From IMG/VR virus record IMGVR_UViG_3300045988_043439, positions 1 to 58,137 of that record: a stretch of 58,137 nucleotides of DNA, one strand, 5' to 3'. Positions 1-58,137 of the stretch are shown piece after piece. A program made the position numbers and the translations under genes. Position 1 is the stretch's first letter, and every line of letters begins with the position of its first letter. Source of the stretch: a virus. The notes beneath the pieces are model-generated. The model searched no databases, was not told where the DNA came from, and saw nothing but the letters and a program-made list of their open reading frames with translations.

Positions 1-77
1 CTTTTCTTTCGGCATCTCTACTAGCTTCTGCTCAATCCATTTAATATCCGCGTCAACTTCGCTTTGCGGCTGCTGGG
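1..77. repeat. Terminal direct repeat: 1-77 is identical to 58061-58137 (circular assembly overlap)
   Basis: Both ends read cttttctttcggcatctctactagcttctgctcaatcc...gctgctggg; an ORF runs seamlessly across the junction. Confidence 0.9.
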
Positions 78-294
78 GCGGGTTTTCTTTTTGCTCACCA
101 GAAACCAATGTATCCACGCTTGTTCCGAAATAAGAAGCTATCTTTTCAAGCGTCTCATATTTCAGGGTCTGCTTTCTACCGTTTTTCAAATCGGTCAAAG
201 ACCCACGGCTTGCGCCCGATTCCTTGCACATGGTGGTCACGTTTACTCCACGCTGCTTGCAGAGTTTTTCAATATTTTCGTACAAGTTTGCCAT
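1..294 (-). CDS. cI-like XRE-family HTH repressor (first 98 codons; continues across the junction to the stop at 58025; 109 aa in total)
   Basis: Minus-strand ATG at 294; MANLYENIEKLCKQRGVNVTTMCKESGASRGSLTDLKNGRKQTLKYETLEKIASYFG is a classic XRE HTH; divergent from the cro-like gene. Confidence 0.8.
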   Translation of the reverse strand, partial: MANLYENIEKLCKQRGVNVTTMCKESGASRGSLTDLKNGRKQTLKYETLEKIASYFGTSVDTLVSGEQKENPPQQPQSEVDADIKWIEQKLVEMPKEK

Positions 295-470
295 AATTCC
301 AGTCCTCGCATTGTAAGGTTTGCTGAAATTACGCGAACGCTTAAAAAAGCCTTGCATTTTACGCGAAAGCGTATTATACTAAGACCGTACCGCGAAGGCG
401 TAATGAATGATTTCTAGCAACTTCATTATATTACACTTATGCGTAAAAATCAATAGCCGGAGGTGAAATA
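295..470. promoter_or_regulatory. Divergent promoter/operator region of the lysogeny switch
   Basis: Three related sites, TACGCGAACGCTTA (330-343), TACGCGAAAGCGTA (360-373) and TACCGCGAAGGCGTA (388-402). Plus-strand TTGCAT (352)-17 nt-TATACT (375) overlaps the middle site. Confidence 0.55.
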
Positions 471-692
471 ATGGCTGAAAAAAAACCTCTGTGTGACTTT
501 GGCAAACAAATCGAGATTGCTCTTATCCAAAAAGACAAGACCAATGACTGGTTGATTGAAAAAGTCAAGGAGGATACCGGACGATATTTTGACCGCTCTT
601 ACCTTTTCAAGGTTAAAACTGGAAAGCTGGAAACGCCCGGCATCAAGAAAAGCATCTGCCGGATTTTGAATATTCGGGATTCGGGAGTGTAA
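471..692 (+). CDS. Cro-like small DNA-binding protein
   Basis: 73 aa, RBS GGAGGTG, first rightward gene opposite the repressor; function called from position. Confidence 0.5.
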   Translation: MAEKKPLCDFGKQIEIALIQKDKTNDWLIEKVKEDTGRYFDRSYLFKVKTGKLETPGIKKSICRILNIRDSGV

Positions 693-707
693 GAAGGGAG
701 AGAAAAA

Positions 708-1469
708 ATGGCAAACATTCAAGTTTTTGAATATCAGAACAGCAAAGTTCGCACGGTTGATATGGACGGCGAAGCATGGTTCGTTCTGAAAGACGTGTGC
801 GCTGTGCTTGGTATTAGCAATAACCGCATGGCTGCTGACCGATTAGATGATGACGAAAAGGGCGTCAGTCTGATTGACACCCTTGGCGGCAAACAGGAAA
901 TGGTGATTGTCAACGAAAGCGGTTTGTACCACGTCATCCTCCGCAGCGACAAGCCAGAAGCAGCACCATTCCGCAGATGGGTCACAAACGATGTACTTCC
1001 TGCAATCCGTAAGACCGGAAGCTACAACGCACCGCAGCTTACCCGCTCGCAGCTCCTTGCAACTGCACTGATCGCAGCGCATGAGGAACTGGAAGAGAAA
1101 GACAAGCAGATTGCAGAACTTACGCCGAAGGGTGTTTTTGCTGACGCAGTGAGCGCAAGCAGCCAAAGCATTCTTGTTGGTGAAATGGCAAAGCTGCTGT
1201 CACAGAACGGCATCCAGATGGGGCAGAATCGTTTGTTCTCATGGCTGCGTGAGAACGGGTACTTGATTAAAGACAAGAAGCGGACAGACTACAATATGCC
1301 GACCCAGAAGTCTATGGAACTTCGCTTGTTTGAAATCAAGGAAACGTCCATTGCGCATTCCGACGGGCACACTTCTATCAATAAGACCCCGAAGGTGACG
1401 GGTATCGGTCAGGTCTATTTCGTTAATCTCTTCTTAAAGACGGAGAAGAGCAAGAAAGTGGAGGACTGA
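708..1469 (+). CDS. Phage antirepressor (Bro-N domain plus KilAC/ANT-type C-terminal domain)
   Basis: N-terminus FEYQNSKVRTVDMDGEAWFVLKDVCAVLGI...NESGLYHVILRSDKPEAAPFRRWVTNDVLPAIRKTGSY is a Bro-N signature. Confidence 0.8.
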   Translation: MANIQVFEYQNSKVRTVDMDGEAWFVLKDVCAVLGISNNRMAADRLDDDEKGVSLIDTLGGKQEMVIVNESGLYHVILRSDKPEAAPFRRWVTNDVLPAIRKTGSYNAPQLTRSQLLATALIAAHEELEEKDKQIAELTPKGVFADAVSASSQSILVGEMAKLLSQNGIQMGQNRLFSWLRENGYLIKDKKRTDYNMPTQKSMELRLFEIKETSIAHSDGHTSINKTPKVTGIGQVYFVNLFLKTEKSKKVED

Positions 1470-1471
1470 AC

Positions 1472-1855
1472 ATGGAACAGATTATCACCTTAAAGGTTGA
1501 CCTTGAATACCCGGAAGAAGCGCACCACGCCATTGATGAGGCGACAAGGGCCTATGAAGCGGACAAGCTAAAGTGGACGGCAGAGGAACTTGCCGAAGCA
1601 AAGCATCTGGCAATGCAGATTATGCAGCAGCTGTGCTTGGATGGATACAGCATCAGTTGGTGCGAAGTTGAAAGCTACGGGCTTCATTCGATTAGCGTGT
1701 GGCTTGAATTGGAAGAGAGCAAAAGAACGAGCTGCACTTGCTCTATCTGCTCATCCAAGTGGGATGTTTGGATTGCCAAGTGCGTCTGCCTGTGTCGGAC
1801 TACCGGCAGGAACGTGCCTGAGTTCATCATCAAAAAGGCTGGTGAGTGCTGGTGA
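1472..1855 (+). CDS. Hypothetical protein
   Basis: 127-aa ORF packed directly after the antirepressor gene; no motif recognised. Confidence 0.45.
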   Translation: MEQIITLKVDLEYPEEAHHAIDEATRAYEADKLKWTAEELAEAKHLAMQIMQQLCLDGYSISWCEVESYGLHSISVWLELEESKRTSCTCSICSSKWDVWIAKCVCLCRTTGRNVPEFIIKKAGECW

Positions 1856-2037
1856 TGAAATTTCGTAAAGCGCAAAGCCACAAGCGCAGACTAAAGCTTG
1901 CAATGGCTGCTGGCGTGTCAAGAAACGATGCCAACAAGGTGCTGTGGATGGAGAAATCCATCAACCAGTGCTTTGAACGTCACAATCGGGAAGCCAGACT
2001 GAAAGAGGAGATGCAGCGTGGAAGAAAAGTACTGTGA
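1846..2037 (+). CDS. Hypothetical small basic protein
   Basis: 63-aa ORF overlapping its neighbours by a few nt. Confidence 0.3.
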   Translation: MLVMKFRKAQSHKRRLKLAMAAGVSRNDANKVLWMEKSINQCFERHNREARLKEEMQRGRKVL

Positions 2038-2428
2038 GCGCTGCGGTCTGTATCTTGGAGTGGTCAGACCGACAAGAAAGTACTGCTCAGAATGCAAGCG
2101 CAAGGTTGACAAAGAGCGTGACAGGAAGCACAAGAAAGCTGGAATTACATTCAAGCCCCGTAAGGCGTTCTGCGCATACTGCGGAAAGCCGATGCTGAAA
2201 AAAGTAGCATCACAGAAGTACCACAATGGATGCGCTAAGAAAGCCTACAACGCAAAGGCGAACCTGAACGCGAAGGCAGCGTACAAAATCAAACAGCAAG
2301 AAAACAAGAAGCTGGAAAAGACTTTTCCATCCATAGGAGAAGTTCAAGCCCTTGCGGACAAGCTGGGTAAACATTACGGCGAGGTATCGCAGATGCTTTC
2401 AACAGGGGAGTTGACCTATGAACGGTAG
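2018..2428 (+). CDS. Hypothetical zinc-ribbon protein
   Basis: GTG start; CERCG...CSEC and CAYCG CxxC pairs; lysine-rich tail. Confidence 0.5.
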   Translation: MEEKYCERCGLYLGVVRPTRKYCSECKRKVDKERDRKHKKAGITFKPRKAFCAYCGKPMLKKVASQKYHNGCAKKAYNAKANLNAKAAYKIKQQENKKLEKTFPSIGEVQALADKLGKHYGEVSQMLSTGELTYER

Positions 2429-2508
2429 ATACTACGGAAAGCGGGAAATCCGCTGGCACAGACGGGAGAAAGACCGGCTGGAACACATACATAATAGAAA
2501 GGACAAAG

Positions 2509-2700
2509 ATGAAAGCACTGGTAGAAATCGTCCTGATCTGGGGAATCGTCTTGGCACTGGTTCTCGCAGCGTTTCTTCTGAACTTCTGGCTGATTCACCG
2601 GATTGACCTTCTGGTTGGCGTAAACGCAACGCGTGCAATCATTGGCATCGGTGTTCTGATGGCAACCATCTGGATTTTTGGGCATTCAGTGAAAAGCTAA
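2509..2700 (+). CDS. Small membrane protein
   Basis: 63 aa with two hydrophobic helices (IVLIWGIVLALVLAAFLL, IIGIGVLMATIWIF). Confidence 0.5.
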   Translation: MKALVEIVLIWGIVLALVLAAFLLNFWLIHRIDLLVGVNATRAIIGIGVLMATIWIFGHSVKS

Positions 2701-2711
2701 GGAGAGAACAG

Positions 2712-2936
2712 ATGACACTGAAAGCAGCGCTTAAAAAGCGAAACATGAGCGCTCTTGAGCTTATTCACAGGAGTGGGCTGTCCGAGCAAACAGTTTACAA
2801 CATTACCAGCCCGAACAAAGAACCGTACAAGACTGGTGTTAAAACTGAAACACTTGCAAAAATAGCGCAGGTTCTGAACGCAACAATTGTGATAAACGGA
2901 AGAAAACCGTTTATGTTTGACATCATTTTGAACTAA
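2712..2936 (+). CDS. XRE-type HTH protein
   Basis: LKKRNMSALELIHRSGLSEQTVYNITS...ETLAKIAQVLNATI matches the HTH_XRE pattern. Confidence 0.6.
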   Translation: MTLKAALKKRNMSALELIHRSGLSEQTVYNITSPNKEPYKTGVKTETLAKIAQVLNATIVINGRKPFMFDIILN

Positions 2937-2945
2937 GGAGAACCA

Positions 2946-3209
2946 ATGAAAACTTTGAAAGGAATGGCGCTGTCCATGCTTGGTCTGGTCGCGGCTATTG
3001 CAGCAGTCGGATGCGGCGATGCGATTCAGGGCTGTCAGACCACAGCGCAGATGCTTGGCTGGGTAATCATATCCTGCGGGCTTCTCGCAACGGCTATCTT
3101 GCTGTGTGCGTTGGCAGTCAGCGAGGAGATGGACGAACGCAGCGAGCAAGAATGCCGCAAAATCAAGCGTGTAGCCCACCACACAAACGAGTGGAGGGAT
3201 GCACAATGA
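2946..3209 (+). CDS. Membrane protein
   Basis: Signal/TM segments MALSMLGLVAAIAAVGC and LGWVIISCGLLATAILLCALAV. Confidence 0.5.
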   Translation: MKTLKGMALSMLGLVAAIAAVGCGDAIQGCQTTAQMLGWVIISCGLLATAILLCALAVSEEMDERSEQECRKIKRVAHHTNEWRDAQ

Positions 3210-3400
3210 AATGCCCGATGTGCGGTAGCGACAACATCACAACAGTTGACAGCCGGCCTGAACACGACAGCATCACTCGACGCAAGAAGTGTCTTGTATG
3301 TAACTACCGGTGGTCTACCATCGAAATCGACAAAGACCAGTGGCACAGTGCGTTGCAAATCAAAGAGGAACGCAAGAGAGGGAGACCAAAAGATGATTAA
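3206..3400 (+). CDS. Zinc-ribbon protein resembling the NrdR N-terminal finger
   Basis: MKCPMCGSDNITTVDSRP...RRKKCLVCNYRWSTIE; ATGA start/stop overlap with the upstream gene. Confidence 0.55.
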   Translation: MKCPMCGSDNITTVDSRPEHDSITRRKKCLVCNYRWSTIEIDKDQWHSALQIKEERKRGRPKDD

Positions 3401-3587
3401 CCTTGACAGATTCGGTGGCGTGACCGAGCCGGAGGACGGCGTGTACTTTATGACCAACGAGCAGATGGCAGAAGCCAAAGAAGCTGACCGGCTGGCCGAG
3501 ATTGAGGACTTGCAGTCTGAAATCGAGGACAGGGAAGCGGAGTTGAAAGATCTCCGTGCACAGTTGGCGGAACTGATGGCTGGCTGA
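3393..3587 (+). CDS. Acidic coiled-coil protein
   Basis: 64 aa, EADRLAEIEDLQSEIEDREAELKDLRAQLAEL. Confidence 0.4.
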   Translation: MINLDRFGGVTEPEDGVYFMTNEQMAEAKEADRLAEIEDLQSEIEDREAELKDLRAQLAELMAG

Positions 3588-3622
3588 TTTTTGTACAGCC
3601 AAATTAAGCCAAAGTTAGAACA

Positions 3623-4264
3623 ATGAAGCCTAATGAAGCCGAAGAAAGGAAACGTATGGAGAACAGCAAAATCCATGAAGCTCTGATGGCTGTTCAGTCA
3701 GAGTTGAAAGCCCCAAAGGGGCAGATGAACACATTTGGCGGTTACAAGTATCGCTCTTGTGAGGACATTTTGGAAGCGGTTAAACCAATTTTGAAAGCAC
3801 ATGGTTTGCTTCTCACCCTTTCAGACGAGCCTAAAGTGTTTGAAGGGTGGCATTACATCGAAGCGACCGCGAAGGTGGAAGCTCTGGATGGTGAATGCGT
3901 AACAGTCACAGCTTACGCAAGAGAGCCGGAGCAAAAAACAAAGATGGACGCAGCGCAAGTGACTGGAACGTCTAGTAGCTACGCCAGAAAGTACGCTTTG
4001 AACGGCCTGTTCTGCATTGACGATACGAAGGACGCTGACACGGACGAGTACCAGAAGCAGACCGCAAGCAGGGCAAACAAGCCTGCGCAGAAGCAAACGG
4101 AAGCGGAAACCATCCCCCCATGCGCTTGCTGTGGAAAGCAGTTGCAGCCTATTCAGTACAACAACCGCACAGTCACTCCGCTGGAAACTGCAAGAAGCAC
4201 AAAGAAACGCTTTGGGCGCGTCCTGTGTTGGGACTGCGCTCAGAAACAGCCGAAGGAGGGCTAA
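3623..4264 (+). CDS. erf: ERF-family single-strand annealing recombinase with a C-terminal zinc ribbon (start may be the ATG at 3656)
   Basis: ALMAVQSELKAPKGQMNTFGGYKYRSCEDILEAVKPIL...VTGTSSSYARKYALNGLFCIDD is an ERF signature; sits upstream of ssb. Confidence 0.8.
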   Translation: MKPNEAEERKRMENSKIHEALMAVQSELKAPKGQMNTFGGYKYRSCEDILEAVKPILKAHGLLLTLSDEPKVFEGWHYIEATAKVEALDGECVTVTAYAREPEQKTKMDAAQVTGTSSSYARKYALNGLFCIDDTKDADTDEYQKQTASRANKPAQKQTEAETIPPCACCGKQLQPIQYNNRTVTPLETARSTKKRFGRVLCWDCAQKQPKEG

Positions 4265-4267
4265 ACA

Positions 4268-4687
4268 ATGCTTAACTCTATCGCAATTCAGGGACGTATG
4301 GTTCACACGCCAGAAGCTAAGGTCACGAAGTCTGGCAAGGATGTTTGTACGTTCAGCATTGCTTGCGACCGCCAGAGCGGCGGTCAGAAGGAAACCGACT
4401 TCTTCAACTGCACCTCATTTGGCAACACGGCATTGTTCGTTTCCAAATGGTTCCAGAAGGGCAGTCTGATTTTGGTGACTGGCAGCATCCAGACCCGGAA
4501 GTATACCGACAAGCAGGGAAACAACCGCACCGCAACGGAAATCATGGCAAACAAGGTTGACTTCTGCGGGGGCAAGTCGGACAGCAAACCCACTGATCGG
4601 GCGCAGGATGCACCGCAGAACTACTCTCAGGGCAACGCAGATGACTTCTCTGTGATTGACGACAGTTCTGATCTCCCTTTTGACTAA
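4268..4687 (+). CDS. ssb: Single-stranded DNA-binding protein
   Basis: OB-fold pattern MLNSIAIQGRMVHTPE...FFNCTSFGNTALFVSKWFQKGSLILVTGSIQTRKYTDKQGNNRTATEI and an acidic tip DDSSDLPF. Confidence 0.9.
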   Translation: MLNSIAIQGRMVHTPEAKVTKSGKDVCTFSIACDRQSGGQKETDFFNCTSFGNTALFVSKWFQKGSLILVTGSIQTRKYTDKQGNNRTATEIMANKVDFCGGKSDSKPTDRAQDAPQNYSQGNADDFSVIDDSSDLPFD

Positions 4688-4726
4688 CGGTTACGCTACC
4701 GGGACAAAAGGCGAGAAAGGAACACT

Positions 4727-5137
4727 ATGTTTTACCGTCCGAAAGTAGTTCGATGCCGCCTGAAAACTGGCGGGAAAAGCATCGAACAAATCAAAGAATC
4801 TCACAAGGGGCAAGGGCTGGTTTATCGGGATTTCGAAAGTCTCCAACAGATGTACGATGCTTTTTCTGGATTGATTGTTGAACTGTCCCTTTGGGACTAC
4901 GACAACCACGAAAGCTATCATCTCGAAAGCTGGAAGCCAGAAGATGATGAAAAAGTTATGATGGGCGTTTATTACGCAGAGCAAACGCATCCATTCCCTC
5001 GATATAAGAACGATTTTGAAAAGTTCAAAGCAGTTTGGGAAGAAAAGAAATATGAATGCGAAGGCGCATCTCTTGTTTTTGAGCCAGCAGATGTTGAAGA
5101 ACTTGAAACCATCTGCGAAGAAGTTTCTTCGTCCTGA
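4727..5137 (+). CDS. Hypothetical protein
   Basis: 136-aa ORF with RBS GAAAGGAA; no motif recognised. Confidence 0.5.
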   Translation: MFYRPKVVRCRLKTGGKSIEQIKESHKGQGLVYRDFESLQQMYDAFSGLIVELSLWDYDNHESYHLESWKPEDDEKVMMGVYYAEQTHPFPRYKNDFEKFKAVWEEKKYECEGASLVFEPADVEELETICEEVSSS

Positions 5138-5190
5138 CCGCCTACCTTATATAAGAGCTGCGCTATCTGGCTGGACGGGCGTTTGGAAAG

Positions 5191-6591
5191 ATGAAACACT
5201 TGGGCGACATTACAAAGATTCACGGCGACCAGATAGAGCCTGTGGACTGCATCACGTTCGGCAGTCCGTGTCAGGACTTGTCCATTGCTGGACGCAGGGC
5301 GGGACTTGCCGGAGAACGCTCTGGGTTGTTCATGGAAGCGGTTCGAATCATAAAAGAAATGAGGTCAAGCACAAATGGACTGTATCCAACTTTCGCTGTT
5401 TGGGAAAACGTGCCCGGAGCTTTCAGCTCCAATGGTGGAGAAGATTTCAGAGCCGTGCTGGAAGAACTTGCCCGCGTGGAACAGCCAGACGCTTCAATTC
5501 CTAGACCTCCGAGGGGGGGCAGATGGAGCAAAGCTGGAGCAATCGCCGGAAACGGATGGTCTCTGGCTTGGCGACAGCTCGATGCTCAATATTGGGGAGT
5601 TCCCCAACGCCGAAAGAGAATCGCTCTTGTCGTGGATTTTGGAGGACAACGTGCCGCAGAAATACTATTTGAGCGCACGAGCCTGTCAGGGAATCCTTGT
5701 GAGAGCATCCCGGCGTGGAAAACCTTTGCCCGAACTCCTGAAGCAAGCGTTGCTGGATATGATCGAATGGTGGAATCCGGGAACTCTATCACAGGTGATG
5801 CAGAAAGTGAAGGAACAGGAAGGTCTGGAGGAAAAGGAACTGGACGAGTATTGGAATCAGACCATCGAGAGACTTCGACTCGATGCACAGAACCCGCAGC
5901 CTACACTCTAAAAATCCGTTCTGGATGTGAGGGTGGCGGTAAAGGCGCTCTGGTTCAAACTGAATTGAGCGCAACGATTTCTACGTTGCAAGACCAGGCG
6001 TTGTTTCAGCCTGTTGTTTATGATGCTCGTGGAAACGGCGATGGAAAAATCGTACCGACCATTACAGGCGACCACGAAAACAGAATCACAGATTACACGG
6101 CTATTGTAATCGAACGCAAGACCTTCAACGAACAGTCGTTCAGCCACTACAAGGAAAGCGACAAATGCTCAACCTTGAAAGCGAAAGCAGGGAACATCGG
6201 CAATGGCAGCGAGTGCCTGATTGCAGAGAAAGCCATCCGCTGGATTGTTCGCCGCTTGACCCCTGTTGAATGTGAACGGCTACAAGGCTACCCGGACGGA
6301 TACACCGACATTGGTGACTGGACGGATAGCAAAGGAAAGAAGCACAAATACGCTGACAGCCCACGGTACAAGGCTCTAGGCAACTCAATCGCTTTGCCGC
6401 AGTGGTTTTGGTTGGTGCAGAAGATGCGCCCTTACCTAAAAGAAAAGCCTACACTGGGCAGTCTGTTCGATGGTCTGGGTGGTTTCCCTCTGGTCTGGCA
6501 AAGAGCATACGGCGAGGGCACTGCACGCTGGGCAAGCGAAATCGAAAGCTTCTGCGTAGCTGTAACAAAAAGGAGATTCGGCGAAGAATGA
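5191..6591 (+). CDS. DNA (cytosine-5) methyltransferase with non-canonical motif order (motif I/II at the C-terminus)
   Basis: GSPCQDLS (motif IV, 5260-5283), ENVPG (VI), QRRKR (VIII), RRLTPVECERLQGYP (IX), GNSIALP (X), then LFDGLGGF (motif I, about 6463-6486) and ASEIE (II). Confidence 0.85.
   Translation: MKHLGDITKIHGDQIEPVDCITFGSPCQDLSIAGRRAGLAGERSGLFMEAVRIIKEMRSSTNGLYPTFAVWENVPGAFSSNGGEDFRAVLEELARVEQPDASIPRPPRGGRWSKAGAIAGNGWSLAWRQLDAQYWGVPQRRKRIALVVDFGGQRAAEILFERTSLSGNPCESIPAWKTFARTPEASVAGYDRMVESGNSITGDAESEGTGRSGGKGTGRVLESDHRETSTRCTEPAAYTLKIRSGCEGGGKGALVQTELSATISTLQDQALFQPVVYDARGNGDGKIVPTITGDHENRITDYTAIVIERKTFNEQSFSHYKESDKCSTLKAKAGNIGNGSECLIAEKAIRWIVRRLTPVECERLQGYPDGYTDIGDWTDSKGKKHKYADSPRYKALGNSIALPQWFWLVQKMRPYLKEKPTLGSLFDGLGGFPLVWQRAYGEGTARWASEIESFCVAVTKRRFGEE
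5375..5911 (+). CDS. Overprinted 178-codon ORF in the +1 frame inside the methyltransferase gene (expression unproven)
   Basis: Stop-free through MTase motifs VI-VIII; the translation looks protein-like (EFPNAERESLLSWILEDNVPQKYYLSARACQGILVRASRRGKPLPELL). Confidence 0.3.
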   Translation: MDCIQLSLFGKTCPELSAPMVEKISEPCWKNLPAWNSQTLQFLDLRGGADGAKLEQSPETDGLWLGDSSMLNIGEFPNAERESLLSWILEDNVPQKYYLSARACQGILVRASRRGKPLPELLKQALLDMIEWWNPGTLSQVMQKVKEQEGLEEKELDEYWNQTIERLRLDAQNPQPTL

Positions 6592-6806
6592 TTACTTGTT
6601 GTCTCAACTGCACATCACGCCACCAAGCCTGTCACGACACCTGCGAGAAGTACAAGGCAGAGAAGAAAGACTTCGAGGAGCGCAAGGCGTTCGTGCATGA
6701 GCTGAACCACAGCCAGAGCGTGTACCACCGCAACTATGAGGACAAGCACCGAGAAAAAGAAAAGAAACGGTTTCTCGGAAGTGAATTTAGAGGTGAACGA
6801 GGATGA
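6588..6806 (+). CDS. Small Cys-rich protein
   Basis: MITCCLNCTSRHQACHDTCEKYK...; ATGA overlap with the MTase stop. Confidence 0.45.
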   Translation: MITCCLNCTSRHQACHDTCEKYKAEKKDFEERKAFVHELNHSQSVYHRNYEDKHREKEKKRFLGSEFRGERG

Positions 6807-7018
6807 ACGAATGGAGAGAGACAGCAAAGAACCTTCCGACAAAGGAAGACGGATTATTTGTGCTTTCTGTATATTTCTCTGAAAGCATGAATAAGTGGCG
6901 AATCTTACAGCAATATTGGGAGGTGGTCAAATTGTTTCCTGATGAGTACCCGTTTTGGATGCCAATGCCTGAGTTGCCTGAAATGTTATACCGAATCAAC
7001 AAAGGACTTCGTACATGA
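6803..7018 (+). CDS. Hypothetical protein (DUF551-like by eye)
   Basis: 71 aa, overlaps both neighbours by 4 nt; W/P pattern ...FPDEYPFWMPMPELPE. Confidence 0.4.
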   Translation: MNEWRETAKNLPTKEDGLFVLSVYFSESMNKWRILQQYWEVVKLFPDEYPFWMPMPELPEMLYRINKGLRT

Positions 7019-7548
7019 ACACCGGCAAGCAGTTTGAAGCGGACTTCAAGGCATCCATCCCATCCGATGCGTGGTGCTACCGCCTGAAAGACAGTGCTAC
7101 CACCTACTACGGCGGCAACGAGAACCTGTCCTTTTCCATCGACAACATCTGCGACTTCCTTGTGTACCGTTACCCGATGAACCACCTATTTGAGCTGAAA
7201 ACCATTGAAACGCCCTCTATCCCTCTTGAAAAGGTGTTCGGCAAATACGACAAGGCAAAGTGCAAATACCGCAAGGAAAAGCACATCACAGATATGGTGG
7301 AAGCAATGGGGTACAGCGGTCAGACCGCCCATGTGATAGTCAATTACAGGGCGGTCAGCCGCACCTTTGCAATCCCTGCCAGCAAAGTTCTGGCGTTCCG
7401 CTATAACGAGAGCCGTAAGAGCATCCCTTGGCAGTGGGCAGAGCAAGAGGGGATAGAGGTCAAAGCAAAAAGGCTGCGTGTCCATTGGCGGTATGACGTG
7501 GACGGGCTGCTAAAGAGATTGGAGAAAGAACATGAAAAAATGGACTAA
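7015..7548 (+). CDS. PD-(D/E)XK nuclease, RecU-like Holliday-junction resolvase
   Basis: GKQFEADFKASIP...DFLVYRY...LFELKT matches the D...E-x-K arrangement and RecU-like layout; lies in the recombination module. Confidence 0.5.
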   Translation: MNTGKQFEADFKASIPSDAWCYRLKDSATTYYGGNENLSFSIDNICDFLVYRYPMNHLFELKTIETPSIPLEKVFGKYDKAKCKYRKEKHITDMVEAMGYSGQTAHVIVNYRAVSRTFAIPASKVLAFRYNESRKSIPWQWAEQEGIEVKAKRLRVHWRYDVDGLLKRLEKEHEKMD

Positions 7549-7933
7549 AAAACTTCTAGAAGAAAGCGGCTATGAAATCAAAAACGCACGAATTGAAAGC
7601 GTTCGACTTACTATGGCAGACCACGGGGTTTTAACTTCCGATTTAGTACTTAATGGTCATGGATGGGGCGTTTGCTATGGTGGGTATGTTCTCGGCAAGG
7701 GGTATCTTGGAAGCAAAGACTTTGAGGGATACGGCTCTGGCATGGAAGCAATTATGCGAATCATGGACACGGTTGGCGTTGAGGAATACGGTCAAATGAA
7801 AGGCAAATATGTTCGTGTCGCTACAAAAGGGCTTGGAAGTTCTGTGAGAATCATCGGAAACATTTTGGACGATAAGTGGTTTGACTACGAATCTTTCTTT
7901 GCGGATAAAAAGAATGAAGAAGATGAACATTAA
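7532..7933 (+). CDS. Hypothetical protein
   Basis: 133-aa ORF, translationally coupled to its neighbours. Confidence 0.5.
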   Translation: MKKWTKKLLEESGYEIKNARIESVRLTMADHGVLTSDLVLNGHGWGVCYGGYVLGKGYLGSKDFEGYGSGMEAIMRIMDTVGVEEYGQMKGKYVRVATKGLGSSVRIIGNILDDKWFDYESFFADKKNEEDEH

Positions 7934-8096
7934 GTGTGACAGATGCGGTGAAACATTTGATTTGAGAGATTACACAATGCTTTCAAACATTCAAATGACC
8001 GTGAGTAGCATCGGGTGTCCACAAGAATACGAGTTCAACCTTTGCCCCTATTGCATGGCAAAGCTGAACGACTGGCTGAAAGGAGAACAGAAGTGA
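7914..8096 (+). CDS. Small zinc-ribbon protein
   Basis: MKKMNIKCDRCGE...FNLCPYCMAKL. Confidence 0.45.
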   Translation: MKKMNIKCDRCGETFDLRDYTMLSNIQMTVSSIGCPQEYEFNLCPYCMAKLNDWLKGEQK

Positions 8097-8406
8097 GCAA
8101 GAAAATTTCGGACATCCTGCCCAAGACGGAAATCTTGGCACAGTTGGCAGAAGAAGCATCTGAGTTGGCACAGGCTGCGTTGAAGCTGCGCCGTGCGCTG
8201 GATGGCACGAACCCGACACCAAAAGATATTGAAGAATGCAGATACAATATCTTAGAAGAATGCGGATGTGCTAAATTGCATTAACGCTTATTGTTGCGAT
8301 GACGAATTTGTATTTCACAATTTCACCACGAGAGCAATAAAGATCAGGCATAAAAAGCTTGACCGTTGGCTCTCTCGCCTTGAAGAAAAGGAGAATAAAA
8401 ATGGCT
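8093..8406 (+). pseudogene. MazG-like nucleotide pyrophosphohydrolase-type gene interrupted by a +1 frame change near 8255-8265
   Basis: Frame a gives LAEEASELAQAALKLRR...ILEE then stops at 8284. Frame b continues ADVLNCINAY...KKLDRWLSRLEEKENKNG to 8406. Confidence 0.4.
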
Positions 8407-8664
8407 GAATATCATGTTGGATGTGGGCTATTCGGAACCATCTATGCTGGAACTATGATGAAGCAGCGGAAAGATGGATTGCAGTTATGGAGAAGCAAGT
8501 CTGATGTGACCGATGAAGCAGTTTCCGCTGTTCTGTCTCATTTTATTACTGAAATGGAGCATTCAGACAAAACGAAGCTCGAAAAGATGTGGGGCGTTAT
8601 TGGAAACAAGAAGCTAAAAGTCACATTCGAGCTTTCCGTCAATAAGGAGCAGTCAGATGAATAA
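8401..8664 (+). CDS. Hypothetical protein
   Basis: RBS AAAAGGAGA then ATG at 8401; 87 aa. Confidence 0.5.
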   Translation: MAEYHVGCGLFGTIYAGTMMKQRKDGLQLWRSKSDVTDEAVSAVLSHFITEMEHSDKTKLEKMWGVIGNKKLKVTFELSVNKEQSDE

Positions 8665-8980
8665 GCGCAGAAACCGCCCCTTGTCTGGCAAACAGGCGAT
8701 GTCAGCCAACCTCCGCAAAATCGCACGGCAGAACCAGTTGTACGGATTCCGCATGGCTCTGGATGGTATCGCCGCCACATGGGGCGCACTGATTCAGAAC
8801 CTTCGGTGCGATGCAGACCTGACCGATGAACAGGTTCAGAAAATCATCCGCATCGGTGACAGGTACTGGGAGATGGTCGGGCAGTTCAAGAACGAGAACA
8901 TGACACCTGACGAGTTTGCGGATTATATCACCGCAAAGTCAGAACAGGTCGAAAAAGAGTTGAGAGAAAGGTGGAGCTAA
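8657..8980 (+). CDS. Hypothetical protein
   Basis: 107-aa ORF overlapping the upstream stop. Confidence 0.5.
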   Translation: MNKRRNRPLSGKQAMSANLRKIARQNQLYGFRMALDGIAATWGALIQNLRCDADLTDEQVQKIIRIGDRYWEMVGQFKNENMTPDEFADYITAKSEQVEKELRERWS

Positions 8981-8982
8981 CA

Positions 8983-9165
8983 ATGTTTGAATTTGCAACT
9001 CGCTGGCTGGTCTGTCTAGTTCTGCTGGCGGTGGTGGTTCAGTCCGAACGGACAATCAAAGACATGGCAGACAACCTGTTTGAAGAACGTCAGGCAATGC
9101 TCGTCTGGCTGTTCGTCAACGTGTGTCTGGTCGTTTGTACGGCTGTTGTGATGGGGTGGAAATGA
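8983..9165 (+). CDS. Small membrane protein
   Basis: Two TM helices (WLVCLVLLAVVV, LVWLFVNVCLVVCTAVVMGW); RBS GGTGGAG. Confidence 0.45.
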   Translation: MFEFATRWLVCLVLLAVVVQSERTIKDMADNLFEERQAMLVWLFVNVCLVVCTAVVMGWK

Positions 9166-9353
9166 TGATTCAGGATATCAACATGATAGGGCGTGAAAGA
9201 CTGGCTTTTCTGTATGGTCTTTATAGTGGCTGTGCGAAATCCGAAACTGAGCTTAATATCAAAGGCATTTATCAGGAAATGGCTTCCGAGTTAGCTTGGT
9301 GTTTGGGATTCAACGAGAACTACAGCAAATGTTATGAGATGAACGGAGAATAA
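9162..9353 (+). CDS. Hypothetical protein
   Basis: ATGA overlap with the upstream gene; 63 aa. Confidence 0.4.
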   Translation: MMIQDINMIGRERLAFLYGLYSGCAKSETELNIKGIYQEMASELAWCLGFNENYSKCYEMNGE

Positions 9354-9356
9354 CCA

Positions 9357-9521
9357 ATGGATAACGAGCTTTACTGCCCGATGAAGATGACCAGCAATCC
9401 GCTTGGTCGGTGCGTATGCGAGAAAGAAAAGTGCGCTTGGTGGCGGCAGTTGGACAACTGCTGTTCCGTCTGGAAGATTGCATTGAAGCTGGACTACATC
9501 GAAATGAAGATGAAGAGGTGA
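9357..9521 (+). CDS. Small Cys-rich protein (54 aa, below the ORF-track cutoff)
   Basis: Hand-translated: MDNELYCPMKMTSNPLGRCVCEKEKCAWWRQLDNCCSVWKIALKLDYIEMKMKR. Confidence 0.4.
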   Translation: MDNELYCPMKMTSNPLGRCVCEKEKCAWWRQLDNCCSVWKIALKLDYIEMKMKR

Positions 9522-9527
9522 GAACTC

Positions 9528-10313
9528 TTGGCAACACCCCCGAAGCGTGGTCGTGGCAGACCGCCGCTGACCGAAGCTGAAAAGAAAAAGCGTGAGAAGC
9601 GGGCGCAAAAGGCGAAAGAAGAAGCCGCTGCAAAGCGGGAGAAAGAGCGTGAGAAGAAGAAACAACAGATGCTTAACAAGCGGAAGTCTATCCGCTCACA
9701 GGTGAGTAAAAAGGTGAAAGAACAACAGGAGTTAGCGATCACGAGGTCTAAGATGCTGAACACAGGCGATTTGCAGTCAAGAATCGGCGATGAAGAGGAC
9801 AAGAAAGTCATTGGCATGATTGCAGCCAAGTATTTTGGCGACCTTCCGAGCGTGGACATGAACAACCCGATTGAAGTACAGCAGCGTCTTGACTTCTTCT
9901 TTGACGCTTGCATCGAAGCCAGAATCTCCCCTGTGGTGGAATGGATTGCACTGGTGCTGGGCATCGAATGGGTGAGCTTGAAGCAGATTATGGCTGGCAA
10001 GCGCCGTGACGACAGCTTGCAGCAAAAATACATCCTGAAGCTGATTCTGCAAATGCAGTCCATGTGGGCGTACAACGGTATGTATGGTCAAGAGAACCCG
10101 GCAGAGTGGATTTTCCGAGCCAAGAACTACTTTGGTATGCGTGACAATGTAGAAGTCACCGTTGCGCCGCCTGAACAGCCGTTGGGTGATGCCCAGAGCG
10201 CAGAACAGTTGGCTCAGAAGTACCAGACGGCTTTGCCGAAAGGGATTGACGTGGAGTACAAAGAGGTGGCAAACGATGAAAAAGCTGTACAAGATACTTA
10301 CGTCATGGACTGA
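9528..10313 (+). CDS. terS: Terminase small-subunit-like protein (TTG start)
   Basis: Basic N-terminus. Core VQQRLDFFFDACIEARISPVVEWIALVLGIEWVSLKQ...AEWIFRAKNYFGMRDNVEV resembles Firmicutes-phage TerS. Confidence 0.55.
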   Translation: MATPPKRGRGRPPLTEAEKKKREKRAQKAKEEAAAKREKEREKKKQQMLNKRKSIRSQVSKKVKEQQELAITRSKMLNTGDLQSRIGDEEDKKVIGMIAAKYFGDLPSVDMNNPIEVQQRLDFFFDACIEARISPVVEWIALVLGIEWVSLKQIMAGKRRDDSLQQKYILKLILQMQSMWAYNGMYGQENPAEWIFRAKNYFGMRDNVEVTVAPPEQPLGDAQSAEQLAQKYQTALPKGIDVEYKEVANDEKAVQDTYVMD

Positions 10314-10560
10314 TGGGATTAAAGTGAGAGGCTTTCAAACTCCATCTCTTGTCACGTTTCGAGAACTTGTCCGCATTTATAAGGAAACAAAAGCTGGGAA
10401 TCATCCTGAATTTATTGACGGAGAAGCAAAAAGGATTCTTGAGAAATGTGGATTCCAACTTGAGCCATGCGGAATTGGCTGGATAGTAGATAATGTGAAA
10501 CAAGGTGATTTTTCTGGAGAAACTAAGCAAAGACGAATTAAGAAAACGGAGAAATGCTGA
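10276..10560 (+). CDS. Hypothetical protein
   Basis: 94-aa ORF in an AT-richer stretch. Confidence 0.4.
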   Translation: MKKLYKILTSWTDGIKVRGFQTPSLVTFRELVRIYKETKAGNHPEFIDGEAKRILEKCGFQLEPCGIGWIVDNVKQGDFSGETKQRRIKKTEKC

Positions 10561-11113
10561 GAAGCGTGAAAGGTATCATTGGTACGTTTCACATGGAATT
10601 TGCCCGTTTTGTCTTAATGATGCACAACCCGGAAGAGTTAGATGTGCTGTTTGTTTAGAAAAAAATTATGCAAGCCATCAAAAACATGATGCAAACAGAA
10701 CAGAGAAGCAAAAATCCGATTATCTGCAAAAACATAAATTGCGTCAACGCGAAAAACGTCAAAGGCTGAAAGAACAAGGGATATGCCCCGTTTGCATGAA
10801 ACGTCCTGTTTCAAAAGGATTTAAGTCCTGCATTGAATGCAGGACGAAAGAAAAGCAAAAAACGGAAAGAGAAGGGAAATCTTATAGAAAAACACTTGGC
10901 CTATGCGCCTATTGCGATGAACCGCCAATTCCCGGCAAGCGTTGCTGTCCGAAACACTATGCAAGCCGCATTGTTAGCATCACAAAATGTAGACAGTCAG
11001 AGGGCTTTCGGTTATCACAAATCGAGCAGAAAAAGCGTATAAACGTCTTTTGGAGAGAAATGGAATGGGAAAGAAATCAAAGAATGAAACAGCCCGAATG
11101 GATACGCCCGTGA
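10505..11113 (+). CDS. Multi-CxxC zinc-finger protein (start uncertain)
   Basis: Three repeats of GxCPxC...C..C (GICPFCL..RCAVCL; GICPVCM..CIEC; LCAYCD..CCPKH) with basic linkers. Confidence 0.45.
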   Translation: MIFLEKLSKDELRKRRNAEKRERYHWYVSHGICPFCLNDAQPGRVRCAVCLEKNYASHQKHDANRTEKQKSDYLQKHKLRQREKRQRLKEQGICPVCMKRPVSKGFKSCIECRTKEKQKTEREGKSYRKTLGLCAYCDEPPIPGKRCCPKHYASRIVSITKCRQSEGFRLSQIEQKKRINVFWREMEWERNQRMKQPEWIRP

Positions 11114-11883
11114 CCCCGTTGATTGACTTCTCCGACCCCTGCCTACGCACGTTCCTGCCTGTCCTCTTGCAAGACCACACGACAGGCAAAAACATCATCT
11201 GGGCGACAGACCCGCCGCCTGAACTGGGCGCGGGTTTTGCAGATGAAATCACACTGGAACAGTTGGACAAGGTTCAGCTTGTTCCTCGTGTGCAGAAACG
11301 ACTTGCAGACCAGAAGAAGCGCACCAGCAAGAAAGCAGAGGTGTTTACGCCGACTTGGGTTTGCAAGAAGATGGCAGACGTTGCAGAAAACGACCTGAAA
11401 GGTGAGGACTGGAAGGAGTACATCAACAGGACTTGCCTTGAAGCCACCTGTGGAGAGGCACCATTCTTGACAAGTCGATACGATACCACCACAGGGCAGA
11501 TGATTGCCGTGACGGACAGAATCGGTCTGCTGGACAGGAAGCTGAATGTTCTGGCAGAGCAGTCCTCTGACTACGATATGTGGATATGCTGGGCATACGC
11601 ATCGACGTACGGCTATGAGTGGCAGGGAGACAATCTCTTGCTGGCAAGGTGCAACTTGTTTCTGACGCTGGTTGAAAATTTTAGGTATCGGTTTGATGCT
11701 AAAAAGCTGGAAATCGGCAGTATGACTATGTTCCTTGACTGTATCGCAGATATCATCTCATGGAACGTCTGGCAGATGGATGGGCTGAAAAAGACCGTAC
11801 CCGGCACGGATATTCCGTGCAAAATCAAAGACTGGAAAGCTGACAAAGAAATCCTGTTCAAGGATGTTGGGAAGGATGACTAA
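11065..11883 (+). CDS. DNA methyltransferase-like protein lacking an obvious catalytic (D/N)PP(Y/F) motif
   Basis: KKAEVFTPTWVCKKM and CLEATCGEAPFL resemble the N6-MTase X/I motifs; no NPPY/DPPY seen downstream. Confidence 0.35.
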   Translation: MGKKSKNETARMDTPVTPLIDFSDPCLRTFLPVLLQDHTTGKNIIWATDPPPELGAGFADEITLEQLDKVQLVPRVQKRLADQKKRTSKKAEVFTPTWVCKKMADVAENDLKGEDWKEYINRTCLEATCGEAPFLTSRYDTTTGQMIAVTDRIGLLDRKLNVLAEQSSDYDMWICWAYASTYGYEWQGDNLLLARCNLFLTLVENFRYRFDAKKLEIGSMTMFLDCIADIISWNVWQMDGLKKTVPGTDIPCKIKDWKADKEILFKDVGKDD

Positions 11884-12086
11884 TGCAGACTGACAGAGGA
11901 ATCTACCACAAGCGAGTGTGTGACCGCTGCGGAGCGGTTCTGGGCGGCAGGATGATGAACCCTGACGAATACTTCAAGGACTGGGCGTGGCGCAGGGACA
12001 CAGGCGACCTATGCCCGGAGTGCTATGCGGAGTATAAGCGAGTGATCGGACGGTTCAACAGAGGAAAGCGCGTGAGAAAGGAATGA
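11883..12086 (+). CDS. Small zinc-ribbon protein
   Basis: CDRCG...CPEC; 67 aa. Confidence 0.45.
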   Translation: MQTDRGIYHKRVCDRCGAVLGGRMMNPDEYFKDWAWRRDTGDLCPECYAEYKRVIGRFNRGKRVRKE

Positions 12087-12090
12087 CAAA

Positions 12091-12318
12091 ATGCGGAATG
12101 TGATAGTTTGCAAATGCAAACGATGTGGGAAGCTTTTGTATTGGAATGGAAAAAAATTTTTGGATTATGCCAACCTTGATGTCGTGTTTGCGGCTTATAA
12201 AAATGGCGGAATCCGTAAAATTTTCCAAGATAACTTACAGTCGCACCCGTGTGGCGACGGGAAAACCGGAATTTGCATGGGCATTTACGAAATTGGAGAG
12301 GAAGGTAAGAAGGAATGA
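12091..12318 (+). CDS. Small zinc-ribbon protein
   Basis: CKCKRCGKLLYW...; 75 aa. Confidence 0.45.
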   Translation: MRNVIVCKCKRCGKLLYWNGKKFLDYANLDVVFAAYKNGGIRKIFQDNLQSHPCGDGKTGICMGIYEIGEEGKKE

Positions 12319-12509
12319 ACTTCTACTGCACCACCGAACATTGCTCTTGCATGGGCATCAAGCAGTTCTCTGCTGGCAAAGCTATCCGATGCACAGCAGA
12401 ATCTTGCAAGAACAAATCTGAGCCGTCCTGTGGCTCTTGCAAATGGTACGCAGAGCCAGAGGGCGTGTGTGTGAACGACCAGTCAGAACACGTTGCAGGC
12501 TTCGTGTGA
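12315..12509 (+). CDS. Small Cys-rich protein
   Basis: CSCMG...CTAESCKNKSEPSCGSCKWY...VCVN. Confidence 0.45.
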   Translation: MNFYCTTEHCSCMGIKQFSAGKAIRCTAESCKNKSEPSCGSCKWYAEPEGVCVNDQSEHVAGFV

Positions 12510-12543
12510 GACGAACGTGGATGTAAAGAATGAGAGAAGAAAG

Positions 12544-12750
12544 ATGAGCGGAAGTAATGTAATCAGGCTGGGCAATGGCATTCTACTGGACAGCAAAGGG
12601 AAACTTTTATGCCAAACTGTGGACAAGTCCTGCTCAAACTGTAAATGGCACGACAGATTCTCGTGGGTCTGTTACAACGGTCTGTCTGAGTGCCGGGCTG
12701 ATTTTACAGACCCGGACGATGTGTGCAAGGAATGGGAGATGAGAAAATGA
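12544..12750 (+). CDS. Small Cys-rich protein (shares a CxxCKW...VCxN pattern with 12315-12509)
   Basis: SCSNCKWHDRFSWVCYNGLSEC. Confidence 0.45.
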   Translation: MSGSNVIRLGNGILLDSKGKLLCQTVDKSCSNCKWHDRFSWVCYNGLSECRADFTDPDDVCKEWEMRK

Positions 12751-13112
12751 GCTACGATATTTATCTATGCGACCATGTAACGCATAAACCGCTCAAAGCG
12801 GATAGTACGCATTTTATCGCTGGTGGTATGCGCGCTATGGGCGGTACAAAAGAACTGTGGCTTAACGTCACCTATAATTACGGTCACTTCTATTATCGAC
12901 CAGAAGTGTTTGGTGAGGGCGGCATCCGCTCGATCTATGGCAAAACAGGCGCAGAGAGCATCCCGATGCTTGAAAAGGCTATTTCTGCACTAGGTGACGA
13001 TGTGGACGATAGCGACTACTGGCACGCCACAGAGGGCAACGCCAAACGTGCCCTGTACGGTCTGTTGACGTTTGCAAAGATGCGTCCTAACGGCGTATGG
13101 GACGGAGATTGA
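12747..13112 (+). CDS. Hypothetical protein
   Basis: 121-aa ORF with an ATGA overlap. Confidence 0.5.
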   Translation: MSYDIYLCDHVTHKPLKADSTHFIAGGMRAMGGTKELWLNVTYNYGHFYYRPEVFGEGGIRSIYGKTGAESIPMLEKAISALGDDVDDSDYWHATEGNAKRALYGLLTFAKMRPNGVWDGD

Positions 13113-13126
13113 AGGGAGAAAGGGTA

Positions 13127-13510
13127 ATGAAGAAAGCAATTTTATCTATGGCACTGGTGGCGTCTATTGCATTGTGCGGATGCACCGAAGCATCTCGTGT
13201 GAATCACAATATTTCACAACAGGCGAAAAATTTCAACATCACACGCCGTCTGTCCGTTGTCAACGCAAGAACAGACACGCCGATGCTTGAAATCATTGGC
13301 AACATGGACATTTCCAATAACAGCAACAATGAACTTGTGGTGACTATTGAATTGCCCGATGGCACATACAAAAAGCATTACGTCTATCTTAACGAGTACA
13401 CAATGTACATTGTGGAGGATTTGAGCGGTTCTGACGTGGACAAGTATCATTACGAAATCAACATTTTGCCGCAGCAGTTACAAAACTTCGTTCTCACCTA
13501 CAATCCGTAA
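13127..13510 (+). CDS. Lipoprotein
   Basis: MKKAILSMALVASIALCGC lipobox; RBS GAAGGGAGAAAGGG. Confidence 0.65.
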   Translation: MKKAILSMALVASIALCGCTEASRVNHNISQQAKNFNITRRLSVVNARTDTPMLEIIGNMDISNNSNNELVVTIELPDGTYKKHYVYLNEYTMYIVEDLSGSDVDKYHYEINILPQQLQNFVLTYNP

Positions 13511-13525
13511 GCGGGGTATCGGATA

Positions 13526-13765
13526 ATGGCTAACACGCTTTGGCATCCAGCAAGCGAACCGCCACGAGAGCGAACACAGCCTTTGTTGCTTGCGACTAAG
13601 ACAACGTGGCGTGACAAAAATGGAAAAATGTTGCAAGGGATCTCGCCAACAGCGTACTTTCTAGGCTGTTACGCAGACGGTCAGTTCTGGGATGAGATAG
13701 GCGAGAGACTGCCGAAAGATGTGACAGTGACGCATTGGATGTACATTTATGCGCCGGAGGAATGA
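13526..13765 (+). CDS. Hypothetical protein (DUF551-like by eye)
   Basis: WHPASEPPRE...THWMYIYAPEE pattern. Confidence 0.45.
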   Translation: MANTLWHPASEPPRERTQPLLLATKTTWRDKNGKMLQGISPTAYFLGCYADGQFWDEIGERLPKDVTVTHWMYIYAPEE

Positions 13766-13766
13766 C

Positions 13767-14000
13767 ATGAGTGACGAACTTAATGATTTTTTCAAAGCGT
13801 TTACGGAAGCAGCTGACAAGTTCTGCAATGAACTTGAAAAATTTGCAAAAGCAGTTAAGCAGTGCGAGACGCAATCAGGATGTTACAATCCGAAAGACAA
13901 AAGAAAGCCAAAGTACACACGCCCGGTCTACGGCAGAGGAGAGAAGCCTTGTGACGGGTTCAAGGCGGCTATCAGAACAAGAGAGGGATTTAAGAAATGA
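13767..14000 (+). CDS. Hypothetical protein
   Basis: RBS GGAGG; 77 aa, basic C-terminus. Confidence 0.4.
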   Translation: MSDELNDFFKAFTEAADKFCNELEKFAKAVKQCETQSGCYNPKDKRKPKYTRPVYGRGEKPCDGFKAAIRTREGFKK

Positions 14001-14218
14001 CACTTGACGAAAAAATTGTGGTGTCCGCTTATACCGGATATTTGATGTGTGACTTCAACGAAGTTCACAGGTACATTGAAAATCTGCTAGGCAGACCTGT
14101 ATTTACACATGAGCTTGCGCTCGGCATGATTCAGGATGAAATCAGGGAGAAATCCAAAGCTGATTTTCTGAAAATTTGTGCGGACAAGGAAGTCTGTCTT
14201 GGCTTGAAGAAAGGGTAA
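13997..14218 (+). CDS. Hypothetical protein
   Basis: 73 aa with an ATGA overlap. Confidence 0.45.
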   Translation: MTLDEKIVVSAYTGYLMCDFNEVHRYIENLLGRPVFTHELALGMIQDEIREKSKADFLKICADKEVCLGLKKG

Positions 14219-14221
14219 AAA

Positions 14222-14452
14222 ATGGAAGAACTCAAGAGATGCCCATTCTGCGGTGGAAAAGTTACTATTGCCGAAGCAGGAGACTATTTGACAAGCTGGA
14301 TGTCCATAACAAGAGGAAACTGCAAGGATGGATGCAAGTGCCGGGTATTCATGGAAAGCAAGCCATACAACTCTGATTATTCCGAAGCGGATAAAGAAAA
14401 GATTAAGAAAGACCTTATCGAAGCATGGAACAAACGCTACAAAGAGGACTGA
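14222..14452 (+). CDS. Lar-like (restriction-alleviation family) zinc-ribbon protein
   Basis: LKRCPFCGGKVTI...CKC...LIEAWNKR fits the Lar family pattern CPFCG...AWNxR. Confidence 0.5.
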   Translation: MEELKRCPFCGGKVTIAEAGDYLTSWMSITRGNCKDGCKCRVFMESKPYNSDYSEADKEKIKKDLIEAWNKRYKED

Positions 14453-14454
14453 GT

Positions 14455-15093
14455 ATGGACAAAAAACGGGGCAGCTTTACATTTCAGCGATACTACTTTG
14501 AAGCCATCTCCACACTGAAAAGCAAAGAAAAATTGGAGCTCTACGATGCAATCTGTGCATACGTTTTTGAAGAAAAAGACGCGACTTTGAACTCAAAAAA
14601 AGCAGAATCTTGTTTCATTTTGATTAAGCATCTGCTCGATGAAGAATTGAAAAGAAGCGATATTGCGTCAAAAGGATGGTCTACACGAAAGTCAGCTCAT
14701 CCTCATGTCATAAATGAGGTGAAGGTCAGCTCATCTATGAGTTCAAAGTCAGATGACAATGAACCCATTGTATCAGCTGAAGGTCAGATGAGCGTCAAGA
14801 CCTTGCCGGAGAGTGCTGTTAAAAAGAAACCTGACATCTTCTCCGACTTTGCTCATGGCGATAAAGCCCTATTGGAATCCCTGCGAGAGTTCGCGCAGAT
14901 GCGTACAAGAATCAAGAAGCCTATGACAGACCGGGCAAAACAGATGCTCTGCAACAAGCTGGAAAAGTTTGATCGGCATGACTGGAAAGCCATTCTCGAC
15001 CAGAGCATCTATGCTGGATGGCAGGACATTTACGCATTAAAACAGGATGACCAGTACGAGCAAAGTGCGGAGATGGAGTTTCCTAGACTATGA
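14455..15093 (+). CDS. Replication organiser / DnaD-like phage replication protein
   Basis: C-terminus LREFAQMRTRIKKPMTDRAKQMLCNKLEKF...ILDQSIYAGWQDIY is typical of Firmicutes phage replication proteins; overlaps dnaB. Confidence 0.5.
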   Translation: MDKKRGSFTFQRYYFEAISTLKSKEKLELYDAICAYVFEEKDATLNSKKAESCFILIKHLLDEELKRSDIASKGWSTRKSAHPHVINEVKVSSSMSSKSDDNEPIVSAEGQMSVKTLPESAVKKKPDIFSDFAHGDKALLESLREFAQMRTRIKKPMTDRAKQMLCNKLEKFDRHDWKAILDQSIYAGWQDIYALKQDDQYEQSAEMEFPRL

Positions 15094-16295
15094 CAATGGA
15101 CGTTCAAACGGTATTTATCGGTGCGCTGATGCTCTGCAAGCCGGGCGTTGCGGATGAAATCATACCAGACCTTGAACTTGACTTGTTCAGACCTGATCTG
15201 AGAGACGCTTTTGCGGCTGTTCAGGGCTATTGGACGGCTAGGGGTAAGATAGATATAGTCGAGATAAATACGCAGCATCCAGACGTAGCGCAGACGCTCT
15301 TGGCGTGTGTGCAAACCTGTGAATCAGAGTGTGTACGAATTGACAGGGAGCAGATGCAGCGTTGGACGCAGCTTATCAGAGAACAAGCTGCACTTACTCG
15401 TGTGCAAGGTTTGGCATTTCAGATGACCAGCGAGCTTACCGACTATTCTGATCTATCAGACATTTACCAGCAGATGGGCGAAGCAATGAGCCTGAAAGCT
15501 GAGGAAGAAGATGCGTGGACATACGAGGATGTGCTGAACGACTATGTGCTTCACATGGACGAGAAGCCTGTGTACATCAAGACAGGCCTAGAGCGTCTGG
15601 ATGAAGCACTGCACATCTCACCGGGCGATTTCATCATCATCGGCGGCAGACCGTCTGCGGGCAAGACCGCCCTGTCCTTGCAAATAGCAGCAAGCATGGC
15701 AAAGCAGGACTACACTGTGTACTATTTCAGCTTGGAAACTAGCAAACGCAAGCTGGGTGCACGTCTGATGGCTAATCAGATATACTGCCCTTTGGACACG
15801 GTGAAAAATAAGGCGGTCAGCTTGAATGAGATTGACGGGCAGGCAAAGAACATGAAGATGCCCTTATATATCCGCTCCGCTGCCGGAAAAAACGTGGCGT
15901 GGATGAAGGCTCAGGCTCTCCGTAAAAAGGCTCAGGTCATCTTCGTAGACTATCTTCAACTCATCCACGAAACAGGCGCAAAGGACAGATATGCCGCCAT
16001 TACGGCCATATCCATTGCCTTACACGAGCTGGCACAGACCACAGGCATTGTCGTGGTGGCACTTGCACAGCTTAATCGAAACCCATCCAAGCCCGGAGCA
16101 ACGCCTACTAACTCTGACTTGCGAGAGAGTGGGCAGATTGAACAGGACGCAGATGCAATCATCCTTCTGTCCGGAGATAACCCCGACAAGTACCTGTTCC
16201 GGCTAAGCAAGAACAAGGAAGGCGAGATAGGCGACCTTCCCATTACGTTTAACAAGCAGATTCAACGGTTCCAAGAGTATACTTGGATGGATTGA
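15090..16295 (+). CDS. dnaB: DnaB-family replicative helicase
   Basis: Walker A GGRPSAGKTALSLQIA, VIFVDYLQLI, LAQLNRN, DLRESGQIEQDADAIILL. Confidence 0.85.
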   Translation: MTMDVQTVFIGALMLCKPGVADEIIPDLELDLFRPDLRDAFAAVQGYWTARGKIDIVEINTQHPDVAQTLLACVQTCESECVRIDREQMQRWTQLIREQAALTRVQGLAFQMTSELTDYSDLSDIYQQMGEAMSLKAEEEDAWTYEDVLNDYVLHMDEKPVYIKTGLERLDEALHISPGDFIIIGGRPSAGKTALSLQIAASMAKQDYTVYYFSLETSKRKLGARLMANQIYCPLDTVKNKAVSLNEIDGQAKNMKMPLYIRSAAGKNVAWMKAQALRKKAQVIFVDYLQLIHETGAKDRYAAITAISIALHELAQTTGIVVVALAQLNRNPSKPGATPTNSDLRESGQIEQDADAIILLSGDNPDKYLFRLSKNKEGEIGDLPITFNKQIQRFQEYTWMD

Positions 16296-16302
16296 GCACA
16301 TG

Positions 16303-16332
16303 GGCTGTCAGCAATGGCAGTCTTTTGTTTTT
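16303..16332 (+). terminator. Rho-independent terminator after dnaB
   Basis: ggctgtc-agcaat-ggcagtc hairpin followed by ttttgtttttt. Confidence 0.5.
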
Positions 16333-16386
16333 TCAAACTCCACGAGAAAGCCTGTTTTAAGGCGTTTTGGATGCTAGGCGATAACT

Positions 16387-16590
16387 TTATCGACTTAATT
16401 GCAAAAACGCGCCACAGACGCTCGTAGACGGCTCTCCGTTGATGCTGACGATATATCTCAAACCAGACCAAGAAATCAAACCGATGCAAAAGCGGGGAGA
16501 ACGGCTTTTCAGGGTCAGACGTGAAAGTTATCGGGTCAATCGGAAAAACGCGGCAGACAGGCTCTTGTATGCCTTTCCAGCGATGATAGC
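16387..16590. repeat. Two imperfect ~65-nt direct repeats (16387-16453 and 16528-16590)
   Basis: TTATCG-N-AAT(T/C)G(C/G)AAAAACGCG(C/G)CACAGAC... read by eye, about two-thirds identical. Confidence 0.4.
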
Positions 16591-16687
16591 AGCCAGATGA
16601 ACGGATGCCAACGGCTATTCGCCCAATCGCAGGGCTGATTGAAACGAAAAAACGTTTCGACTATCACTTTCGGAAATGGCTTTCAAA

Positions 16688-16808
16688 TTTTTGTCCCCTT
16701 TCCCCCTTGTTTCCTCTTTCCCCCTTTTGTCCCCCTCTTTCCCCTACAACCCCTATTACCCCCTATAATCCCCCTAATATCTTCCGTGCTCCCCCTTTCC
16801 CTCCCTGT
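16688..16808 (+). repeat. About 120-nt polypyrimidine (C/T) tract with reiterated CCCCC(T) units
   Basis: ttgtcccctttcccccttgtttcctctttcccccttttgtccccctctttcccctacaacccctattaccccc... Confidence 0.85.
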
Positions 16809-17011
16809 GTGTTTAGCGCGTCCGCGGGCGTTATATGCGCGAGCACGCGCGTTGACGGAGCCGGGTGTGCCATGATAGTTCAAAAGTGAATAAATAACAG
16901 TTATGCGAAATTGTAAACTGGTTCTTTCCCTATCTCCAAAGTTACACCGTTAGCCAGCAAAGCAGACCGTAGGCGAGAACTGGTGTGAGGCTCGGACTGG
17001 TGGATGGTATG

Positions 17012-17674
17012 CGACTATTTCGGACATGGAGAATTGACTTCATTTTGTAGTCGGTTGAATATGTAGAAATGTTGCATTGCTGTATGAGCAGCTGATTACA
17101 GATTGAAAGCGTCTGGCCAGCCGGAGCGGTTTGCTTTGTTTGTTAAAAATATTGAGGCATTTAGTTTGCGACTATTCCCAGTAGAATGCTATGAATTAAA
17201 TAAAATATCATAGTGCGTTAATAGGAATTGAATTGGATATGAACAGGCCGAATCGGATGATACGACTATTCCAAAGGAATAATAGTTAAAAAGATTGAGT
17301 AATTATCTGCGACTATTATAATAAGTACGATTGTTAAAGATTTTGAGGTAATGCGATTTGGATTAAAATTGAAAGGTGTCAAGACACATATTGATTTTTA
17401 GGGGTGTCGGATGACTTAGCGACTATCGCACCTCTCTTTTCTTAAAAGGCGAACGACTATTTCACACAAAAAATACACGACTATTTGACTGTAGTTCGCA
17501 AGAAAACGCTACGACTATTACTCTGCGACTATCAGCGGACTGCTCACTACTATACGATATATAGGACTTTCAAAAGATAGTCGTCTGACGACTTCACGAC
17601 TATTCCACGACTATTTTATTGGAGAAATTACGACTATTGGTTACGACTATTTCAGCCGGAACGCTACGACTATT
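17012..17674. repeat. Iteron-like array: about 15 copies of (T/G/A)CGACTAT(T/C), mostly direct with one inverted, densest at 17420-17675
   Basis: Copies at 17012, 17169, 17263, 17310, 17420, 17454, 17478, 17512, 17526, 17577(inverted), 17597, 17608, 17631, 17644, 17667. Confidence 0.85.
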
Positions 17675-17749
17675 GCTCGCTCTTATTGGCTATCGGGCGA
17701 AAGCCCGAAAAGAAATACGGCGGTAGCCGTCAAGGGTTTCGCGCCGCCG

Positions 17750-17813
17750 TGCCAGGAAGAAAGCACAATGCCAGGCTAATGCCAGGCTAACCTGGTGCCA
17801 GGCTAATGCCAGG
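17750..17813. repeat. Five TGCCAGG boxes, four as 11-bp-phased TGCCAGGCTAA units
   Basis: Copies at 17750, 17769, 17780, 17796, 17807. Confidence 0.85.
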
Positions 17814-18207
17814 CGTGGGAATCATGGAGACCCCGCCGGGCTTGCATGGTCTGCGATCTGTTGCACCCTCATATACCTTATTATAATAGGGCGGCTGTGC
17901 TGGCCTGCACATCGTCCGGGCGTGGCGCTGGTTCTAGTAAGTTCTGGAGGGCGTCCGGGCGCTGTGATACGCTCCAGCGTGGCGCAGGTGGTATTATAGC
18001 CGCTTTTGTCGGTCTGGTATCGCGGGCGGTGGAATGGGGCATATCACAGGAAAAGCGCTTGTAAAGCCCTGTGCGCTGTTTTGTTGCGTTGGTGGTATAA
18101 CTTCATTGACAGCATAAAACGCGCCGTAAACGGCTTGTATGTGACCTTATTGCAACAGGGTAAAATAAAAGTCCTGCACCCTCAACAGATGCAAGGCAAA
18201 AGAAAAG

Positions 18208-18227
18208 CCCCGCCAGCGTGGGCGGGG
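18208..18227. terminator. Bidirectional terminator hairpin
   Basis: ccccgcc-agcgtg-ggcgggg flanked by an A-run (left) and a T-run (right); ends the leftward operon. Confidence 0.6.
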
Positions 18228-18233
18228 TAGGAA

Positions 18234-18389
18234 TTATTTATTTTTTTCTTCAAGGTCTGCAAGGGCGGTGCAAAGCTCCTGTGCTTCCTCTTCTGTCAAG
18301 TCGTATTCTGCGCGGAGTTGGTCAGCGTCTGCGCTTTTCCATCCTCCATCATACAGGGCGGCGGCACTGCTGGAAACATCTTTTAACAT
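18234..18389 (-). CDS. Small acidic protein (51 aa, hand-called)
   Basis: MLKDVSSSAAALYDGGWKSADADQLRAEYDLTEEEAQELCTALADLEEKNK; RBS AGAGGGA. Confidence 0.45.
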   Translation of the reverse strand: MLKDVSSSAAALYDGGWKSADADQLRAEYDLTEEEAQELCTALADLEEKNK

Positions 18390-18617
18390 GGTTTTCCCTC
18401 TTTTCCGGGCTTTTACCCTTTTTTACAGTATAGCATATCGCAAGCCCTAAAAACAGGACTTGCAAGAAATATTTTTGTCCTTTTGGGCTGGGGCGGGGTT
18501 GCTTTACGGTGCAGCCCCGCTAAAGTGTCCGGGCGGCATTACTTGGATGCCTTGAACAGTGCAGAAAAGAACCAGAAGAAGAACAGGGCACAAGATAATA
18601 TCACTTGTCGCACCCCC

Positions 18618-18881
18618 TCATACCACGCTAAAACGCTTGTATGTGGTGCGCTTGCTGCACTCCGCATAAATATCCGGGTGCGCTGCCTGTAAAAGTTTGC
18701 TGTCAAGCCGTACACTTTGCACGTCCTTATACATCACCTTGCAAGCGCCTGCTACAACCTCCGGCGCTCCCTGCATCATGGTTATAATCTCATCTCGCAG
18801 GCTATCCCGCACCTGCTCCGCTTGCTCTGCCAGCCGCTTATATTCGCGGTATTCGTTGCACTTTTGCTCTAAATCTGTCAT
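18618..18881 (-). CDS. Conserved-looking hypothetical coiled-coil protein
   Basis: 87 aa, YKRLAEQAEQVRDSLRDEI...YKDVQSVRLDSKLLQAAHPDIY... Confidence 0.5.
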   Translation of the reverse strand: MTDLEQKCNEYREYKRLAEQAEQVRDSLRDEIITMMQGAPEVVAGACKVMYKDVQSVRLDSKLLQAAHPDIYAECSKRTTYKRFSVV

Positions 18882-18884
18882 TTT

Positions 18885-19163
18885 TCAGCCCTCCATATAA
18901 AACGCGGCGTATTTTCCCGTTTTTGCGTTTGTGCAATTATAATACTCAAATGACGCTACCACGTTGTTAAAATCGTTCCGTGCTCCTATGTCATCGATAA
19001 TAAATCGTTCCCGGCTTTTTCGGTTTGTTGTATAGGGGTATTTCGGAACAAAATTTGCCTGGCAAATTGCCACAGTAAACCCGTTCACATATGCCGCGCA
19101 TGCCTGATTTTTCGGGACACGTTTCCACGTTTTACCGTTGCTTGTAAAGCTGCGTTTTTTCAT
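18885..19163 (-). CDS. Hypothetical protein
   Basis: Start moved to MKKRSFTS behind RBS AAGGGAGGA. Confidence 0.5.
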   Translation of the reverse strand: MKKRSFTSNGKTWKRVPKNQACAAYVNGFTVAICQANFVPKYPYTTNRKSRERFIIDDIGARNDFNNVVASFEYYNCTNAKTGKYAAFYMEG

Positions 19164-19177
19164 GTTTAAGTCCTCCC

Positions 19178-19273
19178 TTAGCTGTTGAAAATAGCAATCA
19201 TTACCAATGCGCCGGATATCATGCCGCCGATGTACCAGAGGGCTGCCCACTGGGAAAAGTCCAAAGTAATCAT
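19178..19273 (-). CDS. 31-aa hydrophobic peptide (hand-called)
   Basis: MITLDFSQWAALWYIGGMISGALVMIAIFNS behind GGAGGG. Confidence 0.35.
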   Translation of the reverse strand: MITLDFSQWAALWYIGGMISGALVMIAIFNS

Positions 19274-19288
19274 GCTGTAAACCCTCCA

Positions 19289-19486
19289 TTAATCAAATTC
19301 CGGCATTGTCAGAATGATTTTTTTGCAACGCTCAACGCTCAAGCGGTACGGCTTGGAGCGGGTCAGGTTGTCCGCTACAATCTGAGTGTATACCATAAGC
19401 GGCAGCTCAAACAGCCCGGCGCACTTGGGATACAGGCGCACGGCCTGATTTCTGATTTCTGCGTTTAGCTCGTCTGATCTGGTCAT
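19289..19486 (-). CDS. Hypothetical protein
   Basis: 65-aa ORF. Confidence 0.5.
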   Translation of the reverse strand: MTRSDELNAEIRNQAVRLYPKCAGLFELPLMVYTQIVADNLTRSKPYRLSVERCKKIILTMPEFD

Positions 19487-19531
19487 TTTATTATACCTCC
19501 GTATTTTTGCCGTTGGGGTTAATCCAATCGT

Positions 19532-19969
19532 TTAAAACCAGTAAAGCAAATACATATCTGTGCCCGGCTTGTTGATCTCTCTAATGCAAGGATACAAGCC
19601 GTAACTGTCGATTTGCAAGCCGTATTCTGCAAGCTCTTTATCAAGCTTTACACGTCGTTTTGCAAGCTGAGTCTGTCGGGTTTTGAGCCACGCGGAATTA
19701 TAATAGCGGCTGTCGTTGTCAAGCTCCCACGCTCTTGCATCTGCAAGCCCCCAACGTTGCACGTTGTCAAGCAGCTTTCTTGCCTTTTCGTATGCCTCAG
19801 TGGGCACACGGTCAGCGGCTTTATCTGCGGCGGTTGTCAGCGCGTCAAGCGTGGCAAGGTCAAACGCGGCGCGGGCTCTGTTGTACCATACACACGCGCG
19901 ATGGCTGCGGCCTTCGTAGTCTCCCGGAATGGGGCGGGCGGTGTATTCGATCTCTTTATTGTTCATCAT
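19532..19969 (-). CDS. Hypothetical protein (first gene of the leftward operon)
   Basis: Start set at MMNNKEIEY behind AGGAGG. Confidence 0.5.
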   Translation of the reverse strand: MMNNKEIEYTARPIPGDYEGRSHRACVWYNRARAAFDLATLDALTTAADKAADRVPTEAYEKARKLLDNVQRWGLADARAWELDNDSRYYNSAWLKTRQTQLAKRRVKLDKELAEYGLQIDSYGLYPCIREINKPGTDMYLLYWF

Positions 19970-20026
19970 GGTTTTGTCCTCCTGTTTTGTGGTGGTGTGG
20001 TGGCGTACATCCTCTGTACATTTACT

Positions 20027-20081
20027 ATTATACATGATTAAACGTACAAGTCAATAGTATATTCAAGATTAAACGTACAAG
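20027..20081 (-). promoter_or_regulatory. Leftward promoter with two GATTAAACGTACA operator copies
   Basis: Minus strand TTGACT-16 nt-TATAAT (20054-20027). Motif copies at 20036-20050 (in the spacer) and 20067-20081. Confidence 0.5.
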
Positions 20082-20534
20082 CGCATAAAAACGTTGCACA
20101 CGCAACATACAAGCGTTGCGTCCTCCAACACCCGCCGCCGTCCTGATCTGCCCGGTGCAGCTTGCCCAGCGTCCGGGCGTGTGTACCTTGCCTTGCGTTG
20201 CCTTACCTGGTATTTGCCCGCCCTGGTTCTGGCACGGCCTGCCCTGCTGCCTGTGCTGTGCAGTCTGTCCGGGTGCGCTGGGGCTTGGGTCTCCACCTCT
20301 GGGGTATATGGGACGAGCCGGGGGTGGGGTGGTCGACACCTCGCGTAGAAAAAATTCAAAAAAGGCGTTTTCCGGAGGTTGTGTTGCCAACACCCACCCC
20401 ACCTTTACAAAACGAAACCCATCCGATTGTGCAATTCTCCAAAAATTCCAAAAAATACAAAAAGACCCCTTTCGGAGCCTAGATTGTGGTATAATCAGCT
20501 AAAGGCTATGTGCCAAAGAAAGGAAGAATCGAAA

Positions 20535-20993
20535 ATGAGAAAGAGAATCGTTGCGGCAGTCCTTATGGCTATCTTGGCTTGCATTATGTTGGTTGGCTGC
20601 GATAGCGGAGACTTTGCGCCTGAAATCAGCGAGGATGCTTATAAGGCGCAGTGCCGGCAGATGGATTACAAGGAACTGTTCCGCTATCCCGATAAGTACA
20701 AAGGAACTAAGGTTATGGTCAAGGTCAGGGTTGCACAGATTGTAAGCGCAAACTTCTCCGGCAGCAGGAAAGCATGGAGAGCCTACACCGATAACAGCGG
20801 ATACGGATTCTATGCAGATGATGAGTATTATATGCTGGACAAGCGTGGCAGTTCCGCCGTAAAGATTTTGACTGATGATATTGTCGTTGTCTACGGTGAG
20901 TTCACCGGTCTTGAAGAAGTAACAAGAGCGTTGACTGGCACGACCGATGAAATCCCGCGCATAGAAGTGAAGTACGCAGACCTCGCAAAATAA
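20535..20993 (+). CDS. Lipoprotein (moron-like, with its own promoter and terminator)
   Basis: MRKRIVAAVLMAILACIMLVGC lipobox; upstream extended -10 TGTGGTATAAT near 20482-20492. Confidence 0.7.
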   Translation: MRKRIVAAVLMAILACIMLVGCDSGDFAPEISEDAYKAQCRQMDYKELFRYPDKYKGTKVMVKVRVAQIVSANFSGSRKAWRAYTDNSGYGFYADDEYYMLDKRGSSAVKILTDDIVVVYGEFTGLEEVTRALTGTTDEIPRIEVKYADLAK

Positions 20994-21004
20994 TCCACAA
21001 CACA

Positions 21005-21043
21005 AAAAGCCAGCGGCTAGATGTTCTCTAACCACTGGCTTTT
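21005..21043. terminator. Bidirectional terminator between convergent genes
   Basis: aaaaagccagcgg...ccactggctttt. Confidence 0.6.
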
Positions 21044-21054
21044 ATTATTGTCTA

Positions 21055-21843
21055 TTATACGCTTCTACGGATGCTTGCATAAAGCAGACGGAACGTCTCA
21101 CGGCCTTTCGGCGTTACTCTGGTCTGTACGCCACCGTGCTTGTTCTTCTGGTTACAGTATTCCTTAACAGCAAACAAGCCGTCGCCCTTGCCCGCTTTCG
21201 GCAAGATGCCCTTGCTCTTGTCACGGTAGATGTATCCGTCAGAAATGAGCATCTTGATAAACAGGCGTTCAGGGATACGCAGTTCCTTTGCGGTCGAGCG
21301 GAAATTTGTAGACACGTTCCATGCCACAAGGTCATCGAAGTAGTCGGCTTTGGGCTGCATCTCTTCGTTCTTCTCACAGAGTTGCTTGTTCTGCATTTGC
21401 AACGCTGCACTCTTTTCCTTTTCGGCTTTCATGTTCTGAATCAGCCCGATCACAAAGTCCGGGTTGGCAATAGCCGTCTCCAACAGGTTGTCGGTCATGT
21501 ACATTCCATGCTTGCGGATGGACGGCAAAACCTCGTGAGTGACCCAGTGTTTGAACCGCTGTGCGCTTTCCAGCTTGCTGCTGAAAATCAGACTGTACAG
21601 GCCGGATTCGTTGATGATGGTTGTCTTGCTCTTGTAATTAGAACCATCACCCTGAATCAGGGTAGTGGTTTTATCTTGCTCATCAACGTGTGCTGACAGT
21701 GCGTTCTCAGGCTTTGCGTAGCCAAGTGCTACCGCAATGTCCTTTCCAACAAACCAAGGGTCATCGTCAATGAGCATGACACGGATTTCGCCAAACTCGG
21801 CGTTGTTGAAGATTTTGATGTTCTCAGACAAAGAAAGTTGCAT
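21055..21843 (-). CDS. Second antirepressor (Bro-N plus ANT/KilAC-type C-terminal domain)
   Basis: FGEIRVMLIDDDPWFVGKDIAVALGY...NESGLYSLIFSSKLESAQRFKHWVTHEVLPSIRKHGMY. Confidence 0.8.
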   Translation of the reverse strand: MQLSLSENIKIFNNAEFGEIRVMLIDDDPWFVGKDIAVALGYAKPENALSAHVDEQDKTTTLIQGDGSNYKSKTTIINESGLYSLIFSSKLESAQRFKHWVTHEVLPSIRKHGMYMTDNLLETAIANPDFVIGLIQNMKAEKEKSAALQMQNKQLCEKNEEMQPKADYFDDLVAWNVSTNFRSTAKELRIPERLFIKMLISDGYIYRDKSKGILPKAGKGDGLFAVKEYCNQKNKHGGVQTRVTPKGRETFRLLYASIRRSV

Positions 21844-21861
21844 TAAAAAGCCCCTTTTCAC

Positions 21862-21976
21862 TTGTGAGAGAAGCAATTTTCTGCTATAATAACGGCGAGA
21901 GAATGCTTCTCTCAGGGTTTACATGATACGCTCGCTAAAGTTTGCCGACAGCAGCGAGCGTATCATTTTTCGTTTT
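21862..21976 (+). ncRNA. Candidate ~80-nt antisense sRNA with its own promoter (sar-like) in the RHH-ant intercistronic region
   Basis: TTGTGA (21862)-17 nt-TATAAT (21885); hairpin gagagaa-tgc-ttctctc; perfect 14-bp stem atgatacgctcgct/agcgagcgtatcat plus ttttcgtttt. Confidence 0.3.
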
Positions 21977-22139
21977 CATTGGTGGAATCCATCGGATGCA
22001 GCGTAAAGAACGTTTCACGGAACGCAGCGGAGATGGAGACCCGGTTCTTGATGCAGTATTCCTGCAAGCTTGCAAACTGCCGTTCCGTCACGCTGATGGT
22101 AACGGTGTGACCGTAACGCTCTGCGTAAGGACTACTCAT
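21963..22139 (-). CDS. Ribbon-helix-helix (Arc/Mnt/CopG-like) protein (58 aa, hand-called)
   Basis: MSSPYAERYGHTVTISVTERQFASLQEYCIKNRVSISAAFRETFFTL: beta strand plus two helices in the RHH pattern; directly upstream of ant. Confidence 0.55.
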   Translation of the reverse strand: MSSPYAERYGHTVTISVTERQFASLQEYCIKNRVSISAAFRETFFTLHPMDSTNENEK

Positions 22140-22241
22140 ACATATTCACCCCCTTTCGTTTTGCTGTGCAATAAGTGTAACTGCAAAATATCTGAATGTC
22201 AATCAAAAATACACTAGATATTGTGTTCGCTAGTGTTGACA

Positions 22242-22406
22242 TCAGATTTTGCCGTTCTTATTGGCTGCTCCCGCTTCGTACCCTGCCCGGTAGTTCAGTT
22301 CGGACAGCTTACCCAGCGCTTCTGCGTACTCCCTATCCTCGCTGGTCGGCTCTTTGCCGTGGGCGAGGGTTTTCAGAAATTCTTCGGTTTTCGTAGGAAA
22401 GTTCAT
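22242..22406 (-). CDS. Small charged protein (54 aa, hand-called)
   Basis: MNFPTKTEEFLKTLAHGKEPTSEDREYAEALGKLSELNYRAGYEAGAANKNGKI; RBS AAAGGAG. Confidence 0.45.
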   Translation of the reverse strand: MNFPTKTEEFLKTLAHGKEPTSEDREYAEALGKLSELNYRAGYEAGAANKNGKI

Positions 22407-22424
22407 GTTTTTTGCTCCTTTCTA

Positions 22425-22558
22425 TTGCAGAAGTCGTTTGCTTCTGCTATAATAATTGACAGAAACCGAGACTGCGCCCTTGGTTGCGTAGCTTCTGTTT
22501 TGTGGTGGAATAGGACGTCAGTGCTACTTTGGTCGGTATGCTGACGGCCTATTTTTTT
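22425..22558 (+). ncRNA. Candidate ~100-nt divergent sRNA (promoter plus terminator, no ORF)
   Basis: TTGCAG (22425)-17 nt-TATAAT (22448); hairpin cgtcag...ctgacg followed by a T7 run ending about 22558. Confidence 0.3.
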
Positions 22559-22889
22559 ATGCCACAAAGGATAAATCTACCGCTGTTGGTTGATTCATCA
22601 TGCGTTCTGCTGTCTTAGATTATAGACGCTTGGTATATAGTTGTCAACAGCCCAATTTGTATAATTCTTATCCATGGATACATGGATTTTGTTCACATAT
22701 ATGTGATTTTTGATAGCGATTTACTATCTTTGAGATGCTGTTATCTTGTGATGATAGTTCTTGCCGAATACGGATTATCGAATATTTTTGAAATTGCTAT
22801 ACGTTTTGTATATAAAAACGCATTTGATTGGTGATTTCAGAAATATCTGAACATTGTGATAGTAAAAGCAAAAATACGCAAACTTTCTC

Positions 22890-22918
22890 TTGACGATTAA
22901 ACGTACATGGTGTATAAT
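22890..22918 (+). promoter_or_regulatory. Promoter of the serine recombinase gene, with a GATTAAACGTACA operator in the spacer
   Basis: TTGACG-17 nt-TATAAT; motif at 22895-22907. Confidence 0.6.
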
Positions 22919-22944
22919 AGGGTCAAGAAAGAGAGCTGTTAAAA

Positions 22945-23709
22945 ATGAAAAACGTAGCTGCTTATATCCGAGTTTCTACCGAAGGGCAATGCGGAGAGGA
23001 CAAATTTGGACTTGAAGCACAAAGGGAACAGATAGAAGAATATTGCAAAAAAAATGACATGAAAATTGTCAAATGGTACACTGATGAAGGTGAATCTGGG
23101 GCAAAGCGTAGGCCGGGCTTTGATAGCATCCTTTACGGAAAAGATGATGTTGAATACGAAGCTGTTGTAGCCGCTAAAAGCGATAGAATTGCTAGAGACA
23201 TCAATGTGTATTTTTGGTACAGGATGGAACTTCTTACTAAAAAGAACGTTTCGCTTATCAGCGTGGCCGAAGATTTTGGAGAATTTGGAGTGTTTTCTGA
23301 TATGTTGAGAACCTTTACAATATGTTGCGCTCAAATGGAAAGAGACAATATAACAAAAAGAACATCTAGCGGAAGAGCAATTAAGGCATCTAATGGCGGT
23401 TATAGCGGTGGAAAAGCACCTATGGGATATAAAGTAAAGGATGGGGCACTCATTATTAACGAAGAGGAAGCAAAAATTGTAAAAAGAGCGTTTGAACTTC
23501 GAGATTCTGGTGAAACGATTCGTTCTGTTGTGAACAAGTTAAACGAAGAGGGTTATCGAGGGAGAAAAGGAAACCCATTTACCATTAGCACCGTTCAATC
23601 TATTCTTAGCAACAGGAAAACGTATGAGGGATATTATCGGTACGGAAAGGATGGCGAGTGGGTTAAAGGTAAGCAGGAACCAATTTTGGAAGAAAAAAAG
23701 GAAGGTTAA
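22945..23709 (+). CDS. Serine recombinase (resolvase catalytic domain plus recombinase domain; only 254 aa)
   Basis: AAYIRVSTEGQ (catalytic Ser), DRIARD, MERDNITKRTSSGR, GGKAPMGYK. Confidence 0.8.
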   Translation: MKNVAAYIRVSTEGQCGEDKFGLEAQREQIEEYCKKNDMKIVKWYTDEGESGAKRRPGFDSILYGKDDVEYEAVVAAKSDRIARDINVYFWYRMELLTKKNVSLISVAEDFGEFGVFSDMLRTFTICCAQMERDNITKRTSSGRAIKASNGGYSGGKAPMGYKVKDGALIINEEEAKIVKRAFELRDSGETIRSVVNKLNEEGYRGRKGNPFTISTVQSILSNRKTYEGYYRYGKDGEWVKGKQEPILEEKKEG

Positions 23710-23710
23710 A

Positions 23711-24295
23711 ATGGAGCGTACTTTTGGCGATATTCAAAATGCAGCGAAAGAATGCGAAAAGAACAACTATGTATATGTTTGGTTTTTCTCTAAAGATGAT
23801 CGCTTTGTCCCCTTTTACGTTGGGATTGGAAGCGATAAAAACAGATGGAAAAACAAAACTTCAAGGAGTAAGACATTTAGAGATTTTGTAAAAAGAAATA
23901 AATGCGTTTCCATGAAAGTCCTAGAGAATCTTGTTTATGAAGTCGCAAGAGAAGTGGAAATAAGAACAAAGAAGAAGTTAGTCGAAAATGGATATTTCAT
24001 TATGGATGCCGAAGATGATTTTGATATGCGCCGCTTGCGTCAGGCAGAGGGCATAGCCGCCATGCCTATTGTTGATGGCAAGAGAGTGTCGGCGAGAACA
24101 GGTCGTAGCTTCGGCAGGCAGGAAAAGCAAGTTGACGAGCAGCAGTTTGAAAGCCTATTAGAGCAACAGCAAAAAGGCAAAATTACCGTAAAAGAGTGCT
24201 GCAAGCAGCTTGGCATCGGGAAATCCACTTGGTATGAGCGTGTCGAAAGATACGCAAATAAAAATAGCGGCAGCCCAACCACAAGCCACCGCTAA
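23711..24295 (+). CDS. GIY-YIG-like nuclease domain protein with a C-terminal resolvase-type HTH
   Basis: YVYVWFFSKDDRFVPFYVGIGS..R..N (GIY-YIG-like); C-terminal ITVKECCKQLGIGKSTWYERV. Confidence 0.45.
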   Translation: MERTFGDIQNAAKECEKNNYVYVWFFSKDDRFVPFYVGIGSDKNRWKNKTSRSKTFRDFVKRNKCVSMKVLENLVYEVAREVEIRTKKKLVENGYFIMDAEDDFDMRRLRQAEGIAAMPIVDGKRVSARTGRSFGRQEKQVDEQQFESLLEQQQKGKITVKECCKQLGIGKSTWYERVERYANKNSGSPTTSHR

Positions 24296-24324
24296 TAGTA
24301 CACCAACTTCATCAAAACAGGAAA

Positions 24325-24360
24325 AAGAATGGTGCAACCACAGTATACCATTCTTTCTTC
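24325..24360 (+). terminator. Rho-independent terminator
   Basis: aagaatggt-13 nt-accattctt followed by tcttct. Confidence 0.5.
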
Positions 24361-24509
24361 TAATAAACAAGGAAAACTAAAAATAAAAAAGCGGCGACCC
24401 ACCACAGGCCGCTGCTATAAACAAGAACCACCAATCCCTCAACAGGATGATAGTACATAAGTATTATATCATTTCTTTTGGGGGAACACAACACCAAAGG
24501 AGAATGAAT

Positions 24510-24695
24510 ATGGCGAATAGTTATTGTAAATCGGAGGCAATCAATAATTTCATGGACAACGTGACAGCTACTGTTACAGAATACATTCTTGAGATCGGTA
24601 TGGAAGAAACCGTAAAGAAGTTAGTTGATAGCAACGCACCGCTAGATATTTTCCCACATATCACGGCTTACGCAAAGGAACACGGATTTATGTGA
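24510..24695 (+). CDS. Hypothetical protein
   Basis: RBS AAGGAG 7 nt upstream; 61 aa. Confidence 0.45.
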   Translation: MANSYCKSEAINNFMDNVTATVTEYILEIGMEETVKKLVDSNAPLDIFPHITAYAKEHGFM

Positions 24696-24740
24696 CCCGC
24701 CAGACATGGTATCGGATTGCTGAACAGAACAGGTGAATCT

Positions 24741-24902
24741 ATGAAGAAAGGACTTTACAAGCGCAGGACAACAGGTGAATGCCACTATTGCGATTATAGA
24801 TGCCGAAAGGGTCACAGATGCTCGTGGTATAAGCGGTATGTGAAGAAAACCATCGGGTCTGGATTGAAGCGAACTTTTGGCATTGTTCGCAACCTAGAAT
24901 AA
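24741..24902 (+). CDS. Small basic Cys/His-rich protein
   Basis: MKKGLYKRRTTGECHYCDYRCRKGHRCSWYKRY. Confidence 0.4.
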   Translation: MKKGLYKRRTTGECHYCDYRCRKGHRCSWYKRYVKKTIGSGLKRTFGIVRNLE

Positions 24903-24927
24903 AACCGAATGAGAAAGGGAAAGCGAC

Positions 24928-25089
24928 ATGAAAAATGTAAAATTGTCAGAGCAGAGTTTGAAACTCATTGAAACGCTGTGCGATTACATCGACAAGCCTG
25001 ATATTCTCAACGCCGTTGCAGACGCCTTGTATTACGATACGGACGAGTTGAAACGCAGGCTCAACCAGCTTGCAGAAGAAGTCAAATAA
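24928..25089 (+). CDS. Small helical protein (53 aa, hand-called)
   Basis: MKNVKLSEQSLKLIETLCDYIDKPDILNAVADALYYDTDELKRRLNQLAEEVK. Confidence 0.4.
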   Translation: MKNVKLSEQSLKLIETLCDYIDKPDILNAVADALYYDTDELKRRLNQLAEEVK

Positions 25090-25222
25090 ACCGTGCAACC
25101 CATTTATTAAGATGGATTTTAGTAAATAATTTTTCCGAAACAGCATTATAAAACCGAATATTTGATTTTTGTGCAGTTGTAGGCACTCTTTACATTTTCA
25201 GGTAGGGGGTGCCTATTTTTTT

Positions 25223-27898
25223 ATGCAGCCAAAGCAGTGTATCGCCATCATTGACAGTATCAAAGCGTATGCGAAGCAGAATCCGACCGAAGCACAGGTC
25301 TATGAGGACTGGTTTCAGGCGGTGGTGAACCTGAGAGATGCCCTGCCGCAAGACAAGCGGTTTGATGCCTACAAATACTCTGGAGAGCTGCGCTCTGTCT
25401 GCGCAGCCATGATGGGCAAGATGAAAACAGGCGAGGACGTGGCGAAGGTTTATGACATTATCGGCCGGACGTACCTGTTTGAAGCAAAGGATGTGTTCGA
25501 CAGCTATTGCATCTACCTTGAATGGAACCGTGCGCCGGAAAAGAAGTTCTATCAGCCGAGACGCAGGGTTTTGAAAGTGCTGGCAGATGACCTTGAGGAC
25601 TTGTTTTATAAGCGGATTGACTTCTTGGGAGTTAGTTTGCCCGCTCGCGTCGGCAAGCTTTTGAGTGATGATACGCCAATTCTTACACGAAATGGCTGGA
25701 AGAATCACGGCGATTTACAAGTCGGTGATGAAGTTATCAGCCCAAAAGGTCAGTTTGTGAAGGTGCTGGCAGTATCTCCGAAGAATTATGCAAATATCCG
25801 CTGCCATTTCTCTGACGGCACATACATTGACTGCCATGAAAACCACGAGTGGCCTGTTTACAGCAAACATTCCAATGGGTTCAAAGTGCTTGAAACAAAG
25901 CAAATGATGAATGACTTTGAATCGGGGAAACCGGGACATCGCGGTCATAGATATTTCTATTATTCTCCTGTTTGCAATTTTGTTGAGGGAGAATATAAAA
26001 AGCTACCCGTTGAGCCATACACACTGGGCGCATGGCTTGGCGATGGAACAAATCAAAAGCCCTTGATTTGCGAATCAAAACAGGACAGATGTATTATCGA
26101 AAGAATTGTCAACGACGGATATGCCATCGGGAATTATTACGTCCATAAGACAACAGGGGTAGAATATTTTCATTTTGATGGGCTTCGTGCCGACCTAAAA
26201 AAGATTGATATGTGCTATCGCTCTACTCGTTGTGTGAAGCATATCCCTGAAGAATACTTTACCGCTAGCATTGCACAGCGCATGGAACTGTTGGCTGGTT
26301 TGCTTGATACAGATGGAATGCTAAAAAAAGGCGAAAATAGATATTCTTTTTCTACAACAGAACCGCAGCTCCGCGATGATTTCACTACGCTTGTTTCAAC
26401 ATTCGGTTGGCGTTGCTCTGTAACCAGTTATGCCCCTCGCGTTTCTTCTAGTGGTGTTCATGGGAGAAAAACTGTTTATCGGATTGATTTTAATCCAACT
26501 TGCCCTATCCCTTGCGTTGTTCCTCGTAAACAAATGAAATCGTTCTCCAAACCTCGCCGTGTGGCGTTTTGCGGGTTTGAACGCATCGAGCCGAAGCAGG
26601 GCAACTGCATTCAGGTTGAGGGTGGCGTGTACTGCGCTGGTAAGCGGCTGATTCCCACCCATAACAGTACCTTGTGCATCTTTTTCATCACATGGCTAAT
26701 GGGCAACCGCCCTGACGTTGCATCGGTTATGAGCGGACACTCTGACAAGCTGACCAATGGTTTCTACGGCGAAGTGCTGTCCATCATTACTGACCCTGTG
26801 ACCTACAACTGGGGCAAAATTTTTCCTGACGTTCAGCTTGTGGATAAAAGCGCAAAGGACGAAAGCGTTGACCTGAACCGAAAGAAGCGCTTCCCCACCC
26901 TGACTTGCCGCTCAATCGGCGGTACGCTGACTGGTGCTGTTGAAATCGGCGAGGGCGGCGTTTTGTACAGCGATGACTTGATCGAGGACTTGGAGGAAAG
27001 TCTGAACGTTGAGCGTTTGAACAACAAGTACGATGCCTACCTGAACCAGCTAAAAGACCGCAAAAAGCAAGGCGCATTGGAACTGATGGTCGGTACGCGC
27101 TGGAACGTTCTTGACCCTCTTGGACGCATCCAGAACCAATATGCAGACAATCCGAAGTACCGCTTTCGAGTGATTCCTGCGGTGGACGAGAACGGGCACA
27201 GCAACTTCAATTATGACTATGGCGTTGGGTTTGACGATGCCTACTATGCCGATATGAAAGCCAGCATTGATGATGCAACATGGTGGGCAAAGTACATGGG
27301 CAAGCCCTATGTGCGTGAAGGTCTGCTATTCCCTGCTGATGAACTGCGGTATTTCAACGGTGTTCTGCCTGATGGGGAGCCAGATCGCAAGCTTATGGTC
27401 ATGGATATTGCATGGGGCGGCGGTGACTTCACCGCCTGTCCTATCGCTTATGTGTACGGGGATGCTGTGTTCATCCCTGATCTCGTGTTCAATAACGGCG
27501 ATAAGACCGTAACCAGACCGGAAGTCGTGGGCAAAATCATCCAGCACAAAATTAACGTGGTGCGTGGCGAAGCCAACAACGGCGGCGATGAATATTGTGA
27601 CGTGGTGGACAGCCAGCTCCGGCAGCAGGGCTATCACTGCTCTGTCCGCAGCCAGCGTGCGCCCAGTGGCCAGAGCAAGCTGTCAAGAATCATTCAGTAT
27701 GCGCCAGATATCAAACGGTTCTATTTCCTTGACGAAAAACACCAGTCAAAAGAGTACAAGGCGTTCATGGAACAGGTCACGATGTTCACGCAGCTTGGCA
27801 AAGTTCCGCACGATGATGCACCGGATAGTCTGGCTCAGCTTGCCGATGAATTGTATAACGGAATCAGTAAAATTGAGCCTGTCAAGAGGCCTTTTTGA
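25223..27898 (+). CDS. terL: Terminase large subunit, interrupted by an intein (extein about 555 aa)
   Basis: Walker A LPARVGK//ST is restored when 25658-26665 is removed; the C-terminal nuclease-type region is acidic. The start is uncertain because the RBS is poor. Confidence 0.85.
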   Translation: MQPKQCIAIIDSIKAYAKQNPTEAQVYEDWFQAVVNLRDALPQDKRFDAYKYSGELRSVCAAMMGKMKTGEDVAKVYDIIGRTYLFEAKDVFDSYCIYLEWNRAPEKKFYQPRRRVLKVLADDLEDLFYKRIDFLGVSLPARVGKLLSDDTPILTRNGWKNHGDLQVGDEVISPKGQFVKVLAVSPKNYANIRCHFSDGTYIDCHENHEWPVYSKHSNGFKVLETKQMMNDFESGKPGHRGHRYFYYSPVCNFVEGEYKKLPVEPYTLGAWLGDGTNQKPLICESKQDRCIIERIVNDGYAIGNYYVHKTTGVEYFHFDGLRADLKKIDMCYRSTRCVKHIPEEYFTASIAQRMELLAGLLDTDGMLKKGENRYSFSTTEPQLRDDFTTLVSTFGWRCSVTSYAPRVSSSGVHGRKTVYRIDFNPTCPIPCVVPRKQMKSFSKPRRVAFCGFERIEPKQGNCIQVEGGVYCAGKRLIPTHNSTLCIFFITWLMGNRPDVASVMSGHSDKLTNGFYGEVLSIITDPVTYNWGKIFPDVQLVDKSAKDESVDLNRKKRFPTLTCRSIGGTLTGAVEIGEGGVLYSDDLIEDLEESLNVERLNNKYDAYLNQLKDRKKQGALELMVGTRWNVLDPLGRIQNQYADNPKYRFRVIPAVDENGHSNFNYDYGVGFDDAYYADMKASIDDATWWAKYMGKPYVREGLLFPADELRYFNGVLPDGEPDRKLMVMDIAWGGGDFTACPIAYVYGDAVFIPDLVFNNGDKTVTRPEVVGKIIQHKINVVRGEANNGGDEYCDVVDSQLRQQGYHCSVRSQRAPSGQSKLSRIIQYAPDIKRFYFLDEKHQSKEYKAFMEQVTMFTQLGKVPHDDAPDSLAQLADELYNGISKIEPVKRPF
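25658..26665 (+). mobile_element. Intein (336 aa) with an embedded LAGLIDADG homing endonuclease; class-3-like WCT signature
   Basis: Begins LLSDDTPIL (no Cys/Ser1) and ends IPTHN/S. Block B HENHEW, block F GNCIQVEG. LAGLIDADG motifs LGAWLGDG and LAGLLDTDG. Confidence 0.8.
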
Positions 27899-27937
27899 TT
27901 AAAAACACAATATATTGTGTTCGCTGGGTCTATTTAT

Positions 27938-27967
27938 TTGATTTCACCACTTGACAAGGCTTATAAT
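27938..27967 (+). promoter_or_regulatory. Sigma-70-type promoter preceded by a 16-bp palindrome (27905-27920)
   Basis: TTGATT-18 nt-TATAAT; palindrome ACACAATATATTGTGT upstream. Confidence 0.5.
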
Positions 27968-27974
27968 GTACGCA

Positions 27975-28320
27975 GGAAGTTTTGCAGCTTCCCTTAAAGG
28001 AATAGCTTGCACGCGGGGTTTTGTCATTTTACTCGCGTGCGTGTCAACAAGCATATTCCTCCTTTCACCGGTGGAGGTTTTCTCACTCTTTCACCTTCAC
28101 CGGGCTTTATATGTTGCGTTTCCAATTGTAAGGGGAATGCCAGTCTGTCTCCTCCACGGCTGGCAAGCAACGGTTCGATTCCGTTACGCAGCACAACCAA
28201 CCACCTAGCTTTGCATGGACTTATTCTCCAAAACCTCCACCGCTATTCCCGGCTCTCGATGCAATGGTTAGGCATGACATTGCAAAGAGCAGCGGTTAAT
28301 TAATCAAGCCGGGTTTTTAT
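27975..28320 (+). ncRNA. About 345-nt ORF-poor structured RNA region
   Basis: 13-bp long-range pairing of 28069-28081 with 28230-28242; hairpins gcacgcg/cgcgtgc and gcaatg/cattgc; closing stem cccggct/agccggg plus T5. Confidence 0.4.
28113..28193 (+). ncRNA. tRNA-like element with a 16-nt anticodon loop and a short D-arm
   Basis: Acceptor gttgcgt/acgcagc, T-arm aacgg-ttcgatt-ccgtt, stem tgccag/ctggca enclosing tctgtctcctccacgg; no encoded CCA. Confidence 0.35.
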
Positions 28321-28398
28321 GTTGCATTAGCTCAGTTAGGCTAGAGCATCCGGCTCATAACCGGACATACATTGGTTCAAATCCATTATGCAGCACCA
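28321..28398 (+). tRNA. tRNA with anticodon CAT (Met, fMet or Ile2), CCA encoded
   Basis: Hand-folded: gttgcat/atgcagc acceptor, gctc/gagc D-stem, tccgg-ctCATaa-ccgga, attgg-ttcaaat-ccatt, then A-CCA. Confidence 0.8.
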
Positions 28399-28564
28399 AA
28401 ATTGCAGCCGACCCGTTGACTGTCCGTCAAACTGAATGTAAAGACTGCAATGGTTTTCTTCGGGCGAAGAATAGCACGGCTGGAAGTGCGAACAGTTTCC
28501 CAGTAGCTTCTGACAGGTCTGTGCTCAACAGCCTGTTTCCAGAAATCCAACGAAAGGAGCACAG

Positions 28565-28753
28565 ATGGTAGCAAAAGTAAGATGCAAGCGTCCTCGAAAA
28601 GACGCAAACGGCAATCCGTGTGATTGCGGACGTTATCTTGGCGAAGTGGAAGGTAAGTTCTCCCTTCTGTGCCCTCTTTGCCATTGGATTACAATTGGAG
28701 ATTCCAACCTTCCAAAAGATACATGGGTCTCCGTACCAAAGTTTAAAAACTGA
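28565..28753 (+). CDS. Com-like zinc-finger protein
   Basis: VRCKR...CDCGRYLGEVEGKFSLLCPLCHW resembles the Mu Com pattern (C..C..LG.VEG....CP.C); RBS AAAGGAG. Confidence 0.45.
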   Translation: MVAKVRCKRPRKDANGNPCDCGRYLGEVEGKFSLLCPLCHWITIGDSNLPKDTWVSVPKFKN

Positions 28754-28845
28754 ATAGTTTTTGAAGCGCAGTTGTAAGCGCAGTGAGATAGACCTTAACA
28801 GGTTTGTCTTGCTGCGCTTTTTATTTTGCCGGAAAGGAGGAACGC

Positions 28846-30360
28846 ATGGCTGAGTATCAGATAGTTGTTGACGGCTTCTTGAATGAGCCGCTAACCGGAC
28901 GCAGGCCGATTGAAACGCCGGAGACGGAAATCAATCGGGTGAATGTTCTGAAAGTGGTTATGGGCAAGGCAGAGCCTATTCATCTGCTGAACAAGAACGA
29001 GATTCGTTTTCTGCATAACTACTACTTGGGTAGCCAGCCTGTCCTCCATCGCACGAAGGAGTACCACGCTGAAATCACCAACCGTATTGTAGAGAACCAT
29101 GCCAACGAGTGCGTTGGCTTCTACACCGGCTACATGAGCGGCACTCCTTGCTCTTATGTGCGGTCTGAAACTGCAACAGGTGACGGCGAGGAAATTGCCC
29201 GTCTGTCCAATGCTTTGCAGTATGAGGGCAAGGATGCGCTTGATCGGCGGCTCTGGCAGTGGATGTTGGAGTGCGGACAGGGATACCGCATTGTTCTTCC
29301 TGACAAGGGGTACAACGGCAACTACCCGGATGAAACGCCTCTGCTGGTGGACGTTCCCGACCCAGACATGGCGTATGTGATTTACAATTCCGGCATCGGG
29401 CATAAGCCTATTGCCAACGTGCTGCATATCCCACGCAATTATCAGAACGACTTAAACGACCTGATTTGCGTGTACACGCCGAACCAGTACTTTGAAATCG
29501 ACAACGGCAAGGTTACAAAGTCTGAGAATCACTCTCTCGGAATGTTGCCGATGGTCGAATACAAGCTGAACCCGGAGCGTATGGGTCTGTTTGAACCGGC
29601 TATCCCTGTGCTGGATGCCATCAACGACCTTGAAAGCAACCGTTTAGACGGTGTGGCGCAGTTCATCCAGTCCATCATGGTGTTTACCAACTGCCTTGTG
29701 GATGATAACGCACTGAAACAGGTCAAAGAGCTTGGCGCAATGTGTCTGAAATCTACAACCAGCTTGCCTGCCTCCGTTTCGCAGATTGCAAATGAGCTTG
29801 ACCAGCAGCAGAGCCAGACCTTGCTTGATTCCATGTTGAACGTGTACCGCAGTCTGACTGCCATGCCTAGTGCTACTGGCAGCGAAAACGCAACGTCCGA
29901 CAATGTTGGCGCGGTCATCGTCCGCAACGGTTGGAATCACACCGAAGCAAGAGCGCAGCAGTATGAGAATATGTTCAAGTACGCTGAACGCCATAGCTTG
30001 TCTGTGATGCTCAAAATTCTGCGTGACACGGCTGGTTCTAAGCTGATGGCAAGTGACATCAACATCAAACTGCCACGCCGTCAGTACGACAACCAGCAGA
30101 GTAAGGTTCAGATTTTTGCACAGATGATTCAGCAGCCGATTGACCCGCAGTTGGCGTTCACCACGCCCGGTCTGTTCCCTGACCCGCAGGCTGCTTATGA
30201 AATGAGCAAGCCATTCTTGATTGCTGCTGGCAAGCTGGGCGAGGACGGGAAAGCGCCGAAGCCGCAGGAACAGCCCAAACGGGATGTTACCGGCACAAAT
30301 GTCGGGAACATAGCAGATGAACAGTCTGCCGATACCAATAAAGAAACAGAGGGCCAATAA
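28846..30360 (+). CDS. Portal protein (SPP1 gp6-like)
   Basis: About 500 aa, first large gene after terL and followed by scaffold and capsid genes; acidic C-terminus; RBS GGAAAGGAGG. Confidence 0.75.
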   Translation: MAEYQIVVDGFLNEPLTGRRPIETPETEINRVNVLKVVMGKAEPIHLLNKNEIRFLHNYYLGSQPVLHRTKEYHAEITNRIVENHANECVGFYTGYMSGTPCSYVRSETATGDGEEIARLSNALQYEGKDALDRRLWQWMLECGQGYRIVLPDKGYNGNYPDETPLLVDVPDPDMAYVIYNSGIGHKPIANVLHIPRNYQNDLNDLICVYTPNQYFEIDNGKVTKSENHSLGMLPMVEYKLNPERMGLFEPAIPVLDAINDLESNRLDGVAQFIQSIMVFTNCLVDDNALKQVKELGAMCLKSTTSLPASVSQIANELDQQQSQTLLDSMLNVYRSLTAMPSATGSENATSDNVGAVIVRNGWNHTEARAQQYENMFKYAERHSLSVMLKILRDTAGSKLMASDINIKLPRRQYDNQQSKVQIFAQMIQQPIDPQLAFTTPGLFPDPQAAYEMSKPFLIAAGKLGEDGKAPKPQEQPKRDVTGTNVGNIADEQSADTNKETEGQ

Positions 30361-30454
30361 CCCTTTGCTATAAATACGGCAGGGAAGCCGGGATACAAAT
30401 TTCGCAGCGTTGCAGGGAAGCAACGGTAAAAAAACGCAGGAGGAAATTAACGAT

Positions 30455-31039
30455 ATGAAACTCAATGTGTTGCTTGGTGATGCCTACAAAGAGGGCATGA
30501 CCGCCGATGAAATTATTTCTGCGCTTGAAAAGGTTGCAGACCCTAACGCAGAGATTGAGAAGCTGCGCAACGCCGTGACGAAAGCCAATGGCGAAGCTGC
30601 CGAGTACAAGAAGCAGCTCAAGGAAAAGCGTACCGATGACGAGAATGCCGCACAGGAACAGGCTGACAAGCTGGCAGAGATGCAGAAGCAGATTGAAGCC
30701 CTGACTGCCGACAAGGAAAACCTCGTCAAGGAAAAGACTCTTGCATCTTACCGTGAGAAGTTTGTTGCACAGGGTTATAACGCTGAACTCGCCAACAAGG
30801 CTGCATCTGCACTGGCTGACGGTGACATGGACAAGGTGTTTAAGTTCCAGTCGGAGTTTATGACCGCCCACGACACCGCATACAAGGCTTCCCTGCTGAA
30901 GGATATGCCCACACCTCCGGGTGCGGATGGCAATGGTGACGGCGCAGATAGCGCAGGAGTTTCCTTTGCTAAACGCTTTGCGAAGGAGCGTGCAGACGCA
31001 AACAAGGCATCGAGTGACGCAATGACTGCTTTCCATTAA
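30455..31039 (+). CDS. Scaffolding protein
   Basis: Alanine/lysine/glutamate-rich coiled coil located between the portal and capsid genes. Confidence 0.6.
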   Translation: MKLNVLLGDAYKEGMTADEIISALEKVADPNAEIEKLRNAVTKANGEAAEYKKQLKEKRTDDENAAQEQADKLAEMQKQIEALTADKENLVKEKTLASYREKFVAQGYNAELANKAASALADGDMDKVFKFQSEFMTAHDTAYKASLLKDMPTPPGADGNGDGADSAGVSFAKRFAKERADANKASSDAMTAFH

Positions 31040-31049
31040 GGAGGAAAAC

Positions 31050-31424
31050 ATGAAGTACACCAATACTCCGGTATCGGCTCCTGAAAGCACTATTCTGGCT
31101 GCTGATACCTACGTTGCCATTCCCTTTACCGTCAAGGAGACCAATGCCGTTCCGGCTGGCTATCCTATGGCAAAGACTGGCCTGAAAGCTGCTGCCACTA
31201 CTGGCACCAGTGCTGCTGATGCAGCTACCGATGCCATTGGCATTCTGCTGCACACTGTTGACCCTGCCGTCAACCCCAATGGCGCACTGCTGATTCAGGG
31301 CGTTATTGATGTGGACAAGGCAAAGCTGTCCGGCTTTACCTATTCTGCAAACGATATTGCCGCTCTGAAAAAGGCTGTTCCCGCCGTTTTCTGCCGTACC
31401 GATGTTGGCGCAAAGAGCGAGTAA
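31050..31424 (+). CDS. Head decoration-like protein
   Basis: 124 aa, Ala/Thr-rich, immediately upstream of the capsid gene (a lambda D/E-like arrangement). Confidence 0.45.
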   Translation: MKYTNTPVSAPESTILAADTYVAIPFTVKETNAVPAGYPMAKTGLKAAATTGTSAADAATDAIGILLHTVDPAVNPNGALLIQGVIDVDKAKLSGFTYSANDIAALKKAVPAVFCRTDVGAKSE

Positions 31425-31437
31425 GGAGGACTAAATT

Positions 31438-32514
31438 ATGGCACTGAATCTGAATGAAATCTTCTCCCCTGCTGCGATTGCCGCCTACTGGACGAATGAC
31501 CCGACCAATGCGCAGCCCTATGCTTCTGATGCTCTGTTCCCCGCCCGTAAGAAGGTCAGCATGGAACTGAAGTGGCTGCGTGGTCACAAGGGCGTTGGCG
31601 TTTCGCTGAAGCCTAGCGTGTTCGACACTAAGGCTACGTTCCGTACTCGTCAGGGCATCAAGATGACCGAGACCAATATGCCGTTCTTCCGTGAGGGTAC
31701 TCACATTGACGAGGAAGACCGCCGCAAGATTATCTCTGTTCTGGCTACCAATCAGGAGTTTGCGGCAGACGTTATCAATCGTGTCTACGATGATACCGCA
31801 CAGCTTATCACTGGTGCTCGTATCGTTCCTGAGCGTATGGTATGGCAGCTTCTGGCTCCCAAGGATGGCAAGCCCGGCATCTCCATCGAATCCAACGGCG
31901 TGAGTTACGTCTACGATTACGACCCTGACGGCACTTGGAAGCAGTCCAATTACAAGGCTCTGGCTACCAAGGAGAAGTGGGATGCTCCTACCACTGCAAC
32001 CCCCATCGCCACGATGACTACTGCCGCAAACACCGTGCTGGCAAACACTGGTGAAATTATCACCGATGCCTACATGAACACCAACACTTTCCACAAGATG
32101 ATTGCTGCGGATGAAATCAAAAACCGGTTCCTGACGGTTATGAAGACCCCCACCGCTGTTCTTGTCGATTCTGAGGCACGTTCTGTTGTCGAAAGCGCAT
32201 CCGGCATCCGCATCCACCTGTATGACAAGATGTTCAAGCCGGAAGAGACCGCTGCTGCCGAGAAGTATCTGCCTGATGGCTATGTCGTGCTGGCTCCTTC
32301 TGGCTCTCTGGGTAATATGTACTATGTTGCCACCCCTGAGGAAGTCGACCTGATGGCTGGCATCTCCAACGCACAGGTTTCCGTTGTGAACACTGGCGTT
32401 GCTGTTACCACCGAGCAGACCGTGCATCCCGTCAACACCAACATCTACGTCTCCGAAATCGTCCTGCCGTCCTTTGAGCGCATGGACGCTGTGTACTGCA
32501 TCAAGGCTTACTAA
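31438..32514 (+). CDS. Major capsid protein (lambda gpE-like family by eye)
   Basis: 358 aa, strong RBS AAGGAGGA; position and N-terminus ...AAYWTNDPTNAQPYASDALFPARK. Confidence 0.75.
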   Translation: MALNLNEIFSPAAIAAYWTNDPTNAQPYASDALFPARKKVSMELKWLRGHKGVGVSLKPSVFDTKATFRTRQGIKMTETNMPFFREGTHIDEEDRRKIISVLATNQEFAADVINRVYDDTAQLITGARIVPERMVWQLLAPKDGKPGISIESNGVSYVYDYDPDGTWKQSNYKALATKEKWDAPTTATPIATMTTAANTVLANTGEIITDAYMNTNTFHKMIAADEIKNRFLTVMKTPTAVLVDSEARSVVESASGIRIHLYDKMFKPEETAAAEKYLPDGYVVLAPSGSLGNMYYVATPEEVDLMAGISNAQVSVVNTGVAVTTEQTVHPVNTNIYVSEIVLPSFERMDAVYCIKAY

Positions 32515-32534
32515 GGCGAAAGGAGGAAAGCAGC

Positions 32535-32879
32535 ATGGGAGACCAGTATTCCGAAGCGGCAGTCAAGCTGGGGCAGTACATTGCTCCTGCACTTGACCGT
32601 GAAATCACGGACGAGGACTACCCACTTTTCGACCTGCTGCTTGATTTCGCCAAAGACAAGATATTTGCACAGGGCTACCCCTTCGGTAACAGACCGGACG
32701 AGCTGCCCTCGCAGTATCAGTCGTTGCAGATACGCATTGCAGCGGAACTGTATAACCACATCGGCGCGAACGGACAGACGAGCTATACCAACAACGGCAT
32801 TACTCGTGTTTGGGAAAGCTCCGATGTGGCGCAGTCCCTGCTGAATGAAGTGGTTCCGAGAGTAGGTGTTATCGGCTGA
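32535..32879 (+). CDS. Head-tail connector (gp6-like)
   Basis: Position and size; 114 aa. Confidence 0.5.
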   Translation: MGDQYSEAAVKLGQYIAPALDREITDEDYPLFDLLLDFAKDKIFAQGYPFGNRPDELPSQYQSLQIRIAAELYNHIGANGQTSYTNNGITRVWESSDVAQSLLNEVVPRVGVIG

Positions 32880-33253
32880 TGTTCAATGGAAGCCCGCTGG
32901 ATAAACGCCCGTTGTGGTATTCAAACCCGGTTGGCGAGAAAACGCCTGTTGTGGACGAGTGGGGCAACGAGACTGGCGAGACATCGCAGACGTGGAGTGA
33001 CCCTGCAAAGCTGATGTTGAACGTCAGCCCGCCTACTGGTTCTGCGGAAGCAAACCCTTTTGGAGCATTCACGGATTACAGCTACGTTGTCAGTTCGTCC
33101 AGTAAAAAGCACAACACACCGCTTTATGAAGGCACACACGTCTGGTTTCAGACGGACGTTTCAAAGCCCTTCAATTACATTGTGGTCAAGGTCGCAGAGC
33201 ATATTACAGACACGAAGTATGCTCTGAAAGAGGTGGCTGCAAGTGAAAATTAA
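32879..33253 (+). CDS. Head-tail adaptor / head closure protein
   Basis: Position and size; ATGA overlap. Confidence 0.4.
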   Translation: MFNGSPLDKRPLWYSNPVGEKTPVVDEWGNETGETSQTWSDPAKLMLNVSPPTGSAEANPFGAFTDYSYVVSSSSKKHNTPLYEGTHVWFQTDVSKPFNYIVVKVAEHITDTKYALKEVAASEN

Positions 33254-33761
33254 AGTGAGGTTGAGCGATGCCGGACTTCGTGATGCGGAACGTCAGATAC
33301 AGGAGTACAAGGCCACCCTGAACAAAAAGGCTAGAGCGTTTGCTTTTCGTCTTTCTTGGTTGGGGCTTGAAGTCGCAAAGATACGTTTTGCCAATGCGAA
33401 ATATTCTGGCTCCAATGACGTGAAATGCCATATCAACCAAAAAGACAAGACTTGTACCATCGTTGCAGAGGGCAAGGCAGTTGCCTTTATTGAGTTTGGC
33501 ACTGGCGTAGCGCATTCCGCTTATGGCGGCGAGCTTCCTGCTGGTGTTGGAGAACACGGCACTTACGGAAAAGGGAACGGCAAGCGTGACCACTGGAGTT
33601 ACTACGGAGACCCCGGCAATGATGCCAACACCGTGATGTACAAAAACAAGGGAACGCTAGTCGTAACCAGCGGCAACGAACCAGCTATGGCTATGTGGGG
33701 AGCTGTTGAGGAAATGGCTTCTCAAGTCGAAGCAACGTGGAGGGAGGTTTGGAATAGTTGA
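33243..33761 (+). CDS. HK97 gp10-like neck protein
   Basis: GTG start; ...AEGKAVAFIEFGTGV... pattern; position. Confidence 0.5.
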   Translation: MKIKVRLSDAGLRDAERQIQEYKATLNKKARAFAFRLSWLGLEVAKIRFANAKYSGSNDVKCHINQKDKTCTIVAEGKAVAFIEFGTGVAHSAYGGELPAGVGEHGTYGKGNGKRDHWSYYGDPGNDANTVMYKNKGTLVVTSGNEPAMAMWGAVEEMASQVEATWREVWNS

Positions 33762-34159
33762 TTGATTATTTCAACTCTATCTACATGGCTGTTGCTAAGG
33801 AACTGCGAAAACAAGTTCCAGGCGTCTTCGTTACTGGTGAAATCAATGACAGCAACGTTAAGAAGTTTCCGTGTGTGCAGATAGAGGAAAACAGCAATCT
33901 TCCTGTGCACATTGATTCTGCCGGGCACAGCAAGTACGCTGCCGTTTCCCTGCGTGTGCGTGTCTATTCCAATAAGAACACTGGACGCATTGCAGAAGCA
34001 CGTTCCATCGTTGGAATCGTGGATTCTATTCTTGAACCGCTCAATTTTTATCGCAAATCGTTTGCCCCGTTGAATGGGCTGTACAACAATTCCGTCTATC
34101 GGATTGATTGCAGCTACGGGGCAACAATCGGAGAGGACGGAATGATTTACCGAAACTAA
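33758..34159 (+). CDS. Tail terminator / tail completion protein
   Basis: Lies directly upstream of the major tail protein gene. Confidence 0.4.
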   Translation: MIDYFNSIYMAVAKELRKQVPGVFVTGEINDSNVKKFPCVQIEENSNLPVHIDSAGHSKYAAVSLRVRVYSNKNTGRIAEARSIVGIVDSILEPLNFYRKSFAPLNGLYNNSVYRIDCSYGATIGEDGMIYRN

Positions 34160-34174
34160 GGAGGTAAACATTCT

Positions 34175-34612
34175 ATGAGTATTGCTATCTCCGGTCTGAA
34201 TACCACCCTGTATTGTGGCGACAGCGCAACCGCTCTGACGAAGCTGTGCGACATTAAGGATGTGCCAGACCTGATCTCCGACCCGAACCTTCTGGATGCA
34301 ACCACCCTGTCTGATGGTATGCAGAAGCAGATTTTTGGCATTGTTCAGGCTGACACCAAAGCCTTTACCGCCAACTACAACAAGACCGACTACGCCGCCG
34401 TCAAGGCCGCTGGTTATGACGATACCTCTGAGAGCAACGTGGACAAGTACTACGCCTTGAAGATGCAGGACGGATCCGGCTTTACTTGGCAGGGTATGCA
34501 CCAGGTCGGTCTGTCTGGCTTTGGTGTGGATGAGGTCGTGGAAATGACCATCAATTGCATCTTCCACTCCACCCCGAAGTTCAGCGAGAGCCTGACCGTT
34601 AATGGCGGCTAA
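34175..34612 (+). CDS. Major tail protein
   Basis: 145 aa, strong RBS AAGGAGG, upstream of the chaperone/tape-measure genes. Confidence 0.65.
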   Translation: MSIAISGLNTTLYCGDSATALTKLCDIKDVPDLISDPNLLDATTLSDGMQKQIFGIVQADTKAFTANYNKTDYAAVKAAGYDDTSESNVDKYYALKMQDGSGFTWQGMHQVGLSGFGVDEVVEMTINCIFHSTPKFSESLTVNGG

Positions 34613-34696
34613 ACTGCAAAAATCGAATCAATCAAACCGGGCAGAACTGAACAACGGATTTGGTTCTGCCCCTATTTATAAAGGAGAGCATTTATT

Positions 34697-35044
34697 ATGG
34701 CTGCTAAGGTTATCAACTTTCATTCCCCCGATGGCAAGAACACTTACGAGCTGACTTTCACCCGCGAGAGCGCCGAAGCCACTGAACGCAACGGCTTCCA
34801 GATCTACGAGTTCTCTAACGGCATCAACCCTGTTAAGAACACTAAGGCTCTGTTCTACGGCGCATTCATTGCTCGCAACAAGGGCATCAAGCGCAATGCG
34901 GTTGACGATATGCTTGATCACATCGAGGACAAGGAAGGTCTGATGGCTGCCCTGATGGAAATGTATGCAGAATCCGTCAAGGCTCTGATTGCCACCGATG
35001 AAGAGGACAAGACCGCAAAAAACGCAACGTGGGAGATTGTGTAA
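34697..35044 (+). CDS. Tail assembly chaperone (gpG analogue)
   Basis: Position; slippery heptamer A_AAA_AAC at 35017-35023 near its 3' end. Confidence 0.65.
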   Translation: MAAKVINFHSPDGKNTYELTFTRESAEATERNGFQIYEFSNGINPVKNTKALFYGAFIARNKGIKRNAVDDMLDHIEDKEGLMAALMEMYAESVKALIATDEEDKTAKNATWEIV

Positions 35045-35454
35045 CCTCACAGTCTCAAGAATCGGACAGTCGCACAGAGCCATTCTCTGTGTCTAAGCTG
35101 TTCCACGATGTAGAAGCCTATTACATTTCCATTGGCATGACCTATGACCAGTTCTGGCGTGATGACGTTTGGCTGGCAAAGGTCTACCGGGACGCGGAAG
35201 AACTGCGTGCCCACAGAGCCAATGTTGAAGCGTGGAGAAATGGTTTCTACACGGCATCTGCGCTTTCCTCTACGGTTGGCAATATGTTCCGCAAGAAAGG
35301 GTCTAGCCCCATCAAGTACATGGATAGACCGATTCCTCTCACCCAGAAAGAGCAGGACGAATACGAATACCAACGCGCACTGGAAGCGCAGGAACGCATC
35401 AAGAGGGCGATGTTCTCTATGATGAATCAGAAGGACGGTGGTAGCAATGGCTGA
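34697..35454 (+). CDS. Tail assembly chaperone -1 frameshift fusion (gpGT analogue; slip at 35017-35023)
   Basis: The -1 frame stays open from the heptamer (…KKRNVGDCVTSQ…) to 35454, overlapping the tape-measure start. Confidence 0.55.
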
Positions 35455-38400
35455 TGTTGATATTACAAGCTTATCCGTAGAGATCTCTGCGGAATCGCAG
35501 GGTGCAGAGCTTAACATTGACAAGCTTGCTACCGCCATTTCTAATTTGCGGACGAAGGGCAGTGTTGGCAAGGTCTGTACAAGCCTTGATAAGCTGTCTA
35601 GTTCCATTTCCGCGCTAAAACAAGCGTCTGCCGGAATTTCCGGTCTGGATAAGGTCACAAACTTCCTGAATGGTATCTCTTCCGTCAACACAACCGCTGG
35701 CGTGAAAGGTGTTAACTCCGTTGTAAATGCCATCAAGAAGATTCCAAACGCGGTATCTGCTCTGAACGGCGTGGACTTCTACTCCATGTCCGGTAGCATC
35801 ACGCAGTTGACGAATGCTCTTGCACCCCTGTCCATTTTGGACATTTCCGGCTTGAAATCGCTTGGTAGCGCGTTCAAGGCGATTGGCACTGTGCCGGACC
35901 TGACCGACAAGCTAAAAGCAGCAGACCTTGATTCTTTCGCGGATTCTTGCCAGAAGATATCCGCTGCGCTCACTCCCCTTGCATCTCAGCTTGACAAAGT
36001 AGGCAACGCCTTTGCAAAACTACCTCCACAGTTGAGCAAGGTCGTGACGCAGGCTAACCGTGTGACCGCTGCCAATGAACGGCAGAAAAAAAGCTACATG
36101 AGCCTTTCCGGCCAGATGAACAGCTTCATGCGGTCTGCGGCAAAGCTTGTCTCGCTGAAAGCCATTGCCACCTATCTTGGCAACGCAGCGGAAAAATTCA
36201 ATAGCTATTATGAAGCTGCAAACCTGTTTGGCGTGTCCATGAAGGGGCTGACCGGCGAAGCAAGCACGTTCATCAACAAGATGGAGACCCTGCTTGGCAT
36301 CGACCCAACTGAAGCCATGAACAACATGGCAACGATTCAGGGTCTGACCACCTCGTTTGGTATGGCAAGCGACAAAGCGTATGTGCTGTCCAAGAACCTG
36401 ACGCAGCTTGGCTACGACCTCGCTTCTTTGAAGAATATCCCTGTTGCGGAATCCTTTACGAAGATTCAGGCAGCTATCTCTGGCGAATTGGAACCGATTC
36501 GCCGTCTGGGTGTCGATATTTCTAACGCACGGTTGCAACAGGAACTGCTTAATCTTGGCTATTCGCAGAGCGTTTCCACCCTGTCTCAGGCTGATAAGGC
36601 TGTTCTGCGGTACATTGCCATCATGAAGCAGACCACCGATGCACAGGGAGACTTTGCCCGAACTCTGTCTAGCCCTGCGAACATGATTCGTATCTTGCAG
36701 GCACAGCTGAACAGTCTGGCTCGCGCCGTTGGTTCTTTGCTCTACCCTGCCCTGAAATCCATTCTCCCTCCGTTGATCGCAGCCGTTGAGCTAGTCAAAG
36801 AACTAGTCACTGGCATTGCATCCATGATGGGCGTGAAGGTGGAGTTCCCCGATTTTAGTAGTGCAAGCGATGCTGTTGGTGGCGTCACGGACGCGATGGA
36901 CAATACCACCAAAGCGACCGGCAAAGCTGCAAAGGCGTTCAAGAACTACATCATGGGTTTCGATGAGCTGAACGTCATCCAGAAGGACAATGGCTCTTCC
37001 GGTGGTTCCGGTTCTGGTGCTGGCGCTGCTGGCAACCTCTTGGGCGATGTAGACTTGTCCGGCTACGATATGTTCAAGAACTACGTTGGTTCTTCTGTTG
37101 ATGAAATCAAGGCAAAACTTGAAAAGTTACTTCCGCTCATCTCTGGAATTGCAGCCGGGTTTGCGACATGGGCAATTAGCAACTCAGTTCTTACCGCCCT
37201 TGAGAAAATCAAAGGCGAAGGCTCTTTGATTGAAGCAGTCTTGAAGCTTTGGAAAAACCCGATAATGGCAGCTGCGGTTGCCGTTGGCATTATCGTTGCA
37301 AGGTTTGTAAGCCTTTATCAGAATAGTGAGAAATTCCGAAAAGGTCTTGAGCGTGTAAGAGCGCTCGTTTACCTCGCAGCAGAAGGGTTCAAGCAAGGCT
37401 GGAATATATCTCTTACGGATGGAAAGCTTGGAGAATCCCTTGAGTATTTGAAGGAATCTCTTTCCAATCTCGGCCAATCTATCCTGAATTTGCTCCCCGA
37501 AAGCTGGCAAGAAGGAATCACTTCCGCGTTTGATTCCATTTCAAAAGTTGTGAAGAAGCTCGACCTTGACGTTTGGGATTTAGTTACAACGCTTGCTGGC
37601 ATCGGACTTATTGTATCCGGTCATCCTGTTGCGGGTCTTGCTGTTATAGGATTTGAAGCTATTTCCGTAGCTGTTCGCGGGCTTGGAAGTGAAAATCAGA
37701 AAACCGCCTTTGGAATGGAAACCGACTGGTTCAATTCCTTCAAGTCTATTGGCGAAAGCGTTGCAAACTTTGCGGCTGCTGCCGTTACCGCGATTGGGAA
37801 CATCATTAACGATATTGCAATCTTTGTTGGTTGGATTAAAAACGGAGTTTCCGAAACAGACCGCTTGGATTTGCAGATGAATGGCAACTTCATTGAAAAC
37901 TTTGTAATGGGCATTGCCCAAACAATCCACAATATAGGCGTTTTTGTTGGGTGGATTACAAGTGGCGTTGATGAAGCTGACCGGTTGGCAATTGCAGCGA
38001 ACGGAAATTTTGCAGAAAAGTTCATCCTTCTGATTGCTGACGTTATCAACGGAATTAAAGAAGCCGTGAAGTGGTTCGGGAAGTTAATCGAGAAAATCTC
38101 CAAGTTCAATCCTGTTAGCGTTGGCAAAAACATCATAGATGGCATCGCAAAAGGCATCGTTGGCAGAAAGAGCGTTGCGGATGATGCTGTCAAGGTTGTA
38201 ACGGACGGAATCCAAGAAGAAGCACAGACTGAGCTTGGCATCCACTCCCCTTCTAAAGTTTTCAAGGGCTACGGTGGTTACATCGTAGAAGGTCTTGCCA
38301 ATGGTATCTCCGCTGCCAAAGACCTTGCGGTGAACGCTATCCAGTCCGTGTCTGATGCAGTAAAGACCATCGGTTCTCAGCTGGCAGATGAGAACTACGG

Positions 38401-39658
38401 TTTGCGCGGTGGCTCTATCAGCCTGTCTGTTGACGCAAGCGGCAAGTCCATGATGGACACCGCAAACGCGCTGAAACGCACGATGCGCACCACCAATGAT
38501 AGCTTTGGCGGCTGGTTCAAGAAGATGAAAACCGACTTGGGCGACTTCACAGAAGGTATCAACGCTGTTACTAAGGCAGGCAAAGACATCTCCAACGGCT
38601 TCAAATCTTCTATTGATGCTCTTACCGCTGCATCGAAGTCCATCCTGAACACGCACGATGGTTTTGTGAGTGCGGTCTCTGATATCCGGTCTTTTGTAAA
38701 GACGAGCGTTGCGGAGATTGAGAACGAGTACCAGTACAACGGTTTCTTTGGCGCTGCCGGTCTTGCCATTCAAAAGGCGTTTGAGGGCGTGTACCTTGTG
38801 TTCGACAAGGTTTCTACTGCCATCAAGAACGTGTCTGACACCATTGATAGCGTAAAGAACGTTATCACCACCTTTAATGCCCTGAAAACCAAAGTTGGTG
38901 AGGTCATCGACCAAGTTCCCGCTTTGAAACAGGCGTATGGTGGCCTGAAATCGTTCTTTAGTGACCTGTTCAACAAGGATAGCGGCATTGGCAAAATCGT
39001 GTCTGACGGCTTTGACTTCATCAAAACGAAAGCTGGAGACGTAGCAAACTGGTTTAAGGAAAAGCTCAACATTGGAAGTTCCGGCAGCTCTGCTGGTGGC
39101 GGTTCGTTAGGAGCTCTCGGAAGTACAGCGGCTTCTGGCGGCGCATTGTCGCATCTTGGTGCATACGGTGGAATAGGCGCTGGTGTTGGCCTTGGCCTTT
39201 CTGGTGGCATCCAGTGGTGGAAGGACATGATAGGGACTTGGGGAGATTCTGATAAATCCTCTGGCACAAAAGTTCTTGAATCCATAAAGCACACCCTTTG
39301 GGATTTGTCACCTATTGGAGCACTCGTGAATCTTGGCAAGAAGATTTTCGGCTTTGCAAGCGGTGGTTTCCCTGATGCCGGACAGCTTTTCATCGCCCGA
39401 GAAGCCGGTGCAGAGATGGTCGGTTCTATGGGCGGTCACACAGCAGTTGCCAACAATGACCAAATCGTTGAGGGAATCCGCGAAGGTGTTGAAGCTGCAA
39501 TGGAGCGTCAGAACCAGCTTCTGCGCCGTCAGAACGAGCTGTTGCAGGCTCTGCTTGAGAAGGAAGGGAACGCAGAGATCAACGTGTCCAGCTTCTATCA
39601 GGCAGTGAACAGAACGAACCAGCGCAACGGCAAAACAATTATCCCGGTAGGTACTTAA
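35447..39658 (+). CDS. Tape measure protein
   Basis: About 1400 aa, Ala/Gly/Ser-rich with TM-like segments; position after the chaperones. Confidence 0.85.
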   Translation: MADVDITSLSVEISAESQGAELNIDKLATAISNLRTKGSVGKVCTSLDKLSSSISALKQASAGISGLDKVTNFLNGISSVNTTAGVKGVNSVVNAIKKIPNAVSALNGVDFYSMSGSITQLTNALAPLSILDISGLKSLGSAFKAIGTVPDLTDKLKAADLDSFADSCQKISAALTPLASQLDKVGNAFAKLPPQLSKVVTQANRVTAANERQKKSYMSLSGQMNSFMRSAAKLVSLKAIATYLGNAAEKFNSYYEAANLFGVSMKGLTGEASTFINKMETLLGIDPTEAMNNMATIQGLTTSFGMASDKAYVLSKNLTQLGYDLASLKNIPVAESFTKIQAAISGELEPIRRLGVDISNARLQQELLNLGYSQSVSTLSQADKAVLRYIAIMKQTTDAQGDFARTLSSPANMIRILQAQLNSLARAVGSLLYPALKSILPPLIAAVELVKELVTGIASMMGVKVEFPDFSSASDAVGGVTDAMDNTTKATGKAAKAFKNYIMGFDELNVIQKDNGSSGGSGSGAGAAGNLLGDVDLSGYDMFKNYVGSSVDEIKAKLEKLLPLISGIAAGFATWAISNSVLTALEKIKGEGSLIEAVLKLWKNPIMAAAVAVGIIVARFVSLYQNSEKFRKGLERVRALVYLAAEGFKQGWNISLTDGKLGESLEYLKESLSNLGQSILNLLPESWQEGITSAFDSISKVVKKLDLDVWDLVTTLAGIGLIVSGHPVAGLAVIGFEAISVAVRGLGSENQKTAFGMETDWFNSFKSIGESVANFAAAAVTAIGNIINDIAIFVGWIKNGVSETDRLDLQMNGNFIENFVMGIAQTIHNIGVFVGWITSGVDEADRLAIAANGNFAEKFILLIADVINGIKEAVKWFGKLIEKISKFNPVSVGKNIIDGIAKGIVGRKSVADDAVKVVTDGIQEEAQTELGIHSPSKVFKGYGGYIVEGLANGISAAKDLAVNAIQSVSDAVKTIGSQLADENYGLRGGSISLSVDASGKSMMDTANALKRTMRTTNDSFGGWFKKMKTDLGDFTEGINAVTKAGKDISNGFKSSIDALTAASKSILNTHDGFVSAVSDIRSFVKTSVAEIENEYQYNGFFGAAGLAIQKAFEGVYLVFDKVSTAIKNVSDTIDSVKNVITTFNALKTKVGEVIDQVPALKQAYGGLKSFFSDLFNKDSGIGKIVSDGFDFIKTKAGDVANWFKEKLNIGSSGSSAGGGSLGALGSTAASGGALSHLGAYGGIGAGVGLGLSGGIQWWKDMIGTWGDSDKSSGTKVLESIKHTLWDLSPIGALVNLGKKIFGFASGGFPDAGQLFIAREAGAEMVGSMGGHTAVANNDQIVEGIREGVEAAMERQNQLLRRQNELLQALLEKEGNAEINVSSFYQAVNRTNQRNGKTIIPVGT

Positions 39659-39671
39659 AGGAGGGGCATTT

Positions 39672-40049
39672 ATGGAACTTGACCAGTACAATCCGATTCG
39701 GAGCGTGGATGGGCAGTATCTTAAATGCCCCTCTTCTTATCAGTGGCGGTTACAGGACATTTCAGCATCCGATGCCGGACGCACAGAGGATAACAAGATG
39801 GACAAGAAACGTCTTGGACAGTGCGTCAAGCTGGAACTGGAATGGAAGTACACCACCATTCAAGAAGCCGCTGTTATTCTGAAAGCGTTCAACCCGGAAT
39901 ACATCAACGTCACCTACCTTGACGCAATGGCTGGCGATTGGAAAACCAGCGAGTTCTACGTTGGTGACCGTGCTGTTCCTATGTACAATTCGCGGATGAA
40001 TCGCTGGGAAGGGATATCTTTTAACATTATCGAAAGGGCTGCACACTGA
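39672..40049 (+). CDS. Distal tail protein (small)
   Basis: Position immediately after the tape measure gene. Confidence 0.45.
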   Translation: MELDQYNPIRSVDGQYLKCPSSYQWRLQDISASDAGRTEDNKMDKKRLGQCVKLELEWKYTTIQEAAVILKAFNPEYINVTYLDAMAGDWKTSEFYVGDRAVPMYNSRMNRWEGISFNIIERAAH

Positions 40050-41872
40050 TGGTCAATGTATCGCAAGATATCATAAAATCCTTCAACGAGGGCAACAAAC
40101 AGACTGCTCTTATTGAGGTTACTGCTGGCAGCAAGACGTTCACCATCACCGATGCAGATATCATTCAGGGCGGGTTGAAGATTGACCGGTACTGCGTGAC
40201 AAACAGCAAAATCGAGGTCGGCTCTGCGGTTGCGTCTGAACTGTCCTTGAAGCTGCGAAACTACGATGGCAGGTTCAACGATGTTTCCTTCGAGGGCGCT
40301 GTCCTGAACGTTAAAATCGGCATCAAACTGTCCAGCGTCCTTGAGGGCGCAATGCTTGGCAAGGGCATTCTTGGACGTATGATTCTTGGCTCTGCATCTT
40401 CCGATCAAGACGTTGCGTATGTTCCCTGTGGTTTGTTCATTGTAGACACGCCACCCAGAAAGCTAAGCACTATAAGCATCTCTGCATTGGACTACATGGT
40501 CTTGTTTGACCGTGAGGTGAACGCTTCTGCCCTCTCCTTCCCTATCCATGTTGACGCGCTTATTCAGAAAATCTGCTCCATCTGCAATGTCACGCTTGCA
40601 ACGGACGTTTCGGTGCTGCCAAACCACTATTTCAGCATCGGTGGTCTGCCGGATACTAACCAGAAGCTGACCTACCGCCAGCTTTTGCAATGGTGTGCGC
40701 AGCTTACCGGTACTTGCGCGTTTATGGATGGTAGCGGAAGGCTTGTGCTGAAATGGTATGAGCAGACCGGCGTGACCATTACCGCAAGTGAACGCTATTC
40801 CAGTGATATGTTGGAGAACGACATCACCATTACCGGCTTCACCTGTGACGATGGCAAGGGCAACACATACCTGTCTGGCACAGCAGATTACACGCTTGAC
40901 CTAAGTGACTGCGGTTTCCTGACCAACGCCTACGATGGTGTCTTGAATGAATTGCAAGCTGCGCGCGGCGGGTTTGCATACCGCCCATACAGCGCTACTA
41001 TCAAGTCCGCGCCATATTTGTTCCCGCTGGACATGATACGCTACAAGGACAAAGACGGCGTTGTACATGATACCATTGTCACCAACGTTACGCTTGCTTT
41101 GAACTGCAACACAGCGATTTCCGGCGCTGGCGAAACGATCACAAGTTCTTCCTACGCGCAGTCTACAAGCGGCGTTACAAACCAGCAGGCGGCAACGGAC
41201 AGGGCAAACCTAGTAAAAATAAACCAAGCAGAGCAAAACGCCAAAAATGAACTTTACAGCATGATGACGTTTACTCCTGAAAATGGGTTGGTCATCACTC
41301 GTAGCAACTGGGAAGGCAAAGTCCAAATCACAGGCCAAAACGTACAGGTCGTTCGTGGAAACAATAAAGTTGTTATAAACGACAATGGCATAGACATAAC
41401 GGATGGCTATGGAAGTGTTTCTATATATAGCGGTGGCATATCTTTTCACGGCATTCGCAACAGTAAAATTTTTGAATGGCCTTATAAGAAGGATTCTTAT
41501 GGAAACCCTACAGGTGGATTTGATGCACAAACAACAAAAATTGACCTTTCCTCTTACTCATCAGTTATATTAGTTTACGACACACAGAAAGAAGGAACTT
41601 GGCTTGCTTCCGGTGGTGGCGCTGGTAGGCTTACCGTTGTTCTTCCAGTTAACGGACAAACATATTCTTACGCTTATCCGTGGAATACCGTTCATTGGAG
41701 AGAAGTAAAAGTTGAAACCACTGGAATCACATTCGGTTACGGAAAAGAACGAACGTCAGATTATAAAAACAACGTTATAACAGGTTTGATACATTTGGAA
41801 ACTCCCGTTACTGATGGCGCAACCAAAAACAACAGCGTATGCCGCCCGCTGGAACTGTACGGTTTTATGTGA
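40049..41872 (+). CDS. Tail-associated / baseplate hub protein
   Basis: 607 aa; position; the N-terminus is typical of siphophage tail proteins. Confidence 0.55.
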   Translation: MVNVSQDIIKSFNEGNKQTALIEVTAGSKTFTITDADIIQGGLKIDRYCVTNSKIEVGSAVASELSLKLRNYDGRFNDVSFEGAVLNVKIGIKLSSVLEGAMLGKGILGRMILGSASSDQDVAYVPCGLFIVDTPPRKLSTISISALDYMVLFDREVNASALSFPIHVDALIQKICSICNVTLATDVSVLPNHYFSIGGLPDTNQKLTYRQLLQWCAQLTGTCAFMDGSGRLVLKWYEQTGVTITASERYSSDMLENDITITGFTCDDGKGNTYLSGTADYTLDLSDCGFLTNAYDGVLNELQAARGGFAYRPYSATIKSAPYLFPLDMIRYKDKDGVVHDTIVTNVTLALNCNTAISGAGETITSSSYAQSTSGVTNQQAATDRANLVKINQAEQNAKNELYSMMTFTPENGLVITRSNWEGKVQITGQNVQVVRGNNKVVINDNGIDITDGYGSVSIYSGGISFHGIRNSKIFEWPYKKDSYGNPTGGFDAQTTKIDLSSYSSVILVYDTQKEGTWLASGGGAGRLTVVLPVNGQTYSYAYPWNTVHWREVKVETTGITFGYGKERTSDYKNNVITGLIHLETPVTDGATKNNSVCRPLELYGFM

Positions 41873-41881
41873 GGAGATATT

Positions 41882-42160
41882 ATGGAGCATTTCAAATTCA
41901 AGTGCAAAGTTGCATCGGATGGTCGATTGTATGGCGGCGGCTGGTGCCACGAAAGCGTTATCCCAAACCCGCTTCCGCTTGATGAAATTCTGTTTGATGA
42001 CTTGTCAGGAATGACAGAAGGGTTTTATACAGACTATTTGTGGGATGGAAGCAATTTGATATACAGCCCCGTACCAACAGACGATGAGCCTGCTGATCCC
42101 GAAACAGAAACAGCTTTTACGCAAACCAACGAAAATGAAGATGAGGTAACTTATCAATGA
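41882..42160 (+). CDS. Hypothetical tail-associated protein
   Basis: 92 aa with an acidic C-terminus. Confidence 0.4.
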   Translation: MEHFKFKCKVASDGRLYGGGWCHESVIPNPLPLDEILFDDLSGMTEGFYTDYLWDGSNLIYSPVPTDDEPADPETETAFTQTNENEDEVTYQ

Positions 42161-42492
42161 GCTATCAAAAGCAGAACTTTGCAAACGGCGAAGTGCTTAC
42201 CGCTCCGCAGCTGAACCACATTGAGGACGGCATTGTGGATTTGGAGAGCAATTCAAACACTACGCTTGCTGGCAAAGCAGATAAATCAGAAGTGCAAGCG
42301 AACGCGAAAAGCATTTCCGATGAAACCACCCGCGCCAAGGGCGAAGAGCAGCGCTTGGATACCGCCATCACCGCCGAAACCGCTCGCGCGGAACAGGCAG
42401 AGCAAGCGCTGGATACGCGCACCGCAGCCCTCGAATCTTGCGGATTTGTCGTTGTAGACGGCAAAATCTGCGTGAAATATGTCAAACGCTGA
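42157..42492 (+). CDS. Tail-fibre-associated coiled-coil protein
   Basis: N-terminus QNFANGEVLTAPQLNHIEDGI is common in fibre proteins, followed by a coiled coil. Confidence 0.45.
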   Translation: MSYQKQNFANGEVLTAPQLNHIEDGIVDLESNSNTTLAGKADKSEVQANAKSISDETTRAKGEEQRLDTAITAETARAEQAEQALDTRTAALESCGFVVVDGKICVKYVKR

Positions 42493-42506
42493 AAGGAGCA
42501 AAACAC

Positions 42507-43790
42507 ATGACTGATAACACTGAGACTGTAGCTGCAGCGGCAACTCTCGTAACCGAGCCTCCCTATCTGGACAAGACCGCAAAAGACAATGGCAAAAAGC
42601 TTGACCAGATGACCGCCGCCCTGCTGGGTATGTCCAGCTCGCTGGGCGTGATCGCGCGGGCACAGACCGGCGTGGTGGAGGAGATGGACTATAACGGCAT
42701 CAAGGCCGTGGTGGCTGCCGGTAACGCACCGGCGGTTTTCCCGGTGGGCACCCAGCTTGTCAACACCTACACCGGCAAGGACGGCAAAGTCTACGACTGC
42801 CCGTGGGACGTGGTAAAGACGGACGATATCGCCGAGGGTGAGACCGGCACCACCGCACCCGCAATGGTGCTGCAGATGCACTACGCATCTCTGGAAGATA
42901 TCCAGTTTTCCGCATATCAGGCCTTTTTCGTTGTGCCGGAGGCTGGCCTTGTGGCTGGCGCCTACAACGTCAAGATGGGGCTGGACTGGGGCAGCAACGT
43001 AAAGACTGGTACCGTCTACCAGTTTACTCTGACCAAGAACGCCCCTGCAGGCGCACGCCTGACCGGCTTCTATAATGCACCGGACGTTGCGCCCGCAAAC
43101 TGGAAGGTCTACGTCTACAAGGATCGGATGAAGTCCGAGCTGCTGGAGACCTGCAACGTGACCGCCGGTGATGCTGGCACGAACCTCGGCACGTTCCTCG
43201 CAAAACCCAACGGCAACCTGAACGGCTTGCACCCCGTTGGCTACGGCGACAACCGGTGGTGGAAGTCCGCGTATCGTCAGTACCTCAACAGCGATGCACC
43301 CGCTAAAGAGTGGTGGGCTCCGCAGGACGAGTGGGACATGAAACCCGATCAGGCAGACACCGTGCCCGGCTTCCTTGCGGGCTTCTCTGATGACTTCAAG
43401 GCTGCCCTGACCCGCGTGAAGGTCGTGACCTACGGCAACACCGTCACCGATGACGGCAGCGCTGTGGTGACCTATGACAAGATTTTCCTGCCCTCGCTGC
43501 AGGAGATCTACTGCTCGCCGCAGGTGTCTGGCGAGGGCACCGGCTACTGGCCTTACTGGAAAGAGCGCACCGGCGCAAAGACCCCGCAGGCTCTGTGGCA
43601 GACCTACCCGCTGCGCATCACCCGCGATCTGGCACAGCGTACTGTGGGCCGCCGTGTGCGGCTGCGCTCTGCGTATCGTGGCGGCGGCAACGATGCCTTC
43701 TACGTGGGCTCCAGCGGCGGCGTCTACGGCTGGAGCGCGGTCGGCGCGGGTCGCTGCGCCCCGGCTTGCGAAATGACCAATCTTAAATAA
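42507..43790 (+). CDS. DGR target: receptor-binding / tail-fibre protein with a C-terminal variable region
   Basis: RBS GAAAGGAG; the last ~45 codons are the VR (RLRSAYRGGGNDAFYVGSSGGVYGWSAVGAGRCAP). Confidence 0.8.
   Translation: MTDNTETVAAAATLVTEPPYLDKTAKDNGKKLDQMTAALLGMSSSLGVIARAQTGVVEEMDYNGIKAVVAAGNAPAVFPVGTQLVNTYTGKDGKVYDCPWDVVKTDDIAEGETGTTAPAMVLQMHYASLEDIQFSAYQAFFVVPEAGLVAGAYNVKMGLDWGSNVKTGTVYQFTLTKNAPAGARLTGFYNAPDVAPANWKVYVYKDRMKSELLETCNVTAGDAGTNLGTFLAKPNGNLNGLHPVGYGDNRWWKSAYRQYLNSDAPAKEWWAPQDEWDMKPDQADTVPGFLAGFSDDFKAALTRVKVVTYGNTVTDDGSAVVTYDKIFLPSLQEIYCSPQVSGEGTGYWPYWKERTGAKTPQALWQTYPLRITRDLAQRTVGRRVRLRSAYRGGGNDAFYVGSSGGVYGWSAVGAGRCAPACEMTNLK
43644..43768 (+). repeat. DGR variable repeat (VR)
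   Basis: Aligns with 44267-44391; by hand count all 22 mismatches fall at TR adenines. Confidence 0.85.
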
Positions 43791-43791
43791 T

Positions 43792-43815
43792 CACCGGGCA
43801 ATCCCTTGCCCGGTG
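43792..43815 (+). promoter_or_regulatory. GC-rich hairpin just 3' of the VR (DGR homing-enhancer-like)
   Basis: caccgggcaa-tccc-ttgcccggtg: perfect 10-bp stem, 4-nt loop, no T-run. Confidence 0.6.
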
Positions 43816-43834
43816 AGAAAGTGAGTGCTATCCC

Positions 43835-44245
43835 ATGGCAATGCGTAAAGACCAGATACCGGACAATAAATTCACGCTGCCGCTTGACGCGCGTGAGCTG
43901 GCACTGTATACCAGACAGATCACCAAAAACGCGAAAGTGTTTGACCTCGAAATTGACGCAAGCCTTCCCGGTCAACTGCGCGCTACGGCAGACCGGATAT
44001 TTTTTGATATCTTCGGAGCAAACGACCTCCGGCTGGACAAGCCGAACGAAAGAGAGGAGCGCTTTAAGCTTCAAAGGCACGCCGTCCGGCTGTGCACCGT
44101 CCTTTTGGCGGAGATAGACATGGCAAAAGCCAGCTACCACCTTTCTGGCAAACGGTGCTCTTTCTGGGGCAACACTGTGCGCGATATCCGGCAGCGTTGC
44201 CGGGACTGGCACGAGAGTGATGCAAAGCGTGCAAAAGCGCTTTGA
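43835..44245 (+). CDS. avd: Accessory variability determinant (Avd-like helical bundle protein)
   Basis: 136 aa, basic and helical; sits between the target gene and the TR, as in BPP-1. Confidence 0.7.
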   Translation: MAMRKDQIPDNKFTLPLDARELALYTRQITKNAKVFDLEIDASLPGQLRATADRIFFDIFGANDLRLDKPNEREERFKLQRHAVRLCTVLLAEIDMAKASYHLSGKRCSFWGNTVRDIRQRCRDWHESDAKRAKAL

Positions 44246-44266
44246 CATAAAAATGGCTGTAGGCTA

Positions 44267-44391
44267 ATGGGCCGCAATGTGCGGCTGCGCTCTGCGAATC
44301 GTGGCAACGGCAACAATGCCTTCAACGTGAACTCCAGCGGCAACGTCAACAACTGGAACGCGATCAACGCGAATCGCTGCGCCCCGGATTG
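44267..44391 (+). repeat. DGR template repeat (TR), rich in AAC codons
   Basis: tgggccgcAAtgtgcggctgcgctctgcgAAtcgtggcAAcggcaacAAtgcc...; non-coding despite the ORF-track entry 44267-44563. Confidence 0.85.
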
Positions 44392-44547
44392 GACGGCAGC
44401 ACGCCCACAAAAGCCCCTGCATAGCAGAGGCCGGGCAAAAACTGCCGTGCAAGGAGCCGAGTGCCATGTCTGTCCTCTGGCAGACGAACAATATCAGCCG
44501 GACGTGGCCACCCTGCGGGGTGTTGACCGCTATCACCCGGCAGATCC

Positions 44548-45612
44548 TTGCGAGGAGAGCTGAAAAAATCAGTGCAAGAAGAAGAAATAATAATCGGGTT
44601 CGATGCCCTGTATAATTCCGAGGGCAAGTGCGCCAAAGGCGTGTGCCGCAAGGCAAGCGTTGGACGGTTTCACCTGTTTCGGATGGACGAGATCCTGAAA
44701 CTCCAAAAGGAGCTCGCGACAGGTACATACAAGGCACGGCCAACAATCAAAGTTAGAATCACCTATCCCAAGCCCCGCACAGCGGTTGCGAATGGCTTTC
44801 GGGATAGGGTATACCAGCGCTCTCTCAACGACAATGCTGTTTATCCAGCAATGACACGGAGCTTCATCCGGCAAAACGCGGCCTGTCAGACCGGCAAAGG
44901 TACCGACTGGGCGCGCAAGCAGGTCAAGCTCATGATGGAGCGCGAATACCGGCAGCACGGCGCTGATGGCTATGTGCTGTTGGTAGATATCCGGCACTAT
45001 TACGACACGATGCCCCATGACGTGGCAAACCGCTGCTTTGAGCGGCATCTGCCGCCAAGTGTGCATAACCGCGTGCGTGAGGTGCTGGATCGTCAATATA
45101 CCGGCGAGGCCGGTTATAATCCGGGCAGCCAGATGGTGCAGCTTGCCGGGATCTCGGTGCCCGACCCCATAGATCACTACATCAAGGAGCGCCTGCGGGC
45201 GAAAAAGTACGTCCGTTTTATGGATGATAGCCTCATCATCCACCACGACAAGGCGCAGCTTGAGGAGTGGCGGGAGGCGATCCGCGCCCGGTACGCTGCC
45301 GATGGCATGGAGCTGCACCCGACCAAGACCAAGATCGTCAGACTAAAGGATGGATTCCGTTTTCTAGGTTTCATCTACCGCCTGACCCCGGCGGGCAAGG
45401 TCGTTATGACCGTTGACCCGCAGAACGTCAAGGCCGAGCGCAAGCGCCTGTTTCGGCTTGCCCAGCTCATCAAGGCAGGAGAGAAACCGGTATCTGCCCT
45501 GTATGAGCAGTATGGATCATGGAAAGCCCATGCCGCTAAAGGCAACTCGCAGCAGCTGCTGCAGCGCATGGATCAATACGTTAAAACTCTGCTGGAGGGG
45601 ATAACGACATGA
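44548..45612 (+). CDS. DGR reverse transcriptase (start codon uncertain; the ORF track uses TTG)
   Basis: RT motifs: PKPRTAVANGFRDRVYQ, VLLVDIRHYYD, NPGSQMVQLAG, YVRFMDDSLII (YxDD box), KTKIV...FLGF. Confidence 0.9.
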   Translation: MRGELKKSVQEEEIIIGFDALYNSEGKCAKGVCRKASVGRFHLFRMDEILKLQKELATGTYKARPTIKVRITYPKPRTAVANGFRDRVYQRSLNDNAVYPAMTRSFIRQNAACQTGKGTDWARKQVKLMMEREYRQHGADGYVLLVDIRHYYDTMPHDVANRCFERHLPPSVHNRVREVLDRQYTGEAGYNPGSQMVQLAGISVPDPIDHYIKERLRAKKYVRFMDDSLIIHHDKAQLEEWREAIRARYAADGMELHPTKTKIVRLKDGFRFLGFIYRLTPAGKVVMTVDPQNVKAERKRLFRLAQLIKAGEKPVSALYEQYGSWKAHAAKGNSQQLLQRMDQYVKTLLEGITT

Positions 45613-45773
45613 AAATTGTTCGCAACACTGGCGGCATCAAGACCGCCGCCGAAAACGAGAACCGGGACGCGGATTTGGCACAGATCGCGTCTATGGTGGA
45701 CTTCCTGTGCATTCTGGCCGATGTGCCCATTGAGGACGAGGCTGCAGACAAGGAGGGCATGAGCCATGAGTGA
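45609..45773 (+). CDS. Small hypothetical protein (54 aa, hand-called)
   Basis: ATGA overlap with the RT stop; MKIVRNTGGIKTAAENENRDADLAQIASMVDFLCILADVPIEDE... Confidence 0.4.
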   Translation: MKIVRNTGGIKTAAENENRDADLAQIASMVDFLCILADVPIEDEAADKEGMSHE

Positions 45774-45918
45774 TAATCACAGCGCGATCTTTGGCAAAGC
45801 AAAAGACGAGTATGAGGCGGGCCTCTGGTCTAAGGCCATGCTACGCATCCTTGTGCAGCGCAAGCCCCAGCGCCTGACCGCAGCGGAGTATGAAGAAATC
45901 ACCGGCGAAAAGTATTAA
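45766..45918 (+). CDS. XkdX-like small protein (50 aa, hand-called)
   Basis: ...EYEAGLWSKAMLRILVQRKPQRLTAAEYEEITGEKY resembles the XkdX family pattern. Confidence 0.45.
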   Translation: MSDNHSAIFGKAKDEYEAGLWSKAMLRILVQRKPQRLTAAEYEEITGEKY

Positions 45919-45928
45919 GGAGCAGAGT

Positions 45929-46606
45929 ATGAGACCTATCATGGACGTTTCCCGCTGGCAGGGCAGCATCGACTGGGACAAGGTCAAGGCAAGCGGTCTT
46001 GTCTCCGGTGTGATGCTGCGGGCGCTGGGCAACAGCGCCAAAGACGCTCCCAGCAAGCCGTACATCGACCCCACCTTTGAGCCCAACTACCGCGAGTGCC
46101 AGCGGCTTGGCATCCACTGCGGCGTGTACTACTACTGCAAGGCAGTCAACACAGCAGAGGCAGACGCAGAACTTGCCCTGCTGCGCAAGGTGCTGACCGG
46201 CAAGACGGTGCAGCTGCCGGTGGCGGTTGACATTGAGGACAGCTATGTGCAAGCACCGCTCGACAAGCAGACCCTGACGGACATTGCCGCCCATGCGCTG
46301 GGCACGGTAGAGCGCTGGGGCTTTTACGCCATACTGTACACCGGGCTGTACTTTGGCCGTGATAACCTGTACATGGGCGGTGCGGCACTCAAGCCGTATG
46401 ACGTGTGGCTTGCAGCCTACCGCAGCAAAAAGCCCGCGCCGGAATGGAAATTCGGCTTGTGGCAGTACACCAGCAAGGGCAAGATTCCCGGTGTTGTGGA
46501 CGCGATACCGGGCAAGATTTCCGGCGTGGACTTGTCTGTGCCCTACAAGAACTATGCCAAAATCATCGCTAAGAAGGGTCTGACCCGTCTTCGGGAGGGC
46601 AAATGA
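45929..46606 (+). CDS. Endolysin, GH25 muramidase
   Basis: MRPIMDVSRWQGSIDWDKVKASG...; WQYTSKGKIPGV...DLS. Confidence 0.8.
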   Translation: MRPIMDVSRWQGSIDWDKVKASGLVSGVMLRALGNSAKDAPSKPYIDPTFEPNYRECQRLGIHCGVYYYCKAVNTAEADAELALLRKVLTGKTVQLPVAVDIEDSYVQAPLDKQTLTDIAAHALGTVERWGFYAILYTGLYFGRDNLYMGGAALKPYDVWLAAYRSKKPAPEWKFGLWQYTSKGKIPGVVDAIPGKISGVDLSVPYKNYAKIIAKKGLTRLREGK

Positions 46607-46992
46607 CCGAAAAAGAAGCTTTGCTGTGGGTGCTGGGCATCTTGGGCAGCCTGTGCGCCGCTGCCATCACCATCGACAAGGTGCTGGAAATCATCCATAA
46701 GTACATCAAGAAGGCACAGGAGCCGGACAACGCGCAGAACAAGCGGCTGGATGAGCTGGACAAGCGCGTTGGCACCTTGGAACAGGGTCAGCTCCAGCAT
46801 ACACAAGCCCTTGCAAGAGACCTCCGGCGATTTGACGGCATTGACGAAGAAATGCGACTTGTCCTCGTTGGCGTGCAAAACCTTTTGGATGCGCAACTAT
46901 CCGGCAACAACCGGGAAGGTATGCAAAAAAGCAAGACCGACATTAACAATTATCTGCTGAAAGGAGTAACCAATCATGGAAGCAATCCTTAA
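46603..46992 (+). CDS. Lysis-associated membrane-anchored coiled-coil protein
   Basis: N-terminal TM LLWVLGILGSLCAAAI followed by a coiled coil; lies between the endolysin and holin genes. Confidence 0.4.
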   Translation: MTEKEALLWVLGILGSLCAAAITIDKVLEIIHKYIKKAQEPDNAQNKRLDELDKRVGTLEQGQLQHTQALARDLRRFDGIDEEMRLVLVGVQNLLDAQLSGNNREGMQKSKTDINNYLLKGVTNHGSNP

Positions 46993-47317
46993 CACCATTC
47001 TCACCCCGCTGCCCGCGTGGCTGGCGCTTGCGCTCATCGTTGTGGGCGCTGTGTCGCTTGTGCTGGGGCTTATCCGTCTGGGCTACGGCGCAGCGGTCAG
47101 GACGCTGGTGCTTGACCTCATCGACCAAGCAGAGCGTGAGATTCAGGGCACCAAGCGCGGCGCAGAGCGCAAGGCGTGGTGCGTCAAGATGCTGCGCCAC
47201 TATCTGGACAACAGCCGGTGGGGCAAGCTGGTCAGCTGGGCTATCACCGAAGAGACCATGAGCAAGGTTATCCAGTTTTTCTTTGACCGGGCACGAGCGG
47301 CACTGCAAAAGCAGTAA
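46976..47317 (+). CDS. Holin (LL-H-type by eye)
   Basis: N-terminal TM LPAWLALALIVVGAVSLVLGLI plus a charged C-terminal domain. Confidence 0.55.
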   Translation: MEAILNTILTPLPAWLALALIVVGAVSLVLGLIRLGYGAAVRTLVLDLIDQAEREIQGTKRGAERKAWCVKMLRHYLDNSRWGKLVSWAITEETMSKVIQFFFDRARAALQKQ

Positions 47318-47327
47318 GGAGGATATC

Positions 47328-47606
47328 ATGGCAAGCACTACATACCGCCATCTCGGTGACGTCACCGAGATGTACGCCGCACAAGAGCAATTTCGTGACC
47401 TCACGAAAATGGTCTGCGCACGTTTTCGTGGCCTCACGAAAACATACCATCTCGGCAATGCCAACAAACTGGTGACGTTTTGTCACCGGTTTGCCGTCAT
47501 TTGCAATATGGTGCGCAACGCCGGACAGCTGCCGCAGCCTTTTTGGCTCGGTGCTGCCTGTGGCGGCAGCTCGCATAGTCTTTCCGCCAGCGTTGCAAGG
47601 GCTTAA
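47328..47606 (+). CDS. Doubtful ORF behind a strong RBS; its 5' half is made of palindromic DNA
   Basis: TAAGGAGGA-ATG. The peptide repeats HLGDVTEM/FRDLTKMV/FRGLTKTY arise from inverted repeats and also read the same on the opposite strand. Confidence 0.2.
   Translation: MASTTYRHLGDVTEMYAAQEQFRDLTKMVCARFRGLTKTYHLGNANKLVTFCHRFAVICNMVRNAGQLPQPFWLGAACGGSSHSLSASVARA
47349..47487. repeat. Cluster of four inverted repeats
   Basis: 47349-47372 catctcggtgac|gtcaccgagatg (perfect 24 bp); 47391-47408 tttcgtga-cc-tcacgaaa; 47422-47443 gttttcgtg-gcct-cacgaaaac; 47471-47487 ggtgac-gtttt-gtcacc. Confidence 0.85.
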
Positions 47607-47784
47607 TGCAGAACAGATAAAAGCTGTGATAAAACGTGCGCCGCTTGGGAGGCATGACCGGAAAATCGCCCGGTTGCGGTACGTTGACCAGCTATGCCAA
47701 GTTGATATTGCAGCGCGTGTGCCGTATTGTCGGACATCAATCGGCAATAGGCTGAAAATTATTGATAAAATGCTGGATGTGTGA
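47491..47784 (+). CDS. Sigma-70 region-4-like / phage late regulator-like HTH protein (start uncertain)
   Basis: LNAEQIKAVIKRAPLGRHDRKIARLRYVDQLCQVDIAARVPYCRTSIGNRLKIIDKML. Confidence 0.45.
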   Translation: MPSFAIWCATPDSCRSLFGSVLPVAAARIVFPPALQGLNAEQIKAVIKRAPLGRHDRKIARLRYVDQLCQVDIAARVPYCRTSIGNRLKIIDKMLDV

Positions 47785-47836
47785 TATAATATAATTGTTC
47801 GTATCTTTCTGGCTGTAAGGGCGGTCAAAAGATACT

Positions 47837-47876
47837 GCCTACTTGCATTGGCCGTGCAGGTAGGCTTTTCTTTTTT
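47837..47876 (+). terminator. Rho-independent terminator
   Basis: gcctacttgca-ttggccg-tgcaggtaggc followed by ttttctttttt. Confidence 0.6.
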
Positions 47877-47884
47877 GCACGAAT

Positions 47885-48108
47885 TGTGGTATAATATTTA
47901 CAGACAATTCGCTTAATGAATTGCTGGTGTGGTCTGGCCTAAAGATTTCTGTCAGCACAAGCGCACAGCTTACGAAATTTAGTCTCCTGCCCGCCTACTC
48001 GCAGTGCGTACCATGTGGGAGACGCAGAAAAAAATAATCCCCTGCTTTGCCGAAGCCCTGCGTGCCACGCGGGTACTTTGTAGGCAAAGCGGGGGATTTT
48101 TTGTTTTA
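47885..48108 (+). ncRNA. Candidate ~200-nt RNA: extended -10 promoter to a strong terminator, with no ORF
   Basis: TGTGGTATAAT (47885-47895); internal stem gtctcc/ggagac; terminator atcccctgctttgcc...ggcaaagcgggggat plus T6. Confidence 0.35.
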
Positions 48109-48195
48109 TTCGCACTAGTTTTGTCGAAACCCTTGTCTTGCAAATCAAAACGTGATATTTTATTTTTGCTTCCAATGTGAAGCCCTTAACAGTTA

Positions 48196-48238
48196 AGCGC
48201 TCATGCGGATTTTTCCGTGTGGGCGCTTTTCTTTTTTG
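48196..48238 (+). terminator. Terminator-like hairpin
   Basis: agcgctcatgcgg-attttt-ccgtgtgggcgct (with G-U pairs) followed by tttctttttt. Confidence 0.45.
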
Positions 48239-48245
48239 CTCACAG

Positions 48246-48290
48246 TAATCAAGCTCTAATCAAGCTTTAAGCAAGCTTTAAGCAAGGTTC
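48246..48290. repeat. Four tandem ~11-nt repeats (T/A)AA(T/G)CAAGCT(C/T)T
   Basis: taatcaagctc taatcaagcttt aagcaagcttt aagcaaggttc, upstream of the gene at 48379. Confidence 0.7.
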
Positions 48291-48378
48291 AATTAAGATT
48301 TTTTGTCCTTCGTTTGACGTTCGTTGTCACTCGTTTTTTGCCAGTGCGATACACTGGGAGCAATAGGAGGGATGAACC

Positions 48379-48897
48379 ATGAGCTATTACCAAACATCCG
48401 GAGCACCCTATGTTCCGCAACAGCCCGTCAACCCTTACGGCGGTATGGGCACGGTAGGACTTGCCACTTCCCTGCCAAACGCACAGATGCAGCAAGCACA
48501 GCAGCAGCGTCCGCAGCCGATGAATGGGCAGCAGCCTGTTCAGCAGTCGGTACAGGACGGCGGTTGGCTGCTGGGCAGGCCTGTTTCCAGCAGGGAGGAA
48601 TTTTTGGCAATACCGTCTGACCTGTACGGCAGACCGACTTACTGCCCAGACCTGCGGAGTGGCGTGATCTACTGCAAGCGGCTGAACCCGGACACCTGTG
48701 AATCCTATGTGCAGGAGTTCTACAGCCCGGAAGCGTGGCGGCAGATACAGGCGCAACAGGCACAGCAGACCGCTGCACCGACACAGCAATATGTGCCTAT
48801 TGAAGAGTATAATGCCCTCGCCCACAGGCTGGATGAACTGGAAAAGTGGCAGAAAAGCTTTTCCAAGCCCACTGCCACAGCGAAGAAAGGAGAATAA
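48379..48897 (+). CDS. Gln/Pro-rich hypothetical protein
   Basis: RBS GGAGGGA; YYQTSGAPYVPQQPVNPYGG...QQAQQQRPQP...; C-terminal coiled coil. Confidence 0.55.
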   Translation: MSYYQTSGAPYVPQQPVNPYGGMGTVGLATSLPNAQMQQAQQQRPQPMNGQQPVQQSVQDGGWLLGRPVSSREEFLAIPSDLYGRPTYCPDLRSGVIYCKRLNPDTCESYVQEFYSPEAWRQIQAQQAQQTAAPTQQYVPIEEYNALAHRLDELEKWQKSFSKPTATAKKGE

Positions 48898-48899
48898 CA

Positions 48900-49151
48900 A
48901 TGTCCTCTCCGTTTGATGTGATTACGCACAGCCCCATCATGCAGCTTGCAAATCTGGCTCGCGCCGGGCAGAACCCGATGGGGCTTATCCAGCAGTTGAG
49001 CGGGCAGAACGCACCTATCATGCAGGGGCTAAACCTGATTCAGGGCAAAAACGAAGCGCAGCTCCGGACGATGGCACAGAACCTCGCCAAAGAGCGTGGC
49101 ATCGACCTGAACCAGCTGGCAAGCGTCCTGAATTTGACGCTGCCCCGGTAA
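48900..49151 (+). CDS. Hypothetical small protein
   Basis: RBS AAAGGAGA; 83 aa, Q/N/L-rich. Confidence 0.5.
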   Translation: MSSPFDVITHSPIMQLANLARAGQNPMGLIQQLSGQNAPIMQGLNLIQGKNEAQLRTMAQNLAKERGIDLNQLASVLNLTLPR

Positions 49152-49273
49152 CGCATCCCTCTAAGCGAAACGCTTCTCAGTTTTGCGGACTTGACAAAAA
49201 CCGCTTTTGTTTGGCTTCGCCCATCGCACACGGCGGTGGGATAGCATAACGCAAAACTGAAAGGAGTTTTGTT

Positions 49274-50146
49274 ATGGACGATTTTGCAACTGGCTATCTG
49301 GCTGGGCAGGACGGCGGCAATAACAACGGCGGATTCTTCGGCAACGAAGGTCTGTGGGCGGTTATCATCCTCGCCATCATCTTCGGCTGGGGCAACTACG
49401 GTAACGGGCGAAACGGTGGTGACAACGGCATGAACAGTTACATCCCCTATCTGGTCGGCACTGGCGCAACTGGTCAGGGCGGTGCAGACACCCGCGCGGC
49501 TTTGTCAGAGGGCTTCTACCAGCAGGATACCTCCCGCTCTCTGGCTGGCATCCAGAGCGGTATCTGCTCTCTGGGCTATGACCAGCTGGCACAGATGAAC
49601 GGCGTCAACACCAACATTGCGAACGGCTTTGCAGGCGTGAACAGCGCCATCTGTCAGCTTGGCTATCAGAACGCACAGCTGGTGAACGGACTGGAGCGCA
49701 GCGTGTCCAATGGCGACAACGCCATCAGCCTTGCTATCATGCAGGAGGGCAACGCACGTCAGGCTGGTCAGACCGCTATTCAGACGCAGCTGGCATCTTG
49801 CTGCTGCGAGAACAAGCAGCTCATCGGTGACCTGAAGTACACCATCGCAACGGAGGACTGCGCTACCCGTCAGGCTATCGCAGACAATGCCCGCGCCATC
49901 GTGGACAACTGCAACGCCAACTTCCGCAGCATGATGGACTACTTCACGCAGGACAAGATTGCCACTCTGACCGCTGAGAACCAGAACCTCAAGTTCGCCG
50001 CTTCTCAGGATCGTCAGAATGCGCTTCTGACCACCGTGATGTCTCAGCAGACCGATACCATCCTGAACCGGGTCAATCCTCGTCCGATTCCCGCTTATCA
50101 GGTGGCAAACCCCAACGTGGGCGTGAACTGCTGCGGCTGCTGCTAA
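49274..50146 (+). CDS. Gly/Asn-rich membrane-anchored protein ending in CCGCC
   Basis: GQDGGNNNGGFFGNEGLWAVIILAIIFGWGNYGNG (one TM); repeats SGICSLGYDQLAQ / SAICQLGYQNAQ; ASCCCENK; C-terminus VNCCGCC. Confidence 0.55.
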   Translation: MDDFATGYLAGQDGGNNNGGFFGNEGLWAVIILAIIFGWGNYGNGRNGGDNGMNSYIPYLVGTGATGQGGADTRAALSEGFYQQDTSRSLAGIQSGICSLGYDQLAQMNGVNTNIANGFAGVNSAICQLGYQNAQLVNGLERSVSNGDNAISLAIMQEGNARQAGQTAIQTQLASCCCENKQLIGDLKYTIATEDCATRQAIADNARAIVDNCNANFRSMMDYFTQDKIATLTAENQNLKFAASQDRQNALLTTVMSQQTDTILNRVNPRPIPAYQVANPNVGVNCCGCC

Positions 50147-50231
50147 CCAACACACTCCCCGATAACACCGGGTGAACCATCGGGGCAGGGGTAAGACACC
50201 TCTGCCCCTGATTTTTTAGGAGGAAAACATT

Positions 50232-50603
50232 ATGGCTTGCAAAACAAGCTGCCGTCTGTGCCCGCACCTTGTCATCTCGAATGCGGTGACGTTCGCCAAT
50301 GACACGCTGACCATCAACATCCCTGCTGGCGCATACCAAAACGGAGAGCGTTATTGCATTGTGGTTGCTCAGAGCATCCCGGACACGACCACCATCAACG
50401 CCCCTGTGGTCATCACCATCGGCGCAGGCACGACCGCATACCCTCTGACCGACTGCAACTGCGCTCAGGCAACCGCCGAAAGCATCCACACCCGCACCCG
50501 CTACGCTACCCGTGTGGCAACGTCTGCGACCGGCACCGGCACGTTCAAATATCTTGGCTGCTTCTGCCGCTCCCACGCTGGTGCGCCCGCGTCTATTTCT
50601 TGA
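50232..50603 (+). CDS. Cys-rich Thr/Ala-rich hypothetical protein
   Basis: MACKTSCRLCP...TDCNCAQ...LGCFCRSH; RBS AGGAGGA. Confidence 0.55.
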   Translation: MACKTSCRLCPHLVISNAVTFANDTLTINIPAGAYQNGERYCIVVAQSIPDTTTINAPVVITIGAGTTAYPLTDCNCAQATAESIHTRTRYATRVATSATGTGTFKYLGCFCRSHAGAPASIS

Positions 50604-50616
50604 GGAGGTGTAGATT

Positions 50617-51255
50617 ATGGGCAAGACTAATTTTCGCCGCATGATGATGCTCCGTGAACACGACAAAAGCCGTGAGCCGGAACGTGACCGCCTTGAGGAA
50701 GAGCGTGACCGCAGGGAGCGTGAGATGGAACGCCGTCTGCGTAAGCTGGAAGGTGGCAACGACCGCTATCCCTACTATCCGCAGGAGGAAAACCGCTACA
50801 TCGACCCCTACCCTATCCCCCGCTACCCTGACGTAGAGTATGGGCGCAGAATGCCGCAAATCGGCTTCTCGCAGAACGGAGACTGGGATAAACGGTCTGG
50901 GCAGTACGAACATGGTGGCGCAGACAGCCGCTCCATCAAGATGCCACGCCAGCACCTCACCCACGATGAAGCAGAGGAATGGTGTGACAGCATGGTCAAC
51001 GCTGACGGCACGAAAGGCTGTCACTGGACGCTGGAGCAGACGCAGGACGTGGCCAAACAGCGCAATATCACCTGTGACCCGAACGATTTCTGGGCTGTCA
51101 TGAACATGATGTACTCGGATTATTGTCAGGTTGCAAAGCGCCAGTCCGTTGACACTCCGGGCTTCTACGCTGACATGGCAAAGGCGTTCCTTGAGGACAC
51201 GGACGCCGTAGACGGCAAGGCGTATCTCTACTGGGATTGCATTGCTGATAAGTAA
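50617..51255 (+). CDS. Hypothetical protein with an Arg/Glu/Asp-rich N-terminus and a conserved-looking C-terminal domain
   Basis: EPERDRLEEERDRREREMERRLRK...; C-terminus HLTHDEAEEWCDSMVNADGTKGCHWTLEQT...FWAVMNMMYSDYC. Confidence 0.55.
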   Translation: MGKTNFRRMMMLREHDKSREPERDRLEEERDRREREMERRLRKLEGGNDRYPYYPQEENRYIDPYPIPRYPDVEYGRRMPQIGFSQNGDWDKRSGQYEHGGADSRSIKMPRQHLTHDEAEEWCDSMVNADGTKGCHWTLEQTQDVAKQRNITCDPNDFWAVMNMMYSDYCQVAKRQSVDTPGFYADMAKAFLEDTDAVDGKAYLYWDCIADK

Positions 51256-51259
51256 ATAA

Positions 51260-51297
51260 GAACCCCCTGTGCGGTCATTGTGACTACACAGGGGTTC
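51260..51297. terminator. Bidirectional terminator between convergent blocks
   Basis: gaaccccctgtg...cacaggggttc followed by ttctatttt. Confidence 0.6.
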
Positions 51298-51317
51298 TTC
51301 TATTTTAACTTTAGAAC

Positions 51318-51512
51318 TTAGTTTTTATATGCCCGACGCTCCCACGCCTGCATCGCCCCGTCCTTTGTTTTATAGGTGCCAGTCTTGCTTTCACAGTTAA
51401 GGCACTCAACAAAGTATCGCCACATTCCAGCCTTCGCTCCTCTATCGTTTAGCATGATATAAGGATACTCTGCTGCGCAAAATGGACATGGTTTCAATTC
51501 ATGTTCTTCCAT
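51318..51512 (-). CDS. Lar-like (restriction-alleviation family) zinc-ribbon protein
   Basis: LKPCPFCAAE...VECLNCESKTG...AMQAWERR. Confidence 0.5.
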   Translation of the reverse strand: MEEHELKPCPFCAAEYPYIMLNDRGAKAGMWRYFVECLNCESKTGTYKTKDGAMQAWERRAYKN

Positions 51513-51533
51513 TATGATTCTCCTTAAATCTCA

Positions 51534-51791
51534 TCATTTCAAATAATGTGCCGGAGCATCTTTCATAAGAAGCAATACAATCTGTTCATACCGTTTATGC
51601 GCTTCTTCCGTAATGGCATATTCCAACGCCCTCACATCTGGAAACTGTAAATTTTCTGATAAAATCTTGAGCGTAGAAGTCTGTTCCAACACTCCGTTTC
51701 CATCCTTGAACTTGTAAACACTCTTGCATAACGCAACCAAATCGTTGTCACTAACGTGAACAATATAGTTGTTCATTTCTCCGTAGTTCAT
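51534..51791 (-). CDS. Hypothetical protein
   Basis: 85-aa ORF. Confidence 0.5.
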   Translation of the reverse strand: MNYGEMNNYIVHVSDNDLVALCKSVYKFKDGNGVLEQTSTLKILSENLQFPDVRALEYAITEEAHKRYEQIVLLLMKDAPAHYLK

Positions 51792-51823
51792 AGCAATCTC
51801 TCCTTAAATCTCAGCTTTTATTG

Positions 51824-52111
51824 TTATTTTGAATAATGCGATGAAGAGTTTTTGGTATAGTACAATTCCATATCCGCCTTGTACATATCAAGTTGTCTTT
51901 TGCTATCCACAAGCGTGTTAAAATTATATCCAGCCGCAAAAGATACGGCGATGGATAAAATCAAGTGCGCTGCGACCCATTTACCAGCTAAGATAAAAGG
52001 AATCTGAACTGCTACAGCAAAGGCATCAAACAAAAGAACGTAAACTCCGTGCTTTATCATTTTCTGTAAACGGCTAATGCTTTCTTCGTAAAATTCCTTT
52101 GACTTCATCAT
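51824..52111 (-). CDS. Membrane protein
   Basis: Two TM helices (VYVLLFDAFAVAVQIPFIL, AAHLILSIAVSFAAGY). Confidence 0.5.
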   Translation of the reverse strand: MMKSKEFYEESISRLQKMIKHGVYVLLFDAFAVAVQIPFILAGKWVAAHLILSIAVSFAAGYNFNTLVDSKRQLDMYKADMELYYTKNSSSHYSK

Positions 52112-52194
52112 ATATCAATCCTCCATAAATCTCAGCTTTTATCGGATGAGTAATTCTTTAATATACAGCGTTTCAAATTTACACAGGGTTTCTT

Positions 52195-52752
52195 TTATTC
52201 CCAAAGTACAGATTTGGCTTTTATGTCAAATAAGTCTTGCGGATGGAATACAAGGCTCTTATCAAGCTCAACTATGCCAACGATGGAGAATTTGCCGGGA
52301 ACTTCTCGCTGGATTTTCGCCTTTGCTTCTTCTTTGCTGTTTGCAAACAAAACGAACGGAGTTTGGAAGTGTCTGCATTTTTCGTCATCATCGTACTGGA
52401 TTTTGACCCAATAAAAGTTTTCACCCCCTACTTCTTTCGGTGTTAAGTATTTTTTGACACTTGAAACATCGTAAGTGCAATACCCGATACACTGCGGGTT
52501 TCCGTATTTCTCCATAAAATTGTCGTTCCCAATACGAGTTGCCAAAACCATGTGAACGTCTTTCCAACCAACACGGTCATCATTGACCGGTTTATCGTCC
52601 ATAACAATATCATCAGGGTCTATCACTTTCTTGCCAATCGCCAAATTCCAATTATTTGCAATATAATGTGTCATCTGATACCAGTTGTCAAATGTTTTTA
52701 CTTCTTTCATGGCATCTTCCAAAGAACCACGATGAGGTCTATAAACAATCAT
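52195..52752 (-). CDS. Hypothetical protein
   Basis: 185-aa ORF; no motif recognised. Confidence 0.5.
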   Translation of the reverse strand: MIVYRPHRGSLEDAMKEVKTFDNWYQMTHYIANNWNLAIGKKVIDPDDIVMDDKPVNDDRVGWKDVHMVLATRIGNDNFMEKYGNPQCIGYCTYDVSSVKKYLTPKEVGGENFYWVKIQYDDDEKCRHFQTPFVLFANSKEEAKAKIQREVPGKFSIVGIVELDKSLVFHPQDLFDIKAKSVLWE

Positions 52753-52755
52753 ACG

Positions 52756-53328
52756 TCAATCCTCCAAGAAATCCTCCAATTCAATCTTTCCTTCTGCCGC
52801 CGCAACTGCCAAAGCGTACACGAACTGTCCAATCGTCATTCCGTGCCGTCTAGCTTCACGGTTGATGTACTTGCGTTCTTCCTCGCTCATAAGGATGGTA
52901 ATGCGCTTGGAACGCTTGCCATCACCGCTTGCAACACCCTGATGCGATTCCGGCATCGGGATTTTTTTCTTTGTCAAGCCAGCTTCGGCTAGCGCGCCGG
53001 GAACATCGCCTTGTTCGATAAGGCGCTGAACTTCTTTCGCCTGTTTCAGCTTCTTCGGCTTACTTTCGCTTACTACGGCATTGTTCGGCTGTGTTCCGCT
53101 GTCTTTGGCTTGCTTCGGCTTAATACTGCTTAACTGTGCTTCATTAGGCTGTGTAGGGCTGTCTGTGACTTCACTGTGCTTAATCTGTGCTTGTTCGGCT
53201 TCGTTCGGCTTTGCTTGGCTTACTTCTTCTTCCTTTGGCTCACTTCGGCTTAATGTCTGTTCCGAAAAAATAGGCTGAAAATCAAACCCGCCAAGCAGAC
53301 CTGAGGATTTTTTGCTGGTTGATTTCAT
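52756..53328 (-). CDS. Ribbon-helix-helix partition partner (ParG/CopG-like) with a repetitive low-complexity N-terminus
   Basis: C-terminus KRITILMSEEERKYINREARRHGMTIGQFVYALAVAAA fits RHH; ATGA-coupled to parA. Confidence 0.6.
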   Translation of the reverse strand: MKSTSKKSSGLLGGFDFQPIFSEQTLSRSEPKEEEVSQAKPNEAEQAQIKHSEVTDSPTQPNEAQLSSIKPKQAKDSGTQPNNAVVSESKPKKLKQAKEVQRLIEQGDVPGALAEAGLTKKKIPMPESHQGVASGDGKRSKRITILMSEEERKYINREARRHGMTIGQFVYALAVAAAEGKIELEDFLED

Positions 53329-54095
53329 CAGCCTTCACCTCCGACAATATGTTGCGCCAACGCCTTGAAATCCTCTGCGCTGGTGCTCTTTGCCGTGTCA
53401 CCGCTAAACAAGCTGTGCCGTTCTGCCTGAGCCTTACGGACGCCCATAGACGGTCTAATCTTCACGTCCAGCAGGGTTGTGCCCATGCTCTGCGCAATCA
53501 CAGGAAGCTGCTCCACAACCTCTTTGGACAGGTTCTCACGGCTCTTGTACTGGTTCAGAAGCAATCCTTCAATCTTCAAAGTCGGATTGAAATATCTGCG
53601 AACATCGCCGATGGTCTGCGAAAGCTGGCTCAAACCAGCCAGTGCGTATCGGTCTGCTGTGATGGGGACGATAATGCTGTTGGCGGCGATCAGTGCGTTC
53701 ACAAGCGCAAGGCCAAGCTGCGGGGGAGTGTCCAGCACAATGTAATCGTACTGACCAGACACGCTTTCAAGGGCTTCTCGCAGCCGGAAGTTTTTGCCCA
53801 TGTCCCTGACAAGCTGCTCGTCAATGTCCTTCAATGCGTTGTCGGACGGCAGAATGTCACCAGCTTCACAGTGCTGGATTCCTTCTTCGACCGTTCCCTG
53901 CCGGGTCATCACGTCAAACAGGGTGCATACGTCCTCTGTCTGTGCCCCGTAGGTGTCCGTTGCGTTGCACTGGGCATCGCAGTCCACCAGCAGGACTTTC
54001 TTGCCAAGCAACTGCAACGCACCAGCCAGACAGGTGCTTGTTGTGGTCTTTCCTGTGCCACCCTTTTGGTTGGCGACCGCTATGATTTTTGCCAT
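53328..54095 (-). CDS. parA: ParA/Soj-family partition ATPase
   Basis: MAKIIAVANQKGGTGKTTTS deviant Walker A; VLLVDCDAQCN; YDYIVLDTPP. Confidence 0.9.
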   Translation of the reverse strand: MAKIIAVANQKGGTGKTTTSTCLAGALQLLGKKVLLVDCDAQCNATDTYGAQTEDVCTLFDVMTRQGTVEEGIQHCEAGDILPSDNALKDIDEQLVRDMGKNFRLREALESVSGQYDYIVLDTPPQLGLALVNALIAANSIIVPITADRYALAGLSQLSQTIGDVRRYFNPTLKIEGLLLNQYKSRENLSKEVVEQLPVIAQSMGTTLLDVKIRPSMGVRKAQAERHSLFSGDTAKSTSAEDFKALAQHIVGGEG

Positions 54096-54112
54096 TTTAT
54101 CACTCTTTCTTT

Positions 54113-54394
54113 TTAGTAAAACGGATATGCTGCTTTTATCTCGTCTCCGACCCACAACACAGGCGTGACGTGCCATGCAATTACGGTTCCTTTGATCTCA
54201 TTGCTATCGGAATCAAACCATTTGCCGTTGATTGTATCGTACTCTCCGATTATGAAACTTTTTTCTCCTGTTTTCTTATCTTCGATACAAAGTAAAAGCC
54301 CATGTGGCCATCTTTCTAGGCTTTTATCCGGCATAACATCTTTAGTCATGTACCACTTGTCCTTGTCATAGCCTTTCGGAAACATCGGAATCAT
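54113..54394 (-). CDS. Hypothetical protein
   Basis: Start set at MIPMFPKG behind AAGGAG. Confidence 0.4.
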   Translation of the reverse strand: MIPMFPKGYDKDKWYMTKDVMPDKSLERWPHGLLLCIEDKKTGEKSFIIGEYDTINGKWFDSDSNEIKGTVIAWHVTPVLWVGDEIKAAYPFY

Positions 54395-54430
54395 ACTCTT
54401 TCTCCTTTCTTTATAATGCATTATATCTGA

Positions 54431-55528
54431 CTACTTTTGCAGTGCGTCAATCTCATAAAATGCCGGAAGATACTCTTCAATCGCGCCGTCTTTCTTCAAG
54501 CTACCAATCAGATACCGCTTCGGATGGTCAGGCCAGGGGTCACGGTTGATTGAAAGAATATCCGCACACGCAGCCTTTACGATGTCATAGACCGCATCTC
54601 TCCGCTTCGGCAGCTTGATAGATGGGTGTTCTTCCATCATCTTTACCTCGACAACCTTTGCAACCTCGATGCACTCTTGAACGGATAGAGCATCGCACAC
54701 AGACCAGTCGTACCCTTCGTATCCGCTTGTGCGGGGCTTTCTGGCGGCTTTTTTGATTTCCGGCTTGGAGGAATTAGCCGCCTCACAATCAACTTCGCTA
54801 GAATCGGCGTCTATGACGGGCTGCTTGGATTTGTACCCGAATCGAAACTCAACTGCTACTACCTTTCGCCCTGTGCAAATCTTTTCAAAGTCAACGACAA
54901 TGTCTGAAACATTGCTGATCTCTTCCACCGCTGGTTCAAGAACTCTGCGGCGTAAAGCCCGGAAATCGTCATAACTTGCATCGTTTGCCCCCAAGTGGTC
55001 ACGCAGCTGCTTCAAACCAATCTTGTTCGATGTTAGAGAGCGATTCATCCAATCTCGAATCATGCTGTACATCAGAATAGATGCTTGCTGTTTCATCCCA
55101 ATCGTATAGCGCAGACGGTATTTGACGTAGCCGCTTCTTGCAATGTCGAAAAACACAGGCCGCAAGTCAGGATTACAGTTGATTGAAACGTCATAGGACA
55201 AGGATTCTCGATTGTACTTGACCTCTGCCTTTGTGAACAGCGGATACATCACATATTCTGTTCCATCTGCATTCAGTGGTACTGAAACCACGTTGCCCAA
55301 AAAGTGCTTAACCTGCGACTTCAAGTTCTTTGAATTGAGCTTCAAATCCAGCAGTTTGCAATATTCAGCCAGCGTAAACGACACGTTAGAGCTTTCGGGA
55401 TCTCTCGGATTGATACGGCTCAGATAGACCTCAAGCAGCCGAAGCTCGCCTGCTGTGTAGTCCGTAAACTTCGCCCAAACCAATGCCTTGCTCTTTTCGA
55501 CAAGGTTGTTTCCTGTCAATTCTGGCAT
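54431..55528 (-). CDS. Plasmid replication initiator (RepB/Rep_3-like)
   Basis: N-terminus NLVEKSKALVWAKFTDYTAGELRLLEVYLSRINPRDP... is typical of iteron-type initiators; the iteron array lies immediately upstream. Confidence 0.7.
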   Translation of the reverse strand: MPELTGNNLVEKSKALVWAKFTDYTAGELRLLEVYLSRINPRDPESSNVSFTLAEYCKLLDLKLNSKNLKSQVKHFLGNVVSVPLNADGTEYVMYPLFTKAEVKYNRESLSYDVSINCNPDLRPVFFDIARSGYVKYRLRYTIGMKQQASILMYSMIRDWMNRSLTSNKIGLKQLRDHLGANDASYDDFRALRRRVLEPAVEEISNVSDIVVDFEKICTGRKVVAVEFRFGYKSKQPVIDADSSEVDCEAANSSKPEIKKAARKPRTSGYEGYDWSVCDALSVQECIEVAKVVEVKMMEEHPSIKLPKRRDAVYDIVKAACADILSINRDPWPDHPKRYLIGSLKKDGAIEEYLPAFYEIDALQK

Positions 55529-55561
55529 TGCATCACCTCATTTCTTCTACCCTATTATACC

Positions 55562-55790
55562 ACTGTATCGTGTACACGTCAACGATTCTGTACACAATTA
55601 TTTTTTCAACAATCGACTTCCACATTTTGTACACAATACTCCATTTTTTGTACACGATACTCTCCACTTCTTGTACACGTTATTCCACTTTATGTACACA
55701 ATGCTCCACTTTTTGTACACGTTCTTACTATATATATAAACAAGAGATAAACAAGAGATAAATAATCATCATCAAATAGTGACGACGATA
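55562..55790. repeat. Plasmid-type origin: 7 TGTACAC-core iterons (5 in 21-23-bp tandem phase) plus an AT-rich stretch with 2x AAACAAGAGATA
   Basis: TGTACAC at 55571, 55589, 55628, 55649, 55672, 55693, 55714; consensus CCAC(T)TTNTGTACAC(R)(W)T. Confidence 0.8.
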
Positions 55791-55894
55791 CATTTTCAAC
55801 AATTTCTTTTCTTCAACGGACAGATTGTTGAAAACGACAACTCTTTTTGCTGAATAAGAAACGTCCATCAAGCCCTATAACCTATCTGACGGTT

Positions 55895-56085
55895 CTATCG
55901 TGTACAGAAAATGGGGTGCAATCACACTAATAGGGAACGAATTGACAAGTCACGCTTTGATGAACGAAAATTTCACGCGAGTTCGTTAATTACATCTGCA
56001 AAAATCCACCATTTACGATTCTATGGGGGACAAAATGACAACCCAAAACCATATTTATAACAGGCCTATTGTGTACAAAAAGTGG
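55895..56085. repeat. Two inverted copies of the Rep iteron
   Basis: ctatcgtgtacagaaaatgg (55895-55914) and ctattgtgtacaaaaagtgg (56066-56085) are reverse complements of the iteron consensus. Confidence 0.55.
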
Positions 56086-56129
56086 AGCGCGTCCCCCTGT
56101 ATACCGTAAAAACTTCGATAACTCGACAA

Positions 56130-56723
56130 TCAACCGCTTATATTATTTGGATTAACGGTATAGGAATCATTGGACTTCATAGCAGCTTCCGTTCCAGCAT
56201 CCTGCGCCTGATAGAGAATCTCCATCTTTGGGGCGGTTCCATTCGGGTCTGGGTCAGTTCCGGTGGCCTGTGCCATCTCATAGCTACCAGACACCATCCG
56301 GCAAACAGAAACCCTGTCCTTTAACGGCGTGTGGAGGTTTGCCAGAATCTCCGTCAACACGCCGATGTGGTCTGAGCCGTGATCTCCGTACCGGATGTAT
56401 AACAAGGCATCTATCTCATAGGAGGAACACTCCATCATAGCATCTATGAGAATCCGCCGTTTCTCCAAATCGGAAAGGTCATCTTCCAGATGTTCCAGCA
56501 GTCCCGGATGAATGCAAGCGTCCATGTATCGAGCCACCGATACGCCGCAGCAGGTGAACCAGCGCATAGCCATCGGAAGGGAAATGGCTGCAAGACCTTG
56601 CTCCCAATTGGCGACCGTTCCACGATTCACACCCATTTTTGCCGCCAATTTCTGCTGGCTCAAGCCGGAACACATTCGAGCTATCTCTAATGCTTTGGCT
56701 GTTCTCACTAAATATTCATCCAT
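56130..56723 (-). CDS. XRE-family HTH regulator with a C-terminal domain
   Basis: LEIARMCSGLSQQKLAAKMGVNRGTVANWEQG. Confidence 0.65.
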   Translation of the reverse strand: MDEYLVRTAKALEIARMCSGLSQQKLAAKMGVNRGTVANWEQGLAAISLPMAMRWFTCCGVSVARYMDACIHPGLLEHLEDDLSDLEKRRILIDAMMECSSYEIDALLYIRYGDHGSDHIGVLTEILANLHTPLKDRVSVCRMVSGSYEMAQATGTDPDPNGTAPKMEILYQAQDAGTEAAMKSNDSYTVNPNNISG

Positions 56724-56864
56724 AAATTCTCACCCTTTCAACAAAATCCAGCAAAACTGCCGGATTCGACAAGCCAAAAAATGGAAAAAGCTGCTATGGA
56801 GAACCAACAGCAGCCTATGTTATAACTGTATTGTCAAAAAATTCCAAAGAGGAGTGGAACAAAA

Positions 56865-56975
56865 ATGAAAGAAACTGTAATCTGGAACCATGAACGTATG
56901 CCGATCATCGACGGAATGCCTGCCAGTGTTCCCGATGGGAAGCCGCACACACCTGAACCGTGGGAGGAAAGCTAA
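56865..56975 (+). CDS. 36-aa ORF (hand-called)
   Basis: RBS AAAGAGGAG; MKETVIWNHERMPIIDGMPASVPDGKPHTPEPWEES. Confidence 0.3.
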   Translation: MKETVIWNHERMPIIDGMPASVPDGKPHTPEPWEES

Positions 56976-57181
56976 TGAACCGAACCGTAGATGCTCTGAT
57001 TATCCCATACGCTCGCAGACGGACGCTGGAACTTGTCCTGAGCCTTTCTGGGTACGAGGCTGATAAAGATGCTTACCTCGAAGCAAAAGGCATCTTGGAA
57101 CGTGCCGTAGCCGCCTTAGATGATGGACGCGACCCGGCAGACAGCATCGAACGCATTGACGGACAGCTCGTAGAGCTGTGA
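56975..57181 (+). CDS. Hypothetical small protein
   Basis: TAATG overlap with the preceding ORF; 68 aa. Confidence 0.4.
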   Translation: MNRTVDALIIPYARRRTLELVLSLSGYEADKDAYLEAKGILERAVAALDDGRDPADSIERIDGQLVEL

Positions 57182-57298
57182 TTGGAGGAAAGATGGATAG
57201 GCGTTGTCCCTTTTGACTTGAACACTCGCGGCTTCCCTGACGTGAAGTAATGGATGTGAAGAAAACATTCGATTTTCATTAAGTTGTTAAAATGATAT

Positions 57299-57326
57299 TG
57301 ACTGTACAACAGAAAGATGTATAATC
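57299..57326 (+). promoter_or_regulatory. Sigma-70-type promoter
   Basis: TTGACT-16 nt-TATAAT. Confidence 0.5.
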
Positions 57327-57372
57327 GTATCAAATGAACATCCGCACTTACCGATCTGGAGGATATGCCACA

Positions 57373-57474
57373 ATGAGTGAACAGGAAAGAGCCAAGATTG
57401 ACCGATTTATTGCATGGCTACTGGAACATCCTGAAAAGATTCCGGCGGCAAAAGAAGCAATAACCAATGCATGA
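57373..57474 (+). CDS. 33-aa ORF (hand-called)
   Basis: MSEQERAKIDRFIAWLLEHPEKIPAAKEAITNA behind GGAGGA. Confidence 0.3.
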   Translation: MSEQERAKIDRFIAWLLEHPEKIPAAKEAITNA

Positions 57475-57475
57475 C

Positions 57476-57523
57476 AAAACCCCTTGCGCATAAGGCTACC
57501 GAAAGCCCGGCGCAAGGGGTTTT
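57476..57523. terminator. Bidirectional terminator
   Basis: aaaaccccttgcgc...gcgcaaggggtttt, a perfect 14-bp stem. Confidence 0.7.
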
Positions 57524-57535
57524 ATTTGTACCGGG

Positions 57536-58015
57536 TCAATCTTCACAGACCTTCATCAGTTTTAAGAACCGGCTAGAATCAGAGTTTACGGTTTCACTTC
57601 CGTGATGTCCATCTTCATACGTCACATAAAACGTGACGCTGGTTTTAGATTTTGCGGATGCTGCTCCGTAAACAGCACCGGGCAAACCGGCTACCGCACC
57701 ACCAACAGCGGAGCGAACTGCGGCACTTCCCGCTTTCTTGCTTTCTCCTGAACCAACAATCTTTGCAGACACAGGCGTTTCGTACATTTTTGTTTTGAGC
57801 TTTTCTCTTTCAAGAAACATATCATATCCGTGTTTGCCTTTTATCAACATCACAACTCCGATGGCTGCAACGATTAAAAAGGCAGTTGACGAATACACAA
57901 GGAAAATAAATGAAGCAACCAAGAAAAGCGCACCGAAGGCAAATGAAAACCTATCACCCATGTGAGAACTTTTGTCGTTCAGCAGTTCTTCTTTGCTAAA
58001 TTTCTTTTTGCCCAC
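57536..58015 (-). CDS. Membrane protein co-transcribed with the repressor (candidate exclusion/immunity factor)
   Basis: Two TM helices (FAFGALFLVASFIFLVY, FLIVAAIGVVMLI); lies directly downstream of the cI-like gene. Confidence 0.55.
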   Translation of the reverse strand: MGKKKFSKEELLNDKSSHMGDRFSFAFGALFLVASFIFLVYSSTAFLIVAAIGVVMLIKGKHGYDMFLEREKLKTKMYETPVSAKIVGSGESKKAGSAAVRSAVGGAVAGLPGAVYGAASAKSKTSVTFYVTYEDGHHGSETVNSDSSRFLKLMKVCED

Positions 58016-58024
58016 GCTATCACC

Positions 58025-58137
58025 TCACATAGTTCTGATAAGCTTCATCAAATCTTCACGCTTTTCTTTCGGCATCTCTACTAGCTTCTGCTCAATCCAT
58101 TTAATATCCGCGTCAACTTCGCTTTGCGGCTGCTGGG
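58025..58137 (-). CDS. 3' end of the cI-like repressor gene (same gene as 1-294; 58061-58137 duplicates 1-77)
   Basis: Reads ...VEMPKEKREDLMKLIRTM then stop (tca at 58025-58027 on the plus strand). Confidence 0.8.
   Translation of the reverse strand, partial: QQPQSEVDADIKWIEQKLVEMPKEKREDLMKLIRTM

Follow-up and report, generated by a model that had tools for sequence, protein, structure and literature searches.

Textbooks describe circular permutation as a source of new protein topologies, with the DNA methyltransferases as its classic example, and to our knowledge all natural permuted C5-cytosine DNA methyltransferases (C5-MTases) known so far are cut in the variable region. An open reading frame (ORF) at positions 5191 to 6591 of the viral record IMGVR_UViG_3300045988_043439, of which the whole stretch of 58,137 nucleotides was analysed (hereafter, the window), begins in the region of motif III and carries its AdoMet-binding motifs I and II at the C-terminus. 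The question raised by this locus is whether such a gene encodes a genuine, complete permutant and, if so, one of which kind. Matches to the enzyme came from human-faecal phage contigs and Clostridia MAGs, and the source is an uncultured human-gut phage whose host probably belongs to the Clostridia.

An earlier, sequence-only reading of the window had proposed that motifs I and II follow all others, and this was borne out by profile scores and by alignment with M.HhaI. The main ORF matched PF00145 in four separate stretches (E=9.5e-33; 114.4 bits against a cut-off of 22) and scored 105.4 bits with TIGR00675 (cut-off 100.65). With phmmer, residues 4-89 of the query aligned with residues 58-136 of M.HhaI (motifs III/IV/VI), 126-147 with 148-169 (motif VIII), 350-372 with 268-290 (motif IX), and 424-465 with 16-55 (motifs I-II); the noted motif order III-IV-VI-VIII-TRD-IX-X-I-II is therefore real. 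The ORF ends 14 codons past motif II, not about 20 as first given. The catalytic motifs IV (PCQ Cys), VI (ENV) and VIII (QxRxR) are present and conserved, and the AdoMet-binding motifs I (FxGxG), II (acidic) and X are present in the same ORF, which by its sequence is a complete C5-MTase. The features of the main frame are as follows.

5191 to 6591, plus strand: main ORF, read here as a circularly permuted (Type B) C5-cytosine DNA methyltransferase; 466 aa, ATG start, TGA stop.
5191 to 5220, plus strand: new N-terminus MKHLGDITKI (motif III region), the ATG being an internal Met of canonical relatives.
5260 to 5274, plus strand: motif IV GSPCQ with the catalytic Cys27, invariant and aligned with PCQ of M.HhaI.
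5404 to 5418, plus strand: motif VI ENVPG with Glu72; E72 and N73 invariant.
5605 to 5619, plus strand: motif VIII QRRKR; Q139, R141 and R143 invariant, aligned with M.HhaI 148-169.
5641 to 5790, plus strand: main-frame linker after motif VIII, marked by its pN/pS, its codon-position diversity and an AF2 pLDDT below 35.
5911 to 6249, plus strand: variable region with presumed target-recognition modules; pN/pS 0.157, length differing among relatives.
6250 to 6294, plus strand: motif IX RRLTPVECERLQGYP, from the M.HhaI alignment and family conservation.
6379 to 6399, plus strand: motif X GNSIALP; G397, N398 and S399 invariant.
6400 to 6462, plus strand: motif X helix and linker of about 10 residues (…MRPYLKEKPTLGS); AF2 helix 402-415, strand 422-425.
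6463 to 6486, plus strand: motif I LFDGLGGF, the C-terminal AdoMet-binding loop; L425, F426, G428, G431 and F432 invariant, aligned with M.HhaI 16-23.
6532 to 6546, plus strand: motif II ASEIE with the acidic residue E450; S449 and E450 invariant.

The Type B topology has been defined by a new N-terminus between motifs II and III (PMC5944983, 2018, PLoS One). In the phage enzyme the break falls exactly between these two motifs, within 2 residues of M.HhaI 55/58, and motifs I-II follow motif X in the same chain, where the linker of about 10 residues connects the ancestral C-terminus to the ancestral N-terminus. Canonical relatives read across the break as …VTKRHFPxMKHLGDITKI…, and the permuted start codon corresponds to their internal Met (…RFPxM/KHLGDI…). 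When the ends were re-joined in silico, the PF00145 match changed from 114.4 bits in four stretches to 129.8 bits in two, and residues 7-145 of the de-permuted sequence matched profile positions 4-132 unbroken over the junction. The claims that no motif I is encoded upstream and that the preceding gene is unrelated also held, as the forward frames of 3601-5200 are all free of FxGxG-like motifs, 75 of 77 related loci have an in-frame stop 12 codons before the ATG, and the gene on that side (4727-5137) encodes an unrelated phrog_4572 protein. Comparison at the sequence level supports the view that the ORF is a genuine circular permutation with Type B topology.

Eighty viral loci with 65-98% identity share this topology, as do 117 of 119 profile matches and, for clusters formed at 50% identity, 121 of the 150 representatives nearest to the enzyme; the family as a whole counts 31,806 matches. 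Hundreds of contigs, obtained independently from many samples and with many assemblers, show the same architecture. Residues C27, E72, N73, Q139, R141, R143, G397, N398, S399, F426, G428, G431 and E450 are invariant in two sets of 36 and 106 diverse members. Outside 5641-5910, main-frame pN/pS was 0.15-0.20; it was 0.086 over motifs IX-X, 0.24 over the X-to-I linker and 0.169 over the C-terminal I-II unit (6451-6588), the last indicating purifying selection. As far as sequence conservation tells, the Type B topology of this phage family is not an accident. A gene in decay would have lost motifs I-II from its 5' end and be inactive; its C-terminal I-II would then be what is left of the 5' part of another, truncated MTase gene, read through by chance. 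Tandem MTase genes are indeed common in related phages (e.g., the adenine and cytosine MTases in Javan105 and NatCom_11578), but the pN/pS values of the I-II unit and the linker, the invariance of motif I/II residues among members about 50% identical, the spread of the architecture over those 121 divergent clusters, and a junction that is the exact counterpart of the canonical sequence together make decay very improbable. Less credible still is a sequencing or assembly artefact, in which a misjoin or frameshift put the start of a canonical gene out of place; the unusual motif order alone speaks for it, whereas identical architecture in hundreds of independent contigs, conserved flanking genes and the internal position of the gene in contigs of 55-62 kb speak against it.

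The AF2 model of the enzyme has a pLDDT of 80-95 over residues 1-160 and of about 75-88 over residues 361-460, falling below 35 for residues 162-353, which include the presumed target-recognition region; its best Foldseek matches were M.HhaI, M.MpeI and M.HaeIII (E down to 2e-7). The C-terminal unit is modelled as strand 422-425, helix 431-440, strand 445-448 and helix 454-463. Of the suggestion that this segment forms the first beta-alpha unit of the fold, the secondary structure is upheld, as a confident beta-alpha-beta-alpha succession, while packing against the sheet is deduced from confidence and secondary structure. [quoted passage not shown] The first beta-alpha-beta-alpha unit, which comprises motifs I and II and is the AdoMet-binding part of the Rossmann-like fold, has been relocated from the N-terminus to the C-terminus. 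Catalysis would proceed as usual, with Cys27 attacking C6, the flipped cytosine kept in place by Glu72 and Arg141/143, and AdoMet donating the methyl group.

The neighbours of the MTase gene encode ERF, SSB and a RecU-like protein. The enzyme may be made together with this early recombination module and may methylate phage DNA as a protection against host restriction, at target sites that would be set by the middle region of variable length; module insertions occur in this region in relatives P0083 and P0096. No second MTase was found in the window, and a scan of six flanking ORFs detected no restriction-enzyme family. The only other PCQ-like match in the window, GRPCQ, lies on the minus strand at 20243, within a 156-aa ORF. 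We consider it highly probable that ORF 5191-6591 encodes one complete, functional orphan C5-MTase, a natural Type B permutant whose chain now begins between motifs II and III.

[quoted passage not shown] Directed evolution yielded permutants of M.HaeIII whose start lies between motifs II and IV (cited in PMC5944983), and our literature searches for a natural Type B enzyme found nothing. The engineered constructs have in common with the phage enzyme a start between motifs II and III, the order III…X-I-II, and termini joined directly or by a short linker; however, they were made in the laboratory from unrelated enzymes specific for CG or GGCC, whereas the phage lineage is natural, abundant and equipped with its own linker of about 10 residues. 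Natural permutants of the M.BssHII type break elsewhere, as the sequence-only reading had stated and in agreement with PMC5944983. Like the phage enzyme, these Type H enzymes (M.BssHII, M.Alw26I, M2.Eco31I, M.Esp3I and M2.BsaI) are natural and carry motif X and then motif I in one chain, and the permutation by duplication that explains their origin also fits the phage enzyme. [quoted passage not shown] Nor is the order that of the DRM-type plant permutants (VI-X before I-V), motifs IV and VI being contiguous at the N-terminus.

The same subfamily (phrog_116) has orphan members of canonical topology in phages and phage-plasmids, among them the MTase of the Streptococcus phage Javan105 and the N-terminal domain of P1 Dmt, with 50-60% core identity to the phage enzyme. 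These canonical enzymes have in common with it the motif sequences VWENVPG, DAQYWGVPQRRRR, ILFE and RRLTPxECERLQGFPD, the same nested +1 ORF (see below) and the same recombination-gene neighbourhood; they differ in carrying motifs I-II at the N-terminus and in being without the X-to-I linker. The C5-MTases of the Bacillus phages SPR, phi3T and rho11s are multispecific orphan enzymes of canonical topology with a long, modular variable region, in which gain or loss of modules alters the length. The window enzyme is likewise an orphan phage enzyme with a middle region of variable length, but its topology differs.

Close relatives of the enzyme are canonical, or BssHII-like (Type H-like) with the same type of X-to-I linker, a distribution that fits permutation by duplication; of the three Type H-like relatives, one is a complete gene within 7-kb contigs. 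The most likely origin would be an in-frame fusion of tandem copies followed by trimming, in which the conserved internal Met of the canonical relatives became the start codon. The sequence-only reading had supposed that related enzymes carry both an N-terminal and a C-terminal motif I; this was not upheld, as none of about 390 homologues examined has both in one protein. Its proposal of permutation by duplication is favoured indirectly, through the canonical relatives and the BssHII-like ones with the shared linker, while a fused-dimer intermediate (I…X-I…X, or two copies of motif I) is absent among the homologues examined.

Within the MTase gene, a second ORF in the +1 frame spans motifs VI-VIII and the linker that follows. 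Neither this nested ORF nor the variable G tract within it figured in the sequence-only reading.

5361 to 5364, plus strand: GAGG element resembling a Shine-Dalgarno sequence, 10 nt ahead of the nested ATG, formed by an invariant main-frame AGG Arg codon.
5375 to 5911, plus strand: nested +1-frame ORF, 178 aa, with the conserved domain …LSWILEDNVPQKYYLSARACQGILVRASRRGKPLPELLKQAL…; open in 78 of 80 loci and under purifying selection of its own.
5513 to 5519, plus strand: G7 homopolymer lying in both frames; G7 in most loci, with length varying among contigs.

The AGG codon is present in 70 of 70 aligned genes, though third positions nearby vary. Over 5641-5790, pN/pS is 1.13 in the main frame versus 0.295 in the +1 frame, and diversity is greater at codon position 1 than at position 3; by this substitution pattern, the main-frame linker evolves as a passenger and the selected frame is +1. 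Canonical relatives, phage P1 dmt among them, have kept the nested +1 ORF as well (in P1, AF234172.1, at about 66710-67201), and selection on it is replicated in the P1-like dmt clade, where main-frame pN/pS is 1.45. That the nested conservation is a mere shadow of the main frame was rejected because the main frame is unconstrained there in both groups. A ribosomal frameshift from the main into the nested frame as the source of the real enzyme was likewise rejected, because the nested domain shares its nucleotides with the motif VIII strand and the ILFE strand, both needed by the fold. That a nested gene exists and is under selection is well supported and very probable. Its product matched no MTase profile and had no Pfam, NCBIfam or PDB sequence-profile match at the family level; a search of PHROGs gave a single weak match (phrog_16143, E 0.0022), Foldseek against the PDB gave nothing significant (best E 1.1), and literature searches for the nested gene found nothing.

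The nested gene bears on whether the main polypeptide suffices, since the single-chain reading would be wrong if the nested ORF were needed for activity. A precedent is M.EcoHK31I, in which the beta chain is produced from an alternate frame of the alpha gene (PMC2836561); as in the phage gene, a second protein is fully nested in another frame of a C5-MTase gene. The beta chain of M.EcoHK31I carries motif IX, which is missing in alpha, whereas the phage main chain has its own RRLTPVECERLQGYP and the nested protein is without a recognised MTase motif, so that motif IX is not supplied by the nested protein. In favour of an obligatory partner that supplies some missing element, purifying selection on the nested ORF (5375-5911) coincides exactly with the disordered passenger stretch of the main frame and is replicated in P1-like dmt; the nested ORF always accompanies this MTase family in the +1 frame, in cyanophage, mycobacteriophage and P1, and never stands alone in the phage and plasmid collections searched. 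Within E. coli Dcm, hhalign placed it best on the segment directly following motif VIII (293-337), with a score reached by only 1 of 300 shuffles, although the similarity is weak (probability 1.8%, E 0.027) and a lead only. Given that the main frame already holds all ten motifs, IX included, that the nested protein is without a Pfam, NCBIfam, PDB or Foldseek match, and that a role as a regulator, or as an unrelated protein acting in anti-defence, would be equally conceivable, a two-component enzyme is possible but on the doubtful side. We would be similarly tentative in regarding the nested product as a dedicated functional partner of the MTase, be it a trans-acting module like the canonical post-motif-VIII segment or a regulator.

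The G tract suggests a further arrangement, compatible with the single-chain permutant, in which G7 would yield the full-length MTase, and G6/G9 a fusion of about 240 aa between the MTase N-terminal part and the nested domain, leading to heterogeneous methylation in the phage population. G6, G7, G8 and G9 alleles occur among contigs, where slippage and sequencing error look alike; G6 and G9 shift the main frame into the nested frame and G8 into the third. Each of the fusion proteins, 236-241 aa long, is found on 4-13 contigs, and one has 26 member sequences; G7 is retained in most loci although an interruption would be tolerable in both frames. However, G7 is short for efficient slippage, the length variants may be homopolymer errors of assembly, several loci have an interrupted tract (G4-G5) yet an intact gene, and only 2 of 80 viral loci are shifted (L058 with G8 and L062 with G6). 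Such a phase-variable switch is rather unlikely.

Type B has so far been an engineered topology, reported to be absent in nature; judged from its genes, this phage family makes natural and abundant use of it. Within this MTase family the chain seems to have been rearranged repeatedly in nature, the forms being canonical, Type B and Type H-like; it is conceivable, though not probable, that the nested protein is a functional partner of the enzyme. Natural relatives of all three topologies, with 60-75% core identity, offer direct tests of the duplication model and of the cost of each topology, and compact, naturally optimised Type B enzymes could be of use in designing methyltransferases that are split or targeted. 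In the model phage P1, dmt is among the genes that carry the unannotated nested +1 gene. If confirmed, this gene would be a hidden protein in many phage genomes, P1 included, and would make the second two-frame methyltransferase gene after that of M.EcoHK31I.

[quoted passage not shown] A scan of REBASE for motif X before motif I identified 27 natural permutants, all 27 of them cut in the variable region, as in M.BssHII (Type H) (PMC5944983). No subsequent account of a natural enzyme of Type B turned up in a literature search. The window enzyme is itself such a natural permutant, from a large gut-phage lineage, and adds a new natural form to a phenomenon already described; in UniProt and nr, members of its family carry only automatic names. 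The gene and its surroundings are organized as follows.

3623-4264: ERF-family annealing protein, upstream
4268-4687: SSB, upstream
4727-5137: phrog_4572 protein, upstream
5191-6591, + strand: C5-cytosine methyltransferase, 466 aa
5375-5911, + strand: nested ORF in the +1 frame of the methyltransferase gene, 178 aa
5513-5519: G7 homopolymer, within both reading frames
6588-6806, + strand: Cys-rich ORF, 72 aa (MITCCLNCTSRHQACHDTCEKY…), downstream, with an ATGA overlap with the methyltransferase stop codon
7015-7548: RecU-like resolvase (weak match), downstream

The sequence-only reading had placed motifs I and II after motif X in this ORF, with no motif I upstream and an unrelated preceding gene, and each of these points was borne out. 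PF00145 matched the protein above its curated threshold (114.4 bits, E 9.5e-33) in four separate stretches, the curated threshold of TIGR00675 was also passed, and the alignment to M.HhaI gave the following correspondence.

Residues 4-89: HhaI 58-136, motifs III, IV and VI
Residues 126-147: HhaI 148-169, motif VIII
Residues 350-372: HhaI 268-290, motif IX
Residues 424-465: HhaI 16-55, motifs I and II

In HhaI numbering, therefore, the chain starts two residues past its own end. The forward frames upstream contain no motif I, the ATG follows an in-frame stop by 12 codons in 75 of the 77 related loci compared, and the preceding gene encodes an unrelated phrog_4572 protein. The break point is evident from the nearest canonical relatives, where …VTKRHFPxMKHLGDITKI… spans the motif II-III interval; the permuted genes start at the Met of FPxM and end in …VTKRRFGEE. 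Placing residues 417-466 ahead of residue 1 in silico raised the PF00145 score to 129.8 bits and reduced the matching stretches from four to two, residues 7-145 then following profile positions 4-132 unbroken. In an AlphaFold2 model built on a 106-sequence alignment, pLDDT was 80-95 over residues 1-160 and about 75-88 over residues 361-460, and below 35 over residues 162-353. The structure prediction proposed earlier for the C-terminal segment returned the expected beta1-alphaA-beta2-alphaB secondary structure (strand 422-425, helix 431-440, strand 445-448, helix 454-463), which follows the motif X helix (402-415); from this model we infer that the tail would pack beside that helix, as in canonical enzymes. 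The first Foldseek matches were M.HhaI, M.MpeI and M.HaeIII; among viral proteins, the best match, with an alignment of 432 columns, was a 'cytosine specific methyltransferase' of 437 residues from an uncultured siphovirus.

Such a gene might be an artefact or a decaying remnant, and both explanations were weighed against its relatives. The 120 best database matches (87-99% identity) have ends identical to those of the window enzyme and come from many independent contigs of 55-62 kb, while all 80 viral loci compared (65-98% identity) span its residues 1-466, nearly all terminating in …WASEIE.F..AVTKRRFGEE*. Of 1.84 billion cluster representatives searched, 31,806 proteins matched, and among the best 150, in which topology was scored, 121 have the order III…X-I-II, 13 are canonical, three read IX-X-I…VIII and 13 are incomplete. 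In sets of 36 and 106 diverse members, the catalytic Cys27, Glu72/Asn73, Gln139/Arg141/Arg143, the motif IX and X residues, and the relocated F426, G428 and G431 (motif I) and S449 and E450 (motif II) are invariant. The C-terminal I-II unit has a pN/pS of 0.169 and the linker one of 0.24; IX-X and the variable region gave 0.086 and 0.157. An artefact and a decaying remnant are both ruled out. The permutation first read from the sequence was right in substance, and the finding is real.

With regard to its origin, the sequence-only reading had related Firmicutes MGE enzymes carrying a motif I segment at either end of the chain; this was not confirmed, as no protein of that kind was found among the homologues examined. 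Three related proteins, P0210, P0253 and P0267, are instead BssHII-like single chains (TRD-IX-X-linker-I-II-III-IV-VI-VIII) whose X-to-I linker is of the same type and whose FPxM junction is canonical; the P0210 gene, of 540 aa, is complete within 7.2-kb contigs (L088 1637-3259; also L089 and L090). In the conserved core, each is nearest to a different Type B enzyme (identity 0.69-0.75) and not to one another, so topology seems, from these comparisons, to have switched more than once within the family. Repeated change is what would be predicted if tandem copies fused and were then trimmed, the path that we infer. Separately, a Caproicibacter sp. MAG (L096, 2983-4536) encodes a Type B enzyme whose C-terminal I-II unit resembles canonical relatives (FPLAGAMNGIIPLWSSEIEPYPIAVTKSRF), not the window type (FPLVWQRAYGEGTARWASEIE), and may represent an independent origin of this order.

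The methyltransferase gene also holds the nested ORF. In 78 of the 80 loci its reading frame stays open from a conserved ATG (the other two being G-tract variants), and 10 nt 5' of this ATG is a GAGG element supplied by an invariant main-frame AGG codon. Codon-position diversity and pN/pS show that the selected frame switches along the gene.

5191-5640 and 5911-6588: main frame pN/pS 0.15-0.20, +1 frame at least 1.0
5641-5790: main frame 1.13, +1 frame 0.295
5791-5910 (nested ORF tail): main frame 0.61, +1 frame 0.91, neither clearly selected

Main-frame synonymous diversity is halved at 5375-5640, where the nested ORF overlaps motifs VI-VIII. The nested ORF, with the motif LSqILe..vPqKYyLS.kAC.GIL.RA..RGK.LP..L..AL, also occupies the +1 frame in canonical relatives from Streptococcus phage Javan105, an Acutalibacteraceae phage, Vibrio phage CP-T1, mycobacteriophage Porcelain, Pseudanabaena phage Pan4, Pasteurella phage Pm86, Cronobacter/Enterobacter phages and phage P1 (dmt), and in the Type H-like gene of L088; it is unannotated in the records checked. 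Its positions in related loci are these.

L081: 2489-2896
L082 (P1 dmt): 2222-2713
L083: 2489-2893
L084: 1761-2222
L085 (Porcelain): 1716-2195
L086: 1686-2264
L087: 1851-2270
L088: 2652-3095

The frame switch recurs in six P1-like dmt genes (codons 211-255, main frame pN/pS 1.45, +1 frame 0.45), and in the plasmid collection the nested domain occurs only beneath P1-like Dmt or dcm genes. The nested ORF is very probably a real, selected overlapping gene. No relative of its product was found in Pfam, NCBIfam or the PDB, and its sole PHROGs match, phrog_16143 ('DNA methyltransferase'), is weak (E 0.0022); AlphaFold2 gave a disordered N-terminal half and three helices, with no fold match. Against E. 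coli Dcm, its best match was the segment directly after motif VIII, a score reached by only one of 300 shuffles, and this likeness is suggestive only. M.EcoHK31I, in which an alternate frame of the C5-methyltransferase gene encodes a subunit, is a precedent (PMC2836561); unlike that case, the main frame here keeps motif IX, and a role for the nested product as partner of the methyltransferase is a tentative, rather unlikely proposal.

The G7 tract is retained in most loci, with G6, G8 and G9 alleles among related contigs. With G6 and G9, methyltransferase residues 1-108 run on into the nested domain, and the resulting fusion proteins (236-241 aa) are each recorded on 4-13 contigs; the variation in tract length may reflect phase variation or homopolymer error. 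P0132 and P0262 begin with the nested N-terminus (MDCIQLSLFGKT…) and finish with the main-frame C-terminus (…IX-X-I-II), and are two-frame fusions, natural or artefactual, opposite in direction to those at the G tract. In L085 (Porcelain), the annotation divides the methyltransferase between two CDS that differ in frame (1547-2386, motifs I-VIII; 2355-2747, in the +1 frame, motifs IX-X), and the nested ORF lies between the two. Either a natural split of the enzyme or a frameshift could account for this; a related record bears the note 'coding region not determined'.

Between relatives, modules are gained and lost in the variable region, as in the multispecific Bacillus phage enzymes. In P0083, P0096 and P0107, region 5911-6249 differs between near-identical phages by whole-module insertions of 40-52 residues, which suggests, from sequence comparison, an exchange of modular target-recognition units. 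The methyltransferase gene lies in a recombination module (ERF, SSB and the weak RecU-like match); the Cys-rich ORF has no Pfam or PHROGs family. No other methyltransferase was found in the window, and a Pfam scan of the six flanking ORFs revealed no restriction-enzyme family. The phage was seen only in human-faecal contigs, and relatives are present in Clostridia MAGs. The predicted role is most likely that of an early, orphan, protective methylase. The natural Type B enzyme contradicts the negative result published earlier, and inside its gene lies an unexpected nested one that phage P1 also has.

What the first reader, a model, noticed from the sequence alone, without database searches (positions are those of the whole stretch)
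5375..5911. 178-codon ORF overprinted on the methyltransferase catalytic core
A second frame stays open for 537 nt entirely inside the MTase gene, over the nucleotides that encode motifs VI-VIII. Its translation is not junk-like: LSLFGKTCPE...LQFLDLRGG...IGEFPNAERESLLSWILEDNVPQKYYLSARACQGILVRASRRGKPLPELLKQAL. I recognise this KYYLS..AC.GIL.RA..RGK.LP type of sequence from hypothetical proteins annotated on Firmicutes mobile elements, but this is from memory and unverified. The overlap is intrinsic to the nucleotides: those for FAVWENVPGAF read in +1 as SLFGKTCPE, and QYWGVPQRRKR reads as NIGEFPNAERE. There are three possibilities. It may be a genuine dual-coding region. It may be a frameshift isoform of the MTase. 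Or the remembered family may be an artefact of frame mis-calls in this MTase clade. A third frame (5016-5504) is also open across 5375-5504, so part of the signal may be compositional.
Basis: partly seen in the sequence, partly recalled or inferred. Interest (0 to 1): 0.75.

Follow-up and report, generated by a model that had tools for sequence, protein, structure and literature searches.

The report
Hidden gene inside phage methyltransferase gene
A second protein-coding gene of about 140-180 codons sits in the +1 reading frame inside this phage's cytosine-methyltransferase gene; it is kept by selection in thousands of phages and mobile elements across bacterial phyla, including the classic phage P1, yet is unannotated in every annotated record I opened.

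Summary
In detail: window 5375-5911 is an open +1-frame ORF (178 codons) wholly inside the C5-methyltransferase (MTase) ORF 5191-6591.

It is not chance. With the MTase protein and codon usage held fixed, only 0.6% of synonymous recodings keep it open.

It stays open in all 76 intact phage relatives and in 68 of 68 intact loci from diverse bacterial species. The ATG is kept in 76/76 relatives.

The signature of purifying selection changes frame. The MTase frame is selected over motifs IV-VIII and again from nt ~5900. Over nt ~5653-5761 the selected frame is the alternative one (dN/dS 0.17 against 2.1). There it encodes KYYLSARACQGILVRASRRGKPLPELLKQAL, while the MTase frame is only an unconstrained linker.

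The module is embedded in the same way in MTase genes of Firmicutes, Bacteroidota and Proteobacteria, and in Vibrio and Streptococcus phages and phage P1 (dmt).

The best reading is a genuine embedded overlapping gene with its own start. Its N-terminal ~90 residues are a disordered passenger of MTase motifs VI-VIII, and its C-terminal helical module is the functional part, probably an MTase partner.

In this phage family a G7 run (5513-5519) lies inside both frames and varies in relatives (G6-G9, G14). This joins the frames, which explains the fused database proteins.

Function is unproven.

The parts
5191..6591 (+). C5 DNA cytosine methyltransferase ORF (466 aa), the host gene. Motif IV PCQ is at codons 26-28, ENV at codons 72-74, QRRKR at codons 139-143, RRLTPVECERLQG (IX) and GNS (X) are near the C-terminus, and motifs I/II come last (circularly permuted).
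5375..5911 (+). Embedded +1-frame ORF (178 codons plus TAA). The stop TAA 5909-5911 is formed by the MTase codons CTA-AAA of the conserved YTLKIR.
   Evidence: Open in 76/76 intact relatives. P(open)=0.006 under synonymous recoding.
5356..5377 (+). Start region of the embedded ORF: GAAATGAGG (MTase codons E-M-R), which holds a Shine-Dalgarno-like GAGG at 5361-5364 and the alt-frame stop TGA at 5360-5362 that bounds the ORF; then 10 nt; then ATG 5375-5377.
   Evidence: Sequence. ATG kept in 76/76 relatives. ATG or GTG lies 1-7 codons after the bounding TGA, behind A(A/G)GA(A/G)ATGAG, in most of 68 diverse loci.
5513..5519 (+). G7 homopolymer lying inside both ORFs (MTase codons R108-G109-G110; alt residues R46/G47/G48). 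G7 keeps both frames intact. G6 or G9 joins the MTase N-terminus to the alt tail. G8 joins the MTase N-terminus to the third frame and the alt N-terminus to the MTase body.
5618..5779 (+). Conserved module of the embedded protein (alt residues ~82-135: ESLLSWILEDNVPQKYYLSARACQGILVRASRRGKPLPELLKQALLDMIEWW). Predicted as a confident helical hairpin.
   Evidence: alt dN/dS 0.166 against 2.10 for the MTase frame. The wobble phase flips over 5653-5761. In 77 diverse loci amino-acid identity is 0.75 in the alt frame and 0.39 in the MTase frame. AF2 pLDDT is 83-94 for residues 91-135.
5674..5901 (+). MTase-frame linker (codons 162-237), between EILFE and YTLKIRSGCEGGGKG. It is open but carries no amino-acid-level constraint over the module and is rich in indels; many relatives lack 123 nt here.
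6451..6588 (+). C-terminal segment carrying MTase motifs I/II (TLGSLFDGLGGF...WASEIE). It aligns to the N-terminus of a canonical relative.
   Evidence: window 421-465 aligns to Javan422 residues 3-45, E=1e-5.

Best explanation
Window 5375-5911 is a genuine same-strand embedded overlapping gene in the +1 frame of a phage C5-MTase gene.

Most likely expression route. It is probably translated from its own ATG (5375), behind a Shine-Dalgarno-like GAGG that is built from the MTase codons K-E-M-R.

The product. It has two parts. Residues 1 to about 90 are simply what MTase motifs VI-VIII read as in +1; they are predicted to be disordered, and selection mainly keeps them free of stop codons. Residues ~82-135 form a small helical module (ES.LS.ILE..VP.KYYLS.KAC.GIL.RA..RGK.LP..L..AL). 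This module is placed exactly over the stretch where the MTase needs only an unconstrained linker, between motif VIII/EILFE and the TRD.

The arrangement is ancient and widespread, spanning Firmicutes, Bacteroidota, Proteobacteria and many phages, phage P1 dmt among them.

Inferred function. The module works together with the MTase, as a trans-acting accessory or subunit. It may supply the post-motif-VIII 'L..LL....KY.L(S/T)' element that canonical enzymes such as Dcm carry in frame. The precedent is M.EcoHK31I, whose beta chain is encoded in another frame of the alpha gene.

Feature specific to this phage family (Toutatis-like gut phages). A hypermutable G run lies inside both ORFs. Its length changes switch the intact pair off, or create fusions between the frames.

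Shown: the ORF, its conservation, selection in the alt frame, the conserved start codon, and tract polymorphism.

Inferred: independent initiation, the MTase-partner function, and any adaptive value of the tract.
For: - Open frame. It is open in 76/76 intact relatives of 65-98% MTase identity, while the third frame is open for only 22-55 codons in most of them. In 79 species-level bacterial genomes it is open for 93-146 codons upstream of the module wherever the contig reaches that far. Under synonymous recoding the median P(open) is 0.009, and the summed log10 P for the upstream part is -104 over 68 loci, which are not fully independent.
- Selection. MTase-frame synonymous diversity is 0.14 inside the overlap against 0.28 outside (p=2.6e-12), with a trough of 0.024 at codons 160-180. 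NG86 dN/dS for codons 156-190 is 2.10 in the MTase frame and 0.166 in the alt frame; elsewhere the MTase frame gives 0.10-0.20. The position of greatest variability switches from the MTase wobble to the alt wobble at nt ~5653-5761.
- Deep conservation. In 77 diverse loci the module is 75% identical in the alt frame and 39% in the MTase frame, whereas the motif VIII zone is 88% in the MTase frame and 53% in alt.
- Start codon. ATG is kept in 76/76 by use of AAT rather than AAC. ATG or GTG follows the bounding TGA in most of the diverse loci.
- Embedded in canonical single-ORF MTases. Seen in Streptococcus phage Javan422 and Providencia phage PSTRCR_117lys and in phage P1 dmt (NC_005856 66713-67201, P(open)=0.003).
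- Always tied to an MTase. Motif VIII lies immediately upstream, in the -1 frame relative to the module, in 78/79 genomes.
- Structure. Residues 1-90 have pLDDT below 60; residues 91-135 have pLDDT 83-94 and form two helices.
- MTase link. Natural alleles put the module in frame ahead of TRD-IX-X (P0121, P0249 and others). hhalign places alt 64-113 on Dcm 290-338, directly after motif VIII (E=0.055).
- In a subfamily (L287) the module sits 25 codons downstream of EILFE and still keeps KLSWVLE...KYNLS, so that part is not merely a by-product of LVADF.
- Precedent. The M.EcoHK31I beta chain is encoded inside the alpha gene in another frame (PMC2836561).
Against: - There is no direct evidence of translation: no ribosome profiling, proteomics or start-site mapping.
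- The Shine-Dalgarno-like sequence is forced by the conserved K-E-M-R codons, so it cannot be counted as independent evidence.
- The similarity to Dcm is weak (E=0.055 against a single sequence). Profile searches against PDB sequences and folds found nothing, so the proposed function is a hypothesis.
- The MTase ORF contains all ten canonical motifs, so it may not need a partner.
- AF2 on a natural module plus C-half protein was too poor to show any contact.
- The alt tail specific to the window (residues ~136-178) shows no clear alt-frame selection (segment D).
- Selection estimates in overlapping frames are mutually confounded. The loci are also phylogenetically related, so combined probabilities are overstated.
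Confidence: 0.78

Rival explanations
1. Frameshift isoform only. The alternative frame is never initiated on its own. The module is reached only from the MTase start, either by slippage at the G run (DNA-level phase variation, transcriptional slippage or ribosomal frameshifting) or by a +1 shift near EILFE. This would give a truncated MTase(III-VI or III-VIII)::module protein.
For: - Seventeen of the top 120 protein clusters are MTase N-terminus::alt-tail fusions carrying PF00145.
- Toutatis gp14 is such a fusion in a cultured phage.
- In-phase G_GGG_GGC is a formal slippery heptamer, and the window RNA downstream folds better than shuffled sequence (z=-2.6).
Against: - The module is just as well conserved in MTase genes of low-GC or Proteobacterial phages whose local sequence does not carry the run (Javan422 ...SIPRPTKWTNSG..., P1).
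- The alt frame is kept open ~100 codons upstream of the module, with a conserved ATG or GTG, in nearly all lineages. A downstream shift would not require this.
- The commonest tract variant (G8, 15 of 120) leads into the third frame, not to the module.
- The hairpin shows no covariation, and there is no Rfam match.
- No conserved slippery site exists at the alt stop for a return shift.
Confidence: 0.12
2. The module belongs to the MTase polypeptide itself. The real enzyme would read MTase frame, then +1 for ~45 codons, then back again through two programmed shifts, and the 'linker' frame would never be translated.
For: - The module resembles the element that follows motif VIII in Dcm.
- In type-2 alleles the module is contiguous with TRD-IX-X.
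Against: - It needs two recoding events in every lineage, and no conserved shift signals exist at either boundary.
- In 68 of 79 species genomes the MTase frame runs open across the whole alt ORF. In most of the other 11 the break looks like a frame change (the alt frame carries on for 138-332 codons, with motif IX found in 3), not a stop from substitution. This implies read-through is selected.
- The upstream openness and conserved start of the alt frame would be left unexplained.
Confidence: 0.05
3. Chance, compositional or annotation artefact. The ORF is an accidental open frame in a GC-balanced gene, and the 'family' is made only of frame mis-calls.
For: - A third frame (5016-5504) is also open nearby.
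- The N-terminal two thirds of the family similarity is forced by MTase conservation.
- Many database members are fragments or frameshifted alleles.
Against: - P(open) is 0.006 for the window and about 0.01 at the median.
- Codon-phase selection lies in the alt frame.
- The module is 75% identical in the alt frame against 39% in the MTase frame across phyla.
- The third frame has dN/dS of 1.2-1.9.
Confidence: 0.03

Closest known systems
M.EcoHK31I (two-polypeptide C5 MTase; beta chain encoded inside the alpha gene in another reading frame)
   Same: A second polypeptide is encoded entirely within an alternative frame of a C5-MTase gene. In M.EcoHK31I the N-terminal part of beta is dispensable, and both chains are needed for activity (PMC2836561). 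This is the nearest model for how the embedded product here might work.
   Different: - M.EcoHK31I beta carries motif IX, which alpha lacks. Here the MTase ORF has all motifs, and the embedded product carries a different element, the post-motif-VIII module.
- There is no detectable sequence relationship.
- The arrangement here is a pan-phylum family of thousands of clusters, not a single enzyme.
- A requirement for activity has not been tested.
M.AquI-type split C5 MTases (alpha with motifs I-VIII, beta with IX-X)
   Same: 'Type 2' relatives have ORF-A (motifs up to VIII) and an overlapping +1 ORF-B (alt N-terminus + module + TRD + IX + X). Examples are L081, L082 and about 8-11 of 79 species genomes.
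   Different: - The window and the majority of loci (type 1) have one continuous MTase ORF with the module left behind in a small embedded ORF.
- What I state about M.AquI rests on my own knowledge and on the references cited in PMC5944983.
Embedded phage genes such as lambda Rz1 inside Rz (+1 frame)
   Same: A small gene wholly nested in the +1 frame of a larger phage gene, separately initiated, with the two products working together (from my own knowledge).
   Different: The proteins and function are unrelated. Here the overlap falls on a conserved enzyme core rather than a lysis gene.
Simple-sequence-repeat phase-variable DNA methyltransferases (phasevarions; poly-G contingency loci of Campylobacter/Helicobacter)
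   Same: A homopolymeric G tract lies inside the MTase coding sequence, and its length differs between close relatives and sets the frame.
   Different: - It is carried by a phage and sits in a dual-coding stretch, so one tract controls two ORFs and can swap their halves.
- Reversible switching has not been demonstrated.
Natural circularly permuted C5 MTases (M.BssHII and others, 'type H')
   Same: The host MTase is circularly permuted.
   Different: [quoted passage not shown]
- This one starts between motifs II and III/IV and ends with I-II.

Membership tests
C5 DNA cytosine methyltransferase (PF00145): the host gene | Conserved motifs IV (PCQ), VI (ENV), VIII (QxRxR), IX and X, plus AdoMet motif I (FxGxG) | tested here: met
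   PF00145 E=9.5e-33 and TIGR00675 above its cutoff. The motifs can be read in the translation. Motif I/II is at the C-terminus.
Embedded overlapping protein-coding gene | The alternative frame stays open in homologues beyond what the host protein and codon usage predict | tested here: met
   76/76 and 68/68 intact loci are open; P is about 0.006-0.009.
Embedded overlapping protein-coding gene | Purifying selection attributable to the alternative frame (loss of host-frame synonymous variation; alt-frame dN/dS well below 1) | tested here: met
   This holds for the module (nt ~5653-5761). Over motifs VI-VIII there is only a modest extra constraint.
Embedded overlapping protein-coding gene | Own translation start (conserved start codon and ribosome-binding site) | tested here: inconclusive
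   The start codon is conserved. The SD-like GAGG is present but is forced by the K-E-M-R codons. No expression data are available.
Embedded overlapping protein-coding gene | The product is detected (ribosome footprints or peptides) | not testable with these tools
   No ribosome-profiling or proteomics resource was available.
M.EcoHK31I-like alpha/beta MTase | The second chain is encoded in another frame inside the MTase gene | tested here: met
M.EcoHK31I-like alpha/beta MTase | The second chain supplies a canonical element that is missing from the large chain | tested here: inconclusive
   hhalign places alt 64-113 on Dcm 290-338, just after motif VIII, but only at E=0.055. The MTase frame has only an unconstrained linker there. 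PDB sequence and fold searches were negative.
M.EcoHK31I-like alpha/beta MTase | Both chains are required for methylation | not testable with these tools
   This needs genetics or biochemistry.
SSR phase-variable methyltransferase | A homopolymer inside the ORF whose length polymorphism among close relatives changes the frame | tested here: met
   Of 120 IMG/VR sites, 73 are G7 in frame, 15 are G8, 2 are G9 and 2 are frame-shifting G6. None of the ~14 short or interrupted tracts is out of frame. Cultured phages Toutatis and Lelie carry G9 and G14.
SSR phase-variable methyltransferase | Reversible high-frequency switching within one lineage, with a change in methylation phenotype | not testable with these tools
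   This needs deep sequencing of clonal lineages and methylome data.
Programmed -1 ribosomal frameshift | In-phase slippery heptamer, conserved downstream structure, and a conserved product in the shifted frame | tested here: not met
   The heptamer G_GGG_GGC is present. The structure shows no covariation. The -1 (third) frame is not conserved and ends after ~47 codons.
Type H circularly permuted C5 MTases | [quoted passage not shown] | tested here: not met
   The order here is III/IV-VIII-TRD-IX-X-I-II. The type H definition comes from PMC5944983.

The most novel reading that the evidence does not exclude
The embedded protein is an obligatory, previously unrecognised partner of a very large clade of phage and mobile-element C5 methyltransferases, phage P1 Dmt among them. 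It would be either a trans-acting subunit that completes the target-recognition domain or a regulator of methylation.

In the Toutatis-like gut phages, two hypermutable G tracts that flank the module would act as a combinatorial switch. The possible products are: full MTase plus free module; MTase-N::module; alt-N::MTase-C; and module::C-half. That would be a phage-borne contingency locus built on a dual-coding region.
Probability: 0.3. Interest if true: 0.88.

Novelty: new variant of a known kind. Interest (0 to 1): 0.78.

Why it matters
Long same-strand overlapping genes that are conserved across phyla are very rare in bacteria and dsDNA phages, and annotation pipelines discard embedded ORFs by design.

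This one sits inside one of the best-studied enzyme families. It shows a clean switch of selection between frames. Pfam and NCBIfam have no model for it, and I found no paper describing it in the searchable library. It also occurs in tractable models: phage P1 dmt, Vibrio CP-T1 and Streptococcus prophages.

If the product is needed for methylation or controls it, three things follow:
- It changes how 'orphan' phage MTases are understood and expressed heterologously.
- It explains why many such genes look 'frameshifted' or split in databases.
- It gives a natural example of how an evolutionary conflict between two frames is resolved, by placing the new domain over a linker of the old protein.

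The G-tract polymorphism further suggests that gut phages vary their methylation state, which bears on phage-host restriction dynamics.

Tried and rejected
- Known-family searches for the 178-aa product. Pfam and NCBIfam gave nothing. PHROGs gave only a weak hit to phrog_16143 'DNA methyltransferase'; the Rz-like spanin hit (E=0.11) was judged spurious.
- Structure. The AF2 model of the product is confident only for residues ~91-135. Foldseek against PDB found no match with E<=0.001. A PDB sequence-profile search returned only designed repeat proteins at E~0.2. AF2 on a natural module plus C-half protein (P0121) gave mean pLDDT 52 and could not be used to judge module-TRD contacts.
- RNA explanations. 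There was no Rfam hit in 5000-6700. A hairpin 3' of the G run looked better than shuffles in the window, but the consensus fold across relatives differs and has essentially no covariation, so it was rejected as evidence for a frameshift stimulator.
- A return-shift signal at the end of the alt ORF. No conserved slippery sequence was found in ~70 diverse loci.
- First attempt to scan genomes with a 9-sequence alignment failed because no block was conserved enough. It was redone with a 4-sequence module alignment.
- Idea that 'LSQILE' is only a by-product of the MTase strand LVADF. This was rejected after finding the L287 subfamily, where the module, including KLSWVLE, lies downstream of EILFE.
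- Literature searches for an overlapping ORF in C5 MTases or phage MTase phase variation found the M.EcoHK31I and circular-permutation papers, but nothing describing this ORF. The library is not exhaustive.
Full report
**1. The observation**

The ORF listing shows ORF 5375..5911 (+), 178 aa, ATG start, with exactly the quoted translation. It is nested in ORF 5191..6591 (+), 466 aa.

The larger ORF is a C5 DNA methyltransferase:
- PF00145, E=9.5e-33.
- TIGR00675 above its cut-off.
- Several 'DNA methyltransferase' PHROGs.

The small ORF is in the +1 frame of the MTase. The nucleotides for FAVWENVPGAF read SLFGKTCPE in that frame, and QYWGVPQRRKR reads NIGEFPNAERE. The third-frame ORF 5016-5504 is also there.

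**2. Is it more than chance?**

I fetched 80 related phage loci from IMG/VR, with 65-98% MTase identity.
- In all 76 with an intact MTase frame, the +1 frame is open from MTase codon 57 to at least codon 192.
- In most of them the third frame is open for only 22-55 codons around the same point.

I then recoded the MTase codons synonymously, keeping the protein and the gene's codon usage.
- For the window, the +1 frame stayed fully open in 0.6% of 2000 trials.
- Over 68 diverse loci the median was 0.9% for the whole ORF and 3.9% for the part upstream of the module.

**3. Which frame is under selection?**

Three tests on a codon alignment of the 76 loci agree.
- *Synonymous diversity.* MTase-frame synonymous diversity is halved inside the overlap (0.14 against 0.28, Mann-Whitney p=2.6e-12). 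It collapses to 0.024 at MTase codons 160-180, even though MTase amino acids vary there.
- *Nei-Gojobori dN/dS by segment.* For the MTase frame: 0.13 for codons 1-56, 0.20 for 61-107, 0.13 for 110-155 and 0.10 for 245-465. For codons 156-190 it is 2.10 in the MTase frame and 0.166 in the alternative frame. Control off-frames give 1.2-1.9.
- *Codon position of greatest nucleotide variability.* It is the MTase wobble position up to about nt 5650, the alt wobble position over about 5653-5761, unclear in the indel-rich stretch 5770-5900, and the MTase wobble position again from about 5900.

So over KYYLSARACQGILVRASRRGKPLPELLKQAL the alternative frame is the one selection sees. The MTase frame there is an open but unconstrained, Gly/Ser/Pro-rich linker of variable length (alignment). 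Over motifs VI-VIII the MTase frame dominates. In that stretch the alt frame shows only modest extra constraint: dN/dS of 0.75-1.0 rather than 1.5-1.9, with lowered MTase-frame synonymous rates.

**4. How widespread is it?**

- The 178-aa product matches 975 proteins and 2896 clusters at 50% identity, 846 of them at E<=1e-10.
- A scan of one genome per bacterial species with the module returned 189 confirmed places; I examined 80. They include Oscillospiraceae and other Clostridia, Bacteroidota, Fibrobacteres, Synergistales, Kiritimatiellae and Armatimonadota. Isolates among them include Oscillibacter valericigenes Sjm18-20, Clostridium magnum DSM 2767, Intestinibacillus massiliensis and Gemmiger gallinarum.
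- In 78 of 79 of these loci the module lies in the +1 frame of a C5 MTase, with motif VIII immediately upstream.
- Wherever the contig reaches that far, the alt frame is open 93-146 codons upstream of the module. In most it is open 37-50 codons downstream.
- In 68 of the 79 the MTase frame runs open across the whole alt ORF, and in most of these it continues for several hundred codons into motif IX (I call this 'type 1').
- Across 77 diverse loci the module is 75% identical in the alt frame, 39% in the MTase frame and 36% in the third frame. The motif VIII zone is 88% identical in the MTase frame and 53% in alt. The wobble phase flips at the K of KYYLS.
- The same embedded ORF is present in canonical single-ORF MTases of Streptococcus phage Javan422 and Providencia phage PSTRCR_117lys.
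- tblastn finds it in 124-154 phage records, among them Vibrio CP-T1, Burkholderia Bcep22, Caulobacter and Mycobacterium phages, and Escherichia phages P1 and P7.
- In P1 it is a 162-codon ORF (NC_005856.1 66713-67201) inside dmt. It is not annotated, and P(open)=0.003.
- Pfam and NCBIfam have no model for it.

**5. How is it expressed?**

*Own start.*
- The alt frame is bounded upstream by a TGA made from the conserved MTase codons E-M-R (GAA ATG AGG).
- An ATG follows 4 codons later (5375). It is kept in 76/76 relatives, which requires the synonymous choice AAT rather than AAC in the MTase frame.
- In most of the 68 diverse loci an ATG or GTG sits 1-7 codons after the bounding stop, behind A(A/G)GA(A/G)ATGAG, which contains GGAG or GAGG.
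- That the frame is kept open for ~100 codons upstream of the only strongly selected part is hard to explain unless translation starts there.

*Against a shift-and-return mechanism.*
- I found no conserved slippery sequence at the end of the alt ORF.
- In 68 of the 79 species genomes the MTase frame is open across the whole alt ORF. In most of the other 11 the break looks like a frame change rather than a stop created by substitution: the alt frame carries on for 138-332 codons, and motif IX was found in that frame in 3 of them.

I therefore favour independent initiation. This is an inference; no expression data were available.

**6. The G tract and the 'fused' database proteins**

The window has a G7 run at 5513-5519, inside both ORFs.

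*Protein-level evidence.* Proteins such as P0028 and P0034 (a G6 tract) and P0031 (G9) read MKHLGDITK...ASIPRP..G then ADGAK...NPQPTL. That is the MTase N-terminus joined to the alt tail.

*Census.* Among 120 IMG/VR sites matched by a pattern that is blind to frame:

| Tract | Count | Consequence |
|---|---|---|
| G7 | 73 | in frame |
| G8 | 15 | MTase start runs into the third frame |
| G9 | 2 | MTase N-terminus joined to the alt tail |
| G6 | 2 | MTase N-terminus joined to the alt tail |
| G6 on an A-substituted background | 7 | in frame |
| Short or interrupted tracts | 14 | all in frame |

*Cultured phages.* Faecalibacterium phages Toutatis and Lelie are nearly identical in this region but carry G9 and G14.
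- In Toutatis the annotated gp14 is the MTase-N::alt fusion and gp15 is the C-half.
- In Lelie, orf49 is the alt N-terminus joined to the MTase body.

*A second tract.* In 'short-variant' relatives a second G tract lies at the end of the alt ORF. G7 keeps type 1. G8, G9 or GGTGGGGG puts the module in frame with the C-terminal half; this 'type 2' state was seen in 7 of about 50 loci. The window is a long variant and lacks this second tract.

These data fit a hypermutable contingency tract. They do not show reversibility or adaptive value. Part of the G-run conservation may simply follow from Gly-Gly being encoded in both frames.

**7. What might the product do?**

- *Predicted structure.* AF2 with 43 homologues gives pLDDT below 60 for residues 1-90. 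Residues 91-135 have pLDDT 83-94: a short strand or turn at KYY, then helices 101-114 and 120-133. Two further helices are predicted with moderate confidence in the tail specific to the window.
- *Structure databases.* Nothing in PDB matches by fold or by sequence profile.
- *Link to the MTase.* The module is never found away from an MTase. In type-2 alleles it sits directly N-terminal to the TRD and motifs IX-X, in the position where canonical enzymes have a similar element. hhalign of the family profile against E. coli Dcm picks alt 64-113 against Dcm 290-338 (...[38 protein letters not shown]), directly after motif VIII. The E-value is only 0.055.
- *The L287 subfamily.* Here the module lies 25 codons downstream of EILFE and still keeps KLSWVLE....KYNLS. 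The whole ~50-residue module is therefore under its own selection.

The most economical model is that the ancestral in-frame element became separated by frameshifts and now acts in trans with the MTase. This is analogous to M.EcoHK31I, whose beta chain is encoded in another frame inside the alpha gene (PMC2836561), and to the split M.AquI. I put this functional model at roughly 30-40%. A regulatory or unrelated role is not excluded.

**8. Comparison with what is known, and novelty**

The host gene is an ordinary C5 MTase by its motifs, but it is circularly permuted in an unusual way (see the items noticed in passing).

Embedded genes (Rz1 in Rz), a second MTase chain in another frame (M.EcoHK31I) and poly-G phase-variable MTases are all known kinds. 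What is new is this particular embedded gene:
- its breadth across phyla;
- its presence in model phages without annotation in the records examined;
- the clean hand-over of selection between frames;
- in this phage family, a hypermutable tract placed in the dual-coding stretch.

I found no description of it in the searchable literature, but that library is incomplete. I rate it a new variant of a known kind.

**9. Verdict**

- The dual-coding reading is supported at about 0.8 for 'real, selected, protein-coding overlapping gene'.
- Independent initiation is probable.
- The MTase-partner function and adaptive phase variation are hypotheses with stated tests.
- Interest: 0.78.

Noticed in passing
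window 5191-6591 (N-terminus MKHLGDITKI...; C-terminus 6451-6588 TLGSLFDGLGGF...WASEIE): The MTase is circularly permuted with the order III/IV-VIII-TRD-IX-X-I-II. Window residues 421-465 align to residues 3-45 of the canonical Javan422 enzyme, and window 1-412 aligns to its residues 46-471. A 2018 REBASE survey reported only 'type H' natural permutants, whose N-terminus lies between VIII and the TRD (PMC5944983), so this topology may be undescribed. It is shared by Toutatis, P0135, P0172 and P0213.
   Followed up: partly
L083 (Toutatis NC_047915, locus ~2137) and L288 (Lelie PP479942, locus ~1637): Two cultured Faecalibacterium phages that are near-identical here carry G9 and G14 at the site equivalent to window 5513-5519. 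Both are out of frame for the full MTase, so neither reference genome encodes an intact enzyme.
   Followed up: yes
relatives L029, L035, L079, L082, L168, L235 and others; equivalent to window ~5770-5900: Many relatives lack 123 nt of the linker/alt-tail region and instead carry a second G tract (GATAGGGGGGGCAATTCC) at the end of the alt ORF. G8-type alleles put the module in frame with the MTase C-half.
   Followed up: partly
L287 (ENA scaffold carrying P0201), locus ~2030: A further G9 run sits inside the CEGGGKG codons of a related MTase, and the frames change again downstream. An Anti-Pycsar Apyc1-like Lactamase_B gene lies about 750 nt downstream of the MTase.
   Followed up: no
window 5449-5590: All three codon positions are unusually invariant around the G tract in the 76 relatives. 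Dual coding explains part of this. An RNA hairpin predicted in the window is not supported by covariation.
   Followed up: partly
window 3623-4264, 4268-4687, 4727-5137, ~6590-6806: Neighbouring ORFs are as follows. 3623-4264 is a 213-aa ORF that ends in a Cys-rich motif (CACCGK...CWDC). 4268-4687 looks SSB-like by eye. 4727-5137 is a 136-aa ORF with no significant Pfam match. A small Cys-rich ORF (MITCCLNCTSRHQACHDTCEKYK...) starts at the MTase stop. None of these was analysed further.
   Followed up: no
whole window: The window is an uncultured human-gut phage of about 58 kb. Its nearest records are 'Bacteriophage sp.' MT836154 and MT836051 from human faeces (about 90% identity over parts of the first 25 kb). 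Its nearest cultured relatives by this gene are Faecalibacterium phages Toutatis and Lelie.
   Followed up: partly

Follow-up and report, generated by a model that had tools for sequence, protein, structure and literature searches.

The locus downstream of dnaB raises a simple question: what is the function of a 1.9-kb stretch (16296-18233) that is packed with short repeats? We addressed this question in the window, by which we mean the whole 58,137-nt stretch of viral DNA analysed here. An earlier note on this DNA offered three options for the region: a second, lytic origin for the DnaD-like/DnaB module, the centromere for ParA and its RHH partner, or a packaging site. The note stated that the sequence alone does not decide among these options, and comparison with relatives separates them. 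The context assumed in that note, a phage-plasmid with ParA and a separate Rep3/iteron origin, held up in our analysis.

The region is real and non-coding. It had been described as lacking a credible ORF, and we agree. The longest ORF spans 94 aa (16605-16889), and we rejected it as a gene; relatives show loss of its start, indel frameshifts and a shifted stop. Between 17850 and 18240, 63 of 67 sequences have their longest stop-free frame on the minus strand, and the frame is not constant among relatives. These minus-strand frames were also rejected as a gene. They lack codon periodicity (variability 0.153/0.173/0.153), and they arise as a composition effect because the plus strand is G+T-rich. 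Searching with DNA, we found that blocks 16930-17079, 17170-17748 and 17862-18215 are shared by over 100 contigs, each of ~57 kb, from uncultured phages of the human gut. The plasmid collection gave no DNA match, and the only matches in the cultured-phage collection were three unannotated faecal contigs. The 1.9 kb is composed of several units, namely a variable left slot, a core array, a hypervariable GC-rich block and a conserved right unit (Table 1). The core array is the best-conserved block of the region in the family alignment.

Table 1. Coordinates of the units in the repeat-rich region and of associated features elsewhere in the window.
Feature	Position	Strand	Remarks
terS, divergent P22-gp3-type small terminase	9528-10313	+	261 aa; assigned via homologs
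Four ARGTCAGMT repeats	14689-14789	+	Spacing 34/23/35; in linker of DUF6291/O-like initiator gene (14425-15093)
Variable accessory slot	16296-16929		Non-coding in window; contents differ among relatives
Intrinsic terminator, end of rightward dnaB operon	16302-16323	+	9-pair stem, then TTTGTTTTTT
Conserved non-coding block	16930-17079	+	Outlying box at 17012; column conservation 0.88-0.94, 58 sequences
Insertion in ~1/3 of relatives	17080-17170	+	Gap fraction 0.62-0.65 in family alignment
AT-rich stretch	17130-17400	+	GC 23-38%; boxes at 17169, 17263, 17310
Core array group A	17420-17533	+	Five RCGACTATY boxes: 17420, 17454, 17478, 17512, 17526
Spacer between groups A and B	17534-17596		Conserved; 71 bp box-to-box
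Core array group B	17597-17674	+	Five boxes: 17597, 17608, 17631, 17644, 17667
Two conserved GC hairpins	17693-17730		GGGC-GAAA-GCCC 17693-17708; ACGGC-GGTA-GCCGT 17717-17730; conservation 0.91-0.96
Modular GC-rich variable block	17750-17860		84-283 nt among relatives
Nearly invariant element CCCTCATATACCTTATTATAATAGGG	17866-17891	+	Contains TATAAT 17882-17887
Conserved non-coding G+T-rich segment	17893-18165	+	Two sequence types among relatives
Tandem intrinsic terminators, end of leftward ant operon (21876 to 18234)	18173-18227	-	Conservation 0.93
TerL, intein-carrying, TerS partner	25169-27898	+	7.5 kb downstream of array, same strand
Portal	28804-30360		
RHH/NikA-like ParA partner	52756-53328		
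ParA	53328-54176		
Rep3 initiator	54431-55528	-	21-22-bp iterons at 55619-55720

The array is built from the RCGACTATY box. About 15 copies of CGACTAT(T/C) had been reported, and we counted 15 CGACTATY matches at 16658-17674, 14 of them plus-strand and the remaining one, at 17576, in inverse orientation. The whole window holds 17 matches against 1.82 expected, a count reached in none of 100 shuffles. The sole copy of CGACTAT outside the region lies within dnaB at 15440. Ten boxes make up the two groups of the core array. The group A spacings (34/24/34/14) recur in 57 relatives, with conservation of 0.88-0.96, and group B has 4-7 boxes in relatives, where boxes come and go in 11-23-bp steps. 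A lattice of 11.8 bp fits all ten core boxes (R = 0.93; 0 of 2000 random placements did as well), and one of 10.5 bp does not (R = 0.18). The spacer between the groups contains TATACGATATATAGG and a dyad, AGTCGTC-T-GACGACT, at 17579-17593. To the left of the core array, block 16930-17079 has no ORF and an MFE z-score of just -1.4. The adjacent insertion contributes one ATTGAG...TGCGACTATT unit, with its box at 17169, that belongs to repeat family D3. The AT-rich stretch is less conserved than its flanks (0.65-0.88) and contains a promoter-like site on the plus strand, TTGAGT-16-TATAAT, at 17295-17322.

Predicted terminators insulate the core array on both sides. The left slot is occupied in 21 relatives by a gene for a 239-aa HTH_36/RepA_N-like protein, to which some add a 305-aa ORF. 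In the window, the slot contains a pair of direct repeats that had been put at ~65 nt. The repeats are present, with an alignment score of 29 against a shuffle maximum of 24, but they extend over 37 nt at 76% identity only (16387-16423 vs 16528-16564). The polypyrimidine tract of 120 nt is present (16690-16812 is 85% C+T, and 16694-16764 at least 90%), while a supposed CG-alternating block shrank to a trivial GCGCG doublet. To the right of the array, the reported GAAA hairpin is present and nearly invariant among relatives. Its neighbor at 17717-17730 reads as a minus-strand terminator that would shield the array from leftward transcription. All five TGCCAGG boxes of the earlier note were found at 17750-17813, clustered with an 11-bp period; the variable block contains them in the window as 5 x TGCCAGG(CTAA). 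The motif is not enriched across the window (6 vs 9.2 expected). Roughly ten relatives have TGCCAGG modules in this block and others have GCTGACCC-type modules, and we saw no co-variation of the block with the initiator allele across relatives. The "bidirectional" terminator at the right edge is a minus-strand terminator with a conserved T-run; on the plus strand, the U-tract is distal and unconserved. It is the second member of a tandem pair (18227-18208 and 18195-18173).

We presume that the CGACTATT boxes are read by the small terminase TerS, whose gene lies upstream of dnaB. A phmmer search with the window TerS returned 777 remote homologs, and 54 of the 61 that we scanned matched Pfam PF16677 (GP3_package). 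Two homologs with 38-39% identity to the window protein (P0037 and P0038) pass the Pfam gathering cut-off, as do the array-adjacent homologs in loci L027, L083 and L104. TerS homologs also match phrog_606, terminase small subunit. The window protein itself has no match in Pfam or PHROG, with scores below their thresholds, and AlphaFold modelled it with a pLDDT of only 57, too low to support a fold search; both points count against the packaging reading. A PDB sequence search with the TerS family profile found nothing, and the sole PDB match of a broader TerS profile was the HTH of 2ao9 (E = 0.007). The N-terminus of the protein carries an AT-hook-like sequence, PKRGRGRPP. TerS is 96-100% identical across 80 family contigs, and a related-locus search with a narrower TerS alignment returned the same family only. 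Two TerS queries found no cultured relative in the cultured-phage collection. The genome encodes a cognate TerS, assigned through homologs, together with TerL, and a second TerS candidate sought beside TerL was not found. terS belongs to the early rightward operon and is separated from terL by 15 kb.

We examined the association between TerS and the array from both sides. Starting from the motif, we found a TerS homolog directly beside a CGACTAT array in seven loci that are DNA-unrelated to the window (L011, L027, L083, L094, L103, L104 and L116). A pattern scan of genome contigs placed TerS beside an array in one bacterial contig (L202); among the 120 matches listed, the others had no TerS homolog and no similarity to the window. 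When loci were fetched by TerS homology alone, arrays began between 50 nt before and 300 nt after the terS stop, and terS and the array were adjacent in L321-337, L342-356, L401 and L415 as well as in the seven motif-side loci. The motifs that follow terS in sister lineages are CGACTAT, CGACTTT, GTAACTT, CGTGTAGTTC and CAGAAAA, all on the same strand as terS. Over 558 kb, CGACT[AT]T occurred 464 times on the terS strand and 62 times on the opposite strand. In many sister lineages, terS and the array stand just after a primase/helicase gene; in some other units of terS and array, the preceding gene encodes RtcB, a methyltransferase or a PAPS reductase.

A pac site is expected to co-occur and co-vary with TerS across lineages, and that is what we observed. 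Within the family, TerS and the array are both conserved while the replication alleles swap. We prefer the packaging reading because conservation of the array follows the nearly invariant terS and not the swappable initiator. Of the three options in the earlier note, the packaging site is the only one that gained positive support: the array co-occurs and is co-oriented with gp3-type terS in several DNA-unrelated lineages. Some observations weigh against it. A pac site is also expected in or beside terS, whereas the window's array begins 6.7 kb downstream of the gene, and no array lies within 4 kb of terS on either side in the 80 family contigs. This gap, and an early-operon terS far from terL, are unusual for a pac site. 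The position after a primase/helicase gene in sister lineages would be equally expected for an origin. Arrays accompany only some TerS lineages; by a strict count, the post-terS window is the most repeat-rich of its locus in 6 of 26 TerS clusters. On balance, we judge it somewhat probable that the array, with ten core boxes on an 11.8-bp lattice, is a putative multi-box pac/TerS recognition site.

Contig ends were considered as possible packaging ends and rejected. Four of 80 lie at +7.8 to +8.15 kb from terS, the expected position of the array, and a far larger cluster lies at 31-35 kb. This larger cluster, together with half-genome contigs that indicate breaks of assembly in variable DNA, leaves the ends ambiguous.

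The conserved right unit begins with the promoter-like sequence noted earlier as TTGCAC...TATAAT. The -10 half of that claim stands, as positions from about -24 to +4, including TATAAT, are nearly invariant. The -35 half does not; TTGCAC at 17861-17866 is not kept in relatives, and the spacer is 15 nt. The element at 17866-17891 might be a promoter relying solely on its -10. The 58-kb window has just two copies of the palindrome TATTATAATA, at 17314 and 17879, against 0.03 expected. The segment downstream of the element may be a ~300-nt transcript, and 17866-18165 is a separate conserved non-coding unit, which may give a G/U-rich RNA. An Rfam 15 scan of 16296-18233 gave no match at gathering score and none at E < 0.9 in permissive mode. 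Just outside the region, 18482-18532 matches RAGATH-5 on the minus strand.

The strongest case for another function comes from the layout of the region, which resembles a lytic replication origin. The CGACTATT boxes would then be iterons for the DnaD-like initiator, or a TerS-like HTH protein would itself be the initiator; the AT-rich stretch would be an unwinding element, and internal promoters would provide activating or priming transcription. Direct repeats (boxes 17012-17674) do adjoin AT-rich DNA, the terminator-insulated array has promoter-like sites inside, and it directly follows dnaB here as it follows primase/helicase genes in sister lineages. Transcription initiated at the TATAAT of 17882 would yield a G-rich RNA, a composition that might favor R-loops. 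However, the repeats of an iteron origin should co-vary with their cognate initiator, and the array does not. Two unrelated initiator/DnaB alleles in the family carry the same array, and core-array identity is 0.889 within initiator-allele groups and 0.889 between them. Each allele instead has a repeat cluster in the linker of its own gene, the classic lambda-O arrangement. ARGTCAGMT occurs six times in the window against 1.64 expected, with four copies at 14689-14789. It is present in 1-3 copies per cluster with the window's allele (19 loci) and in 0-1 copy with the other allele, which has ATGCAAAYG repeats within its own gene. The array is disfavored as the initiator's origin because it is unchanged across alleles and each initiator has its own internal repeats. 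In addition, the region contains no DnaA boxes, the arrays of several lineages begin at the terS stop codon and not at a helicase gene, and the units preceded by RtcB, methyltransferase or PAPS-reductase genes do not follow a replication gene. We therefore regard the second lytic origin proposed for this region as rather unlikely. Judging from the allele-specific repeats, the lytic origin is more likely to lie in the initiator gene, at 14689-14789, and for the plasmid state the Rep3 iterons at 55.6 kb serve as origin.

A different possibility is that the region acts as RNA. Rightward transcription from 17322 and/or 17887 would turn the CGACUAUU repeats and 17893-18165 into an ncRNA that could, for instance, sponge a protein or have a regulatory role. 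The promoter-like sites are on the plus strand, although their -35 elements are unconserved, and 17893-18165 is conserved despite being non-coding. The bias of the boxes (14 of 15 on one strand) fits an RNA, but DNA-binding sites would equally give strand-specific direct repeats. The type-2 alignment of 17893-18165 outperformed column shuffles in RNAalifold on the plus strand only (z = -4.3, vs 0.05 on the minus strand), whereas type 1 showed no strand preference (-1.9 plus, -2.2 minus). Many substitutions preserved G-C or G-U pairs, but few predicted pairs were altered on both sides (5/65 in type 2 and 10/33 in type 1, each in few sequences). Mutual information over the segment was dominated by two linked haplotypes. 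The family-wide consensus structure was weak (-14 kcal/mol; covariation term -2.5), and single-sequence folding of four segments gave z-scores of -0.1 to -1.55 (MFE -1.55 for 17893-18165), the values weighed against an RNA being just -1.2 to -1.55. With no matching Rfam family and mixed evidence for a fold in 17893-18165, we consider an RNA-level element quite improbable. The centromere option would have the array serve ParA and its RHH partner at a distance from their genes, an arrangement known from phage-plasmid N15. In its favor, this phage-plasmid encodes ParA and an RHH/NikA-like partner, and type Ib centromeres consist of short direct repeats in arrays. A type I centromere is expected either beside the par operon or in company with par genes across relatives. 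No CGACTAT box is present near the rep-parA-parB operon (52.7-55.6 kb), and in other lineages the 14 array-bearing loci, fetched at 3-14 kb, yielded no ParA/RHH homolog. Degenerate ~10-bp repeats in or beside the RHH gene (53045-53211) are a more conventional candidate. The centromere option is left without support, and we consider it highly improbable.

We compared the putative pac site with known packaging signals and origins. In phage P1, the pac repeats form two clusters that flank the cleavage region. The P1 site has seven hexanucleotide repeats (PMC11260489). Like this PacA/PacB signal, the array would be a complex signal in which a short oligonucleotide recurs several times, here as 5 + 5 boxes around a conserved spacer. 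It differs from P1 pac in its longer motif (8-9 bp, RCGACTATY), its 10-15 copies and its 11.8-bp lattice. With no GATC in the boxes, Dam control is not expected. The array also lies outside the terminase gene, and its TerS belongs to the P22 gp3 family and not to PacA. The SPP1/SF6 pac region (pacL-pacC-pacR; small terminase G1P) has three sets of direct repeats, boxes A, B and C, and spans promoters, and its reader is a ring of HTH motifs (PMC4737164). In vitro, the DNA-binding domains of SF6 TerS show little preference for the pac repeats (PMC4737164), a finding that counts against the packaging reading. Our array region shares direct repeats and promoter-like sites with that system, and we propose an HTH-ring reader for it as well. 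SPP1, though, has two copies per box type and a pac that overlaps the terS start, unlike the single motif found here in 10-15 copies distant from terS.

P22 gp3 is the best-studied TerS of its Pfam family and reads one asymmetric site of ~17-22 nt, with no array, which is a further point against the packaging reading. The P22 pac site is located within terS (PMC11260489). The TerS family is shared with P22 by homology (GP3_package), and the site at or overlapping the 3' end of terS in sister lineages comes close to the pac-inside-terS arrangement. The window family differs from P22 in having a phased multi-copy array well away from terS. Iteron origins also stand beside replication genes, as in the SaPI ori after pri-rep, the lambda ori inside O and the P4 ori/crr octamers. 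The array resembles these origins in its two sets of short direct repeats, its adjoining AT-rich DNA and its place downstream of a helicase gene. Unlike them, it is invariant with respect to the initiator, and the lambda-O-like arrangement is found instead within the initiator gene.

If the packaging-site reading is correct, the functional core of the region, at ~17.0-17.7 kb, would be a pac site and the starting point of headful packaging. TerS would form an oligomeric ring in which each HTH contacts one box, and the DNA would be wrapped around the ring. The ~11.8 bp per box would then match the spacing of the subunits and not the helical repeat. The N-terminal AT-hook of TerS may use the adjacent AT-rich stretch. 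TerL would then cut close by; a candidate cutting zone is the conserved, dyad-containing spacer. Packaging would proceed rightward, the direction of both terS and terL. A fuller model, which we put forward only tentatively and with some doubt, is a "wrap-around" pac. Each RCGACTATY box would dock one gp3-type TerS HTH, and the variants CGACTAT, CGACTTT, GTAACTT and CGTGTAGTTC would constitute a specificity code. The site would be separated from terS and paired with the conserved G/U-rich non-coding transcript.

If this model is true, it would describe a sequence-specific, multi-site TerS-DNA system of a kind absent from the classic models SPP1/SF6 and P22. Genome selection by ring-shaped small terminases remains unsettled; in the case studied most closely, the DNA-binding domains have hardly any sequence preference (PMC4737164). 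The regular spacing of the boxes could help show how small terminases read DNA. The phage family is abundant in the human gut, and the tie between gp3-type TerS and 10-15 identical phased boxes, whose sequence is lineage-specific, would provide a testable model of recognition. There is also a consequence for annotation, as in uncultured phages a short-repeat array that follows replication genes is readily taken for an origin. Finally, knowing where packaging starts in a common gut phage-plasmid is relevant to predictions of lateral and generalised transduction in the microbiome.

We gathered relatives of the window by pattern scan and BLAST and found that the region between dnaB and the leftward operon (16296-18233) is a conserved module of a large phage family. 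This family has over 100 members among IMG/VR contigs (roughly 55-60 kb each), most from one human-gut data set, along with two GenBank faecal contigs; we found no cultured relatives. The region contains no conserved reading frame. Its longest ORF (94 aa, 16605-16889) loses its start, shifts frame or has a moved stop in relatives. The minus strand of 17850-18240 is free of stops, yet its frame varies from relative to relative and substitutions show no codon periodicity, so we attribute the open strand to the composition of the G+T-rich plus strand. These results bear out the earlier note's claim that the region is gene-free, and its description of the region largely held. The polypyrimidine tract (85% C+T across 123 nt), the GAAA hairpin and five TGCCAGG boxes were all found. 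The direct repeats described as 65 nt are present but are 37 nt long with 76% identity, the supposedly bidirectional terminator is convincing on the minus strand only, and the promoter-like site retains a TATAAT in a nearly invariant element but lacks a conserved -35.

Blocks 16930-17079, 17170-17748 and 17862-18215 are common to nearly all relatives. Conservation by column is highest at 16930-17079 (0.88-0.94) and 17410-17740 (0.84-0.96), is lower across the AT-rich 17170-17400, and breaks down in 17750-17830. The segment between the first two blocks (17080-17170) is an insertion found in about a third of relatives. Positions 16296-16929 form a variable slot (3181-4977 in locus L001, with equivalents in 20 other loci), which in 21 relatives holds a gene for a 239-aa HTH_36/RepA_N-like protein. 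In five loci the slot also contains an ORF of 305 aa that has a CxxxCxxC-like motif. In the window it is non-coding and includes the polypyrimidine tract. To the right, GC-rich modules make up a mosaic at 17750-17860, whose length in relatives ranges from 84 to 283 nt; TGCCAGG modules occur in about ten relatives, and module type shows no link to initiator allele. The nearly invariant element's palindrome, TATTATAATA, has just two copies in the window (17314 and 17879). Beyond the element lies a conserved, G+T-rich, non-coding stretch (17893-18165), which comes in two sequence types among relatives.

The repeat CGACTATY is found 17 times in the 58-kb window, where 1.8 copies are expected. About 15 copies had been noted in the region, and we count 15 at 16658-17674 (14 on the plus strand), all but one directly preceded by a purine. 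Spacings across the family are 34/24/34/14, then 71, then 11/23/13/23, and boxes are gained or lost at the right end only. The ten core boxes fall on an 11.8-bp lattice (R = 0.93; none of 2000 random placements was as good) and do not fit a 10.5-bp lattice. In two other CGACTAT lineages, an 11.25-bp lattice fits.

CGACTAT arrays with the same irregular 11-34-bp spacings occur in viral contigs without DNA similarity to the window, and in seven of these the array adjoins a homolog of window ORF 9528-10313. Searched directly, this ORF matches nothing in Pfam or PHROG. Of its 777 remote homologs, 61 were scanned, and 54 of these match Pfam GP3_package, a family named for the DNA-packaging protein gp3; the Pfam gathering cut-off is passed by relatives that share 38-39% identity and by the homologs next to arrays in sister-lineage loci L027, L083 and L104. 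Three homologs match phrog_606 (terminase small subunit), and the window has no other small terminase (TerS) candidate near TerL. The protein is 96-100% identical across 80 family contigs. In a reverse test, loci were fetched on TerS homology alone. Many lineages had a same-strand array beginning between 50 nt before and 300 nt after the stop codon of terS, built from CGACTAT, CGACTTT, (T)GTAACTT(T), CGTGTAGTTC or CAGAAAA. The 400 nt after terS were the most repeat-rich stretch of the locus in 6 of 26 TerS clusters, and CGACT[AT]T occurred 464 times on the terS strand versus 62 on the opposite strand (558 kb). Close TerS relatives were found with either CGACTAT or CGACTTT arrays. The agreement of TerS-first and motif-first searches indicates that the array goes with the small terminase.

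The pattern scan also returned a bacterial genome contig (L202), which probably represents a sister-lineage prophage, with a TerS homolog (950-1869, minus; E = 2e-66) and CGACTAT boxes at and beyond the 3' end of that gene. Loci L030 and L065 are a 9.8-kb contig with a TerL gene, which has about 36 boxes on both strands, and a 278-kb contig with convergent arrays of 16 plus-strand and 9 minus-strand boxes; no TerS homolog was detectable within either fetched stretch.

The window is a phage-plasmid. The separate Rep/iteron origin proposed earlier is present, and ParA, an RHH/NikA-like partner and a CI-like repressor accompany it. The origin zone (55590-56090) also has additional GTGTACA copies across the rep promoter, 11-bp repeats rich in A+T (55736-55762) and, near the repressor gene, a single iteron in inverted orientation. 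Phage functions include an SPP1-type portal, a DUF6291/O-like initiator with DnaB, and an intein-bearing large terminase. Distant relatives of the portal and Rep proteins suggest that the host is a gut bacterium of Clostridia type. A recombinase directly upstream of terL also occurs in unrelated loci L011 and L116.

Features of the window
Feature	Position	Strand	Remarks
Bro-N/KilAC antirepressor gene	708-1469	plus	
RDF-like ORF	13097-13510	plus	
dnaB operon terminator	16302-16323		rightward operon; left border of region
Element with TATAAT	17866-17891		nearly invariant
Tandem terminators	18227-18208, 18195-18173		leftward operon headed by antirepressor gene; right border of region
WXG100-like ORF	18234-18389	minus	51 aa
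RAGATH-5 RNA match	18482-18532	minus	61 bits, above gathering score; inside leftward ant operon, just upstream of WXG100-like ORF
Bro-N/KilAC antirepressor gene	21055-21876	minus	one of the two heads leftward operon converging on region
Serine recombinase ORF (254 aa) and overlapping 223-aa ORF	22945-24295	plus	223-aa ORF has resolvase-type HTH_7
Large terminase	25169-27898	plus	909 aa; ATPase and nuclease parts separated by LAGLIDADG/Hom_end intein (about aa 359-439)
tRNA-Met gene	28321-28398	plus	between terL and portal gene
DUF3800-VIII RNA match	48036-48098	plus	72.8 bits; beside 11-bp tandem repeat 48246-48286
Rep3-family initiator	54431-55528	minus	
Rep3 origin iterons	55619-55720		five iterons of 21-22 bp, GTGTACAAAAAGTGGAG

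The earlier note left the region as a second origin, a centromere or a packaging site; our results shift the balance towards packaging, at the expense of a second origin. The family has two unrelated initiator alleles, each paired with its own DnaB allele (95% versus 66% nucleotide identity to the window). Core-array identity is 0.889 both within and between allele groups, and the region contains no DnaA boxes. Each initiator gene instead carries clustered repeats within its central linker, ARGTCAGMT (four copies, 14689-14789) in the window's allele and ATGCAAAYG-type repeats in the other, each motif essentially limited to its own allele. Phage lambda likewise has its origin inside the O initiator gene, and the 14689-14789 repeats are likely the lytic origin, a better candidate than the array. 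We therefore disfavour the array as the initiator's origin and consider a replication origin in the region unlikely, even though the terS-array unit lies behind a primase/helicase gene in many sister lineages, a position that would also fit an origin. A role of the region at the RNA level seems somewhat less probable still. That the array is the ParA/RHH centromere is very improbable, as the real one could be the degenerate, roughly 10-bp, AAGCCGAA-like repeats (53045-53211) encoding the N-terminal low-complexity half of the ParB candidate (RHH/NikA-like, 52756-53328, minus).

We lean, with some reserve, towards the array being a pac site. Our reserve reflects the 6.7 kb between terS and array in the window's family, the primase/helicase neighbourhood, contig-end positions that were ambiguous, a poor-quality TerS structure model, and the fact that no cultured relative was found. 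In small terminases a ring presents the HTH motifs, and sets of direct repeats lie within the SPP1 pac (PMC4737164). With the lattice and the repeat-bearing SPP1 and P1 sites, this suggests that the boxes would dock successive TerS subunits as DNA wraps round the ring. TerL might then cut close to the array, perhaps at the conserved spacer with a dyad at 17579-17593. That TerS binds the boxes, where the cut falls and which way packaging runs are all inferences. The P1 pac has seven hexanucleotide repeats and the array is likewise multi-repeat, whereas the P22 pac lies inside terS (PMC11260489) and the array lies far from it. On balance, the array appears to be a complex, multi-repeat pac site, a variant form of a known kind of signal. 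What would distinguish it is the number of boxes, their lattice, the separation from terS, and the way it recurs, with variant motifs, in different lineages of uncultured gut phages.
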